63,194 bases of DNA, filler included, from Welwitschia mirabilis (GCA_051453625.1; 4 parts of one record of this genome joined end to end with filler, not necessarily neighbours in it); one strand, 5' to 3'; numbered from the whole stretch's first letter, positions 1 to 63,194 are shown. A program made the numbers and translations. Notes: generated from the letters alone by a model not told the origin.

Positions 1-2318
1 GTCACTTTAAAGGATATGTTAGCCAACACAAATAGGAAACTTAAAAACCTATTTGACCTACCCCCTAGAGATGACGTAGAGTTAAAAAACTTAAATGCCT
101 ATCCTACCTTTTTTGGAGAATCTAATAAAAACCCATTCCAACACATAGCCGATATTGAATAACTCATTCTTACTTCAGGAAATGGGAAAAATAAAATTTT
201 AAATAAAACCTATATGATAATTTTTCCATTTACCTTAAAAGAAAAAGTAAAAAGTTGGTTTAAAGCCATTTCATATAGAAGTTATAAGTCATGGAATCAT
301 GTACAAGAAGTCTTTATCAAACCGTTCATGAATGAGATAGTCATGAGGACAAGAAGAAAAGAAGTAATAAAGTTTCAATAATACCATCACGAAGATCACT
401 CCTCCATGTATGAAATAATCTTGATTGTCATATCATTCAACCTGATGAATGAGTTTGAAAAATAAGAACTTATTAATCACTTCTATAATGGATTGAATAA
501 TCAAACTAGACAAATGACAGATTTTTCATGTGATGGAGATTTACTCAATTTAACCTTAAACAATTCTTAGAACTTATTCAAAGATCTTATAGAAAGAAGT
601 CAAAATTCACCAAAAACTACATGTAGAGACACTAAAACTATAGGTGAAATTCTTAGAGACTCGAAAAAAGTGCGACATGAAAAATAACAACGAAAGGTTA
701 ACATGCTACTTAGTGATCTTATTAGTACATTGGAGAGTTACACAAAAGCTTTGACTGATGAGAAATTGTTAAATCAACTCAACCATTATGAAATATGTGA
801 TGAAAACTATCATTCTACCAAGGAATACCTAGCTTTCTTAACTTGTAGAGAGGCCATATTCAATGAATTTTATGCATTCAATCAAAGGCCAAATAATGTT
901 GGAGGCAACCAATAATATTCACCAAGAAATAATGGACCTTTAACATATTTCTAACCTTTATTTGATAATAAATACAGAGGTCATAACTCTCATCCCAAAT
1001 TTTCCAACTACAATAAAAATGATCCCTACAGAGAAATGATGGAGGAACTAAAAAATACACAAGATACCACCAATGAAATCTTAGAAAATCAAAATAAAAA
1101 CCTAGAAATTTTGATTATCCTCCTTCGACATAACATGTTAGGAAATCAAAGGCCTCAAGGATGACTTTCCACTCAAACTATTTTAAACCTAAATAATGTA
1201 AAGAAAGATTGGAAAGTAGTAACTAGAAGTAAACATAACATTACTCCTCATGAGAAACCTTCAACTTTTGTCCATAAAAATAAGGAAAAAACTTAAGAAG
1301 ATGATATTAAAATTCTTAATCAATTGAACTTTCCTCCTACTCTTAACTCTAAATCCAACAATAATAACCATCATCAAAAGGAGAAAAATACCCCATGGCT
1401 AGAAATATTAAATAAGAATTCAACTTATGATGAGTGTTTGAAGCAATTATGAATAATGTTATTATTAACCTACCCTTTTGGAAGATCCTTCAAGACAATC
1501 CCAAGTATGACAAAATTTAGAAGGAGTTAGTAAAAAGAAAACAAAAGAGGGTAATCCCAAGTAAAGTATTCATTGCACAATCTCTTTCCAACTTAGTTTC
1601 TCAAAAAAATCCTAAGTTTAAATATCCAGAGATAGCCACTGTTGATGTTGTTTTGGAAGGAAATAAGAAAATCAAGAAATATCTAATATACATAGGAGCA
1701 AGTATCAATATTATGCCTTTACATATTTGTGAAAAGCTTGGATTAGAAGGGAGAATTGGACTACCAAAATAGTATTGTAATTGGCTGATGCATCAATTAA
1801 GAAACTTATAGGAATAATCAAAGGTTTAGTGATTTAAATTAAGGAAGTTTTCTACCCTATAGATGTGGTCATCATTAAGGTTGAACATAATGGTGGATAT
1901 CCTCTAATTTTAGGAAGATCCTTTTGTGCAACATCCCATTATGTCATTGATACTTGCACGAGGATGATGGAATGTCATATAGGCAATAAAGATTTTAGTA
2001 TCAGAGTATTTGATACTGCTAAAAAGACATGGAAAAAGAATTAAACATGGAAGAAAAAGTTAGGTCATCCATGTTAGTTCAACATCATCCTTTAGAAGAA
2101 AGACTCCTTTCATTACATAACTCTACCCTGTTTGAGGACGAGAAAAAATCTTTAATTATTCTTAAATCTTTAAACTCCTTTAATCTTTGCAACCTCAACT
2201 CAAATCTTTTAAACCACTCTTCCAATAATAATTTTCATAAAGACTTTGAACCCATACTTGATCATGATATCCAACATGTAAGATCCATTGAAAATCTTTT
2301 ACATCAAGATGGGTGTTC
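1..2318 (+). pseudogene. Athila-like gag-protease pseudo-ORF, copy 1
   Basis: Many stops and frameshifts; colinear with 59600-61880. Confidence 0.8.
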
Positions 2319-2418
2319 NNNNNNNNNNNNNNNNNNNNNNNNNNNNNNNNNNNNNNNNNNNNNNNNNNNNNNNNNNNNNNNNNNNNNNNNNNNNNNNNNN
2401 NNNNNNNNNNNNNNNNNN

Positions 2419-4300
2419 GTGAAATATGTGATGAAAATTATCACTCTACCAAGGAATGCCTAGCTTTACTAACTTATAAAAAGGCCATATTCAATGAAGC
2501 TTATGCATTCAATCAAAGGCCAAACAACTTTGAAGGCAATCAACAATATCTACCAAGAAATAATGAACCTTCAACATCTTTCCAACCTTCATTTGATAAC
2601 AATTACAGAAATCATAACTCTCTGCCTAATTTTTCCAACTACATTAAAAATGATCCTTATAGATAAATGATGGAGGAACTCAAAAAGACACAAGATACCA
2701 CCAATGATATTTTAGAAAAATTAGAATAAAAACTTAGAAAATTTGATTGGCCTCGTTTTTCAAAACATGTTAGAAAAACAAAGACCTCAAGGATCACTTG
2801 CCACTTAAACTATTCTAAATCCAAATGATGTAATGAAAGATTGGAAAGTAGTAACTAGAAGTGGACATAACACTACTTCTTGTGAGAAACCTTCAACTTC
2901 TGTCCATAAAGAAAAACCTCAAGAAGATCATATTAAAATTTTTGATCAACTAAACTTTTCTAAATCCAACAATAACATCCGACATCCTAAGGAGAAGACT
3001 ACCTCATGGCTGGAGAGATTACACAACAATCCAACTTATGATGAATATTTGAAAGTAATTATGAATGATGTTACTATCAACTTACCATTTTGGAAGGTCC
3101 TTTAAGACAACCCCAAGTACAACAAAATTTGTAAGGACATAGTAAAAATAAAATAAAAGAGAGTAATTCCAAGTAAAGTATTTATTGCTCAATCTCTTTC
3201 TAACTTAGTTTCTTAAAAATGTCTTAAGTTTAAAGATCCAGGGGTGGCCACTGTTGGTGTTATTTTAGAAGGAAATAAGAAAATCAAGAAATCTCTAATA
3301 TACATAAGAGCAACTGTCAATATTTTTTGCCTTTACACATTTGTAAAAAGCTTGGATTAGAAGGGAGAATTGAACCTACCAAAATAGTATTGGAATTGTC
3401 TGATCCATTAATTAGGAAACAAATAAGAATAATTAAAGACTTATTAATTCAAATTAAGGAAGCTTTTTACCCTATATATGTGGTTATCATAAAGGTTACA
3501 TAATGGTTGATACCCTCTACTTTTAGAAAGAGCCTTTTGTACAATAGCCCATTGTGTTATTGATACTTGCACAGGGATGATGGAATGTTATATAGGTAAT
3601 AAAAAGTTTAGTATCAGAGCATTAATGCTGCTAAAAAAGACATGGAAGACAAATTAGACATAGAAGACAAAGTTAGGTTATTCATGTTAGTTAACATCAT
3701 CCTTTTAAAGAAAGGCTCCTTTCTATACATAACTTTGCCTTATTTAAGGATGAGGAAGAATCTTCTATTAGTCTTAAATATTTAAAATCCTTTAATTCTT
3801 ACAACCTCAATCCAAATCTTTTAAACCACTCTTCCGATAATGATTTTCATAAGAACTTTAAACCCATACTTGAGCATGATATCCAACATGTAAGATCCAT
3901 TTAAAATCTTTTACATCAAGATGGTTGTTCAACAACTATGAAGGATGAAAATGATCACTAACTTAAATAATTACCTAATGGCTTGAAATACATGTTCATA
4001 AATAATACTCTTAATAAGTCATTGATTATGAGTTCTCAGCTTCACCCTTCCTAAGGAAAATCCTTACTTAATCATATCATTAAGCCAGTACTCAAGGACA
4101 AAATTGATAAACTTATAGACATAGGTCAATTTGGGCTTTTGCATAAAACTTAAGTACATCCTATGCATAACAAGCTGACCTCCAAATGGCTCAGTCCTTA
4201 TCATGTGAAAAGAATACATTCTAATGGCTCTATTAAGATCTCTAATTTTCAAACTCAAGAAATCAAAAGAGTAAATGGACAAAGGTTAAAACTTTATACA
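2419..4300 (+). pseudogene. Athila-like gag-C/protease pseudo-ORF, copy 2, joined directly to an integrase C-terminal remnant
   Basis: Diverged duplicate of ~790-2318, then the LPNGLKY pre-RT linker, then the KLTSKW..NGQRLK motif. No RT, RNaseH or integrase core motifs lie between. Confidence 0.8.
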
Positions 4301-5879
4301 TCTCTAGATGATTGTTGTTATACCTTGAACATGATAGAAGAACCTAACTTGGAAGATCCTCTTTGCAAAAAAGAAGATCTTCCCTTGGTCATCTACTAGA
4401 TTCTTTTTTAGCTTTATTTCTTATTTTAATTTATGAGACTACTTAATCATCTTTAACTTGATTTATGTTTGACTTCCATAGGTGTTACCATGATTAAGTA
4501 ATTTTTTATTTTAGGTTTTCATATGATAAAGATTGGATTCAGCTAATCTTAAGATATTCCAATGTCTACAATCAATCTCCTTGGTTATTTTATGAAAAAA
4601 TAGCAATTATGTTAATTTGATGCTTGTTTTCAGTCATACACTTTATTACCTTATCATTCCAATGATTAATCAATGCTGTCAAAAATGGAGAGTCTAACTC
4701 AATGGAAAAGAATAAAAAATGAAAAGCAAGAGGGAAAAAGTAGTTAAAAAAAAGGAAAGAAAGAAAAAGAAAAAGAAAAAAAAGGAAAAGAAAAATGAAT
4801 CACCCTCTTGTAATTATACCATGATGTCCGCAAGCGTATCAGGGAAAATTTTCCTGAAAGAAGCCTTTGACAGTATGATATGGTAGCTGTGGGAACTTCA
4901 CTAGAGGATTAGTTGGCCATGATCTAGCTTTAGCTTACGGTCCTCATTCTCTTGGTGGTGGTTGCACTCCCCTCATCATAACGAACGATATTGTTCAACA
5001 CCCCATTGACTAAAAAATCCCATCACTTCAAGGCATAGACTTTAAGAGCGTATGAGTATATTAATCATTAGATGACATCTTATCAAAGTACTATGGTTGT
5101 CACAGCAGAAGAGGGATTGAATTATAGTCCCAACATGACTTGATACCTTGCTAAACATAATCATTAGATATAGTCATCATCACTACTTTTTCGAATGGTA
5201 CTTTATAGTGTTCTATATTGAATCATGGATTTCTTTATGAAATAGCTTTATAACCCTTACCAAGAAGTTTTGCTAAGTTTGAATTTAGGAAAAAATTTAA
5301 TCTTTTTCATGTTCTATTTTGTCCATTTTCCTTTTTGTCTTAACTTAGTTTGTGGGTTTGTTTTCTCAAAGTTATTTTTCTCACTTTTCCCAAAATAATG
5401 TTTAGAACTTTATCATTTTCTAGTCTATTTATTACATTTTTCATCACTCAATTATTATACATAAAATCAAATTAACCTCTGCCTTGACCATCCTTTCGTA
5501 TGATAGTATTGATGCTCTCCTTTCCTTTAACAATCTCACTTTTTATAATCTCTTCTTTGAATTAACCTTGCAATCATGAAATCTTTCCCTTTCCTTCATG
5601 ACTTATGCAACTCAAGACAACTTGCTCATTTAGTTAGGGATAGACACCTATATTACATGATTTGTAAGCCAAATTATTTCACCAAACTTTGCTATGGTGT
5701 TAAACTTAATGATTTATAATATACATCAATTTCACTTGTGCTTTTTCATAGATGTATTTCACATTTTGTACTCTTAATTCTAAATGATATACATGTTTTG
5801 AGTTTCTTTTCTTTAGTTGGCTCGAAACTTGTTATTCGCTTACTTTGTTAGGGACTGACAAATGCTAAGTGGGGGGCTA

Positions 5880-6390
5880 TGTTGTGATGCTAACTTAACC
5901 TATTTAATACACTTGTGGAGTATATTTTTAGGTCCTATTAATAGGTTTTTCCAAGGATTTATGTAAATGATATAAAGATTTTATATAGGTTAAAAGATGT
6001 AACAATTTCCAACATGAGAAGCCATCTTTAGATAATGATGAACCAAATCAATGTGATGAAGATATTATGATCATCCTCCCTATTATGAGGATGATAGAGG
6101 AGATGATAGAAAGAAATGTATGATCATCCTTTATGTCATGGAAATGAAAATCGGGATGGCAGTCAGCATATTTAATGTGTGCTAAGTATTAGTTGGCAGA
6201 TGGAGTGTTGTCCTTTATGTCATGGGGACAACATAATAGACGATGGTTAAAATAATTTGTAAACTTAATTAAATTATTATGAAAGAATAGATCTAACTCA
6301 TACCTCTTCATTTCACATCCTATAGTGACCTATCCCAACCTATAAATAGATCCTTTCAGACCCTATTCAAAATCATCCTGTGTTGTCTGT
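5880..6390 (+). repeat. 3' LTR, partial, cut by gap
   Basis: Starts TGTTGTGATG after the PPT; aligns with 7900-8400. Confidence 0.8.
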
Positions 6391-6490
6391 NNNNNNNNNN
6401 NNNNNNNNNNNNNNNNNNNNNNNNNNNNNNNNNNNNNNNNNNNNNNNNNNNNNNNNNNNNNNNNNNNNNNNNNNNNNNNNNNNNNNNNNN

Positions 6491-8973
6491 CCTTGGCCAT
6501 CTACTAGATTCTTTCTTAGCTTTATTCCTTGGTTTAAGTTTTGAGACTACTTGATCATCTTTAACTTGATTTATATTTGACTTCCTTAGATATTATTATG
6601 ATTAAGTAATTATTTACTTTAGGTTTTCATCTGATAAAGATTAGATTCAGCCAATCTTTAAATATTCCAACATCTATAATCAATCTCCTTAGTTATTTTA
6701 TGGAAAAATATCAATTATGTTAATTTGATGCTTATTTTTAGCCATATACTTTGTTACCTTATCATTCCAATAATTAATCAATGCTGTCAAAAATGGGGAC
6801 TCTAAGTCAATGAAAAAGAATTATAAAATGAAAAGCAAGAGGGGAAATATAGAAAAAAAGAAAAAAAGGAAAAAAAAGAATGACTCACCCTCTTGCAATT
6901 ATATCATGATGTACTACCATAAGCATACTGGGGCAAATTTTCCTGAGAGGGATCTTTGGTAGTATGATATGATAGTTATGGAAATTTCATTAGAGAATTA
7001 ATTGGCCATAATCTAGCTTCAGCTTGTGAGTCCTTATTCTCTTGGAAGTGGTTGCACTCCCCTTGTCATGATGAATGATGTTGTTCAACATCCCATTGAC
7101 TAAAACTCCCATCACTCCAAGGCACAGACTTTGAGAGCATATGAGTATATTGATTATTGGATGATATCTTATCAAAGTACTATGGTTGCCATATCTAAAG
7201 AGGAATTGAATTATAGTCCAAACATGACTTGATGCCTTGCTAAACATAACCATTAGATATTATCATCATCACTACCATTTTGAACGGTACTCTATGATGT
7301 TTTACATTAAATAATGCATTTTTATATCAAGTAGCTTTATAACCTTATCAAGAAATTTTGCTAAGTTTAAATTTTAGGCAAAATATTAATCTTCTTCATG
7401 TTCTATCTTATCCATTTTCCTTTTTGTTTTATTTTAGTTTATTGGTTTGTCTTCTCAAATTCATTTTTTTACCTTTCCCAAAATAATATTAGGACTTTGT
7501 CATTTTCTAGTCTACTTCTTACATTTTTCATCACTTGATTATTATGAATAAAATCAAATTAACCTTTACCTTTATCATTCTTTCACATGATAGTATTGAT
7601 GCCCTCCTGTCTTTTAACAATCTCCCTTTTTATAACCTCTTCTGCCACTTAACCTTGCAATCATGAAATCTTACCCTACTTTACCTTTCCTTCATGACTT
7701 ATGCAAATTTTCTATGATGTTAAACTTAATGATTTAAAATATACATCAATTTTACTTATGCTTTTCCATAGATATATTTTACATGTTGTACTCTTAATTC
7801 TAAATGATATACATGTTTTGGGTTTCTGTTCATCATTTAGCTTGCAACTTGTTATTCCCTTACTTTGTCAAGGATTGATAAATGCTAAGTGGAGGGCTAT
7901 GTTGTGATGTCAACTTGACTTATTTAATACACTTGTGGAGTATATTTTCAGATCCTATTAATAGGTTTTTCTAGGGATTTACGCAGATTCTACAAAGCTT
8001 CTATACAAGTCAAAAGATGTAATAATTTTCTAAATAAGAATCCATTTTTAAATAATGATTAATCAAATCCATGTGATAAAGGTATATTCATCATCCTCCA
8101 TGTCATGGAAATAATAGAGGGGATGACAGTTAGAAACGTATGATCATCCTCTATGCCGTGGGGATGATGATAGGGATGACAGTCAACATTTTTGACACAT
8201 GCTAAGCATTAGTTGGCAGATGGGTATCGTCCTCTATGTCATGGGGACGACATGAGGGATGAAACTTAAAATAATTTGTAAACTTAATTAAGTTTTTATG
8301 AAAGGGTGGATCTAACTTATACCTCTTCATTTCACACCCTTAGCGACCTATCCCAAGTCATAAATAGATCCTTTTAGACCCTATTCAAAATCATCTTTTG
8401 CATTTACATTCTTATAACAATTGGAGATTGTTGGAGGTAAAGAGATCCATTTTACTTATGAGAAGAACCATCTTAGTGTTTGGCAGTGAATCTTTCATTG
8501 AGGAGTTTTTGTTGTAAGTGGATGTACTTCAATTTTATTAATAAAGGTATTGATTGAATTGAAATATTTTCAAATGTTTTATTATTCTTCCTTATAGCTT
8601 ATCTTAATTACAATTTAAGTGACATAAATTTGTAATTGAAATAAGTTATAAAAACCAGTCTAAGTGACAGTAGATTGGAAGTTTAATTAATTTATTGCAT
8701 TGGAATTGCATTCATTACATTGCATTTCATTTTATTCCATTGCATTATTTAGTTTTTTTTAAATTAAAACTACAAAAATATATCATTCTTTTTTTTATGA
8801 AATCAATGTTCCAAATTCTCTTTTAGAAGTCTTCTCTAAGTGTATGACATTTGGGTTGATCCCACTATACAAATGTGTATTGTGTAAAATTAGATTATTA
8901 GCATTTTAGATGTTGCAAGTTAAATTCGATCTTTAGAATATTGAAATTAGAAGCACAAATATGCATTGCAACA
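6491..8973 (+). mobile_element. Second copy of the Athila-like 3' UTR, PPT and complete 3' LTR
   Basis: 6491-8400 is a diverged duplicate of ~4382-6380; PPT AAGTGGAGGG precedes the LTR. Confidence 0.85.
7900..8973 (+). repeat. Complete ~1074-bp Athila-like LTR
   Basis: TGTTGTGATG...CATTGCAACA imperfect terminal inverted repeats; TATAAATAG-like box near 8360; 3' end GCACAAATATGCATTGCAACA parallels GCACAAATGTGCACCACAACA at 58786-58806. Confidence 0.85.
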
Positions 8974-9380
8974 TTCCACGATGAAACAAACTTGATGAAT
9001 TCAACACTTGTATGGTGTTATAAGAATGATGTAGATATTAATTAAACATATCCATAACACTCCTCCTTAATCATAGAAATATCATTATACGTTAGATTGA
9101 TCATTCAAAAATTTTGTAATTGTTTACTAGTTTCCCCTTATTTTAATCATAGAATTTTAGGATTATCATATCTCATCAATATTTATATTTCCTAATCCAA
9201 GTGTATATATTTTTTCTCATTCATACAATCCAATTGATTAGGTTTCATACTCTTCAAATAGTGACATACTAATTTTCATTCATTCTTCTAATATTATGAC
9301 AAATCTTAAGTTTATCTATTTTGATCATTAACTAAATTTATTGAGTGTTTTCATTGTTCATGTTAACTTGAGAATAAAAA
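8974..9380 (-). mobile_element. Highly decayed copia 3' end (RNaseH remnant, PPT, LTR fragment)
   Basis: Minus strand reads TTAAGGAGGAG-TGTTA at ~9070-9055 (copia PPT/LTR junction); faint SKxINLRF RNaseH-like remnant near 9310-9330. Confidence 0.4.
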
Positions 9381-9467
9381 TACCCCCTTTTTTTCTTTAA
9401 GTCTTATAGGGGTGCTTTTTACAATAAAATACTTTTTTCCCCAAGTTACCATGAGCTATTACTTTTG

Positions 9468-9592
9468 TTCTCTCTCTTTCTTACACACACACATACACAC
9501 ACACACGCACTCACTCACTCACTCACACTCTCTCTTACTTTTTATTTTTCTCTCTCTCTCACACACGCACACTCTCTCTATCTTTCTCTCTC
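9468..9592. repeat. Compound (CT)n/(CA)n/(CACT)n microsatellite
   Basis: Read directly from the sequence. Confidence 0.9.
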
Positions 9593-9899
9593 ATATGTAA
9601 TTAACACTTTTTAAACTAAACCCATTTATGTACTTAGATAAGAAGATTTAGAAATATATTCTAGGATATATTTTTTAAGATTAATGTCAAAGGAGTAAAA
9701 TTGTACTATTTTCCTTTTCATGGAGCATTATGTTATCCATGACAAATATAAGTACTAAAGTATTGTCTATGAAAAAATGTATAAGTAGAGATGAAAAATA
9801 AGAAAAACTTGCAAAGATAAATGAGTAGAGACCTAAAGAGACAATTAGGTCAATAACAAGCTTAAGAGAAAAAGAGTTAAAGGTGCATGTTTTAGGCCA

Positions 9900-12800
9900 T
9901 AAAAATATTTTTTCCCAAAATTCTAATGAATAGGAATGATAGAAAATATTGAATTATACAGTTCTTGAGATGTGAAGGATTATATGAATATGTATAACCC
10001 AAAATTTAAAATTTACAAAATCAACTCTAGTGTAATGAAAATTCAAGCACTCTGTGAAAAAACAAAGCTCCTAAAATATAACTGAACCATTCTTAGAAAA
10101 AGATCTCATTGGAAATAAAGAATTTACAATGTTTATTGAGACTGATGAAGTCAATATCCTATAAACAGTTAATTACATTAGTTAATGAAAAATGTAAGAA
10201 TGCGATTTGAGATCAAGAACCTTCAAGAACCAAATAATAAACTTTCTACATATAAACTTTCTTATCGTAAAACTAGATAGAGTTTGTAATAATAAATATT
10301 AAAATTTCAAGGTCCTAAACTATCTTTTGATTTGGCTTATAAGAAGAAATTGAAACAAAACTTGGAGGAAGAAAATCAATCTCTAGAAAAACATTAAATA
10401 AGGATAAGACAATTTTTCCATTCAAGTTTAAGGTTAAATGTTTAAAGTTCATTGATACAGTAGTCAAAGCTTTAGTGAATTGGAACCAAGCATACCCAAA
10501 ATATTTATTCTAGAGGAAGACAAGTAAAAAAATTCCAACTAAAGCAACTATAAATGTATTAAATATTACTACTAAGAGTTTGAATGATCTAGCAAAATTC
10601 TATGAATTAGATTTGTAATTATCAAGGTTTTTAGAAGATTTGTTTATGTTTTTCATAATACATGATGGAAATCCATTTATAACTTTTGTATCTTCTTCAC
10701 TACTATTTGTGAAATGGTGATCTTAAAAATCTTTTCATCTAAATACTACATAATTATGGAATTAAAACTAAAACTAACATTTTATTATGCCCATAGACTA
10801 GAAGGATACAGTGGATAATTGAAATGTACATGCAATGCGATTTAAAAACATCATTAATAAAGTTATCAAGTGTTTTTGTACAATTTGGAATAGTCAATTT
10901 GATTGAAAACTATAATGTGCCACTTATGTCTTATGTGCTCAAATGTAGAACATTATAGGAAAATGTGATGTTCATCTTTAATAATATTTTGATTTCATAA
11001 TCAACAAATCCATTCTTATCGAGGAATATTGAGCCATTTGCCTATTTGAGCTCTCAAATAATAAGGTCCCATTCTTGCTTTATAAATTACACACTATAAA
11101 TGTTGAGAAATAACAACTATTAAATAGGTTTCCTTGATATTGAGACCTCCTTTAATGCTGCTCAACTTGAAATGTCTCTTTCTTTTTCTGGTCTCCCATA
11201 GATTTTGAAGCACCTTTTGTTTGTTTCACAATGTTTCAAACCTGTTTAGGATCACAATAGGAAGTGTTCTTTTGATTTATTAAACTATAAGACTTCATCA
11301 TAAAACCATCCTTCATCTTGTGTTACCAAGGTCACTCTTTTCGAGAACTTGTCCATTATAACTACAAAAAGATTACGAGTGTTTACCCTAAACTAGTAAA
11401 TAACGTTAACTTCTATGTGGGTCATCTTTTCTTCCAGTACTATAATATCATATCATGTCTATGTCTTCACTCTAAATTTCTCTGATAAAAATAACCTTTT
11501 AATTTCTTCTTCTTGTTATTTCTCCTCTTTTTTTCGTTAGGACTTACTTATGAGACTAGGGCTTTCAGTAACACATCCATAAAGAATAGTTGGTTGAATA
11601 ATAGCATCATATCATTGCTTTCATTTTTCTAAGCTAAAATAGATTTCTTCTTACATTCCTCCCCCCAAGGCAAATAAGGCTTTTATTCCATTTTTTACTC
11701 TTTGAGAAATGCATTTGTCCCATTTGTAATTGCCTGAGCATTCTAAGCCAAGGGATTTACAAGGGGAAATTAAATCTGAGTGCTCGTTTCTTATAATGAA
11801 ATTATACTCATTATTACATTTTCCCTACATTAGGAATTTTGTTTTCCATACGTTAACTTTCATTCATGAATGTTGACAAAACTCATTAAGAGTGTCAAGC
11901 ATATATTACAATCCATCTTTTAAGTTTGAAATTAAAACAACATCAACATACAACAAGAGTCTAATAGGACTATCTCTGATTTTAATTGTATACTTAATTA
12001 GCAGATTATACATTAAACCTTCAAGTTTATTAATAAAAAATCCACATAGAGTTGCAGAAAGAAGGCATCTTTGTTTTACATCGATAAAGATATGAAATAA
12101 AATAGTTTCTTAGCCATCTTTGAGTTGGATGCATATGCCTTTGAAAATTTTGTGGGTTGTAGATAGTAAGGTTGTTGAAGGTCCTAACTTGTGAAAGTGC
12201 CTCCACAACTTGCTTTAGCTAACATAATCATATGCTTTGAAAAATCAAAATGTCTACAAAGTAGATAAAGTTTTCTTATGTGGACCTTTTTCTTTATCAG
12301 TAAGATATTTGAGGGTGATCAAGTGGGCTATAGCCAAATGGTGTCACTTGACACCTCCTTATGACACTACACATACCTTCCATCCTTAAGCCCATTTCCC
12401 AACCGTAAACTCTAGAATAGTGGCTATAAGCTTGGCAAAAGATTTACTAATTACAAACAACTTATAGTTATATAGATCATTCATGTCTTCTTCATTAAGT
12501 AGCATAGCTGCCTCATTAATACACCATACCTTTTTAAATAACTTGCATAGCTAAATTTAATGTCTTCTACATTGCATCCCATTCCAATGGTTCACTTCCT
12601 TTAAGCATTTCTCCATATAACTTATTTACACAACTAGTAGTACTTGATGCCTATCTTCAAATAACTTGCATTATATCATTAAAAGAAATGGACAATGTAT
12701 TATCAATACTATGAAAGTCTTCTAGCTCTTTCTTGCCCTGAAATAAAGCTTGATAAAAATTTTGAATATATTTGAAAAAAATGCATGTTTTATTCTTTCT

Positions 12801-15560
12801 CTCTCTATCTTTTAAAGAGTAAATGTTAAAAACTTCTTGGATTTTTCCAAATCATCTAAAGTAAACTAGTTTGTATGACTTGATTGCCTTTGGTAATTTT
12901 TGAATCTTCAGTATAATTCTAATTATCTTGTGTACTTGATCAAACCACTATTGATTTTTTGCATTTTGCCTTTTGGAAATATGAGTAGTTATTACAAGTA
13001 AAGTTTCATGACTTACATTTTCATTTCAATTCTTTTGAATTTTATCTTGAAGCTCTTGTTTTGTTTTTCTTGTTATTTAAAAAAATGGGTTAGTCTTTTG
13101 GAACGTGTAATATGCTATGCCTTTATTAATTTCAGGAATTACAAGGGGTAATCGTAGGATTCAATTAGTTCTTCACATAATTTAAAACATGTAATTTTGT
13201 TAACATTCTCAAAATTGAAAATTAGAAAATTAATGTTGGAGTAGCCTTGAGGTCCTACAAAGTAGAAAATACCATATTATGGAAATTCACTTATACTATT
13301 CAACACAAGTAGGTTTTGGCCCTATCCCCATTTTAAAACATGTTTATCCTTGTTCAGCTATTTATCTCTAGAGGGTCTATCCCATTTTGCATTCTTCTCA
13401 TATTCTAAAGAGCCTTGAGGATTCTAACAACTATGAGGAATTTGTTCAAAACTAAGTCTATCATTAAACTCATCATGGATATAAATTTCTACTCTCTAAG
13501 CAAAAGTAGCAAGATCCATGCCAAGGGATTGGAAAGGAAAATCTTGTGATAGACCTTATCATTCACATACAATGGTTTCTCTTGGGATAAAGTAATAAAA
13601 AGATAAGAATAAAACTAACTTTTTCTACATTATTTTAGCCAAATGGATTGATTATATTCATCTATATTTTCTATTTGGATTTGCTAACCAAAACTCGAGA
13701 TGGTCACCCTCGATCTTCTTTTGTTTTGTAAGGAAAAGGAAAAAAGAAAAACTTGGAATAGAAATGTCTAGAAGGTCTTCAGCTTTCCAAATCTTTACAA
13801 CACTAAAAATGTCATATCTATCAAAAAATAAGATTTGATGAAGACTGATAAATTTATCCACTAGAGAGCTATCAATATTTAGAAGTCCATAGTGCAAAGG
13901 CTGAAATCTGTATTTAGTTAATTATTTAATGATTGCAATATATTTTATTTTGAAGTATGTAACTTTTTTGTCTCTTTATTTTTAACCTCTTTCCATCCCT
14001 CTATTTCCTTTGCCAATTTCTTTCATGGGGAATCTTAATTTAGTTAGTTTTTCTCCTTTAAGATTGTTTTGATTGTCCTAAATATTCTCTCTATCTTTGG
14101 TATCCTTGAATCTGATAATAATATGATGGGACTTGTCTCCCTTATGGCATGGCCTATATACTTCGAGGATGGACTATTTTATGACATGCAATATTTTCTT
14201 TTAGGAGCTTTGGAATCTTCTTACTAAGGTTTTCATTTTCTCTTTTTGGAACTTAACTAATCGGAGATTCAATGCGTTTTCACCTTTCTATTTTGCTTCT
14301 TTTGAGGTTTCCAAGGCCATAAGACTAACATTTGAAACATCATCTTCAACATCTTTGCTCTTCTTTTGTAGCTTTTAAGTCTTAGATGAGATTCCAATCT
14401 TTTGTCTCCAAGTTTGTAATCTTTTGTGAAATATTATTGTTATGATTTTCATATGATTTAGTGGGCTGATTTTCCATTTGATTTAATAGGATGATTTTCC
14501 ATATGATTTAGTAGAAATTTCATTTGTGCAATGAAACATTCTACCACAGTTTCTAGATGCTTTACTTTTATTGTCATCATTTTTCATTTAACTTTTAAGT
14601 GAAAGAATTTCCATTGTTTGAGCTTGTTTATTGCTCNNNNNNNNNNNNNNNNNNNNNNNNNNNNNNNNNNNNNNNNNNNNTTAATTAATTAANNNNNNNN
14701 NNNNNNNNNNNNNNNNNNNNNNNNNNNNNNNNNNNNGAGCTTGTTTATTGCTCGCATCAAATTTAGAGTCTTCTATCTCTAAAGAAATCTCTTCTTTTGT
14801 TGTCTTTTTATTTTTTTAGGCACTAGTCTATAGCGTTTACATAACGAATTATTGAAACTCTATCTTTAATGATTCTAAATAAAAATTCTAACTGCAATAA
14901 AGGAAAAATATACAATTGTAAACTTAAAAGCTTATAAACCTCCCAGACCCGTGGAAGAAAAATACAAACCTAACAAGATGTGTGCACAAAAACATTTTCC
15001 CTATCATCATTCTGCTTCAAGCGGATTAACTAGGAAAGAGTCAAGAAACATACAACCAGAGCCCAATATAAAGAGATTTTGCTAACTAAAAAGGGCAGCA
15101 AGTAAATTATATAGGTTAGAACATCACTCGCCCGGTCATGAAGGAAGGCCCTACCAGCGATCCGTTCCCCATAAGCTACAAAGTACGAGGTGGTGAAATT
15201 AATGGTAGAGATCCCATGGTAGTGTGTATGCACCTCCCATACACACAAAATCGTCTAATCGATTGACTATAAAGTAACAAAAATCCTCATTAGAACGAAA
15301 AAGCTTGGGAGAAACACAATCACCTTAACTCATTCCAAAAACTAGCTTGATGCTCTCTTCAAAAATCTAGATTGTGCCATGACAAGGATGGAAAATGGTA
15401 GCTGTGCGAGGATCAAAAGAAGAATGTAGAGAATAAAGAATGAAAAGAATTATGGGATGACAGAGACGGAAGGAAGGAAAACCACAGAGATCTAGAAGAT
15501 TGGAGGAGAAAAGCTAGGAGAATCCTTGCTTTGCAGCCTATTATTGTATTTCCAGTTCAG
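9900..15560 (-). mobile_element. Old, degraded L1-type LINE (ORF1 region, endonuclease, RT, probable RNaseH); boundaries approximate
   Basis: Minus-strand motif remnants in L1 order: EFWLAN (endonuclease FTW.N-like, ~13690), RTIGMGCNV (RPI.LCNV-like, ~12590), FAK(A)YS (AKAYD-like, ~12430), PCKSLGL (PxKYLGL, ~11750), WNKSLICLGGR (WKxxLSxGGR, ~11670), VLEGS (~10225). Confidence 0.6.
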
Positions 15561-15593
15561 CAGACCTGACATTGGTAGAATTCTAAGAAATAG

Positions 15594-15634
15594 CGGGTTT
15601 AGGGTTTAGGTTTCTTAGGGTTTAGGGTTTAGGG
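15594..15634. repeat. Interstitial TTTAGGG telomere-like (telo-box) cluster
   Basis: GGGTTTAGGGTTTAGGTTTCTTAGGGTTTAGGGTTTAGGG. Confidence 0.85.
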
Positions 15635-16054
15635 CCAAAGTCTTTGAGCCATACCTTTACAGAGAAGATGTGCATCCATGAATATTGGAGGAGACCTGAT
15701 ATTTATAAGCAAAGGCCAGTTGTTAAAAGACCTGCACAAAATACATATAGGAAAAAAAACACCAAATAAAACAAAGAGAATTAAAAAAAGGAATGATAAT
15801 GGAAGTGCCACACGGAAGGATAGAAGAAGGAAAAAAGAAAAAAAAGAGAGCTATTGAATTGACTATGGATCACGTGGAAAACGAGGTAAAAATGAGGGAT
15901 CCATAAGGGTATTTATAGTAGTGGACCAAGGCTAACCTAACTCTGGGAGTAAAAGTCAACTACAGTTAACTAATCCATAGTTAAGTGTAATTAAATCAAG
16001 TTAACTACGGAGGAGTTAAGGTTAAAATTGTAGTTAGACATCCAATCAGGAAGA

Positions 16055-16775
16055 AGTCAACGTCGCACTCCGAAGGCCGACGTCGCACTTTAAAAACCTA
16101 ATGTCGCACTTGGCCTAAAAGGTTCGATGTTGTACTACGAAGATTTTTGAAGGCTGATGTCACACTCTAAAGCCCAACCTCACACTAGTAAGGTCAACGT
16201 CGTAGTCCAAAGGCGGACATCATACTCGAAGCTCGACATCGCACTTGGACGCCTAACCTCGCAGTTGCCTCTCTAAGGCCCCAACACTGTCGCCGCTTCT
16301 TGGAAATCATCTGTTCCACTGGCCTGTGCAAAAAGCTCCGACGTCACACTCTGATGTCCGATATCGCACTTGGATGTTCGACATCACAATTAGGCAACAG
16401 ACGTGTCCCACACATTCAACAAGCTTCAACGTCGCAATAAAAGACTCGACATTGTACTTCGGTGTCCGACGTTGCACTTGGGTGCCCGACGTCGCACTTA
16501 CATGCGTGACATCGCATTTGGGTGTCCTATGTTGCACTCAGGCACTAGACACGTCCCTCATTCACGACACTACTCGCGATATCCCAGAATCCCTTCGAAA
16601 GCCTCCGATGTTGCACTTAGTACCTGACGTTACACTTGGATGCCTGATGTCACACTTAGGTACCCGATGTCACACTTAGTGCCTGACGTCGTACTTAGTG
16701 CCCTACGTCACACTCAAGTGCCCGATGTCATACTTGAGTGTTTGACATCGCACCTAGGTGTCCCACATCACATAA
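16055..16775. repeat. Degenerate tandem array, ~20-bp unit CCGACGTCGCACTTGGGTG(T/C)
   Basis: GAC cores at 16448, 16468, 16488, 16508 and similar; variants are mostly CpG transitions. Confidence 0.9.
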
Positions 16776-16859
16776 ACCCCTTAGTAGTTGGGATCCATGT
16801 TAGCAAGGTTGTTATAACAACTGTTAAACTGCCCCTTCTAACTATTTTTCTAACTACCA

Positions 16860-19800
16860 TGCTGTTACAAGTACCTAACTACTGCAGCAATGCCATAAAA
16901 AGGGATGTAGCACCACCAGAAAGGGGGGATTGGCAGGAAAAGGACTTGCAAAACAACAAAGAAGAGGCGTATGAGTTAAGAAGGACGTTGAACCAACTGG
17001 TGCATCATGGAAAACAGAGGCCAACCTCTAATCCTTCCTATTAAATAGAGCTAATCGCTCTAACCGCGAGCAACACGAAGGAGAGGAGATTGTGAAAATG
17101 ATACATCTGAAGACCTATAAAGGCAAAGCCGGAACAAATGAAGAAGCTATATCCTGGATCCGGCAATTAAAGAACTACTTCGAGCTTCAAAATTTTCCTC
17201 CAGAAAGACAGTGCATATACGCTGTTGTCTTTCTTGTAAGAAATGCACAAGAATGGTGGTCTAGATGCCAATAAAAACATCCTCAAAAAATAGCATGGAA
17301 TACCTTCATAGAAGATTTCCAAAGGAAATTCATCCTGGAAGATTTCATTAAAGTTCAAATGGTGGAGTTCCAATGCCTCCGCTTGAGAAAGCGCCCACTG
17401 GATAAACATTGGTTTGAATTCCATTGCCTCATGCAGTACCAGAAGAACTTTACTAAGAAGTAGTTAATTAACAGTTTCATTGGGACCTTACTGCCCAAAC
17501 TTAGAAGCATCTTACACACCTTAGAGATCAAATACACTGAAGATGCTTACTGCAAGACAAGACATTATCTCCAACAATAAGAGAATTGATGGTCAAAGCA
17601 ACATTACCTTCAAGTGGACAAACAACCTACATTGCCATGAATGCCACCGACACGGAAGCCATACAGAACAAATCTTAGTTGCCATAAATGCTACAAGAAA
17701 GGCCACATTACCAGGAACTGCCCACCCAAAGCACGACCACCAAATCTTCCTCAGCAAAATCGGCCTCAAGATTTCAGAATCCACCTGTACAACGAAAAAG
17801 AGTATAAACTACCATTCAAACATGTGCGATTCACAATCAGTACTCCATCTTAAAATTATATGGTCATATTTCATCTTTTTCTGTGTTGTTCCTAGTTGAT
17901 AGCAGAATGACACACAATTTCATTTCACCCACATTATTTTACAAACTAATCACCCCATTCAAAGAACAAGAATCCATCATAGGAGTTGCAAGGGATAGTT
18001 TCTCACATAAGACGGGACTACTACGCTTATCAATTATAACATTCATGACTCACATTTTAAGGTTCCAACTTGGGGAGTATCATGCCATTCTAGGGATTCC
18101 CTTCTTAATCTCGGACCCTACCTGCCTAACTAGAGCGGGTAGCTTATGCATTCCACTTGTCGAATCAGGTCAGATATAATGTTCAAATCAATTTTCGCCA
18201 ATGAACCCTATTACTGTTAACTTCGTTTAGAGAGCGAATTTTTAAAGGGGAGAGGAGGAGTAAGAAGATATCCTTGATCTCATCCAAATAGATCTCAAGA
18301 GCTATCAAAAGGAAACAAGTCTTCATTGCCCTAGTGCAGGCAGAAAACCATAAAGAAAACCCCACTATACTAGAAGAACTGTAGGAATTCTCTGATATGT
18401 TTGAAGACTCAAAAGTACTCCCACCCAAGAGGAAAGTACAACACACAATCGACTTAATTCCTGGAGCATAGCCAATATCACAAACACCTTATCTTTTCTC
18501 AGTAGTAGAATCAAGAGAACTGAAGCTACAAATTGAGCACCTATTGTTAGAAGGGAAAATTTGCCCTAGTGTGTTACTATGGGAAGCACCAGTACTCTTC
18601 GTTAAGAAAAAAAATAGTACCTTACAACTTTGCATTGATTATAAGTAGCTAAACAAGGTAACCATTAAGAATAGGTACCCGTTACCAAGAATCAACGATT
18701 TATTGGATCAACTTCAAGGAGCTAAATTTTTCTCAAAGATCAACTTAAATTTTGGATACCATCAAATCCGCCTCAAGGACAAAGACATCTGCAAGACTGT
18801 ATTTAGAACAAGATACGAACATTACAAGTTTGTAATAATGCCTTTCGGTTTAACAAATGCTCCAACTACTTTTATAGTTTAATGAATGATATTTTTCGAT
18901 CATATTTGAATAAATTCGCAGTTGTATTTTTAGATGATATTCTAACATATTCTAGAAATCAAGATGACCATATTACACACTTGAAAAAAGTTTTATAGNN
19001 NNNNNNNNNNNNNNNNNNNNNNNNNNNNNNNNNNNNNNNNNNNNNNNNNNNNNNNNNNNNNNNNNNNNNNNNNNNNNNNNNNNNNNNNNNNNNNNNNNAT
19101 GACCATATTACACACTTAAAGAAGGTTCTACAAGTTCTGTCCAAGCATAATTTCGAAGCCAAATTAAGCAAGTGTGAGTTCTTTTAGATAGAAATTAGCT
19201 ATCTAGGCCATGTCATCTCTAGTAAAGGAATCACAAGTTCGACGTTTCTTAGGGTTGCCCAACTTTTATCGAAAATTTGTTCTAGGATTCTCTCAACTTG
19301 TAACACCATTGACAGATCTAACCAAGTCAACAGTCATATTCAACTTTAATGACAAATGCATAGAAGCATTTCTCAGATTGAAGCTGCTACTTACAACAAC
19401 ACCTATTCTCAAAGTCGCAAACATAAATAAACCCTTTATAGTCACCACGGATGATTTTACTCAAGGAATAGGAGCCGTTCTCAACCAGGATGATTAGGTG
19501 ATCACTTATGAATTATGGAAGTTGAACCAACATGAGAAGAACTATCTCGTTCATGATTTCGAATTACTAGCCATAGTACATGCCTTGAAAGTTTGGAGAT
19601 ATTATCTTGTGGAAAGCGAATTCCTTCTCAAAACAGATCATAAAAGCTTGGAATATTTTCAGGAATAACCCCTTTTGAATATGTAACATACTCTCATAGA
19701 ATGGATACCTCCTGAAAGGACGACGCCTGTGGATTCCACAAGTCCCATAGAGAAGGAAGCTGATGTCCGAACTACACGAAGTTCCATATGTAGGACACCC

Positions 19801-21578
19801 CGGATTCGTTAGGAATTACCACCAATTGCGAAAACACTACTTTTAGCCCAGAATGAAAGTAGACTAAGGAATACATCTGCAATTACTCCATATGCCAACT
19901 ATGAAGATTGATCAGGGAAGATCTACCGGTCTCCTTCAATCTCTGGGAGTACCACAGTGGAAATGGGAAGAAATCTCCATGGAATTCATCACTGGACTAC
20001 CCCTCACTAATAGATAGCATGATGCAATTTTCGTTTATGTAGATAAGTTTACCAAGATGGCTCATTTCATTGCAGTTCGAAGCTCTAATACAACCAAAAA
20101 ATTAGCCCTCAAGTTCATACAGAAAGTTTTCAAATTACATGGTGCACCACAAGTCATAGTATTCGACTGAGATCCGAAGTTCTTATCTGAGTTCTGACAA
20201 AGTTTCTTCCATCACTTATGCACTAAACTCAGCTTCAGCACTGCATACCACTCAGAAATAGATGGCCAAACCAAAAGAGTGAATCGTATACTGGAAGATA
20301 CTCTAAGGTGTTATGTGGCAGGAAAGCCCAAACAATGGGAAAACTATCTACATTTGACAGAGTTTGCTTATAATTAGACATTTCAAACTTCCATTCAATG
20401 TTCATCATTCGAAGCAATGTATGGCAGAAACGGTTCCACCCTTATTACATGGTTAGATACTTCACAGAGATTGGAAAAGACGACACCCTCAGAATTCAAG
20501 TTGATGGAAGATATAATCAATAAAATAAAAAGACAGCTACAAGCGACACAAGATCGATACAAGAAGTATTATGATCAGAAACATCAGACCTGCGCATTCT
20601 TAGTCGGCGAATAGGTATTGCTAAGAATCAAGCCAGAAAGGAACTTCTTGAAAATGGTTAACATCATGGTTCGATGGTCCATTCAAGATCATTGAAAGAA
20701 TAGGGGATCTAGCATATAAACTAAAACTCCTTCCACAGATGTCTCAAATACATCCAGTTTTTCATGTAAGCACAATGAAACCATACCACAAAGATAGAAA
20801 CTAGGACTACACCTAGAACTGAGAACATATTATACTCAAACCCAACCTGACTTTTGCTAACCAACCAAAAAAGTCCTAAACACCAAAACTAAGCAATTAA
20901 AGAATAAAGCTATAAATGAAGTACTTATCCAATGGACCCACTATAACCAACAAACATGGAAAAATAGGAAGTACATGCCAGAGACTTTAAATAAAGCCTG
21001 ATATATCAGTTTGTTTTACATTATCGATGTATCTGTTAATAAATGATATCTCCCCTTCCAATATGTTTTGTAGATCATACAGAAAATAATCCGAAAGAGC
21101 ATAGCTTTAGAAACAATGCAAAAAGATGAGAGACCATACTCGAGGACGAACACGATTCCTAAGGGGAAGGGAATGTAATGTTCTCAATTAACTATTTGAG
21201 TAATAAGTGTGTTAAATGCTAAATGAATGTAATTAACAGAGATATGAATGGATGCAACCTAAGTATGAAAAGATGTATCCCATCATTATGCTATATAAGC
21301 CTATGGCGTTAGGTTGAGGTTGATAGACTGGGTGGATGTAATCGACGATAACCTTGGCTGATCCCCAAGAGTTCTAGGAGGGGGACTCAGGTCGTAGTCC
21401 ACGTCTTTATTTTTGACCACTAGTCAAAGGCTGTTGGCTAATGATGAGGAATGTAAGCCATTGTTTCTAATAATAAAGTTTACATTATTTCTAAATTATT
21501 CCTATTGATCCTGGCATGTTATTTTATATGTTCCTTTTCATACGAAGTAATCCACAATTAGTAAAATGAGACGTTACA
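16860..21578 (+). mobile_element. Chromovirus Ty3/gypsy (Tekay/Reina-like), decayed; 5' LTR not found
   Basis: gag with zinc knuckle CHKCYKKGHITRNC (~17680-17721), PR LVDSRMTHNFI, RT ([41 protein letters not shown]), RNaseH (FIVTTD..GIGAVLNQ), integrase ([28 protein letters not shown]), chromodomain-like EVLIQW, PPT AAGGGGAAGGGAA. Confidence 0.92.
21174..21578 (+). repeat. 3' LTR of the chromovirus (405 bp)
   Basis: TGTAATGTTCTCA...TGAGACGTTACA inverted termini directly after the PPT; TATATAAG near 21292; AATAAA near 21472. Confidence 0.88.
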
Positions 21579-21599
21579 CTCCCAGTTGCTTCCTCAACA

Positions 21600-22325
21600 C
21601 TTGTTACTTATATCATGTTATTCAAGTAATGAAAAGACTCCCTTTGACAAAGACAAGATCCTTACTTAAATAGATTTGCAAATTAAGTTCGAAGGTTAAG
21701 CAGGTTGGTTATGAAACTACTACTATCACTACCTATGTGATTGGGTGATTGCAAGTAGGCACACTTTCATAGAAACTAGAAGAAGACATCATTTACACAT
21801 TGATAGACAATGCTAGATAGATAGTGTTTCATAAACATAAAACAAGGCATTACTAGGAACTATTGCTAGGCAATTCTATGTAGTAATGAATTAAGTAGAA
21901 ATGTAGTCTCACTAGATTATCGTTGAATGATGATTTATGGTGACGCTTTCAAAAGAAGATGTCGTTTGATGTTATTACTAGGCATTGATCTTGCATGTGA
22001 GATTGTTGTTGGATTAATCAGTTGGAAATAATTCTACATGCAACTTTGATCATGTCTAATCCTTTCATACAGATCCTAAGAAATCATGTAACCTTATTCA
22101 CAGTTAATTTTCCATTTTTAGTACCCTTCATAGGTCTCATTTTGAGTGTTTATTTGTTACGCAGGGAATTGCATAATTTAAGTATTCCAACTTAACAATG
22201 TATCCATCCACAAGTATGATATTGAAAATCCTAATAACTATTTTGATAAAAATGTGGTGATAAAAGTTGTAAAAATAATCAAGGAATGTGAAAATTATCT
22301 ATGATTAGATTAAGTGGGAGAAGTA
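21600..22325 (+). mobile_element. Very decayed copia RT/RNaseH remnant with possible PPT
   Basis: Weak remnants (DDL; GIDLAC..VVGLIS, resembling RPDIAYAVGLISRF) and AAGTGGGAGAA at ~22312. Confidence 0.35.
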
Positions 22326-22769
22326 AAGCATGAAAAACCTAAAAAGGTGAGTAACAGATGTGATCCATCCAATGTACAATAATATGTGAATGGACAAGGG
22401 AAATAATCAAGTTGCACTATCATGCCAATAATGTGGACAACATAAGATGATATTGTTAGGAAACAAGAATGCCAAAAAATGGAAAGGCATAAGATTTCCA
22501 AATCAAAATTTTATTTCTCCTCTCTTTTTATTTGACACAAAGCTTACTTAAATAGCTAAGCCAACCACTAGGCTTTTCACGTATCCCTAGACATAGGACC
22601 ACAGTGTATACTCGTCTTAGCAATTCCCCCCTTAACATAGGAATATGCCCTCTTCCAAGGGAAAACCAAAGTGCCTAGGGAAAAACCTTGGGAATGCGGC
22701 CTACAACAAAACCTTTAGAAAGAAGTTGCTATGTCAGGAAACAACTTCGTAAAAGAAGCAATCAATTTA

Positions 22770-22897
22770 CTACGACACATCCCGTAGTAGATAGGCTTAT
22801 TCATATGCATTACACATCCCATAATGCTAGGCCAAGATGTGTACTACACAACCCGTAATACAAGGTCATATTTGCACTACACATCCCGTAGTACTAA
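22770..22897. repeat. Four imperfect ~34-37-bp tandem units with core ACTACACATCCCGTAGTA
   Basis: Read directly; probably part of a TE-derived LTR or UTR (22560-22990). Confidence 0.8.
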
Positions 22898-24191
22898 GAT
22901 TAAATGTGATTTCAATTAAAGATCCAAAAGGTCAAATAAAGCCCACGATGTATAAAGCAAAATAAGTATAACAAAAAAAAAAAAAAGGAATATCATGTTT
23001 TATACTATCAATAGCAAATTTAAAATACTTATAACTCAAGCTTTTCACATTTGTATTAGGTTGATTCCATTTTATGCTTAGAAACAATAACAATTTCATG
23101 TATTTAAAATGTTAACATAGAATATCTATTTTTGATTATAGATTTTTTCTGAAAGGAAGTTTAAGCTAATAAAACATATTTCCGAAAAGCTTATTATTTA
23201 CTAATTAAATAAAATTTTCATAGAATCAAATTGTCAAGAAGTATGTCTGCTAGATTATCAAAATTTGATATCTCACATGATATAATAGTATTTTCAAATT
23301 CCTATCTTGTAGATTACATCTAATTAGGCATAATAGAGTTTAAGAATTTTCTGCTTGGTAAAGTCTGAACTATGAACACCAAAACATTTTTCTCTCGAAA
23401 TCATCAATAGCATCTTTTGCAAATGACTTAAAAGTATCAAAACAATTTCCTACTGCCATAGCACGAGCAATCTTTCGATGTAAAATCAAAGTAAGAATAA
23501 AAGTCCATAATGCACACAAGTAACAAGAAAGCATTAAGAGCTTATCATCTCAAACGCTCTTCCCATAATTTTGCTTAGGTCTTTTTATTTATATGCTGTT
23601 GTTAACTTATGTAATCACCCAATGCTATATTACAAGTAATTTTATGTATGACATGTTAAGCATGATAGACTAAAATATTTCCACTTATCAATTCTTCTAC
23701 AAAACTACTAGTGAGGCTAAATGTTTTCTTAGAAAAAAAGTCATTTGTGATGTAAAAATCTTCAAGTAAATCATAAATGCTTAGGATTTAAGTGTAAGAA
23801 TAGTAACAAGAGGGGTTCTTGCATTCCATACCATCTCTTATAAGAGCTAATACTTTGCTTATTAGCAAGTTCACTATCCACCTATTGAGTTGAGTATATT
23901 AGCTTTTGTCAAATGAAAATCAAACTATAGAGTATTTGCAACTTAGTAGAAAATTTATGGAAGCAAAAATGAGATCGAAAAATGGTTATGCAAATTTTTC
24001 TAGTTTGCAATTCATTTTGCCCAATCATATCATGCTCTCAACATAATGTCATATATGACAATTGGAAAAATTTCATTAGCATGTTAATGCAAATATGTTT
24101 TACTTTATTAATTTTTATCCTTGGTAGAATTATCATTTTACTTATCTCATTTATATATAATGAAAAAATTTATATTATAACTCATTTTTAT

Positions 24192-24292
24192 TCAAACAAC
24201 ATAATTAACTAATTCGCCTATTCCTTCAATGTACATCTGAATAGTATCTCCTGGTAGTAGATGTTTCGGTGGATTGAAGCCTGAACCAACAC
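24192..24292 (-). CDS. Terminal coding exon of a fumarylacetoacetate (FAA) hydrolase family protein, FAHD2/YisK-like C-terminus
   Basis: T-rich intron end ...TTTGTATTGTAAATAG| (AG at 24294-24293), phase 1. Translates without interruption as (G)VGSGFNPPKHLLPGDTIQMYIEGIGELVNYVV*, with TGA at 24194-24192. Fits the family C-terminal pattern [TGTPx]GVGxxxxPPxxLxPGDxxxxxIEGIGxLxNxV. Confidence 0.85.
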
Positions 24293-25767
24293 CTATTTAC
24301 AATACAAATGAAAAAAATGTATGTTAGGATCTTGAAACAATTAACAAGTGCAAATTATTGAAAACATTGAGTCAAATTCTTGTGTTTTGTGGAAAGAACT
24401 TTTAAGTTCATGTATTTAAGTATGTAAGTTCAACAAAGAAATGCATTGATCATATTCTTGTATCCTAAGAAGGATTTTAAAAATGGAGATCATAGTTCAA
24501 GATACTTTTCAAATGAAAACTTAAAATGTGTCATTAACCTACCAACAAATATTAACATATGTAAGTGTAAAACTATTTATACTAAACATTCACAAGGATT
24601 GTATCATACATATGATGTGTGTTAGGTAGACTTACAAATATGTAAAACATATGTTAGTGACTTAATCACTTATTAGAAGTGCACATGTTTATTAACTTAT
24701 TTCAAAGAGCTAAAAATTAGATTCTTAGCATGATATTGGTAGAAGTGAAGTGAAAGGGGATAGGACACTTGGTAACATGCAACATGATTGAGTATTGACT
24801 ACAAAATGCCAAGATAACATTAACCAAAGCTTTATGTTAAGACTCATTTGTGATATTATCATACAAATTTTCTATAGAAGTTAATGTTTGGGAATTGTCT
24901 TAATACCTTAATGAATCATATCATTATAAAAATAAGTATGGAAATTGCATATAGAAAGAATGTCATTCACATGAGATAGGAATTATATCAAATTCATAGA
25001 TCAACATTGAGGTTGATCATGAACTTTAATTACTATATAGCATCCAAATGTAATTTTCATATAGGAACTATTCTTTAGTTTGGTATTATTTTTACATGGT
25101 TACTCATGGCTCACATCATTTAAAGTAAGGAAGGACTTCATAACGTAATTACCAAATTCAATAAGTATAAATTCCATAATAACTTCTAATCAATATGTGT
25201 TACTAGGTTTATGAATTCTTCAAAGGAAAATATCTCTAAAAGATAAAATAGTACTTATCATAGTAACAATTAAGTTATTGTTGTTATATAAATTAAGTTC
25301 AAATCGCAAAATCATTAATATTAAATGATAATAAAATATAGTTATATGATAAATAACAAAAAGGATCATATTTGTGATATAAATAGTTGTATCATTTTCA
25401 TAAACAATATAAATAAAATTAAGAAAATGTATAAAATGGTATGAGAATGAATTGTGTGTCTCACGATTGTAGGAAATCTACTATTTAATTTAAAAAAGGT
25501 TTATGGCATGGATATAATTCATGAAACAAGTCTCATAACAAATTCTCTCATCATTTTCCCTTTATTTTGAAAGAAAAGTGGGTTGAAAATTATATTACTT
25601 CAACAAAATTAAGTTGTAAAAGGTGTTGGGGGAGGAACTCCATCGAGCTATCAACATAATAAATTTTCCTTTTCAAGACAACCACATCGAAAGAAAATAA
25701 CATTGAATATAAGATTAAAAACAAAGTTTCTAATTTTTGCTCCAAAATTCATTGTCCAAAACTGCCC

Positions 25768-26815
25768 TCAAGGTAGGATTGGTAAGGATTCATTACCATT
25801 CCTAACTTCCTTCATTTGCTCTAGTGTGTACGTTTCATTACCGGGGTTCTTGTCCAGATGTCGTTTCAATACCACTTTCTTATAAGTGCTTTTTATTTCA
25901 GACTTGGTAGCAATGGGAGTGATTCCTAATATTGCATACCAGTCTTTGTTTTCATTAACTAACATCTTGCTTCAAAAGCTACGTTCCTCTCACTTTTCCT
26001 CATTCTACTCATTGTGTTGTTGATACTGTTGTCGCTAAGGCTTCTAATATCGGTATTGCTACTGCTACTGTTGCTGATTAGGATGTTGATGATGGTGTTG
26101 GTTCTAGTGTCAACATCGATGCTAAGGCCTTACGTATTGCCCTCCTCCCTCATGTTGTTGTTACTGCTCCTTGTGTCTACTTGCCTTCTTTGTCTCTCCT
26201 AGCTTTTCTATTTTTCATTTTTTGTTTGATTTTTCCTCGGACTTCCCCATTCTCATCTAGTACTCTCCTTTTCACTTAGAGCTATCCTCTGCATGGTCTG
26301 AACCTCCCCTTCGGATATTTACTTATAGAGCCACATCACTACTAGAAGACATGTTGACAAAAGAACGGATTTGAATTAGGTTCAAAGGAGGTGAAGTAAA
26401 ATTGGAAATGACCTTGGTGATTTCCTCCTTATATTGTTGCTGCTTTTCACGGTAGACTCCCTCTTAGGCCTCCTCAGACTATGGACTTCTAAAGCGAATT
26501 TTTGTTTCATCATTTATTCTGACTTTCCTTGTTTTGATAGGTCCTCGTCCTTCTTTTCAATGCTTTTGCACTCCATCAAAATTGTTACTAGGCCCCTTCA
26601 ACTCTCTCTTCCCCTCTTCTTGCTGCTATTGCTGTGCTTGTTTCTCTAGCTCTTCTTTTGCTTGGTCTTCTTCCTAGGCCTGTAGAGTCCTAGCTCCTCC
26701 TTCAGAGGGTGCCTCCTATTAGTGGAATAGTCCCTCCACTTCTTAGGCTACTTCCCCTAAGTTCTTGCTACATACAAAATTGTCTAAATGCAGGATGAGG
26801 CTAGAGTGCCTATCT
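25768..26815 (-). pseudogene. Decayed ORF ending in a DnaJ J-domain (J-domain ~25780-25945)
   Basis: DWYAILGITPIATKSEIKSTYKKVVLKRHLDKNPGN (HPD changed to HLD); upstream E/K/Q-rich and N/S-rich coding-like sequence with many stops. Confidence 0.7.
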
Positions 26816-26834
26816 GCCTATTTCAATTTGAGTT

Positions 26835-26839
<5 letters not shown>

Positions 26840-26880
<41 letters not shown>
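26840..26880. repeat. (GA)~20 microsatellite at the LINE 3' boundary
   Basis: Read directly from the sequence. Confidence 0.95.
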
Positions 26881-26883
<3 letters not shown>

Positions 26884-29800
26884 TAGGGATGTTAATATGC
26901 CTCCCCTCCCTCAAAGCTACTAGGAAACTAAAATATAATCCACTTGAGTTTGGAATCGTTCCAATCTTGCATAAGAAACCTATACACAAACCCAATGGTT
27001 AGTTGTGAAATGTTCATCTAATTCTATCTTTCGAATGTGTCTTTTCAAGGCACAAGGGGCTTTCCTCCCAAAAGGCATTTGCATTATTGTATCCAATAAA
27101 AGAATATAGAATGATACTTTTGTCTGCCTTGATATTTAGGGATTGAGCTATTAATTCTACCATTACCCTTTAGCTTGATGAGTCTGTCTTAGTCAATGGC
27201 ACATATTCATCCCCATAGGTTTTCATTCCTTTTAAATTTACCTATGTTGCCAGTTTTATGCCTTAGATGGGATCCCATTGCTATCAAAGCAAGTTTAGGT
27301 TTCCATGTGATGGCCGTTACAAGTTCCTTTATGCGGGTGGTGTTAAAAACTTTTTTGTTCCTTGCTATCATGATGCGCCAAAGCACAATGCTAATTTCTC
27401 TACCTGACATCAATTTCATGTCCTCTCAGGAATCTTGTTCATGTAGCAACTCCCCCCTCACATTTGCTACAAAGTGGCATGAGTGAAAGAGATGTTAAAT
27501 TGTTTCATCCTCACCACTACATGTGGAATCTAATGTGCTGACATGTATTCCCCTTTTCTATAGTTGTAGTCTTGTTAGGGTCTTGTTATTGTTAATCAAA
27601 TACCTTAAAGTGACATGCTTTCCCATGATGATACTTCTCCAAATCTTCTACCTCTTCACATTCATACCACATTTTTTTAATCAATAATTTTTTAGCTATA
27701 CTTTCCCTCCATCCACCCATAGTATATTTAGAACATCTTCTTAATTAAAATGTGCCTCTTCTATTAGCCTCTCTGACTCATTTATGGTTTTGTCAATCTC
27801 GATCTCCTTGCTTTGTATCAATCAGTTTTGAAAATAAATTCATCCTATCTTCATAATGATGCAAAAGCCATCCCCTCACTTCATTAAGCATGTTAAGCAT
27901 TTTGGGAGTGATTTCCCCTAGGCATTTTGAACACCAAAAGGAGATTTCCCCATGGCTTCTGAGCCTATCAGTTCTTCTGGTTCTTCTCTTGCCTTATATA
28001 TTTCTTTCCAAAAAGGAGGATCCCCTCTTTTAGAGTCTCATCCATACACTATCTTTTGACTAGACCAACTGGAGGTAGCTTTTTGTCTTGCTCTAGCTTG
28101 GTTAAAAGCTTGGTCTAAGTAGCTAGGATAGTGTCTTTTATCTTATAGATCCCCCAACCACTACATTCTACAGGTTTGGCATTACTACTTCAATTTTCTG
28201 CATGAATGTGGTTACCCCTTCCCCCCCAACTAAATGAAATTTCTAGTTACCTGATTTCATTCATCTTTGACTTTTTCTAGAAGAAGCCCCATTGAAGCAC
28301 TATATCTAACAATAAAGCTAATGCAAGAGTTAGATACAATAATTTTAGCTTTGCTTGAAAGGAAGGTTATTCCCTAGCTATCACATTTGTTATTAATTTT
28401 TTGAATTAAATTCCCCCACGTATTTACTCTTTGCTAGTTGAAAAGAATGTCTAGATACAAGTCTCTACTATCTCCTTTCATTATATGTAGGGTTCTTAGC
28501 ATAACATTCAAAATAAGCAAATAAATCCTTTAACTTGCCTTAGGACATTTCTAGTCTTGTATCTTTAGAAAATTATTTAAGACCTTTTTTTAACTACCAC
28601 AACATCTCTTATGTATGACTTGATGCAAATGATACTGTGATTGCATAAAACTCTTTCCCCATGAACTTAAATTCTGTTTACTCATTTCATATAATCTTGC
28701 ATACAATGAAGAAGAATGATAAAAAAGTAGGATGATAATGGATCCCCTTGCCTAAGTCGTCTTGTAGCTCCATAATAGTTATGTTGTTCTCCATTTTGTT
28801 TCAATTTGAAGCAACAAGATTCTTGCATATCCATTATAACATTTTCAAATTTCTTATCAAACCCTTTATGCAATAAAGTTTCCCTTAGACTTTTCTAGGC
28901 TACTAAATCATAAGCTTTTGAAATGTCTAACTTTAGAAAAAGGGCAACCTTTTTAAAATTTTCTCTGCGAGTGCAAGGATTCATGGATCAAAATCACCTA
29001 GTCTTGAATGCTTCGAGACGGTAAGAAGCCAACTTCATTCAAAGAAACTACAGAAGGAAGAAAAGGCCATAACCTAGAGACTAAAACCTTTAAAAATAAT
29101 GTGTAAATGACATTACAAGCTTCTATGGATTTAAGGTTTGTCACTTCTAGGGCATCCGTCTTTTTGGGGGATCATGACTATGTTTGTTTTGTTCCATTTC
29201 CTGGGAATCCTCCCTTGTTTTAAGGACCCATCAAAGGCCTCCTCAATAAAGAGGCCAACCCTAGCCCAATATTCTTTGAAAAACTCAACTGTCCACTCTT
29301 CACATCTTGGATGATTGTTGGTTTTCATGTTGTTTAACACTTGCTTTGTTGGGCCCATTACCCTCACACCAAAAGCCATGACTTAGATGGAAATTGGAAC
29401 CCTTCATATTTACCCACTTGTCGGGCCAGACATGGGGAGCGCAGACCTAACATGCTTCACTTGCCTTGCTTATAGAGTACTCATAAGATTCTGTCCCTTC
29501 CATGAATTGGTAAGAGTATATCTACTGCTTGCGTTTTGCCTTTCTTCCCAAAAATTCTTTAACATGGTATTAAAATGCTTTAGGAATCTCTTTTACTTCA
29601 TCACTAATCCCCCTGCCTACATTGTTGTTATAGTATTCTCTATTTATCTTTGATTTGCTATTCTATTTAAAAAAAAAAAAAAGGAAAAAGAAAAAAGAAA
29701 AAGGCTATATTTTTTATCACCTTCCTTAGGCCAAGTTCACCTGGATCCCTGTATCTAGTAGGTTTCCTTTTAGATTTTAGCTTAATGCAATCCAAATAAC

Positions 29801-31544
29801 TTTTGAAATTTCTCTTATCAAATTTCTCCCTATTCTTGCCTAAGTCATACCCGTCTAATTTCCTCTTTGAGGTCTTCTATTTCTCTGATTTGTGCCTTTT
29901 GGCCCATTTTTTCAATTTGATTTTTGTACTTGTTAATCTTTCTTCTAGAATAATTAACGGCTTTCCTTCCCCCTGGTGCCATATTTCTCCAATTGTATTT
30001 TCTCGGGTTGTTTCTAGAAGTCAGCCATTCTCAAAGGAGCATTAAGACCTTTTGCCTTTAATCACCCCCTTTCTTAATATTATGGGCCTGTGATCTGAGC
30101 ACCATCTTCCCTCTGCTTCTAAAGTCCAAAACTTATCTAGCCGCCACCCCAACATGAGGGCTTCATTTATCCTTGACATGATTCTATTATGTGCAGCTCT
30201 CTTATTAGACCATGTGCCTTTTGCTTTACAGAGCTCCATGTCAATCAAATTCACCTTTTCTATAGATTTTTCATAGTAATTTGCCTCCACTAGGTTCTAG
30301 GACCTCCTCCTTTCTTTCTTGGGGAAATCTGGTTTGGTCAAAGTTTCTAACGACAATGCAAATCTTCCTTGAGATTTTCTTCTCAATTTCCTCTCAAAAA
30401 TGATGTTTGAGAGGCACTTGTTGTGGCCTATACAAATTAATTAGAAGAGCCTTCTTCGACTCCAAAAACTCTGATACCATCTATCACTACAAAATTTAGG
30501 TGACCACCTACTGTCCCTACACTACTATTGAGCACTATGTTCCACTTATTAGAAAAACTCTAAAAGATAAACTCTCTTTCACTTTCTTTTCCTATTAAAA
30601 AATGATTCATACTTTGTAATCATTTCCTTTAGAGAAGTAATTGTAGGGCCAATTCTCATCCCCCTTATGTTCCAACTGAGTACTAGCAATTTTTAAGTTT
30701 CTTTGACCTTTCGCCTTTGCCTGTGAATGTGTCCAGAGTTTTCTGGAATCCATTTGCTATAATTTCCTTTTGCTTCTCTTTGGGCCTTTAATCCTTCAGG
30801 AAGACGTCTGCCACTCTGACTAGGGATTTTGCTTGCTAATGTATCATTCTATTCACTCTATTCAATCAGTCTGTTCTCTTCCTCCTGCTCTCCCACTTTG
30901 TCTATAAAACCTTCATTTCTACCTAGCCCCTTCTCTAGTTCCTCCCACTCATCACTGTCAACTTTATTCTGCTTTGTTTATGTCTTCACTTGCTTTGGCT
31001 TAACTATAGTATTCATTTTCCTCCTCCCCTGCTAGAATCCATGTTTTTTTTTTTTTTGAATCTACAATTACCTATACAGTGTCCAAACTGGCCACAAACT
31101 ACCCAAGTTTCAACTCTGCATGATTCCTTCGAATGCCCTTTCCTCCCGCATTTTTCACTGACATGCTCCTTGAGCTTAGGGAAAAAGCACATGGAATGCC
31201 CAAGTCCATTTCAACCTTCACATGGAACATAAATGTTCACATATTCTGCTTCTACCTTATTAATATTGTATAGGTAAATTATTTCAAAATTCTTGACTTT
31301 CTTTGAGAGGTATAAATCCGTGAATGCATAGAATCTGATCAACACCATCCTTGCTCCACCGATAGTTATTAAATCAAGCTTAATTAGCTTCCTAAATTGT
31401 CCTGCTAGATGTTCTATAAATTCCTAGTTCTATAGGGTCAGACCTACCCTCTGTGGTCTTATTTCGATAAGGAGCTTTCTAAATATTTTATCAAAATCCT
31501 CTCCTGAGATCCATCTAGCCAAGGCCAAACCCCTCGCCCCAAAT
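26881..31544 (-). mobile_element. L1-type LINE (partial ORF1 plus ORF2 EN-RT-zf), decayed, interrupted on its 5' side by a SIRE LTR
   Basis: ORF1 knuckle VCGQFGHCIGNC (~31065-31100); endonuclease LLVLSWNIRG (~30690), GTWSN..RI, CSDHRPI; RT TVEFFKEYW, NKTNIVMIP, KLDISKAYD, RLRQGDPLS; zf-RVT-like CSGEDETIxHLFHSC (~27500). Confidence 0.9.
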
Positions 31545-32581
31545 TGTTAGGATCGACATATGCTCTAGAGGGGGAGGGTGAATAGAGTATTTAAAAATTA
31601 ATTGCAAATAGCCTTATGATCACAAATGTATACCAAACAAAAATTTAGAAAAAGGAAATGCTGAAAACAAAGAAGGCACCAGATTTTTATAGTAGTTCAA
31701 CAATCAACCTAATCCACTCTCAGGGGGTAGCAACTGCTATCAGCCTTCTGGTTTTATTAGCTATAAATCTTACACAATCACCTCCTTTTTTCTCCTCCAC
31801 GACCAGAGAAATGCAAGATAACACAACAAAGCTCAACCCAGTGAGCAATCAGATTCGAAGTGTCTGAGAGAGAGAGGATCTGATAGAGAGGTGCCTTGAT
31901 AATGCACAGTAAATCAACAATGTGGAATATACATGAACATGATAGCTAATTTTGCTCAAAGTAGTTCTCTTTGAATACAAGATGATACAATGTAAGTACA
32001 GTTAAACAAGATCTGATCAAGTGCATTCTATTTAAACTGTTTCGAAAAAATAGCTGTTGTAGTCTGCCTTGAAAGAAGTGCTGCATTGGAAAACACATTG
32101 CAGACTAATAGTAACCCATTTTTTGTATTGGAAGAACGCTTTGGGCAGCCAAACAGATCTGAAGTTCCGCTATAACATTCTTCTAGTCGGATGTCCCATA
32201 TTAAGTTGGATGTCCCACATTTTTAACCTAGGAACTACTCAAATGTCCCAAGCTGAAGGTCGGACGTCCCAATATTTTGACATGACAATCACTTAGACGT
32301 CCCATATTAAAACCCGGGCGTCCCACTTTGGATTCAACAAAAAGGTATTAAGTTTCTTAACCGGACGTCCCATACTCATCTGTCGGACGTTCCACTTTGA
32401 AAGTTCTTCTGTTTTATATCCATAGATAGTACCGGACGTCACAGTGGGAATGATCGGATGTCCCAACATGTATTGGTTCTTGAACTTGGCGATTTTTGTG
32501 CTCATTATATTATTTCGTCCAATTCTAGTGCTTTATGGTGTTCATCATTGAAACTCCTTAATTTTTGATATCTTCGTAACA
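31545..32581 (-). repeat. 3' LTR of SIRE element 1 (~1037 bp)
   Basis: TGTT...AACA termini; U5 signature ATTCACCCTCCCCCTCTAG on minus strand; GGACGTCC repeats in U3; PPT at 32582-32594. Confidence 0.9.
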
Positions 32582-33042
32582 ATCTCCCCCTTTTCAATGA
32601 TAACAACACATTTGATTTATGTGAAAGAAAGATTTCAAACAGGAGTTTGATAGCAATTTTGCTGTGCTCCCCCTGAATTTTATGCCTGTTTAAATAACTG
32701 CCAAGTTCAAAGACCTATAAGCATCTAAGTCAGCCTGAAGCACAAATTTATCTGCACTTGACATTATTAGTTCACGGGTGGATAATATATTAAAAAAACT
32801 TGATGAAAATCATTTTCAAATAGACATTTAGTTATATAAAAAATGTTGCCACAATTTAGAATAGGAATTTGCTTTCTATTAGAATGATAATTCAGTACAA
32901 CAAAAGTTGAGGGAGAATAAAACAAAAACGTACAAGTATATAGCTTGAGAACTTCTGCCCCTTTGTCATCATTAAGAAGAAATAGGAGTAGGAGCAGGAG
33001 AGCACAAAAAGATTCAAAAAGATATAGGAAGAGAGTAGGCAA

Positions 33043-34877
33043 TTAGTCCGATGATTCTACATAAGAGGGACCCTCTACTGGTGCTGGAGGAGCCTGCTCT
33101 TCCTCTTCATCAAATCCAAGAGGGATATCAAAACTGTAAGCTGATAATCGGACGTCCCATACTCATCTGTCGGATGTTCCACTTTGAAAGTTCTTCTGTT
33201 TTATATCCATAGATAGTACCGGACGCCACAGTGGGAATGATCGGATGTCCCAACATGTATTGGTTCTTGAACTTGGCGATTTTTGTGCTCATTATATTAT
33301 ATCGTCCAATTCTTGTGCTTTATGGTGTTCATCATTGAAACTCCTTAATTTTTGATATCTTCGTAACAATCTCCCCCTTTTCAATGATAACNNNNNNNNN
33401 NNNNNNNNNNNNNNNNNNNNNNNNNNNNNNNNNNNNNNNNNNNNNNNNNNNNNNNNNNNNNNNNNNNNNNNNNNNNNNNNNNNNNNNNNNNNNNNNNNNN
33501 NNNNNNNNNNNNNNNNNNNNNNNNNNNNNNNNNNNNNNNNNNNNNNNNNNNNNNNNNNNNNNNNNNNNNNNNNNNNNNNNNNNNNNNNNNNNNNNNNNNN
33601 NNNNNNNNNNNNNNNNNNNNNNNNNNNNNNNNNNNNNNNNNNNNNNNNNNNNNNNNNNNNNNNNNNNNNNNNNNNNNNNNNNNNNNNNNNNNNNNNNNNN
33701 NNNNNNNNNNNNNNNNNNNNNNNNNNNNNNNNNNNNNNNNNNNNNNNNNNNNNNNNNNNNNNNNNNNNNNNNNNNNNNNNNNNNNNNNNNNNNNNNNNNN
33801 NNNNNNNNNNNNNNNNNNNNNNNNNNNNNNNNNNNNNNNNNNNNNNNNNNNNNNNNNNNNNNNNNNNNNNNNNNNNNNNNNNNNNNNNNNNNNNNNNNNN
33901 NNNNNNNNNNNNNNNNNNNNNNNNNNNNNNNNNNNNNNNNNNNNNNNNNNNNNNNNNNNNNNNNNNNNNNNNNNNNNNNNNNNNNNNNNNNNNNNNNNNN
34001 NNNNNNNNNNNNNNNNNNNNNNNNNNNNNNNNNNNNNNNNNNNNNNNNNNNNNNNNNNNNNNNNNNNNNNNNNNNNNNNNNNNNNNNNNNNNNNNNNNNN
34101 NNNNNNNNNNNNNNNNNNNNNNNNNNNNNNNNNNNNNNNNNNNNNNNNNNNNNNNNNNNNNNNNNNNNNNNNNNNNNNNNNNNNNNNNNNNNNNNNNNNN
34201 NNNNNNNNNNNNNNNNNNNNNNNNNNNNNNNNNNNNNNNNNNNNNNNNNNNNNNNNNNNNNNNNNNNNNNNNNNNNNNNNNNNNNNNNNNNNNNNNNNNN
34301 NNNNNNNNNNNNNNNNNATCTTTGCGTCCTAGCTTCGGAACTATATTATGTGTGCAAATCTAAAAAATTACTTGATAAGACAGCTTGAGCTGATTAGTAG
34401 GAATATTGATTTTCCATTCCATGTGTTTTCCACATAATTCATGAGTCAGGTCATCTTTGGGAATGGCTTCTTCTAGAAATTCGACTGAGGTTATATTATG
34501 AAAACTACAAGAATTTGGAAAACCAGTAACCTTAGAAATCATATGTAGAGTTATTTCTATATTTTTACCATATACTCTAGATGTGATCTTATCACTGTAC
34601 TTGTCAAAGTGACTATTGCAATAGAAAAGTCGGACCATTTTGACTAAAGCTATAGTATCAGGGTCAAAGGCATATTGCCACTGGAGAGCCTCGAATCTGG
34701 GAAGATTTGGACCTCATGCCTGAAAGATTCAAAGTCAGTTCTCCTTTTAGGAGTAAGAGGCCTCTTGGAGAAGCATGTTAGCCAAAACTTCTTGTGCTCC
34801 TCACTTGGGAACGAGTTTTCTGAAGAGAAGCCTGCTGGTTCTTTTCCTTTCCTCTGAGCCAGCTTGGTCCTTCCCAT
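33043..34877 (-). pseudogene. SIRE env-like/extra ORF (N-terminus 34319-34877; probable C-terminus 33043-33148)
   Basis: MGRTKLAQRKGKE..DFESFRHEV..MVRLFYCN..ITSRVYGKNI; homologous to 50067-50349; lies between pol and the PPT. Confidence 0.7.
33149..33391 (-). repeat. Near-identical duplicate of the LTR start and PPT (copy of 32362-32604)
   Basis: About 4 mismatches over ~240 bp; abuts an N gap. Confidence 0.85.
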
Positions 34878-35378
34878 TGCAGATGAAAGGCTCGAATTTC
34901 GAGAGAAAGAAGGAAAGATGGTAGGAGAGTGTTGAGATGGGGGGAAGAGAAATGCCAAAGAAAAATTTTGAATTTGATCAAAAAGAAGGGTTGAACCCTT
35001 TAAAAAAAGGCCAGATGGAGCGCAAGCATCCCACACCGCCTTAAAGTCCAGACTTCTGGGGTCATAGGTCAGATGTCCAAGTTTTAACTTAGAAAAGAAA
35101 AGAATAAAGATTCGGACGTCCGGAAAGAGAGGTAGGACCTTTGAGCAGGGATTTGGTGAATTTACAGCCTAACAAGGTCAGACGTCCAAAAACGAAAGGG
35201 GAACGTCCAAGCAAGAACTCGGCAAAAAATAAAAGACTGTGATAGTCAAACGTCCAAGGAGTAGATTTGGGATGTCCGAGCAAGAACTCAAAAAGAGGAA
35301 AAAAAAGAATTATTTTGGAAGAGAACAAAAGTATTACCACAAAAAATAAAACTTTTACAGACTACCAAGATTTACAAT

Positions 35379-35418
35379 ACACACACACACACACACACAC
35401 ATACATATATACATATAT
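35379..35418. repeat. (CA)n/(TA)n microsatellite just downstream of pol
   Basis: Read directly from the sequence. Confidence 0.9.
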
Positions 35419-35449
35419 GCTACAAAAGAAATCTTAAAGTCATTCCTCA

Positions 35450-37480
35450 TGAGGATTTACCCCAATGCCCAAATTTTGTCTTAGATCCTTGAATCGTTGC
35501 TCATCTAGGGCCTTTATTATGATATTTGCAATCTGATTGTTAGTGGATATATAGTCAAGAGTAACAATATTACTTTGAACTTGATCTCATATGAAGTGAT
35601 GTCTTATATCTATCTATTTGGTACGAGAGTGTTGAACTGGATTTTTCGTTATGCTAATAGCACTTGTGTTGTCACAAAACATTCTCATAGTTTCACATTT
35701 TACTCCAAAGTCTGTTAACATTTGTTTCATCCAAAGTAATTGTGCACAACATACACCTGCTGCAATATACTCTGCTTCAACAGTTGATAGGGATGTTGTA
35801 TTTTGCTTCTTACTTAACCAAGACACTAAGCAATTCCCTAAAACAAGCTCCACTGGTGCTTTTTTTGTCATATAAACACCCAACCTAGTCTACATCACAA
35901 TACCCAACTAAATCAAGAGAGGTACCATAGGTGTAAAATAATCCATGATTCTGTGTGTATTTGATATAACGAAAAATTCTCTTAACACACATCAAATGGG
36001 ATTCTTTTGGGTCTGATTGATATTCTACATAGATTCCTACACTATGAGCTATATTAGGCTTGCTTGCTGTTATGTGCAATAGACTTCCAATCATTCCTAT
36101 ATACAGTTTTTGGTCCACTCTTTTTCCTCCTTCATCTTTTGATCTTTTCAGGTTTGTGGAAGAAGGAGTTTTAATGTCTTTTAAATCTTTCATACCATAT
36201 TTCTTTAACATGTCTCTAGCATATTTGGACTGACTCATAAATATTCTAGTTTTGGTTGGTTTGATTTGGAAACCCAAAAAGAAGTTTAGTTCTCCTACTA
36301 GACTCATTTTGAATTCTTGTTGCATTGTTTCAGAGAATTTTTCAGCTAGAATAGGTTTTGTTGCACTGAAGACAATATCATCCACATAGATTTGTACTAT
36401 TAAAATATCCTTCTTGTTTCGTTTAATAAAAAGAGTTGGAACTGCATTTCCTTTAGAAAATCCTTATGACATAAGGAATGGGTTTACTCTGTCAAACCAT
36501 GCTCTTGGGGCTTGTTTGAGCCCATAGAGAGCCTTGTTAAGTTTGTATACATGGTTTGGAAATTTTGGATCTAAAAATCTAGGTGGTTGAGCAACAAATA
36601 CTTCTTCATTAATACATCCATTTAAGAAGGCACTCTTCACATCCATTTGATGTAACTTAATCTTATGAAAATAGGCAAAGTCTAGTAATAATTGAATTGC
36701 TTCAATTCTTGCAACAGGAGCAAGTGTTCCACCATAGTCAATTCCTTCTTGTTGGCAACATCCTTGAACTACTAATCTAGCTTTGTTTTGTACTATTTGG
36801 TGCTGTTCATTTCTTTTGTTCGTAAAAACCCACTTGGTTGCAATAATATTTTTGTTTAATGGGGTTGGGACTAGGTCCCAAACTTTATTCTTTTCAAATT
36901 GATTTAATTTCTTTTACATGGCCATCATCCAGGCCTTATCATGTTCTGCTTCTTGAAACGTCTTGGGTTCTAACTCAGAAATGAAACATGAAAAACTATG
37001 ACTGATGTGCTTTTCACTTCTTGTGNNNNTACCTTGGATTGGATTACTGACAACATTAGTTTCTGGATGACCTCTTTCTGTTCTAAGAGGGAGAGAAGAA
37101 CATATATTTGAAGATTTCTTTTCACTGTTGGAAGACGATCGCTGGTCATCTGATGTACCTTCTTCTTCAGAGGTTTTTATGATGACTGCTTTTTCATCAT
37201 CTCTTTTATGTTGTGTGGAAGTGCCTTGAGTAATCTCTTCTACTCTAACATGGACTGAGTCTTCTACTCTGTTAAAGGCTTTGTTAAACACACTGTATGC
37301 TTTACTAGTTGAAGGGTATTCAAGAAAAATTCCTTCATCTGTCTTAGACTCAAAGTTACCTACAGTATCTTTAAGAATAAAACATCTACTTCCAAACACT
37401 TTAAAGTAATTCACTATAGGTTTCTTGTTTTTCCAAAGCTCATAAGCGGATCTCTTAGTACTAGGTCTAGGAAATATTCT
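35450..37480 (-). pseudogene. Copia pol fragment (integrase C-term, RT, RNaseH), frameshifted
   Basis: ORF track 35614-35883, 35885-36385, 36464-36646, 36914-37570. Confidence 0.92.
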
Positions 37481-37500
37481 GTTTTTCCAAAGCTCATAAG

Positions 37501-39038
37501 ATTTGATCCTTAAGGTGATCCTTGAAGATTGGCTGGCCATCTTGAAAGCACATGCACAAAGTTCACACAAACTTACACAGAATTGATTGTTGGTAGATGC
37601 AAAATGAGGTGTTGAGCCCCCTTTTTATAAAGAAAAACTAGGGTTTGCATGAAAACGAGGATTCTTCCCTAAGAAGGTGTGTTGTGGGCCCCCAACTTTT
37701 GTACCTTACACAGGGCACATCAAAAGATAAGGTTGGAATTACCATAGTTTTAACATAAAACAACCTTCGTTACAGTATTAAACTTAACCTTTTAACCTCT
37801 CTCATCCCTCTCCTCTCCTCTTATGCAGATGCTTGGTGGTGGGCAACTATTGGATACCAACCTGACCCCCAAAGGCTAGAGGACCCATTTCTCAATTTTG
37901 CCCAACCTCCTCCACCCAACTCTCTCTCCTATTTCATCTCCTCTTTCTCCTCATCCTTCTTTTCCTTCCCTCTCTCCCCTTTCGCTTTCTTTCTTTTTTC
38001 TTTCCTTTCCTCTCCCTTTTCTAACTACCTTCTCAGCCCTCAGTTTATTTCTCAAATTCCATGCCCTTGGCATGGAATCCTATTCCACACCCCACCTAAT
38101 TCCACGCCCAGGGTGTGGAATTCAATGTAGCCTCTCAGCCCTCGTCCCTCATTTGACACCAATCTCTAGCTTAGCTCTAGGAATCAAACTCAGAATTTAG
38201 TCTCATGTTCTTCAACTTAAAGCTTTTCTTTTAGTCTGGGTTTTCGGCCTTCTTATTTGACAAGAAGACATCCTATAATCGTCTCCCCTCGCTAGGATCG
38301 CTTCTCAACTCTTTTGCCTTCCCCATCATTTTTTCTCCTTTATCCTTCCCTTTTACCCTCTTGTTCCATCCACCTCCCTTCCTTACTTTCTCTTGACCTC
38401 TCAATACTATACCTTAGGCATGGAGTCCCTACTCTAGGTCTTCTCCCTCAAGTCCAACCACATAGCTTCCAGTCGTAACTAGCTTAAAGAGAAGAAGAAT
38501 CGGATGATGAATTTAGATGGCCTGAGCTTTCAGCAGTGGATCTCTAAAACAGATGCCAACTTGGTTCGGAACCCCAAAACCACCCAGCCTCCTCATCCCA
38601 CCTCTTTCCCTCTTCTTCTATTCCCCTTTCCCTCCTTTCCTTTTCCTTTTCCTTTTCCTCTTCTCCTCCTCTTTCTCTCCCTCTCCCTTTCCCCTCCATC
38701 AGATTCCATGCCCAATACGTGGAATCTGGGTCAATTCCATACACAAGGCGTGAGATTCCCCAAACCTTCCTCCACTTTCTCGTCTCTCATCTCGATTCCC
38801 CATAGAATCCAAATTTTCAATTTCCTCTTCTAGCATTTCTTAGTCACTATTCCTTTCAGGCTCTTTCATCATCTAGAGGCATAGTCCTTCAAGGAAGAGT
38901 ATCATTCCTCAGCTCTTTGCCCAAATTTCTCCACTAAGGATGTCACTATTCAGTTCGCAATCAAGTCTAAAAGAGTCCTACGGTTGCATCGAATCCATAG
39001 GGTATGCCAGAATCAAGCGAGCCTACCCATGAAATTAC
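37501..39038 (-). repeat. Unclassified repeat, probably an LTR-element internal region; relative of 47026-49088
   Basis: Shared motifs: CCCC(C/T)CTTTTATAAAG, GTGGGCAA..TTGG..CCAA..CCCC..GCTAG.GGACCC, CCACGCCCAGGGTGTGGAA, and long pyrimidine tracts. Confidence 0.55.
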
Positions 39039-39252
39039 TGTTGGAATTTGACCTGATTCCCTTGGGATCTAGTGTCTTCTATTTTAGGAAGTTATTTTAA
39101 TTTCTTTTTTTTAGTTTCCAGATTTTTAGGAGATTGGGTTTCCTATTTTTAGATTGATTTGATGTTCCCTAATTTTAGGTGACTGGGTTGCTGACTTTAT
39201 GGTCAGTTTATTTTCTTTCCTAATTTGTTTGAGTACTCTCTTGTGTAAATTT

Positions 39253-39730
39253 TGTAGAGACTTTAAGTTTCAATGATGATAAAAAATGAGGTAATAGCTT
39301 GCTTCACCAAGCGTGCAAATCAAAAGCTGTGCTTCCAGGGACGTCNNNNNNNNNNNNNNNNNNNNNNNNNNNNNNNNNNNNNNNNNNNNNNNNNNNNNNN
39401 NNNNNNNNNNNNNNNNNNNNNNNNNNNNNNNNNNNNNNNNNNNNNTCGGGACGTCCGCCCTGTACATGGCCAAACATACAAGGACGTTCGGCCTGATACT
39501 CGGGACGTCCGGATCTGAACGCGGATACAATATACAGGGACGTCCGGCCTTGAACACGGACGAAATGTATGGGGACATCCGACCCTACTACTCGGGACAT
39601 CCGGCCTTGAACACGGACGAAATCTATTGGGACGTCCGACCCTGCTACTCGGGACGTCCGACCTTGAACGCGGATGAAGTATAGGGGGACCTCCGATCTT
39701 GAAACTGGAACATCCGAGATTTTGCCCAGT
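39253..39730 (+). repeat. 5' part of a SIRE-family LTR with a 57-bp (22+35) GGGACGTCC array
   Basis: TGTAGAG...GTTTCAATGATGA start motif shared with the other SIRE LTRs; units begin at 39537, 39594, 39651. Confidence 0.8.
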
Positions 39731-39830
39731 NNNNNNNNNNNNNNNNNNNNNNNNNNNNNNNNNNNNNNNNNNNNTTAATTAATTAANNNNNNNNNNNNNN
39801 NNNNNNNNNNNNNNNNNNNNNNNNNNNNNN

Positions 39831-42468
39831 ATACTGGCACACATGAGATACTTGCTGGAATCTACATGGTAAGCTAGCAAATTGGAAGCCAAAAAAATAG
39901 TGAGGCAAAACAAAGTAGCACAAGTGGCGAAGACAGATTTGGGCAAGTCTACTGGCTTGAATTTATCCTCTGAACAATTTGAAATGCTTCAACAATTGTT
40001 AAAACAGGCCAAGCTGTCCACCAGTAGTGACTCACAGGGCACTTCAAACTCAGCAGCCGCAATGGCTCACAAAGGTGACACAAGTCATTCACTATTGTCC
40101 CTTGCAAATGATAGTTGGATTGTTGATACTGGTGCCTCAGACCATATGACTAATTNNNNNNNNNNNNNNNNNNNNNNNNNNNNNNNNNNNNNNNNNNNNN
40201 NNNNNNNNNNNNNNNNNNNNNNNNNNNNNNNNNNNNNNNNNNNNNNNNNNNNNNNAGCAAGGGCAAAACAAAGTAGCAAATGGCGGAGACGGATTTAGGC
40301 AGGTCTACTGGCTTGAATTTATCATCTGAACAATTTGAAATGCTTCAACAATTGTTCAAATTGGCCAAGCTGTCAACCACTAGTGATTCACAAGGCACTT
40401 CAAACTCAGCAGCAGCAATGGCTCACAAAGGTAACACAAGTCATTCACTATTATCCCTTGCAAATGATAGTTGGATTGTTGATACCGGCGCCTCAAACCA
40501 TATGAGTAGTTCATTGTAATCTTTTAAAACATACAAGACTTGTGATTGTAATATTAATGTCTGGGTAGCCAATGGTACTATATCTTCTGCCAGCGGACAA
40601 GGAATGGTTTGTGTGTCAAATCTGTTTTTGAAGTCTGCTCTTCATGTGCCAAAATTGAAACACAATCTGTTATCTGTGAGCAAGTTGACTAAAGATATGA
40701 ATTGTAGTGTGACATTTTTTCCTTCTCACTGTGAATTTTAGGACCTGTCTTTGGGGAAGATGATTGGCAATGCTGAGGAGACAAATGGCCTTTACTATCT
40801 CTCAGAAGTTGGTGCTTCTTCTCTATCCCAGTCCTAGAATAAATCTTCTTTATCTGTTCTTTCCACGTCTAATGTTATGTTATGGAATAGGCGTTTAGGA
40901 CATCCAAATTTTTCATATTTGAAAGTCTTGTACCCTAATTTATTTATCAATAAAGAGAAAGAGATTTTTCATTGTTCAACACGGTGTTCTTGCAAAGCAA
41001 TCTGAGAACAATCATCCTATACAATCCTACAAACCTTCTAAAGCCTTTCACTTGATTCATAGTGACATATGGGGCCCTGCAAGAACTATAAGCTTGACAG
41101 GTACCGTTGGTTCATTAAATTCATTGATGACCATACCAGGGTTTGTTGGTTATACCTTATGAAAGCAAAGTCCAATGCTAGTGTAATCTTTAAACAGTTT
41201 CACAAATTTGATCAAAATGTCTTTCAAACATCCATTCAGGCTGTACGCACAGATAATGGAGGGGAATATTTCTCTTATGAATTTACTCAATACTTGGTTG
41301 ATAATGGTATCTTCCATCAAAACTCTTGTGTATACACACCACAACAAAATGGGGTAGCAGAGAGAAAAAATCGTCACCTCTTAGAAGTTGCCCGTTCAAT
41401 GATGTTCTCTAGCTTAGTTTCAAATGGCTATTAGGGGGAAGCTATCCTTATAGCTGCATACTTAATCAACTATCTACCATCCAAAATTTTGCAGTTTCAT
41501 ACACCTTTAAGTGTCCTTTTAGAGCAATTCCCTCGTATTCATATTCTTAACTCTCTTCCACCTAAAATGTTTGGGTGTGTTGCCTTTATTCATAACAATC
41601 AACCCAACCAAAACAAGCTTGAAGCCCAGGGCCTCAAGTGCATCTTTGTAGGGTATTCTCCCACTCAAAAGGTTATAAATGTTATCACCTGCANNNNNNN
41701 NNNTCTTTCTTTTCCAATGCCTCTCTTCAAGGGGAGACAAAAGTCATTGGGATACTACTATTTCTCTTCCTATTTCAGAAAATTGTGAGCCTACATCTTC
41801 TGAACCTAAAACTGAAGCCCCTAAGCCTCTTGAAACTGAAACTTTGTCTTCACCACCTATCCAAGAAGGGATGATTGAATGTGGGGAAGAACCAAATCCT
41901 GAGAAGTCAATTCTAGTTTATTCAAGAAGGCCTAAAGCTCCTCAACATTGTCAGGCATTGACTTCGAAGTTTTGCTCGGTAAGTTTTGGTAAAGGTATTG
42001 AGGATAAGTCGGAGTTTGCTAATGATTTAGATGTACCTATTGCTTTCAGAAAGGGGAAGAGATCGTGTGCTAAGTATCCTATTTCCAATTACTTAGCATA
42101 CTCGAAGTTGTCCCCCCAATTCTTGGCTTTTACCATAAAGGTTGATAGTGTGGGAATCCTAAAGAATGTGCATGAAGCTCTACAAAGCCCAAAATGAAAA
42201 GAAGCAGTCATGGAAGAGATGAAAGCTTTATGCAAAAATGAAACTTGGGACATTGTTGAGTTGCCCAAGGACAAGAAGACTATTGGTAGCAAGTGGGTTT
42301 TCACAGTAAAATACTAGGCTGATGGGAGTGTCAAGAGGTACAAGGCTCGCTTAGTGACACAAGGATATACCCAGACTTATGGGATTGACTATGAGGAAAC
42401 ATTTGCACCTGTTGCGAAATTGAATTCTATTAGAGTCCTATTGTCATTGGCAGCCAACTTGGACTGGC
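39831..42468 (+). mobile_element. Ty1/copia (Ale/Retrofit-like) internal fragment: gag end, PR, integrase, RT start
   Basis: [74 protein letters not shown]; several stops; bounded by gaps. Confidence 0.92.
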
Positions 42469-43129
42469 NNNNNNNNNNNNNNNNNNNNNNNNNNNNNNNN
42501 NNNNNNNNNNNNNNNNNNNNNNNNNNNNNNNNNNNNNNNNNNNNNNNNNNNNNNNNNNNNNNNNNNNNGCATACATACTACATACAAGGAGAAAAGACAA
42601 CATTAAAACCTCTGATATAACAAACTCTGTATTACAAACTTAATAGCGCGAAGATGAAACTTCCATAGACAAAACTAATACATGTACTAAACAGAGAACT
42701 CAGGTTCTTCTTCATAATGAACATATGGCACTCAAGGTTTTAGCCAGACAAAAAGTTCCTTGGTGAATCAAGGGTACCCATAACTCCACATAGACGAAGA
42801 TAATAGAGGTCAATGCAATAAAGCAAGTAATGAGAAAATCCAGGTATAAAACTTAATAGGAATGTAAAAATGAGAAGACAAGAAAACCTCTAAAAGAACT
42901 AACTTGGAAAACTAAATTGACCAAACCAACATGTACAAACAAGGTAAGAACACACCATCTAAGCATTCCAAATCAAAAGTAAAAATTCAGCTAAGACTTA
43001 AGTAAGAAACTTCTATAATGCTAGAAGAAAAAGATGACAAATAACATTAACTCCATTAGCGTAAAAGGAACAAACAAGCAAATCAAGATTTGAAGGAAAG
43101 ATGGAGAACAACCCACTCTTAGCAAACTC

Positions 43130-43230
43130 GAACACGACATTATCTCTAATGAGTTGGATAACTTATGCCAAACAAACTTCTCAAAAACCCAACAAATTCA
43201 GCATCTCAAGTTTGAGGGGAGCGTTAGAAG
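43130..43230 (+). mobile_element. Copia 3' end remnant with PPT
   Basis: AAGTTTGAGGGGAGCGTTAG resembles the copia LRGSV/PPT-TGTTA junction. Confidence 0.4.
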
Positions 43231-43780
43231 CATGGTTGTAAAACTCGGTCTCGGAACCAAACTCGTTTGGCTACCTAGACACAGACTCGTTAGCCAAAAT
43301 TGGCAAACTCGACGAAACTCGGCAGAAACTCAAGAAGGCCAAAAGAGTTTCGGTTTTCATAAATTTTTTCCAAAAAACAAGGGAATTGTTATGCATTTAG
43401 ATAAGGCATAGAGCATTTCTAAATATTACACAAGTGTTGGAATACACTATATTAATGAATTAATGAAAAAAAAAAGAACTATGTGAGTCAAAAACTTGAA
43501 TTGTCATTACTCATTACAAGTTACAATTATCATGATTCTTTAATTTTGGAAAACAATTACAAGTTGTAAGCATACACAATGTCACACACCTAATTACTAA
43601 AATATTGGAAAAGGTAAAGATGTTAATGAGTCATTAAATCACTGAAGTATTGTATTCTATAATAAGCCATATATCATTTATCAATATCATGATCTGATGA
43701 TCATCAATACAAATTACAAAATGTCCAAAAACTCAAAAAAGAATAAATCATGAGCAAGATTAATAACCATCTTATTCACA
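43231..43780. mobile_element. Probable DNA-transposon (hAT-like) terminal fragment
   Basis: Begins CATGGTTGTAAAACTCGG followed by about six AAACTCG-type subterminal repeats within 110 bp; opposite end not seen. Confidence 0.45.
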
Positions 43781-45562
43781 TGCTAATAGGAATTTGGTTA
43801 GAAGAGAACATATAAGGAAAAAAAGGGTGCAATAAGATAAAGGGTGAGTAATAGTAGATAAATGGATCATACGGAAACGTTGATACGTCATCTGGGTCAA
43901 TAATGAAGTATGTAATTGTGCATTTGAAAGATGATTTTGATTGCATAAGCCTTATTGTCTAAACTACAGCTCAAGCTTTTCCAAGATACATTTACAACAC
44001 CATTTTCGGTTTTCACCATAATGTGAACTCCCAAAAAAAAAACCTTGCCCTTTCAGATTTTCAAGGAAAAAAAGGACTTGCAGTGTGCTATGCCCAAATA
44101 GCATAGTAATGAGTTGAATCATCACACTTAAGTTGGTCAATGACAGGTAGATGAGTCAGATCATCATACCTGCATGAACAAGAAGATGTAACATAACAAT
44201 ATTGTGACCTTAATGGCATAAGAAAAAGTAATAGTCAAAGGGTACATACCAATAATTAGAGTGATAAAATGTCACTCAACACTATACATTCTTATACATT
44301 TTACTTACAGACATAAAATTTTTAGGAAGCATAGGAACCAACAAAACTAAAGACAAAGTAAGATGTGAGTAGGAAACAGTCCATCTGCTAATGTCATCCC
44401 TGAAGACGGCTAAACAGAAGGAAGCTGTGAGAAGAATCTAACCATGTGTTAAAATGCCTTAGAGTATAGATTCCTAGTTGACATGCAAGAAAGGAGGAGA
44501 AGGAAGAAGCCTATGGCTAAGAAGCCACTAGTTTGAAGTATTCCTCCTTGGACATGGTTGCCTGCTTAGGTTGTTTCTAAGATGCTAGTTGCTCCTGTGT
44601 GGCAAAACTGGCATTAAAGGATCCATGCAAATCCCAACACTAATCCTTTATGTCCCTGATGCCCATAGTGGTTGCACTGACACTCCCCTTGATCAGGATT
44701 TTTATCACCATGTCCTCCCCTTACATGAGGACGTCCACCTCTACCACCACGTACACCAAATCTGCAAGGTCTTCCAACTTGACACCCATGTCCACAACCA
44801 CCATGAGATGCCAAAAAGGTGTATCAGTTAATCTAAGGGTTAGATGTTTCTGACAACATGACCCTCCTAAACCTCACAAATACCTCTGACAGTGATAGGA
44901 AAAATGAACCTCCGATAATATGAGCCCTCACTAGCTTATAGTTACTCAATCCACACAAAAAATGCACCACATTAAAGTCTTATCTTTACTTTTCCATTTT
45001 TGCCACATCAGAGGAAATGGGCTAAAACATGTTTAACTCGTCAAAAGTTCTGCACATCTTTGAGTAATAATCCTCAAGATTCTTATCACCCTATTGGGCG
45101 TTAAAGAATGCCTGAGAAGTTTAGTAAACAATGGTAATGTTATTAGTATCGGAGTACAACTTATATAGATGCCCCAACACGTGCTTAGTAGTCTTCAAAA
45201 GCATTGCCCGACTACCAACTTGAGGCTCCATGGACTTCCACAACATTGTTTTGATTTCAGCACCTTCTTGCACACACTCTGAAAGCTTTGTGTCACCATC
45301 AAGGGGATCTTCAACAATGAACTTGATCCTTCCCCGTGGTGTCAAGGCCACCTCCATGCTGAGACCAAAACACATAGGTTTTCCCATTAGGTTTAAGGGA
45401 GGTCATATAAATCACTTAAAACTTTGTAGAAGTCATCAAGGATGTCTTGCTTCCACCAGAACTCATCTTCATGACCACACAAACTCAACAACAAATGGCT
45501 TTGGTGAGGAGACGTTGGAAGAAAACCTTAGATAAGACATCTAGGGTTAGAAAACTTCCAAC

Positions 45563-46464
45563 TTTTTAGACCAAACTCTAGCCTAGGGTTTTAACTATAT
45601 AGTTAACTAAAATAAATCAATTTAAGGATGTAAACATGAAAGCAATTTACAAGAGCATAAACCAAAATGAAAAATGTACCAGCAAATTAGAGTGGTTTAG
45701 CACCCAACCTTCTCCACTCTGAGAGGCAACAACTATTATCACCCTCTTAGTTCCCTTAATCTTCAACAACTAATTACAATACCCCTATCACTAGGGATAA
45801 CTTCTAGCTTTTACAGCAGGCTCAACTTAGTGAGCATTCACACATAGTACAAAAAAATGATTTGACGAGAGTGTGCTTACTCAATGCACAGAGCATCAAC
45901 TTCATGTACAAGATAAGACCCCTTTTTGAAAGAGAGTGATTTCACAGTACAACAGAAAGATAAAAAATAGATTGGAGTAGTACAATTAGTTGTGACAGGA
46001 GATTATCTGAGCCATTTGTGCATTGATTTCCTAAAACCAACGTTCATAATGGTTAGCTTTCTACTAAAATGTTCGCCTAGCCAGACCTCCTGCTCTAAAA
46101 GTCCAGACGTCCTGATTTTTGTTAAAACCAAGAGGGATCCCAAACATCCCAGTTTCTTAGGGCAGTTGTCACCACACTGATAGACTACACACAACCTGAT
46201 GTCCCGCTTTCACATGGCGAATGTCCCCATAATGATAGATTGCATATTAACCGAATGTTCCGATTTCACAAGGCGGACATCCTGGTATGTTGACCCTTCA
46301 AAATTCTCAGATTTGTTCAGTTTTAGTCAGTCTACCTAGTTCCATTGACTTTCTTTTGTTTGTAGAAAGCCTCTTGATGACGTTCTATGATTAGATTACT
46401 TGGTAGGAGCTTTAGGTTGACTACTTTGGTCTACTAGTCATCATTGAAACTCATTTCTTCAACA
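45563..46464 (-). repeat. SIRE-family solo LTR in the UTR of the Ale-like copia
   Basis: Ends TCATCATTGAAAC..TTCAACA; AGTGGTT..CTCCACTC core; degenerate GGACGTCC repeats; possible decayed TSD CCAAC/TTAAC; left boundary approximate. Confidence 0.7.
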
Positions 46465-46740
46465 TTAACAACTTCACAAGCTTCCCCAAAATACAACAAC
46501 TATCCAAGACGCCTCCTTTATTGGCTACAACAACTCATTACAACACCATAATTCTTCACCCAATCACTAGGATTTCAACGTGAAACTACCAACACAGACA
46601 AAAGCACAAAGGACAACAAGCCCTAACATCTTTTCAGTACCACCCATTGGAAGACCCTCCCAAGAAGGGAGAGAATCTAACAATAAATGATGCCCTAGAA
46701 TCAAATGCTATTTTCAAGAGCAAACCTGTCTCTAATATCA

Positions 46741-47025
46741 TGTAAAGATTTGAAAATATTGATAGTAGAGCAGAAAGGATAAGAAAGAGAGGAGAATTTG
46801 GAAAACCTTGAATGTTATTTATTCACACACTCAAGTGAGGGTATTGTTTCCTTTTTATATTAAATCATTAGGTGAACTTTACATGAGCTCCAAAACCCTA
46901 ACATCTTGGTTTGGTGAGACTTCATAACATACCATTACTTTACAACACTGACCCCCTCTAATGTATAATACATAATATGTATGTGTAACACATAACATAA
47001 CATTATCTAACTATGACATTTAACA
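46741..47025 (-). repeat. 285-bp 5' LTR of the Ale-like copia
   Basis: TGTAAA...TTAACA termini adjacent to the PBS; TATAAAAAG on minus strand near 46855. Confidence 0.7.
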
Positions 47026-49088
47026 CTTATGAGATCTCTGAAGAGGTAGGCTATGCTTTCCTTGTTACTGTTCAATGTTTCAACTGAGACATCAAGGATC
47101 CTCTGCTCCTCCAAAAGGGAAGGAGGTTCTTGCTAGTAGTCAAACAAACAGGGTAACTACTACTCTCTCAAGAAGTAAAATCAAACATAGTCCCTACATC
47201 CTCCACAAAGACATGAATTCTAAAGTGGATTAAGCATTGACATTTGGGGTTGTAGATGGATAGGAACAAGCTCTTCTTACAAACGGGGCCCTAGTTGGGG
47301 ATGATATTTCCATGAAGGCTAATTGTATTTTGAAGACCAGGAAGAAGCTCAGCTCATAAAACCCATCCTAATGAAGGTTCTAGTCAAGGGAAGCATCATC
47401 TTTAATAAACTCAAAAAATGAAAAGTAGTCTACAATGCCATAATTTCTACATCCCCTTCTGCCTAAATGGCAACCTGTTATCCATTCCATGAGGTGGATG
47501 AGGGTGGAAGTCATACCCAATGTATTCTAAATATCGACAGAAGTACATCAAGAGAGTTCCTTATCTGCCCTAAACTTAAAGAAAGGAAATAAAGAAAATG
47601 CTCAAAATGGAAATTGCAAGAGATAAAGGGCTCACCTGTAATGCTTGATGCTAGAGTCTGGGTTGTGCCTTTTAAAGTTCTTGAAGAGGACCCCATCTAC
47701 ATTAAAATGTGGCTAAGCAAGTTGGCCTTTGCTACAAAAACTCAAAAGTGAAGAAGCTGAAAAAGTTTGAAGTAGAAAAGTTCAAATGAGTAGTAAAGAA
47801 ATGGAGCTTAGTCCCCTCTTTTATAAAGCAGACCAATGGTTTTTGAGAATCACAAGGTACTTTTCCTTGGATTTTAAGCCATCTCCTCAAAAGCATGATT
47901 TAACATGATTATGACTGATAATAACCTAATTTGACTATACTTAGGAATCTTTTCAAAAGACCATTTTTTGTGCTTGGAGCCTATCAAATTTGCATGATGT
48001 CCTAGCATGAGAGTTGTACTTTCTCCTCTTTTTTCTTTCGTCCCCATGATAAATTCATAGTGAACATACAAACTACATCTTGTTAATCTCCTAATCATGT
48101 TTAAAGTGATGAATCCCTTTCCTCTTTCCTACCTTCCCTTTCTTCTTGCTCCTCTCGACTCATCTCCTCACCTAAAACCTTATCATTACTTTTTCCATCT
48201 CTTTGGAAGATGACTAGTGGGCAAGTGTTGGTCCCCAATCCATCCCCCATGAGCTAGGGACCCCTCTCTTCTAAAGGTTCCACCCTCTCCCTTTCATTTC
48301 CTTCATCCCACACTCAAATCCCTACTTTTCTAGCCTCCTCAGCTTTCTTTTGAAGTTTGAAGGCAAGCAAGGGAGAATCTAACTCGATCCCTAGGGTGTG
48401 GAAGATAGTGCCCCTTGCTTACATTCCATGCCTGCGACATGGGAGAGGGCTCTCTAAACCTCTCTCCTGACTCCCTCTAGTCCAAAAACTCTCTCCTGAC
48501 TCCCTCTCGTCCGAAAACTAATTTTGAATCACTCTCCTCAGCTTTTTTGTTGTTTGAGCCCTCAGTCAGAAAGGTTTCCCTCTTGGGTTGAGTTCCTTCC
48601 TTGTGTGTCCCACTCCATGCCTCCAGACTCCCAACTTCCCATTAGTTATTCATTTCCCTTTCTTAACTAACATCCTTCTCTCCCTCTTCCTCATTTTCAC
48701 CTTTCCCATCTCCCTTTTCCATCCTCACGCCTCTCCCCCCTTTGTCTTCCATGCCCTTCCGAGCCACCATTATACCCCACTTCCATGCCTAAGTTTCCTC
48801 TCTACCTTCATGCCTAGGGTGTGGAAGGCAGATTCCACCTTTCACCCATAGGGTGTAGAAGATAGATTCTAACTTCCACTCTTAGCCTTTTTGCTACATC
48901 CACGATTCTCTTTTGGCATCAAATAGGTAACCCATTCAGTTAATTCCCTCGCCCATACCTCTTTGTTGATCAATCATGGCTTGGACAGTCAAAACATCCC
49001 CTTTTCTCCCTTCTCCAAAGGAGACTTAGTTCTTTTCCTCCTTTTCCTCTTACCTCCTCCCTTCTCCCTCCTTTCCACCCCTTTAAAG
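47026..49088 (-). repeat. Unclassified repeat related to 37501-39038, with a decayed minus-strand ORF
   Basis: Shared TATA and ORF start (MGSSSRTL vs MASQSSRITL) and CCA(C/T)GCC/GGGTGTGGAA motifs. Confidence 0.55.
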
Positions 49089-49966
49089 TGTTATCAAAGA
49101 TACTAAATGAATAATTGACAGCCTTTAATGAATTTAAAACAAATTGCAAGAAACCAATTGAAAACACAAAAGAAGAACGCACCACAGATTTATAGTGGTT
49201 CGACACAAAAGCCTACTCCACTCTCAGGAGGCAGCAACAGCCTTCAGCCTCCTTGTTCCTGCACTCTCTAAATATCATTACACCACCCTCCAACAAGGGT
49301 CTTCAGCATGAACACAACAATTCACCAAGGTAACTTCTATTACCACTAAATGCTTATCAAGAGCTACACATATAATCTATAACAATTTGCTTTTGATGGT
49401 TGTGTGCCAATAAGGCACTGATTGTCAACACATTCTCAACACTCTAGACTTTCAACAAAGTAACTCAGTGAAGTGCAAATGAAAGAAGAGAGAAAGAGTG
49501 ACAGAATGATAGCTTAGTTAAGTACAGTCCTTTTTCAAAGCTTCAAAAATGATATCACAGGCATGTAACCAAATGATCTATTTTGTAGCTAGGTTATATA
49601 ACCTCCTTTTCTAGCTATTAGATCAAGATATAATTAGACTTGAATGATGTGCTAGAGGATATCATAGTCGTTTCTGTTGCAGCAAATATTTTGAATGATG
49701 AAGTTTCTAGCCTAAGACAACAAGATTTTCCAGATAGGGACGTCCGACCTGTCTAATTGGGACGTCCGGATTCTTATACGGTTTTTAATATAGGGACGTC
49801 TGCCCTGAGTAATCGGGACGTCCGCCCTGAGTAATTGGGACGTCCGGAGATGTACTCGGATTTCTAATATAGGGACGTCCGCCCTATTAATTTGGGACGT
49901 CCGTCCCTGCATACGGATTTTTATATAGGGACGTCCGACATGCTAAACTGGGAGGTCCGACCCTGT
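49089..49966 (-). repeat. SIRE-family LTR, cut by gap, with a GGGACGTCC array at 49735-49960
   Basis: TTTATAGTGGTTCG..GCCTACTCCACTCTCAGGAGG core shared with the other SIRE LTRs; left edge approximate. Confidence 0.75.
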
Positions 49967-50066
49967 NNNNNNNNNNNNNNNNNNNNNNNNNNNNNNNNNN
50001 NNNNNNNNNNTTAATTAATTAANNNNNNNNNNNNNNNNNNNNNNNNNNNNNNNNNNNNNNNNNNNN

Positions 50067-50349
50067 AATCTGAAGGATTGAAAATTGCATTACAGTAAAA
50101 TAAACATACCATTCTGGTGGAGGCACAAGTATCTGGGTCCAGTGCATACAACCATCCTTGTTCTTCAAACTTATGTACCATTTTGACCTCATGTCTGAAT
50201 GATTCAAAATCAATTTTTATCTCTAGAGCAAGAGGTCTCTTTGAAAATCCACCAAACCAAGCTTTTCTATGGTCAAGAGTTAGGAACCATTCTTCTTCAG
50301 ATTTTGGTTCCTTCCCTTTTCTGAAGGCAGCTAGCTTGCTTCTAACCAT
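50067..50349 (-). pseudogene. SIRE env-like/extra ORF N-terminus, runs into gap
   Basis: Homologous to 34319-34877 (KGKEP, FSKRPL, DFESFRHEV, MVxLFYCN). Confidence 0.7.
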
Positions 50350-53300
50350 GATGACTGAAGAGAAGACTCATGGAATCTTGACAGGAAGAAGCTACAATGA
50401 AGAATGAATGAAAAAGAAGAAAAGGATTTAATTTAAACTCAAGAGATAGCGTGGGCATCCGCCTAGGATCATGTCTGTGTAAAAGTGTGGACATCCAGAA
50501 TTTTTTGGGCAGTTGTCCAGGTTATAACACCCAAATTTTTTCTTTTCTGTTCAAGGTGCAGATGTCCAGGAAAAAGGAGAGGGATGTCTGGGTTATATTA
50601 AGACCTCGGGACATCCAAATATTACGCCAAGACGTCCGGGTGCAGAAAGAATGCAAGTGAAAGATGCCACCCAGGAAAAATTGTTGTCCACTTAGATGAC
50701 AAAATGACATAGCTTGGAGCATAAAGATTTGATTCAAAAACTATTGAGAGGAGGGCAAACCCCAATACCTAGATTTCTCCTTAGATAGGCAAATATCTTG
50801 TCATTGAGTGCTTTAGTTATTACATCTGCAATTTGATCATGAGTAGGCACATGTTCTAACGTTATTATATTATCTTGGACTTGTTCCCTTATGAAGTGAT
50901 GCTTGGTGTCAATGGGTCTCATCCTAGAATGTTGAACCGAATTCTTGGTAATGTTTATAGCACTTGTGTTGTCATAGAATAGCCTGATTAAGTCTATTTT
51001 TACTCCAAAATCCGTGAACATTTATTTCATCCATAGACGTTGAGCACAACAAGCCCCTACAGCCATATTTGGCTCCGACTGTTCATAAAGATGTTGTGTT
51101 TTACTTCCTGCTCAGCCATGATACTAAGCAGTTTCCCATGTAGAAACAGGCACCACTTGTACTCCTTCGATAATCCACACACCCAGTCCAATCAGCATCA
51201 TTGTATCCTACTAATTCTATAGTTGTATCATATATGTACCAAAAGCCAAAATGTTCAGTGTTTTTCAAATACCACAAGATCCTTTTGACACAAACTAGAT
51301 GGGATTCCCTTGGATCTGATTGACATCTATCACAAATTCCTACACTATATGCTATATCATGTTTACTAGTTGTTACATATAGTAAACTTCTAATTATTCC
51401 TTTAAATAACTTTTGATCTATTTTCTTACCAGCTTCATCTTTACTGATTTTTACAATTGTAAAGAGGGGAGTTTTTGCATCTTTAGCATTTACTATATCA
51501 TATTTCTTTAGAATGTCTTGAGTATAATTGGTTTGACTAATAAATATCCCATCATCCATTTGTTTGATTTGTAGCCACAAGAAAAAGTTTAACTCTCCTA
51601 CCATGCTCATCTCAAATTCATGTCGTATGATTCTTGCAAACTTTTGGGCAAGGGTAGTTTTGGTTAAGCCAAAGACTATATCATCAGCATATATTTGTGC
51701 TATCAACATTTTATTTTCTCATGCTTAATAAACAAAGGAAGATCAACATTGCCTTTCATAAAACCATTTAACACTAGAAATGAGTTTAATCTCTCAAATC
51801 AAGCTCTAGGAGTTTGCTTCAACCCATATAAAGCTCTAGGAGGTTGAGCTACATAGACTTCCTCGTTGATATAACCATTTAGAAAAGCACTCTTTACATT
51901 CATCTGAAAAAGTCTAATCTTGTAATAGCATGCAAAAGCAAGAAGCATTCAAATGGCTTCCAATCTAGCAATGTGAACAAATGTTTCTCCATGATCTATT
52001 CCTTCTTGTTGGTTATACCCTTGAGCAACTAAGCGAGCTTTGTTTTCGATTATATATTGTGGTTCTCATCTTTTTCGTTTTTAAAAACCCATTTTGTTCA
52101 AATAATATGTTTGGCCTTAGGAGGAAGAACTAAATTCCACACTTTGTTTCTTTCAAATTGATTTAGCTCTTGTTCCATAGCAATCATCCAACCATCATCT
52201 TTTTCAGCTTCTTGAAAATTCTTAGGTTCTAGACAAGATAGAAAATAAAGGAAACTATGGCTAATGTGCTTACCACTTCTAGTTGTTGTCCCTTGATCAG
52301 GTTTACTCACTATAACCTCTTCAAGCTGATCTCCTTTAGTTTGTTGAGGAAGGGTGCAGTAAGAGCTGGTTTCTTCCCTATCTTGGCTAAAGCTTGAGGT
52401 GGATGGTTGATTTTTGTGTGTAAAAGGTTCAACCAAGATATCTTTGTAATCAAAACTATCTAAAGGAATGTGATCACAAGAATCATTGATTCTCATAAGA
52501 GCTCATTCTTGCACTCTTTCTGTAACTTTATTGAAGACTCTATAAGCTTTGCTAACTGAGCAGTATCCTAAAAATATTCCATTATCAGATTTTGATACAA
52601 ATTTACTTGTGGGATTTTTGTCCTTTAGAATAGCACATTTACTACCAAAGACTCTAAAATAACTCACATTAAGTTTCTCTACATACCAAAACTCATAAGC
52701 GGTTTTCTTAGTATTGGATTTAAGAAATACTCTGTTTGAAACATAACAACTTGTGTTCACCGCTTCTGCCCATAAATAATGACGAAGAGAGTGCTCATAA
52801 TCATTGTTCTAGCCATTTCAATTAGTATTCGATTCTTCCTTTCTGTTACACCGTTTTGTTGAGGTGTACAAGGGGCTAAATATTGATGAGAGATTCCGTT
52901 GGCACTACAACACTCATCAAATTTTATGTTGTCATATTCTCCTCCTCTATTAGATCATATGGCCCTGATAGGTTTGTCTTGTTCTTTTTGAATTTTTTTT
53001 GCCAATTTTAATAATCTTCTCAAAAGCTTCATCCTTATAGGTTAAGAATCCTACTAAACAAAATCTTGAAAAGTCATTTACTATGACCAAGAAATATCTC
53101 CTCCCTCCACTGCTTCTAGCTTAAATGGGACCTACCAAATCCATGTGAACTAACTCTAGAGGTTTAGTGGTAGAGGTATCCCTTTTTCTGGGAAAACTTG
53201 GTTTTACTAATTTTCTTTTTAAACATGATTCACATGCTTTGGCTTGAGCAACACTTAGCTTAGGAACACCTTTGACTATTTCTTTGGATATGATGGTCTT

Positions 53301-55354
53301 TAAATCTTTTAAGTTCATATGACCAAATCTATGGTGCCAAAGATTAACTTCATTTGTCTGGGCTAAATAACATCCATCTGTCGATTTATCATTACTTCCA
53401 AGCACATACATGCATTTAGACCCATGACTTGTAAGAACTTTTTGGTCGGTAAGATTGTTGTGTATGACACATTTGTCTTGGAAGAATTAGACAATGTTAC
53501 CTCTATCACATATTTGAAACATACTTAACAAGTTGTGCTTTAGACCTTCTACCAAGTAAACATCGTTTATAGTTGGATGATATTTTGTTGCAGTGATGGA
53601 TTCTTTTCCAATAATGTGGCCTTTACTATTGCCTCCAAAGGTGACTTCACCACCATAACAATCTTGAAAAGAAACTAACAGACTCTTGTTCCCTATCATA
53701 TGTCTGGAGCATCCACTATCTACATACCATTTTGTTTTCTCTTATGCTTTGAAAGCAGCATAAGCAAATAGAGATGTAACATGACTCTTTTTGACCTATT
53801 TTTTAGAGATATGCCTTCTAAGAGGATTTTGGACAAACGAAATTTTTTTGATAAATTTGAAGTTACCGCTAGAGTGTCCAAAGCAGGTTGAATTTCTATA
53901 GGCACAATTGAATTAAATGTGCTCATGATTGTTGCAATAAAAACAACTCAGGTAGTTCTTTCAAAGGATGGATATTAAGTGACACAATCAAAATAACAGA
54001 AGGTAAGAGTTTTGTTAGGAGGGCTACCTAACATGGATTTATCAAGAGGAGATCTTCCTACTCCCAATAGTTTGTTTAAGTTATCTTTTTCTTGAGTTAA
54101 GTGGTTTGCTATATATCTACCATCCTCTAGATCTTTAGAGAAAGAATCAATTTTCAAATTGGCCTCTTTTAGTTTAGATCCAAGTTTTTCTATAGATTTT
54201 TTGTACAACAATTTTTTCTTCCCTGAATCATATAGAGTTTTTCATTAAGTATCGAATAGTTTGTCGTGGTTGAAATCTAAATCATCGCGATCTTCAAAAA
54301 CATTTCCAGATTCTATGGAACCACTAAAACATTCTTAATTTAAAGAACCAAAGGAAATAGGCCACCTCTTCAGGTATTGCAAGAAGTCCGAAGTTCAATG
54401 TCTCTCCTTCATCACTTGAGCTAGCTCCTTTGGCCTCAGATTTGTCCCATGTTGCTTGAAGCACTTTCTTTCCTTTTGCTTTGGCCTTCTTGTCCTTTTT
54501 ATTGTTTGCACAATCTGCAACTACATGTCCAAAACCTTTGCATTCATAGCATTGAATTCAACCAAAAGAGTTCTTACCTTTGTCGCTTTTGCCTTTGAAG
54601 GATCTTTTGGAGCACTAGCCTTCCTTTTTCTTTCATAAGAATCGTTTGAGATTCCTGGTCAGAAGTGCTAAATCTTCATCCATTTCATCTTCACTTGAGT
54701 GACATTCGTTGACCTCTTTACAAGCCTTAAGAGCAACGCTCCTTCGTTTTGGCGGATCTTCTTCTGGTAGGAGAGTTGCTTCATATACCATTAAAGATCC
54801 TTTGAGTTCTTTCACTTTGATTTTATCTATGTTTTTGCTTTCTTCGATAGTTGTTACTTTTGGCTTGATCTTCATCATGAGACTCCTCAGGATTTTCCGA
54901 ACTACTCTGTTTTTAGGAATTTTTTCTCCCAAGCCTCACATACTGTTGACAATGTTCCTTACTTTGGTGGTGTAGTCTGCAGCTAACTCAGATTCCTCCA
55001 TCCTGATATTCTCAAATTTGGCGTTGAAGACTTAAAGTTTTAGGTTCTTTACTGCACCTTTGCCTTCATGGGCTACTTTGAGAGTTTCCCACATCTCTTT
55101 GGCTATTGAACATTGTACTACCTGATCTTACTCTTTGTTAGATAAGGCACAAATAATCACATTCATGGCTCTGGCATTCTTTTGAAGTTTCCTTGTGTCA
55201 TCCTTATCCCACTTGTCTCTAGGTTTCAAGATTATGATCCCATTTGGATGAACTTGCTTTGGAGGATGATAGCCTTGCTCTACCATGTCCTATATTTCTG
55301 GATAAAAGGACATCAGAAATATGCTCATCTTTGATTTCCAGTGAGCATAGTTGT

Positions 55355-56339
55355 TTTTAGGATTGAGAAAACACTTTGGGGAGTGAATTGGGTTTTTAAC
55401 TTTATTTTGAAATAAAACAATAATAAGAGCAATGAAATAGAATCAAAAACTATATAATGCACATGAACAAAGCTACCAGATTTTTATAGTGGTTCGGCTT
55501 TCCAAGCCTACTCCACTCACAAGAGGTAGCACAAGCTTTCAACCTCCTGGTTCCCTTAATCAACAAGTCACTTCAATACAACACCCTTTAGCTAGGGTTG
55601 AAATCATAGGATTTGCTCTTGCTTGAGCAACAACAGAGAATAATAGAGAGAAGCCTGATGAGGAATAAGCTTTAGATGCTTAGATTCATCAGTATGAGTT
55701 ACATTCGGAGAAGAATAGTAATCCTTAGTTCAGATTAGATCCGATCAAAGAGAGAGAGCTCTGGATTTGATATACAAAATGTATTTTCACAATTTTAAAC
55801 ATTACAATGAAAGAAACTTTGAGTTATAAGAGGTTTTCAATGTTGAAAACCCTAAGGACCACTTGTCTAGATGAGTGTGCCATCAGCCTCCAACTCTTAG
55901 CCATTTATCCTTTGAAATCTGTGCCCAACATTTATATGAACTATAGTTAACCGAACGTCCCATTAGAAAAGTTCAGATGTCCTCGTTTTAAAGATCATTT
56001 TTTAATAGAGAATTGAGATAGGGCTCGAACGTCTTAGTTCTGAGTTTCAGACATCCTAGTACAATATAATCGATCACAGGTCCAGACGTCCCAAGTAAAA
56101 CAACGGACGTCCCAGTAAAGTTTTCTGCATGCAGGTTCGGACATCCTGGGTCAAAGAACAGATGTCCCAATATAGTTTCCCGTGTGCAGGTCCGGAAGTC
56201 CCAGGTTAAGGGGCAGACGTCCCATCATTGTGTTTGCTTGGCCTGAGTCTGTTGCTTCACAAGACAAGATTCTTCGGCTGAGTTTGTGTTCCTGGTTATG
56301 CTTCTATTGCTCATCATTGAAACGTGCCTTTACTCAACA
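55355..56339 (-). repeat. SIRE-family solo LTR inserted in gag of element 2, with a perfect 5-bp TSD GTTGT
   Basis: GTTGT at 55350-55354 and 56340-56344; removing the LTR and one TSD restores PFFDGNNYAHWK. Confidence 0.92.
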
Positions 56340-56447
56340 GTTGTTGCCATCAAAAAATGGAGGTCTGAACACTGCATGACCCTCTAGGTAACTAGAGGAT
56401 GCCATAATACTTGTACCTATAGACAGACAACAGATCTAGAGTACCAG

Positions 56448-56459
56448 GCTCTGATACTA
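56448..56459 (-). other. Primer-binding site (tRNA-iMet type)
   Basis: Minus strand reads TAGTATCAGAGC (canonical TGGTATCAGAGC), 2 nt from the LTR end. Confidence 0.85.
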
Positions 56460-56461
56460 AT

Positions 56462-57570
56462 TGTTAGGACTGTAAGGCACCCTAAAGGAGGGTGAATAGG
56501 GTGTTATAAAAAATACTTTCGAATTAGATCAACCGGTTAATAAATAAAACAAATCTAAAACTTACTTGAACACATAAAACTAAAATAATAGATGCAAACA
56601 GAAGAACTAGACATAAAGACAGTATGCACAAGGGTTTTATAGTGGTTCAACAATCCTTGCCTACTCCACTCTCACGGGGTAGCACTATGCTCTCAACCTC
56701 TTGGTTCTTTTTTAAAACACCCTTCTCCAATAGCAACTTACAACACCCTTTACCAAGGGCCAGTTACAACACCCTTCACACAAGGGTCAGCTTGCTCAAT
56801 CTAATAAGCACTTACAAGATGTCAATCAACTTGAGGCCTGATGGTTTGAATGCCTTTCAAGCACAATACATCTGCAATCAGTTCAATATCACCACAATCG
56901 GTAGATATCTCAGTGTAGTACGAGTTCAGAATGTTACAACACAAATTAGCTCATAAAGAAGTTCCAAAGAGATATGTTACAGAATGATTATCACATCTTT
57001 TACACATGGGTTTACAAAGTATAGCTGTTACAGCCTCAAACTTGAAGCCCTAGACATTGGAAGATGTGTTGGTAAGCATCCTTGACTGTTGATGTCTTAA
57101 AATCTGCATTCTGACATTCGCAATGGTTACTTTTGCGCTCCAATGTTTGCCTTCCTAGACGTCCCCTTCTTTAGATCTGGATGTCCTAGATATAATACTT
57201 GAACTCTATCAAAACTGTGAAGCATCTTGAACACCCCCATACAAAGTCTAGACGTCCCCATAATGAGGACCGAGGATAGGGGCGGATGTCCGGTCTTAGA
57301 TTCCAGATGTCCCTATAGTTTTCATTTGCGAATAGGGTCGGACATCCCAATAGAAAGCCTGGACATCCCCATAAAATCTTCCGCGTATAGGGTTGGACAT
57401 CCAAGTTTCAATAGTCGAACATCCCCATACAAACCACCGCATATAGGATCGAACGTCCCAATCTCACAGTCAAACGTCCCAGTTGGCACACACATCAGAT
57501 ATCTCATTTTTTACTCTATTTCGTAGACAACAAAAGGACTTTGATCATCATTGAAACATAAATTCTTCCA
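56462..57570 (-). repeat. 5' LTR of SIRE element 2 (~1.1 kb)
   Basis: TGTTAGG..GGAGGGTGAATAGG end; GGACGTCC-type repeats at 57155-57480; TCATCATTGAAAC..CA at the other end. Confidence 0.85.
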
Positions 57571-57592
57571 TAGTTATTTCTATGTGACTTAT

Positions 57593-58806
57593 TGTTGCAC
57601 TGCCAACTTGTATGTATTTGATAGGTAATTTTGAATAGTTTTGTAGGATATTAGACAGGTTTATGTTGGATTCCTACGATAATGGAGAGCTAAGACGAAA
57701 GTTATAAAAACATGCAATCTTCATTACATTTTACAACATTTAAGGCAGTTCACAATATCTCCTATCTGAAGTGAAGTTCCTGCAAACATTAAGGCTGAAA
57801 CAATATATAAAGAACTATTAAAAAGCCTATCGTCCACCTCATCATCCGAACGATTGTACGGACGATAGAACACTTAGCCAATAAGGACACTGACTAGAGT
57901 TAATGTGGCAGATGATATAGAATTCTTATGAGATGGCATTGTCTCCTATATCATCTGGACGACTAGCAAGATGACACCTGAAAGAACGCTTCACCAAGCT
58001 TCACCTAACTTTGGCTATCTGTCTCTCAGTTTCTTACGCGGTTGTTAGGGTTTTGCCCACACCTATTAGTCCTATTTGTTTGTGAGTTTGTCTTTGTTAA
58101 TAAATATCGACTCTGCCCTCGACTTTGCTTGTCTTCATTTGCACCAGAAATTCTCGTGACATGAAGTATTGGGTAATGCATTCTTCATTGAGGTGTTGTT
58201 ACTTTGTAACACGGATGTTAGTTCGAATCTAATTCAAAGAACTCTTTTTTATTTTCATATGCTTATTTTGTGCATATCCCTTATAGTTTATGTTGCTTCT
58301 GATTTCGTAACAGCTTCTTTAGTGATATAGATTATGAGGGCAACCTTTGTTAAGGCTGAGCATTATCAGTTTAGGCGCATTGTCTTTTCTTTTCTAGATT
58401 AACTTTGCATAGTTTTATATTTTGTTCGATGTACCTGATAGTTTAGGTTGGTCTCGAACTAGTAATGGCATTTCTTGATTGATCTAGGTTATACAGGGTC
58501 AATCTCTGTGATAGGTTGATCCAATAATCAGACGGAAGTTGTACTTAAATTAGATTTGCATTAATTTGTATAAGTGTGTTGCATTATTATTTTCTGCATT
58601 GTTCTTTATTTCTGCTTTAAAGATACAAGTGTTTCATTTTCTTGATATCATTTCTCTTTCTTCTCACCTGCGCCTTCAATAAGAATACAACATTTGGGTC
58701 ACTCCCATTTATATTAGTGTGTTGTGTTGTGTAAAATCTATATTCATTTGTGAATGACAAGATCTTCTTGAGAGCGTAATTGTTTGCACAAATGTGCACC
58801 ACAACA
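57593..58806 (+). repeat. 5' LTR of the Athila-like element (~1214 bp)
   Basis: TGTTG...CAACA termini, followed directly by the PBS. Confidence 0.85.
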
Positions 58807-58827
58807 TCTTGACGTCGTTGTCGGGGA
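58807..58827 (+). other. Athila-type primer-binding site
   Basis: TCTTGACGTCGTTGTCGGGGA, compared with the Athila consensus TTTGGCGCCGTTGCCGGGGA. Confidence 0.8.
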
Positions 58828-59987
58828 AGGCTGCTTGGAGTTTGAGGATTGTCATTACTGAGGTGAGTGTTTGGATTCAGTTTGGATATTTACCTACAGT
58901 AGTGTTGCACTTTTAACAAAAGTAGCATAGGTTTTTCTTTCCGCAATTTTTGTTTTGAGTTCTGAAAGAAACGCTCTGTCATCTGCTTAATCGTCTAGAC
59001 GATGCGCGGCGATGACGGCCAGTGTGCCTTGACTTTTTCGCTTTCTTAAAAATTAGGGTTTTCATATCATTCCCTCTGTCATCCAAAGACTCAAGAGGAT
59101 GACAGTCTGTTTTCAGTTTTTTCAGTGTCTGTTATTTTGTGCTTCTATTTTTCTGTGTTTTTCATTTTTTCGGTTTTCTATGTGTTCTATCATTCAAACA
59201 TATCGTCCGGACGACCACAAGGACAACGCGCACTAAAACATAAAACTGAGCATGCTAGGACATGGTAAAATCTGGTAAGAAAGAAAAATATGAGAGAGAG
59301 TGGTTGTTCATCAAAGAAAACATCCAAAAAGGTTTGATTGACTTCAAACTTAACTTAGGTACGCACACCATAGGTATGCAAAGCATTTCAAAAATCCCAC
59401 AAGAAGAAATTTCTACATTTATTGTTTCAGAATCCGATTTTGCAAAAAAGAATTTTTCAGAAGATTGTTTAGAAGATAGTTTAGAAGAAAATCATTTAAT
59501 AAATATGTCTAGTTCGTCGCGAAAGCAAAAACAGGTCGCTTCGTTCAATCCGCCTGTTGTTATTGGAACCCCTATGACTACGCCCTTAAATCCTAATGCT
59601 AATATCACCATTAGAGGGCTTATAGCTAATAAGAAACATGAAATCCAAACCCTTTTGATTTACCTCCTGGTGACGATGTTGAACTTAGGAATTTAAACGC
59701 TTACCCCATTTTTAATGGAGAAAACGATAAAGATCCTTTACAACATATTACCAACATCAAATACTTCGTACTTACTTCCGGAAATGGTAAGAAAGAATAA
59801 GTGATCGAACTTATATGGTAATTTTTCTTGTCACTTTAAAAGGAAAAGCTAAACTATGGTTGACAACTACTCCCCATAAGAGTCTAAAAATTTGGAATCA
59901 GGTTCAGAAAGCTTTCATAAAAAGATTTATGAGTGAAACAACTATAAGAGAATGAAAGAAAGAAATAACTAACTTCCAACAACAACC

Positions 59988-60127
59988 TAACAAAGATTAT
60001 GCCTCCACCTATGAGAGATTTTTCGTTACTTTACATTCAAACCCCATAGATGCTTTTTAACAAAGATTATGCCTCCACCTATGAGAGATTTTTCGTTACT
60101 TTACATTCAAACCCCATAGATGCTTTT
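59988..60127 (+). repeat. Perfect 70-bp tandem duplication inside gag
   Basis: CAAAGATTATGCCTCC... starts at 59991 and again at 60061. Confidence 0.95.
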
Positions 60128-63100
60128 TCTCGAGAAGAATTAGTAGACTACTTTTATAGTGGACTTAATAATCAAACTAAGCAACTTGTTGAGTTTTCAT
60201 GTAGAGGAAATTTAATGGATCTTACATTAGAAAATGCTTGAAGAGTGTTGGAAGAGTTAGTGGAAGCAAGTCAAACTTGGCCTAAACCCTGATCTAAAGA
60301 AAATTGTACAGTAGGTCAAATCATTAAAGATCTTAAAGAAGTTAAGCAAGAGAAGGAAGAAGTAAAAACTAAAAAAGAAACAACTAATGTAATTAAAGAT
60401 TTCACCACAACTATAGAGAAATACACTCAGATTATATTAGATGCAAGAGTGGCAACAGAAAAGAGTGTGGTTATAGTTCCAACTTGTGATTTATGCAAAG
60501 ACAACTATCATGTGACGAAAGATTGTCCTTTATTGCCAACCTATAAAGAAAAGATTTATGAAGAAGTGTGTGCTTTAATCAAAGGTCTTCAAACTTTGGA
60601 AATCACAATCAAAACCAAAACTAAAGTCAAAATTAAAATCAAAACAATTTTCAACCTAGAATCAATGGATAGCCCAATTTCTAATCTTTTGAAAACAAGC
60701 TTAAAAACTTTCAAACAAATCATCCTAATTTCCAACCATTTAAAAAAATATTGAGAATGCAAATTTCCAACCAAACAACTCTAATAATCAAGCAAGCTCA
60801 TCGAACTCACAAAATCAAGGTGATCCACTTGGAAATTTCATTGATGAGCTGAGAAAAACCCAAGAGAAAACAAATTCCAATATTGAAAATCTTGTTAGCG
60901 TTTTACAACAGACTATGGTTGCTAACTAAAGGCCACAAGGGTCACTTGCAACACAACCTCTACCAAACCCTAATGAAGTTCAGAAAGATTGTAAAGTTGT
61001 GATAAGAAGTAGAAATGAGACAACACCTCCTACCCATGAGGCTTCAACATCTCAAAATAATAAAAATGATGAGGAAGAAGAGGATATTGAAATTTTAGAA
61101 AATTATTCTTTTCATTCTCCTTTAAATGATAAAAAGAAAAATTCTTCTCAAGAAAAAAGTAAGAAGCTTGCTACTCCTTGGCTTAATAGATTGAACACTA
61201 CTCCTGCATTTGATGAACATCTTAAAGCCTTAATGCAAAATGTGATCATAAATTTATCATTTTGGAAACTTTTGCAAAAGAATCCTAAATATTCTAAGTT
61301 GTGGAAAGATCTAATTAGGACAAAACAAAAACAAACTATACCTAGTAAAGTCTTCCTAGCTCAATCCATAAGCAACTTAGTCTTAAGAAAATGTCCAAAG
61401 GTTAAGGATCCGAGGGCAGCAACTATTAGTTTTACTTTGGAAGAAAACAAAAGAATAAAGAAAGCCCTGATTGATATAGGAGCAAGTGTCAACATTATGC
61501 CTTTGCACATTTGTCAACGACTTGAGTTAGAAAGTAGAATTCAGCCTACAAGGATTGTTTTAGAATTAGCAGATACATCAGTTAAGAAACCTTTAGACAT
61601 GATTAAAGATTTAGTGATTCAAATAGAAGAAGCATTCTACCCTATTGATGTGGTTGTGATTGAAGTTGAACATAACGGCGGTTATCCATTATAGATACTA
61701 AAATAGGAATGACGAAATGTCATTTAGGGAATAAGAAGTTTACAATAAGAGTGTTTGATGCTGCTGAAAAAGATTTAGGTGATGAATTAAGTGTTGAAGA
61801 AAAGATTAAACCAAGTTTATTTCTACAACATCATCCACTTGAAGAAAAATGGCCAACGCTTCATCAGCCAACTTTGTTTGATGATCAACTTGAAGTAGAC
61901 AACTTAGAAACTTTTGATGATGATCAACTTGATTTTGAGAATTTAGAAACTGATTATTTTGATCAGGAGAGTAGAAAGACTAAATGTGTCAACTGTGCAG
62001 AAGTCCGAGATCTGAGCAAAACTGAGATTTCTTATTTTGAGAGTGGTCATTCACTATTGACATCCGAACGACAGTCTGACACAACAGTAAATTTCCATGA
62101 AAATTTAACAAAAACTAAAAATATGAATTTAAATATGAATCTAAAACCTTTACCCAGTGGGCTGAAATATATTTTTCTGTGTAATAATCAGAACAAACCT
62201 TTGATAATAAGTAAAAATCTTTCCCCTCAACAAGAATCAAGCTTAGACTCACTTTTGAAATCTAAGGTTAATGCGTTTGCTTGATCCCACAAAAATTTAA
62301 TAGCCATTCCTACCTCTACTATTCAACATAAAATCTACCTTGAGGCTAATGCAAATCCTATTAGGCAACCCCAACGTAGACTTAATCCAGCCCTTAAGTA
62401 AATCGTAAAAGATGAAATCATTAAGTTAATGGATGCTGGAGTTATTCATGCTATAGCTGATAGTGAGTGGGTTAGCCTTTTGATAGTAGTGCCTAAGAAA
62501 GGTGGGAAATGGAGGATGTGCATTGATTTTAGAAAATTAAATGAAGTGACCAAAAAAAACCATTGTCCTTTGCCTTTTCTTGATCAAATACTTGATAGAA
62601 TTCAAGTACATGCTTTTTATTGTTTTCTTGATGAATATAGTGGTTACAATCAGATTTGTATTGCTAGTGAGGATTAGGCTAAAATTACTTTTACTTCACT
62701 TTTTGGTACTTTTGCTTTTGAACACATGCTTTTTGGACTTTGCAATGCTCCTGGTATGTTTCAATGTGCAATGATGGGTATTTTTTCTAATATGTTAGAG
62801 GATTCAATAGAAATTTTTTTATGGATAACTTCTCTATCTATAGTGAAAGATTTGAGTTATAGAAAGTCTTTGATAGATGCATTTGTAGTGGCCTCCATTT
62901 GAGTTGGGAGAAAATTTCTTTTTAATTAATAGTGGAATTGCTTTAAGTCACCATATTTCAGATAGAGGGATCAGGATAGAACTTGAAAAGATTAGTATCA
63001 TTCAAAACCTAACTCCTCCAATCAATGTAAAACAAGTTCGATCCTTCCTTAGTCATTGTGTTTTTTATTGTCAGTTTATTCAAGATTTTGGAAAAAAAAT

Positions 63101-63194
63101 TGTAAACCCTTTCACTCGTTACTAGAAAAAGAAGCTAAATTTGATTAGACTGAATCTTGTCAGCTTGCTTTCGATAAATTTAAACGTAAACTCT

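Follow-up and report, generated by a model that had tools for sequence, protein, structure and literature searches.

The characterised relatives of the gene considered here are FAHD enzymes. Structures 8SKY, 8SUT and 8SUU are of B. subtilis YisK, given as an oxaloacetate decarboxylase in the part of the bioRxiv paper that deals with them, and an abstract on YisK describes a cytoplasmic protein with Mbl-dependent localisation. Oxaloacetate tautomerase activity accompanied by weak decarboxylase activity is reported, in the sections of PMC10825186 that cover these enzymes, for bovine and human FAHD2A/B and human FAHD1, and the same activities are given there for YisK, YcgM, FMP41, an archaeal FAHD and two Arabidopsis short forms. 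Those sections also tie the family to the repair of enol-oxaloacetate, an inhibitor of succinate dehydrogenase, and describe the N-terminal extension of about 90 residues by which FAHD2 (mammalian FAHD2A/FAHD2B; OAT1, oxaloacetate tautomerase) and YisK exceed FAHD1. Arabidopsis, in the portion of PMC8001395 that treats the superfamily, has three FAH-superfamily genes, namely FAH and two FAHD1-type genes, the latter unlike FAHD2 at the N-terminus.

Here we analyse a stretch of 63,194 nucleotides, filler included, from Welwitschia mirabilis (GCA_051453625.1), referred to below as the window. We read positions 24192-24292 on the minus strand as the final exon of a nuclear, expressed long-form YisK-like FAHD gene, a green-lineage orthologue with a very long last intron filled with transposable elements and a likely organellar oxaloacetate enzyme as its product, and we put the probability of this reading at roughly 0.85. 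Among the observations that count against it, a single exon of the gene is visible, RNA depth is low (2-4x), and the fragment falls below the Pfam gathering cut-off. The features at the exon are as follows.

24192..24292, minus strand: terminal coding exon of 101 nt (sequence, ORF, homology, RNA-seq and conserved columns)
24293..24294, minus strand: AG splice acceptor of a phase-1 intron (RNA-seq loose ends at 24294)
24295..24330, minus strand: 3' end of the last intron, with a T-rich tract and a CTAAC branch-point-like motif (direct sequence reading)
24032..24191, minus strand: 3' UTR, approximate, with the transcript end somewhere inside (RNA-seq depth)

Both the sequence and the ORF reading of the window place the exon on the minus strand. 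It opens with the final 2 nt of a split Gly codon, continues with 32 codons that encode VGSGFNPPKHLLPGDTIQMYIEGIGELVNYVV, and ends in the stop codon. The enclosing stop-to-stop ORF, 24192..24296 on the minus strand, reads IGVGSGFNPPKHLLPGDTIQMYIEGIGELVNYVV and closes with TGA at 24194-24192. Across the acceptor the minus strand runs ...TTGTAAATAG on the intron side and GTGTTGGTTCAGGC on the exon side. The CTAAC at 24327-24323 (minus strand) lies about 30 nt 5' of the AG, with the T-rich tract alongside, and we take it to be branch-point-like from the general plant branch-point consensus. At the other end of the exon, an AATAAA at 24192-24187 (minus strand) overlaps the stop codon.

The exon peptide belongs to the FAA_hydrolase superfamily. 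It gives a significant match to Pfam PF01557 (FAA_hydrolase) over profile positions 184-214 of 214, with E=0.0011 and 19.2 bits, a score that falls below the gathering cut-off of 23.9 bits because the exon piece is so short (31 residues). A phmmer search of 1.84 billion proteins with the 34-residue peptide returned 44 matches at E<=1e-3; the top two, each 75% identical, were a 46-residue fragment (P0001, E=1.7e-7) and a protein of 460 residues (P0002, E=1.1e-6). Full-length PF01557 proteins matched the peptide in that search at E=1e-6 to 1e-7. When full-length P0002 was compared with the window by tblastn, it matched 24198-24293 at E=1.45e-10. Among solved structures, 9 chains matched the exon peptide at E<=10, the best being 6v77 (HpcE-like), 6iym and 8sky, and no FAHD1, YcgM or FMP41 chain was among these nine. 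The aligned portions were residues 272-302 of 8sky (E=4.5e-4), 244-275 of 6iym and 244-272 of 6v77. The peptide carries the long-form C-terminal segment GVGxGFxPPxxLxxGD...IxGIGxLxN and can be aligned to the end of YisK.

A full-length relative makes the distinction from the short forms clearer. The Cryptomeria japonica protein P0059 (uncharacterized protein LOC131068486) has 8sky as its best solved relative (E=2.9e-80, residues 145-375 against 80-303). FAHD1-type chains (6fog, 1saw, 1nr9 and others) also align with it, over residues ~160-347 and at E values of 1e-27 to 1e-34, and the short forms (human 6FOG, E. coli YcgM 1NR9, AtFAHD1a/AtFAHD1b) thus have the superfamily and the catalytic core in common with the plant long form. 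Their alignment ends at residue 347 (..GVGS), so that the exon-encoded part has no FAHD1 counterpart, its C-terminus does not align to FAHD1 chains, and the segment marks the long YisK/HpcE-type tail apart from FAHD1. In contrast, for HpaG/HpcE and 2,4-didehydro-3-deoxy-L-rhamnonate hydrolase (1gtt, 6iym, 6v77) the alignment reaches the extreme C-terminus, exon region included, although equivalog scores for these two enzymes are well under their cut-offs (TIGR02303, 193 against 276 bits; NF053535, 186 against 500 bits). DYExE, NDxTARD and the GVGxGFxPPxxLxxGD...GxLxN tail are common to YisK and the plant orthologues, and at the position of the YisK lid residue, His104, the latter have His or Tyr. 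The plant orthologues differ from cytoplasmic YisK in having a putative N-terminal presequence of about 80 residues and intron-bearing nuclear genes. With mammalian FAHD2A/FAHD2B they share the long-form architecture, and "FAHD2-like" is used of the plant gene as a label for that architecture, not for demonstrated ancestry.

The exon also bears a signature of selection. Compared with 32 green-lineage C-termini, the window peptide retains each of the 12 invariant columns and each of the 9 near-invariant ones (one residue in at least 27 of 32). It differs from the majority residue at 10 positions, without exception in columns where the commonest residue occurs in no more than 22 of 32. Three of its residues, Q19, Y21 and Y31, are present in 0 of the 32 orthologues, and over the exon the closest database protein is at most 76% identical, so that the collections searched do not contain this species' own protein. 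The Met at exon position 20 is common to all conifer-type sequences and one alga.

Evidence that the exon is used came from four raw-read RNA-seq runs of the same species, drawn from two studies (X16 and X17; X19 and X20), which were mapped to 23000-33300 using about a quarter of each run and accepting reads from 95% likeness. In the bin 24032-24375, with mate directions summed, depth was 3.6, 2.5, 3.8 and 1.95 in the four runs, against 0.04 or less in the flanking bins, including 23688-24031; no variant letters were listed in the reads across the exon-containing bin. Reads running off the exon at 24294 numbered 9 (X16), 10 (X17), 11 (X19) and 7 (X20), and all 37 entered one identical sequence (agreement 1). 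Reverse-complemented and translated by hand, the 30-letter run-off consensus gives ..GDIIATGTPS, a stretch of the same FAA_hydrolase domain that joins in frame with GVGSG... A motif of this type precedes the GVGSG segment in every homologue compared, and the Welwitschia version is identical to that of the conifer sequences. The exon is therefore spliced to the conserved penultimate exon. The loose end lies at 24294 rather than 24292 because the upstream exon, like the intron, ends in AG. A second junction appears in 3 reads, all from X16, which connect the exon at 24293 to another upstream sequence (encoding ..INNELRQ..); it is out of frame and therefore a minor, non-productive product of exon skipping. 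The sequence ..INNELRQ.. resembles the conserved VNDELRQ of an exon further upstream.

Together these data show that 24192-24292 is a genuine final exon, expressed and spliced, belonging to a plant FAH-family gene, and that the gene is active, with the exon part of a spliced mRNA. The original prediction, made from the sequence before any search, had proposed a terminal exon of 101 nt preceded by an AG acceptor, and the sequence, the ORF and the splicing of RNA reads at that acceptor bear this out; the peptide that it quoted is exactly the one encoded. Its span of 24192-24294 holds for exon and AG taken together, the exon proper being 24192-24292. The assignment to a spliced long-form YisK-like FAA_hydrolase gene agrees with the Pfam, PDB, phmmer, tblastn and RNA-seq results, and the contrast it drew between the GFNPP...GIGxLxN tail and FAHD1 is upheld by the P0059 alignments, in which FAHD1 chains stop at residue 347 while YisK, 6iym and HpaG reach the end. 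Spliced reads had been named as the check for an active gene, and the 37 found in the four RNA runs provide it. It was also right that the neighbouring coding remnants are decayed, as the in-frame stops in the copia pol at 35885-37624 (minus strand) show.

The rest of the gene lies elsewhere. We searched the window by tblastn for upstream exons with the phmmer matches of at least 150 residues and 35 full-length green-lineage proteins; no exon was found outside 24150-24300, and the best match other than the exon had E=0.37. The motifs TGTP, GD[IVL][IVL]xTG and ELRQ were absent from all six frames of the window, where FAH motifs gave chance matches only, such as the copia "DYEETF". RNA reads showed no splice joints to 24294 from within 23000-33300, and no Rfam families were found in the window. 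The features upstream of the exon are these.

24295..33300, minus strand: last intron, minimum extent (gap-free, without upstream exon or splice joint)
35885-37624, minus strand: copia pol, three abutting same-frame ORFs with in-frame stops (TE ORF analysis)
41066-41434, plus strand: integrase (TE ORF analysis)
51101-53486, minus strand: another copia element (TE ORF analysis)

The window contains 15 runs of N, and the exon sits in a gap-free block at 19099-33391. Given that the window holds no other exon of the gene, the last intron is longer than 9 kb in gap-free sequence. If the scaffold order is right, and only then, it exceeds ~38.9 kb (about 39 kb) and continues past 63194. The 926-N gap at 33392-34317 has room for a concealed exon but not for the whole gene. 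Upstream of the exon the window consists of retrotransposon debris (copia and gypsy remnants), and the exon looks isolated because its last intron is filled with this material.

These data allow us to propose how the gene is arranged. The exon is joined through the phase-1 intron to a penultimate exon ending in ..GDIIATGTPS, situated beyond the window, and contributes the strands at the C-terminus, after the conserved TGTPxGVG loop. For metal binding the family has DYExE and NDxTARD motifs; both were found in all 34 of the green-lineage and bacterial relatives inspected, and they must be encoded by upstream exons, also beyond the window. Judged from its orthologues, the protein would consist of an N-terminal targeting presequence of about 80 residues followed by a complete bacterial-type enzyme.

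The same locus could instead belong to a decaying or chimeric gene, in which the exon is still transcribed and spliced into an mRNA that no longer encodes a working enzyme. The lack of another exon in 63 kb, the surrounding transposon debris, the low expression and the out-of-frame skipping form would all suit such a gene (the last in 3 reads and one of the four runs), as would the exon's long end branch in the tree described below and the three residues seen in no orthologue. However, those residues fall in freely varying columns, all 21 invariant or near-invariant exon columns are intact, the acceptor, stop codon and poly(A) signal are in place, and the 37 reads carry the upstream exon in frame with its conserved GDIIATGTPS. 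We consider a decayed gene improbable.

A different concern is the origin of the reads. The window copy might be an untranscribed duplicated fragment, carried for instance by a transposon, with the reads coming from an identical or nearly identical paralogue elsewhere. This would account for an exon standing alone among transposons, and reads were accepted from 95% likeness. Yet neither the exon nor the 3' UTR bin shows variant letters, reads also cover the adjoining 3' UTR, which is unique to this locus, the intron side keeps a well-formed acceptor, T-tract and CTAAC, and on informal inspection we noticed no TE termini flanking the exon. A transcribed paralogue elsewhere thus seems an even poorer explanation than decay, and we continue to read the exon as the expressed end of a long-form gene.

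We then consider where this gene comes from. Two homologue searches, with P0002 and the Cryptomeria protein P0059 as queries and the best 120 matches kept for each, returned the same orthologue set. In the P0059 search, 35 rows stood above the first bacterium-like match, of which 16 were transcriptome or metagenome proteins and 19 bore organism names. The named rows comprised seed plants and mosses (Cryptomeria twice, Taxus, Physcomitrium, Ceratodon, Sphagnum), liverworts, lycophytes and ferns (Calypogeia, Riccia, Diphasiastrum, Selaginella, Ceratopteris, Adiantum) and algae (Closterium five times, Mesen1, Pyramimonas); no angiosperm was among the 19. The orthologues, which span the prasinophyte Pyramimonas, streptophyte algae, bryophytes, lycophytes, ferns and conifers, were 57-70% identical, and immediately below this green-lineage set came bacteria (Azospirillum and many others), at 48-64% identity. 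Among the best 120 matches of either search there were no animal or fungal proteins. At the C-terminus, 18-25 of 33 residues in the orthologues were identical to the window (17 for a truncated Taxus model), and the long-form records of Cryptomeria, Taxus, Physcomitrium, Selaginella, Ceratopteris and Closterium have the same C-terminal exon content, invariant columns and intron position. Four faulty models, P0078 (Adiantum), P0077, P0068 (Closterium) and P0001 (the fragment), break or read through between ..GTPx(G) and VGSG, which is the position of the intron in the window. The intron position is common to the Adiantum, Mesotaenium and Closterium models.

A quick maximum-likelihood tree was built from 32 green-lineage proteins, 32 hand-picked bacterial proteins and the exon, leaving out P0048, P0056, P0057, P0068, P0072 and P0114 as redundant or aberrant. 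In this tree the green lineage formed one side of a branch with SH-aLRT 100. Its inner order ran from Pyramimonas/Klebsormidium to Zygnematophyceae, liverworts, mosses with lycophytes, and then ferns beside the conifer set. The exon fell with the Cryptomeria/Taxus/conifer-like sequences (99*), a placement based on just 33 columns and with a long end branch of 0.58; the exon lies inside the clade and has the phase-1 intron before VGSG, both of which mark the green-lineage orthologue group. This placement, like the giant intron filled with transposable elements, would suit a non-flowering seed plant; a search with one of the window's transposon ORFs returned just two matches, Tanacetum proteins of 28-31% identity. 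An orthologue clade that mirrors plant phylogeny is the pattern of vertical inheritance from an early green-lineage ancestor. The comparisons therefore reject a recent transfer and support an ordinary inherited gene of an old, retained lineage, and any transfer would have to predate the diversification of the green lineage.

A recent bacterial origin by horizontal transfer, with this plant or a close ancestor as the recipient and introns gained later, would fit the bacterial identity of the nearest non-green relatives and of the best solved relative, YisK, and the lack of animal or fungal FAHD2 among the best matches, but the 57-70% identical orthologues from Pyramimonas to conifers, their single clade with branching that tracks plant phylogeny, the common intron position and the plant-type targeting extension leave it hardly any probability. 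Bacterial contamination of the named plant records is countered by their introns and chromosome-scale contigs. Of the two origins that the original prediction offered, horizontal acquisition in this plant thus falls, and the patchily retained lineage fits both the spread and the clade of the orthologues. The homologue search it called for found broadly conserved plant orthologues as best matches, which removes the transfer and most of the novelty; that the enzyme is uncharacterised still stands.

With the inherited long-form gene as the preferred reading, the orthologues give an indication of the protein's architecture and function. A 295-residue Azospirillum protein aligns over its residues 1-293 with residues 80-375 of P0059, end to end and at 50% identity, so the plant protein is an N-terminal extension of about 79 residues added to a complete bacterial-type long form. 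The extensions of the plant orthologues are Ser/Arg-rich, and from their composition we infer that they resemble organelle presequences. The gene product would most likely be organellar and, to judge from its characterised relatives, an oxaloacetate enol-keto tautomerase with weak decarboxylase activity. This function is carried over from bacterial relatives of ~55% identity and more distant animal ones. The orthologues P0059, P0051 and P0002 scored below cut-off for fumarylacetoacetase (TIGR01266, 33.8-36.2 bits against 375.3), HpaG/HpcE (TIGR02303, 161-193 against 276.4) and DhyDRhmHlse (NF053535, 167-188 against 500). Since all of these NCBIfam equivalogs fall short, other 2-oxo acids may also be substrates, and we give an organellar enol-oxaloacetate tautomerase/decarboxylase about an even chance of being the actual function.

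The plant gene family is not new, being already in public records as predicted "uncharacterized" proteins. A search of the literature, with supplementary files outside its scope, returned no paper on the long form in non-flowering plants or on its absence from angiosperms. We tentatively suggest, at slightly less than even odds, that an organelle-targeted long-form FAHD of the YisK-like kind was ancestral to the green lineage, that flowering plants as a group have lost it and kept just the short FAHD1 type, and that this seed plant still expresses it behind a final intron of ~39 kb or more. The Arabidopsis count, as given in that portion of PMC8001395, agrees with the lack of angiosperm orthologue matches.

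The finding is a modest one, an annotation lesson and a pointer to an enzyme possibly lost from angiosperms, and it overturns nothing known. For annotation, tracks built on ORFs do not show a last exon that lies tens of kb away from the other exons, and gene models easily drop it, and several database models of the orthologues are truncated at exactly this intron. For the family, plants other than angiosperms have, in addition to FAHD1, a second FAHD enzyme of bacterial type, which they express, where the Arabidopsis-centred literature, in the part of PMC8001395 on the superfamily, counts just FAH and two FAHD1-type genes. Given the link between the FAHD family and enol-oxaloacetate repair, the lineage is a reasonable target for enzyme assay and localisation. 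If the suggested loss is real, the pattern of presence and absence would point to a change in the organellar handling of enol-oxaloacetate, or of a related 2-oxo acid, at the origin of the angiosperms.

Upstream of the FAHD exon, the terminal coding exon of the YisK-like FAA_hydrolase gene, the sequence is full of decayed LTR-retrotransposon coding remnants. Among them are copia RVT_2 interrupted by in-frame stops, an integrase core and the tail of a gypsy-like integrase. The LTR remnants located in the window are listed here together with two features of other kinds:

~19868-20900, plus strand: LTR-retrotransposon coding remnant
25768-25971, minus strand: DnaJ J-domain ORF, read from stop to stop (Pfam PF00226, E=2.7e-10)
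26829-26890: (GA)n-type microsatellite, with the translation RERERE/SLSLSL
35885-37624, minus strand: LTR-retrotransposon coding remnant
41066-41434, plus strand: LTR-retrotransposon coding remnant
51101-53486, minus strand: LTR-retrotransposon coding remnant

The element at 59259-62284 (plus strand) was judged by eye to have a related copy at 2023-2666 (plus strand).

The J-domain ORF lies on the same strand as the FAHD exon, 1.5 kb upstream of it and within the long intron, the last of the FAHD gene. It carries HLD in place of the HPD motif, and no RNA depth was found over it in the four RNA-seq runs. The ORF is probably a dead gene fragment. The microsatellite was flagged as a repeat and skipped in RNA read mapping. 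RNA reads from all four runs cover a short stretch of about 80 nt (~29345-29422), for which Rfam returned no match. On either side of it these reads run into many differing loose ends, and they also show several variant letters as well as joints of the 'opposite strands' type. The stretch resembles a short repeat, or a piece of a transposon, sitting within many different transcripts.

The window is a draft scaffold, and distances across its gaps are therefore uncertain. It holds 15 N runs totalling 1804 bases, the largest of which spans 926 bases (33392-34317), and its G+C content in 3-kb bins is only 28-42%.

Among the orthologue gene models, the second Cryptomeria model (P0072) diverges from the Cryptomeria japonica orthologue P0059 past ..KIEG, and the partial Taxus model (P0065) has ..RMRIE as its last residues. 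Both the divergence point and the end point fall within one single exon in the window; these deviations may reflect an alternative donor or mis-prediction in those records.

In YisK, the Bacillus subtilis FAHD-family enzyme, the lid residue His104 contacts bound oxalate, according to a figure legend in the bioRxiv paper on that enzyme. The aligned position is His in most green-lineage orthologues. Cryptomeria, the conifer-like transcripts, Riccia, Pyramimonas and one fern-clade protein (eukprot61) have Tyr there instead, whereas Selaginella has Asn and Klebsormidium has Thr.
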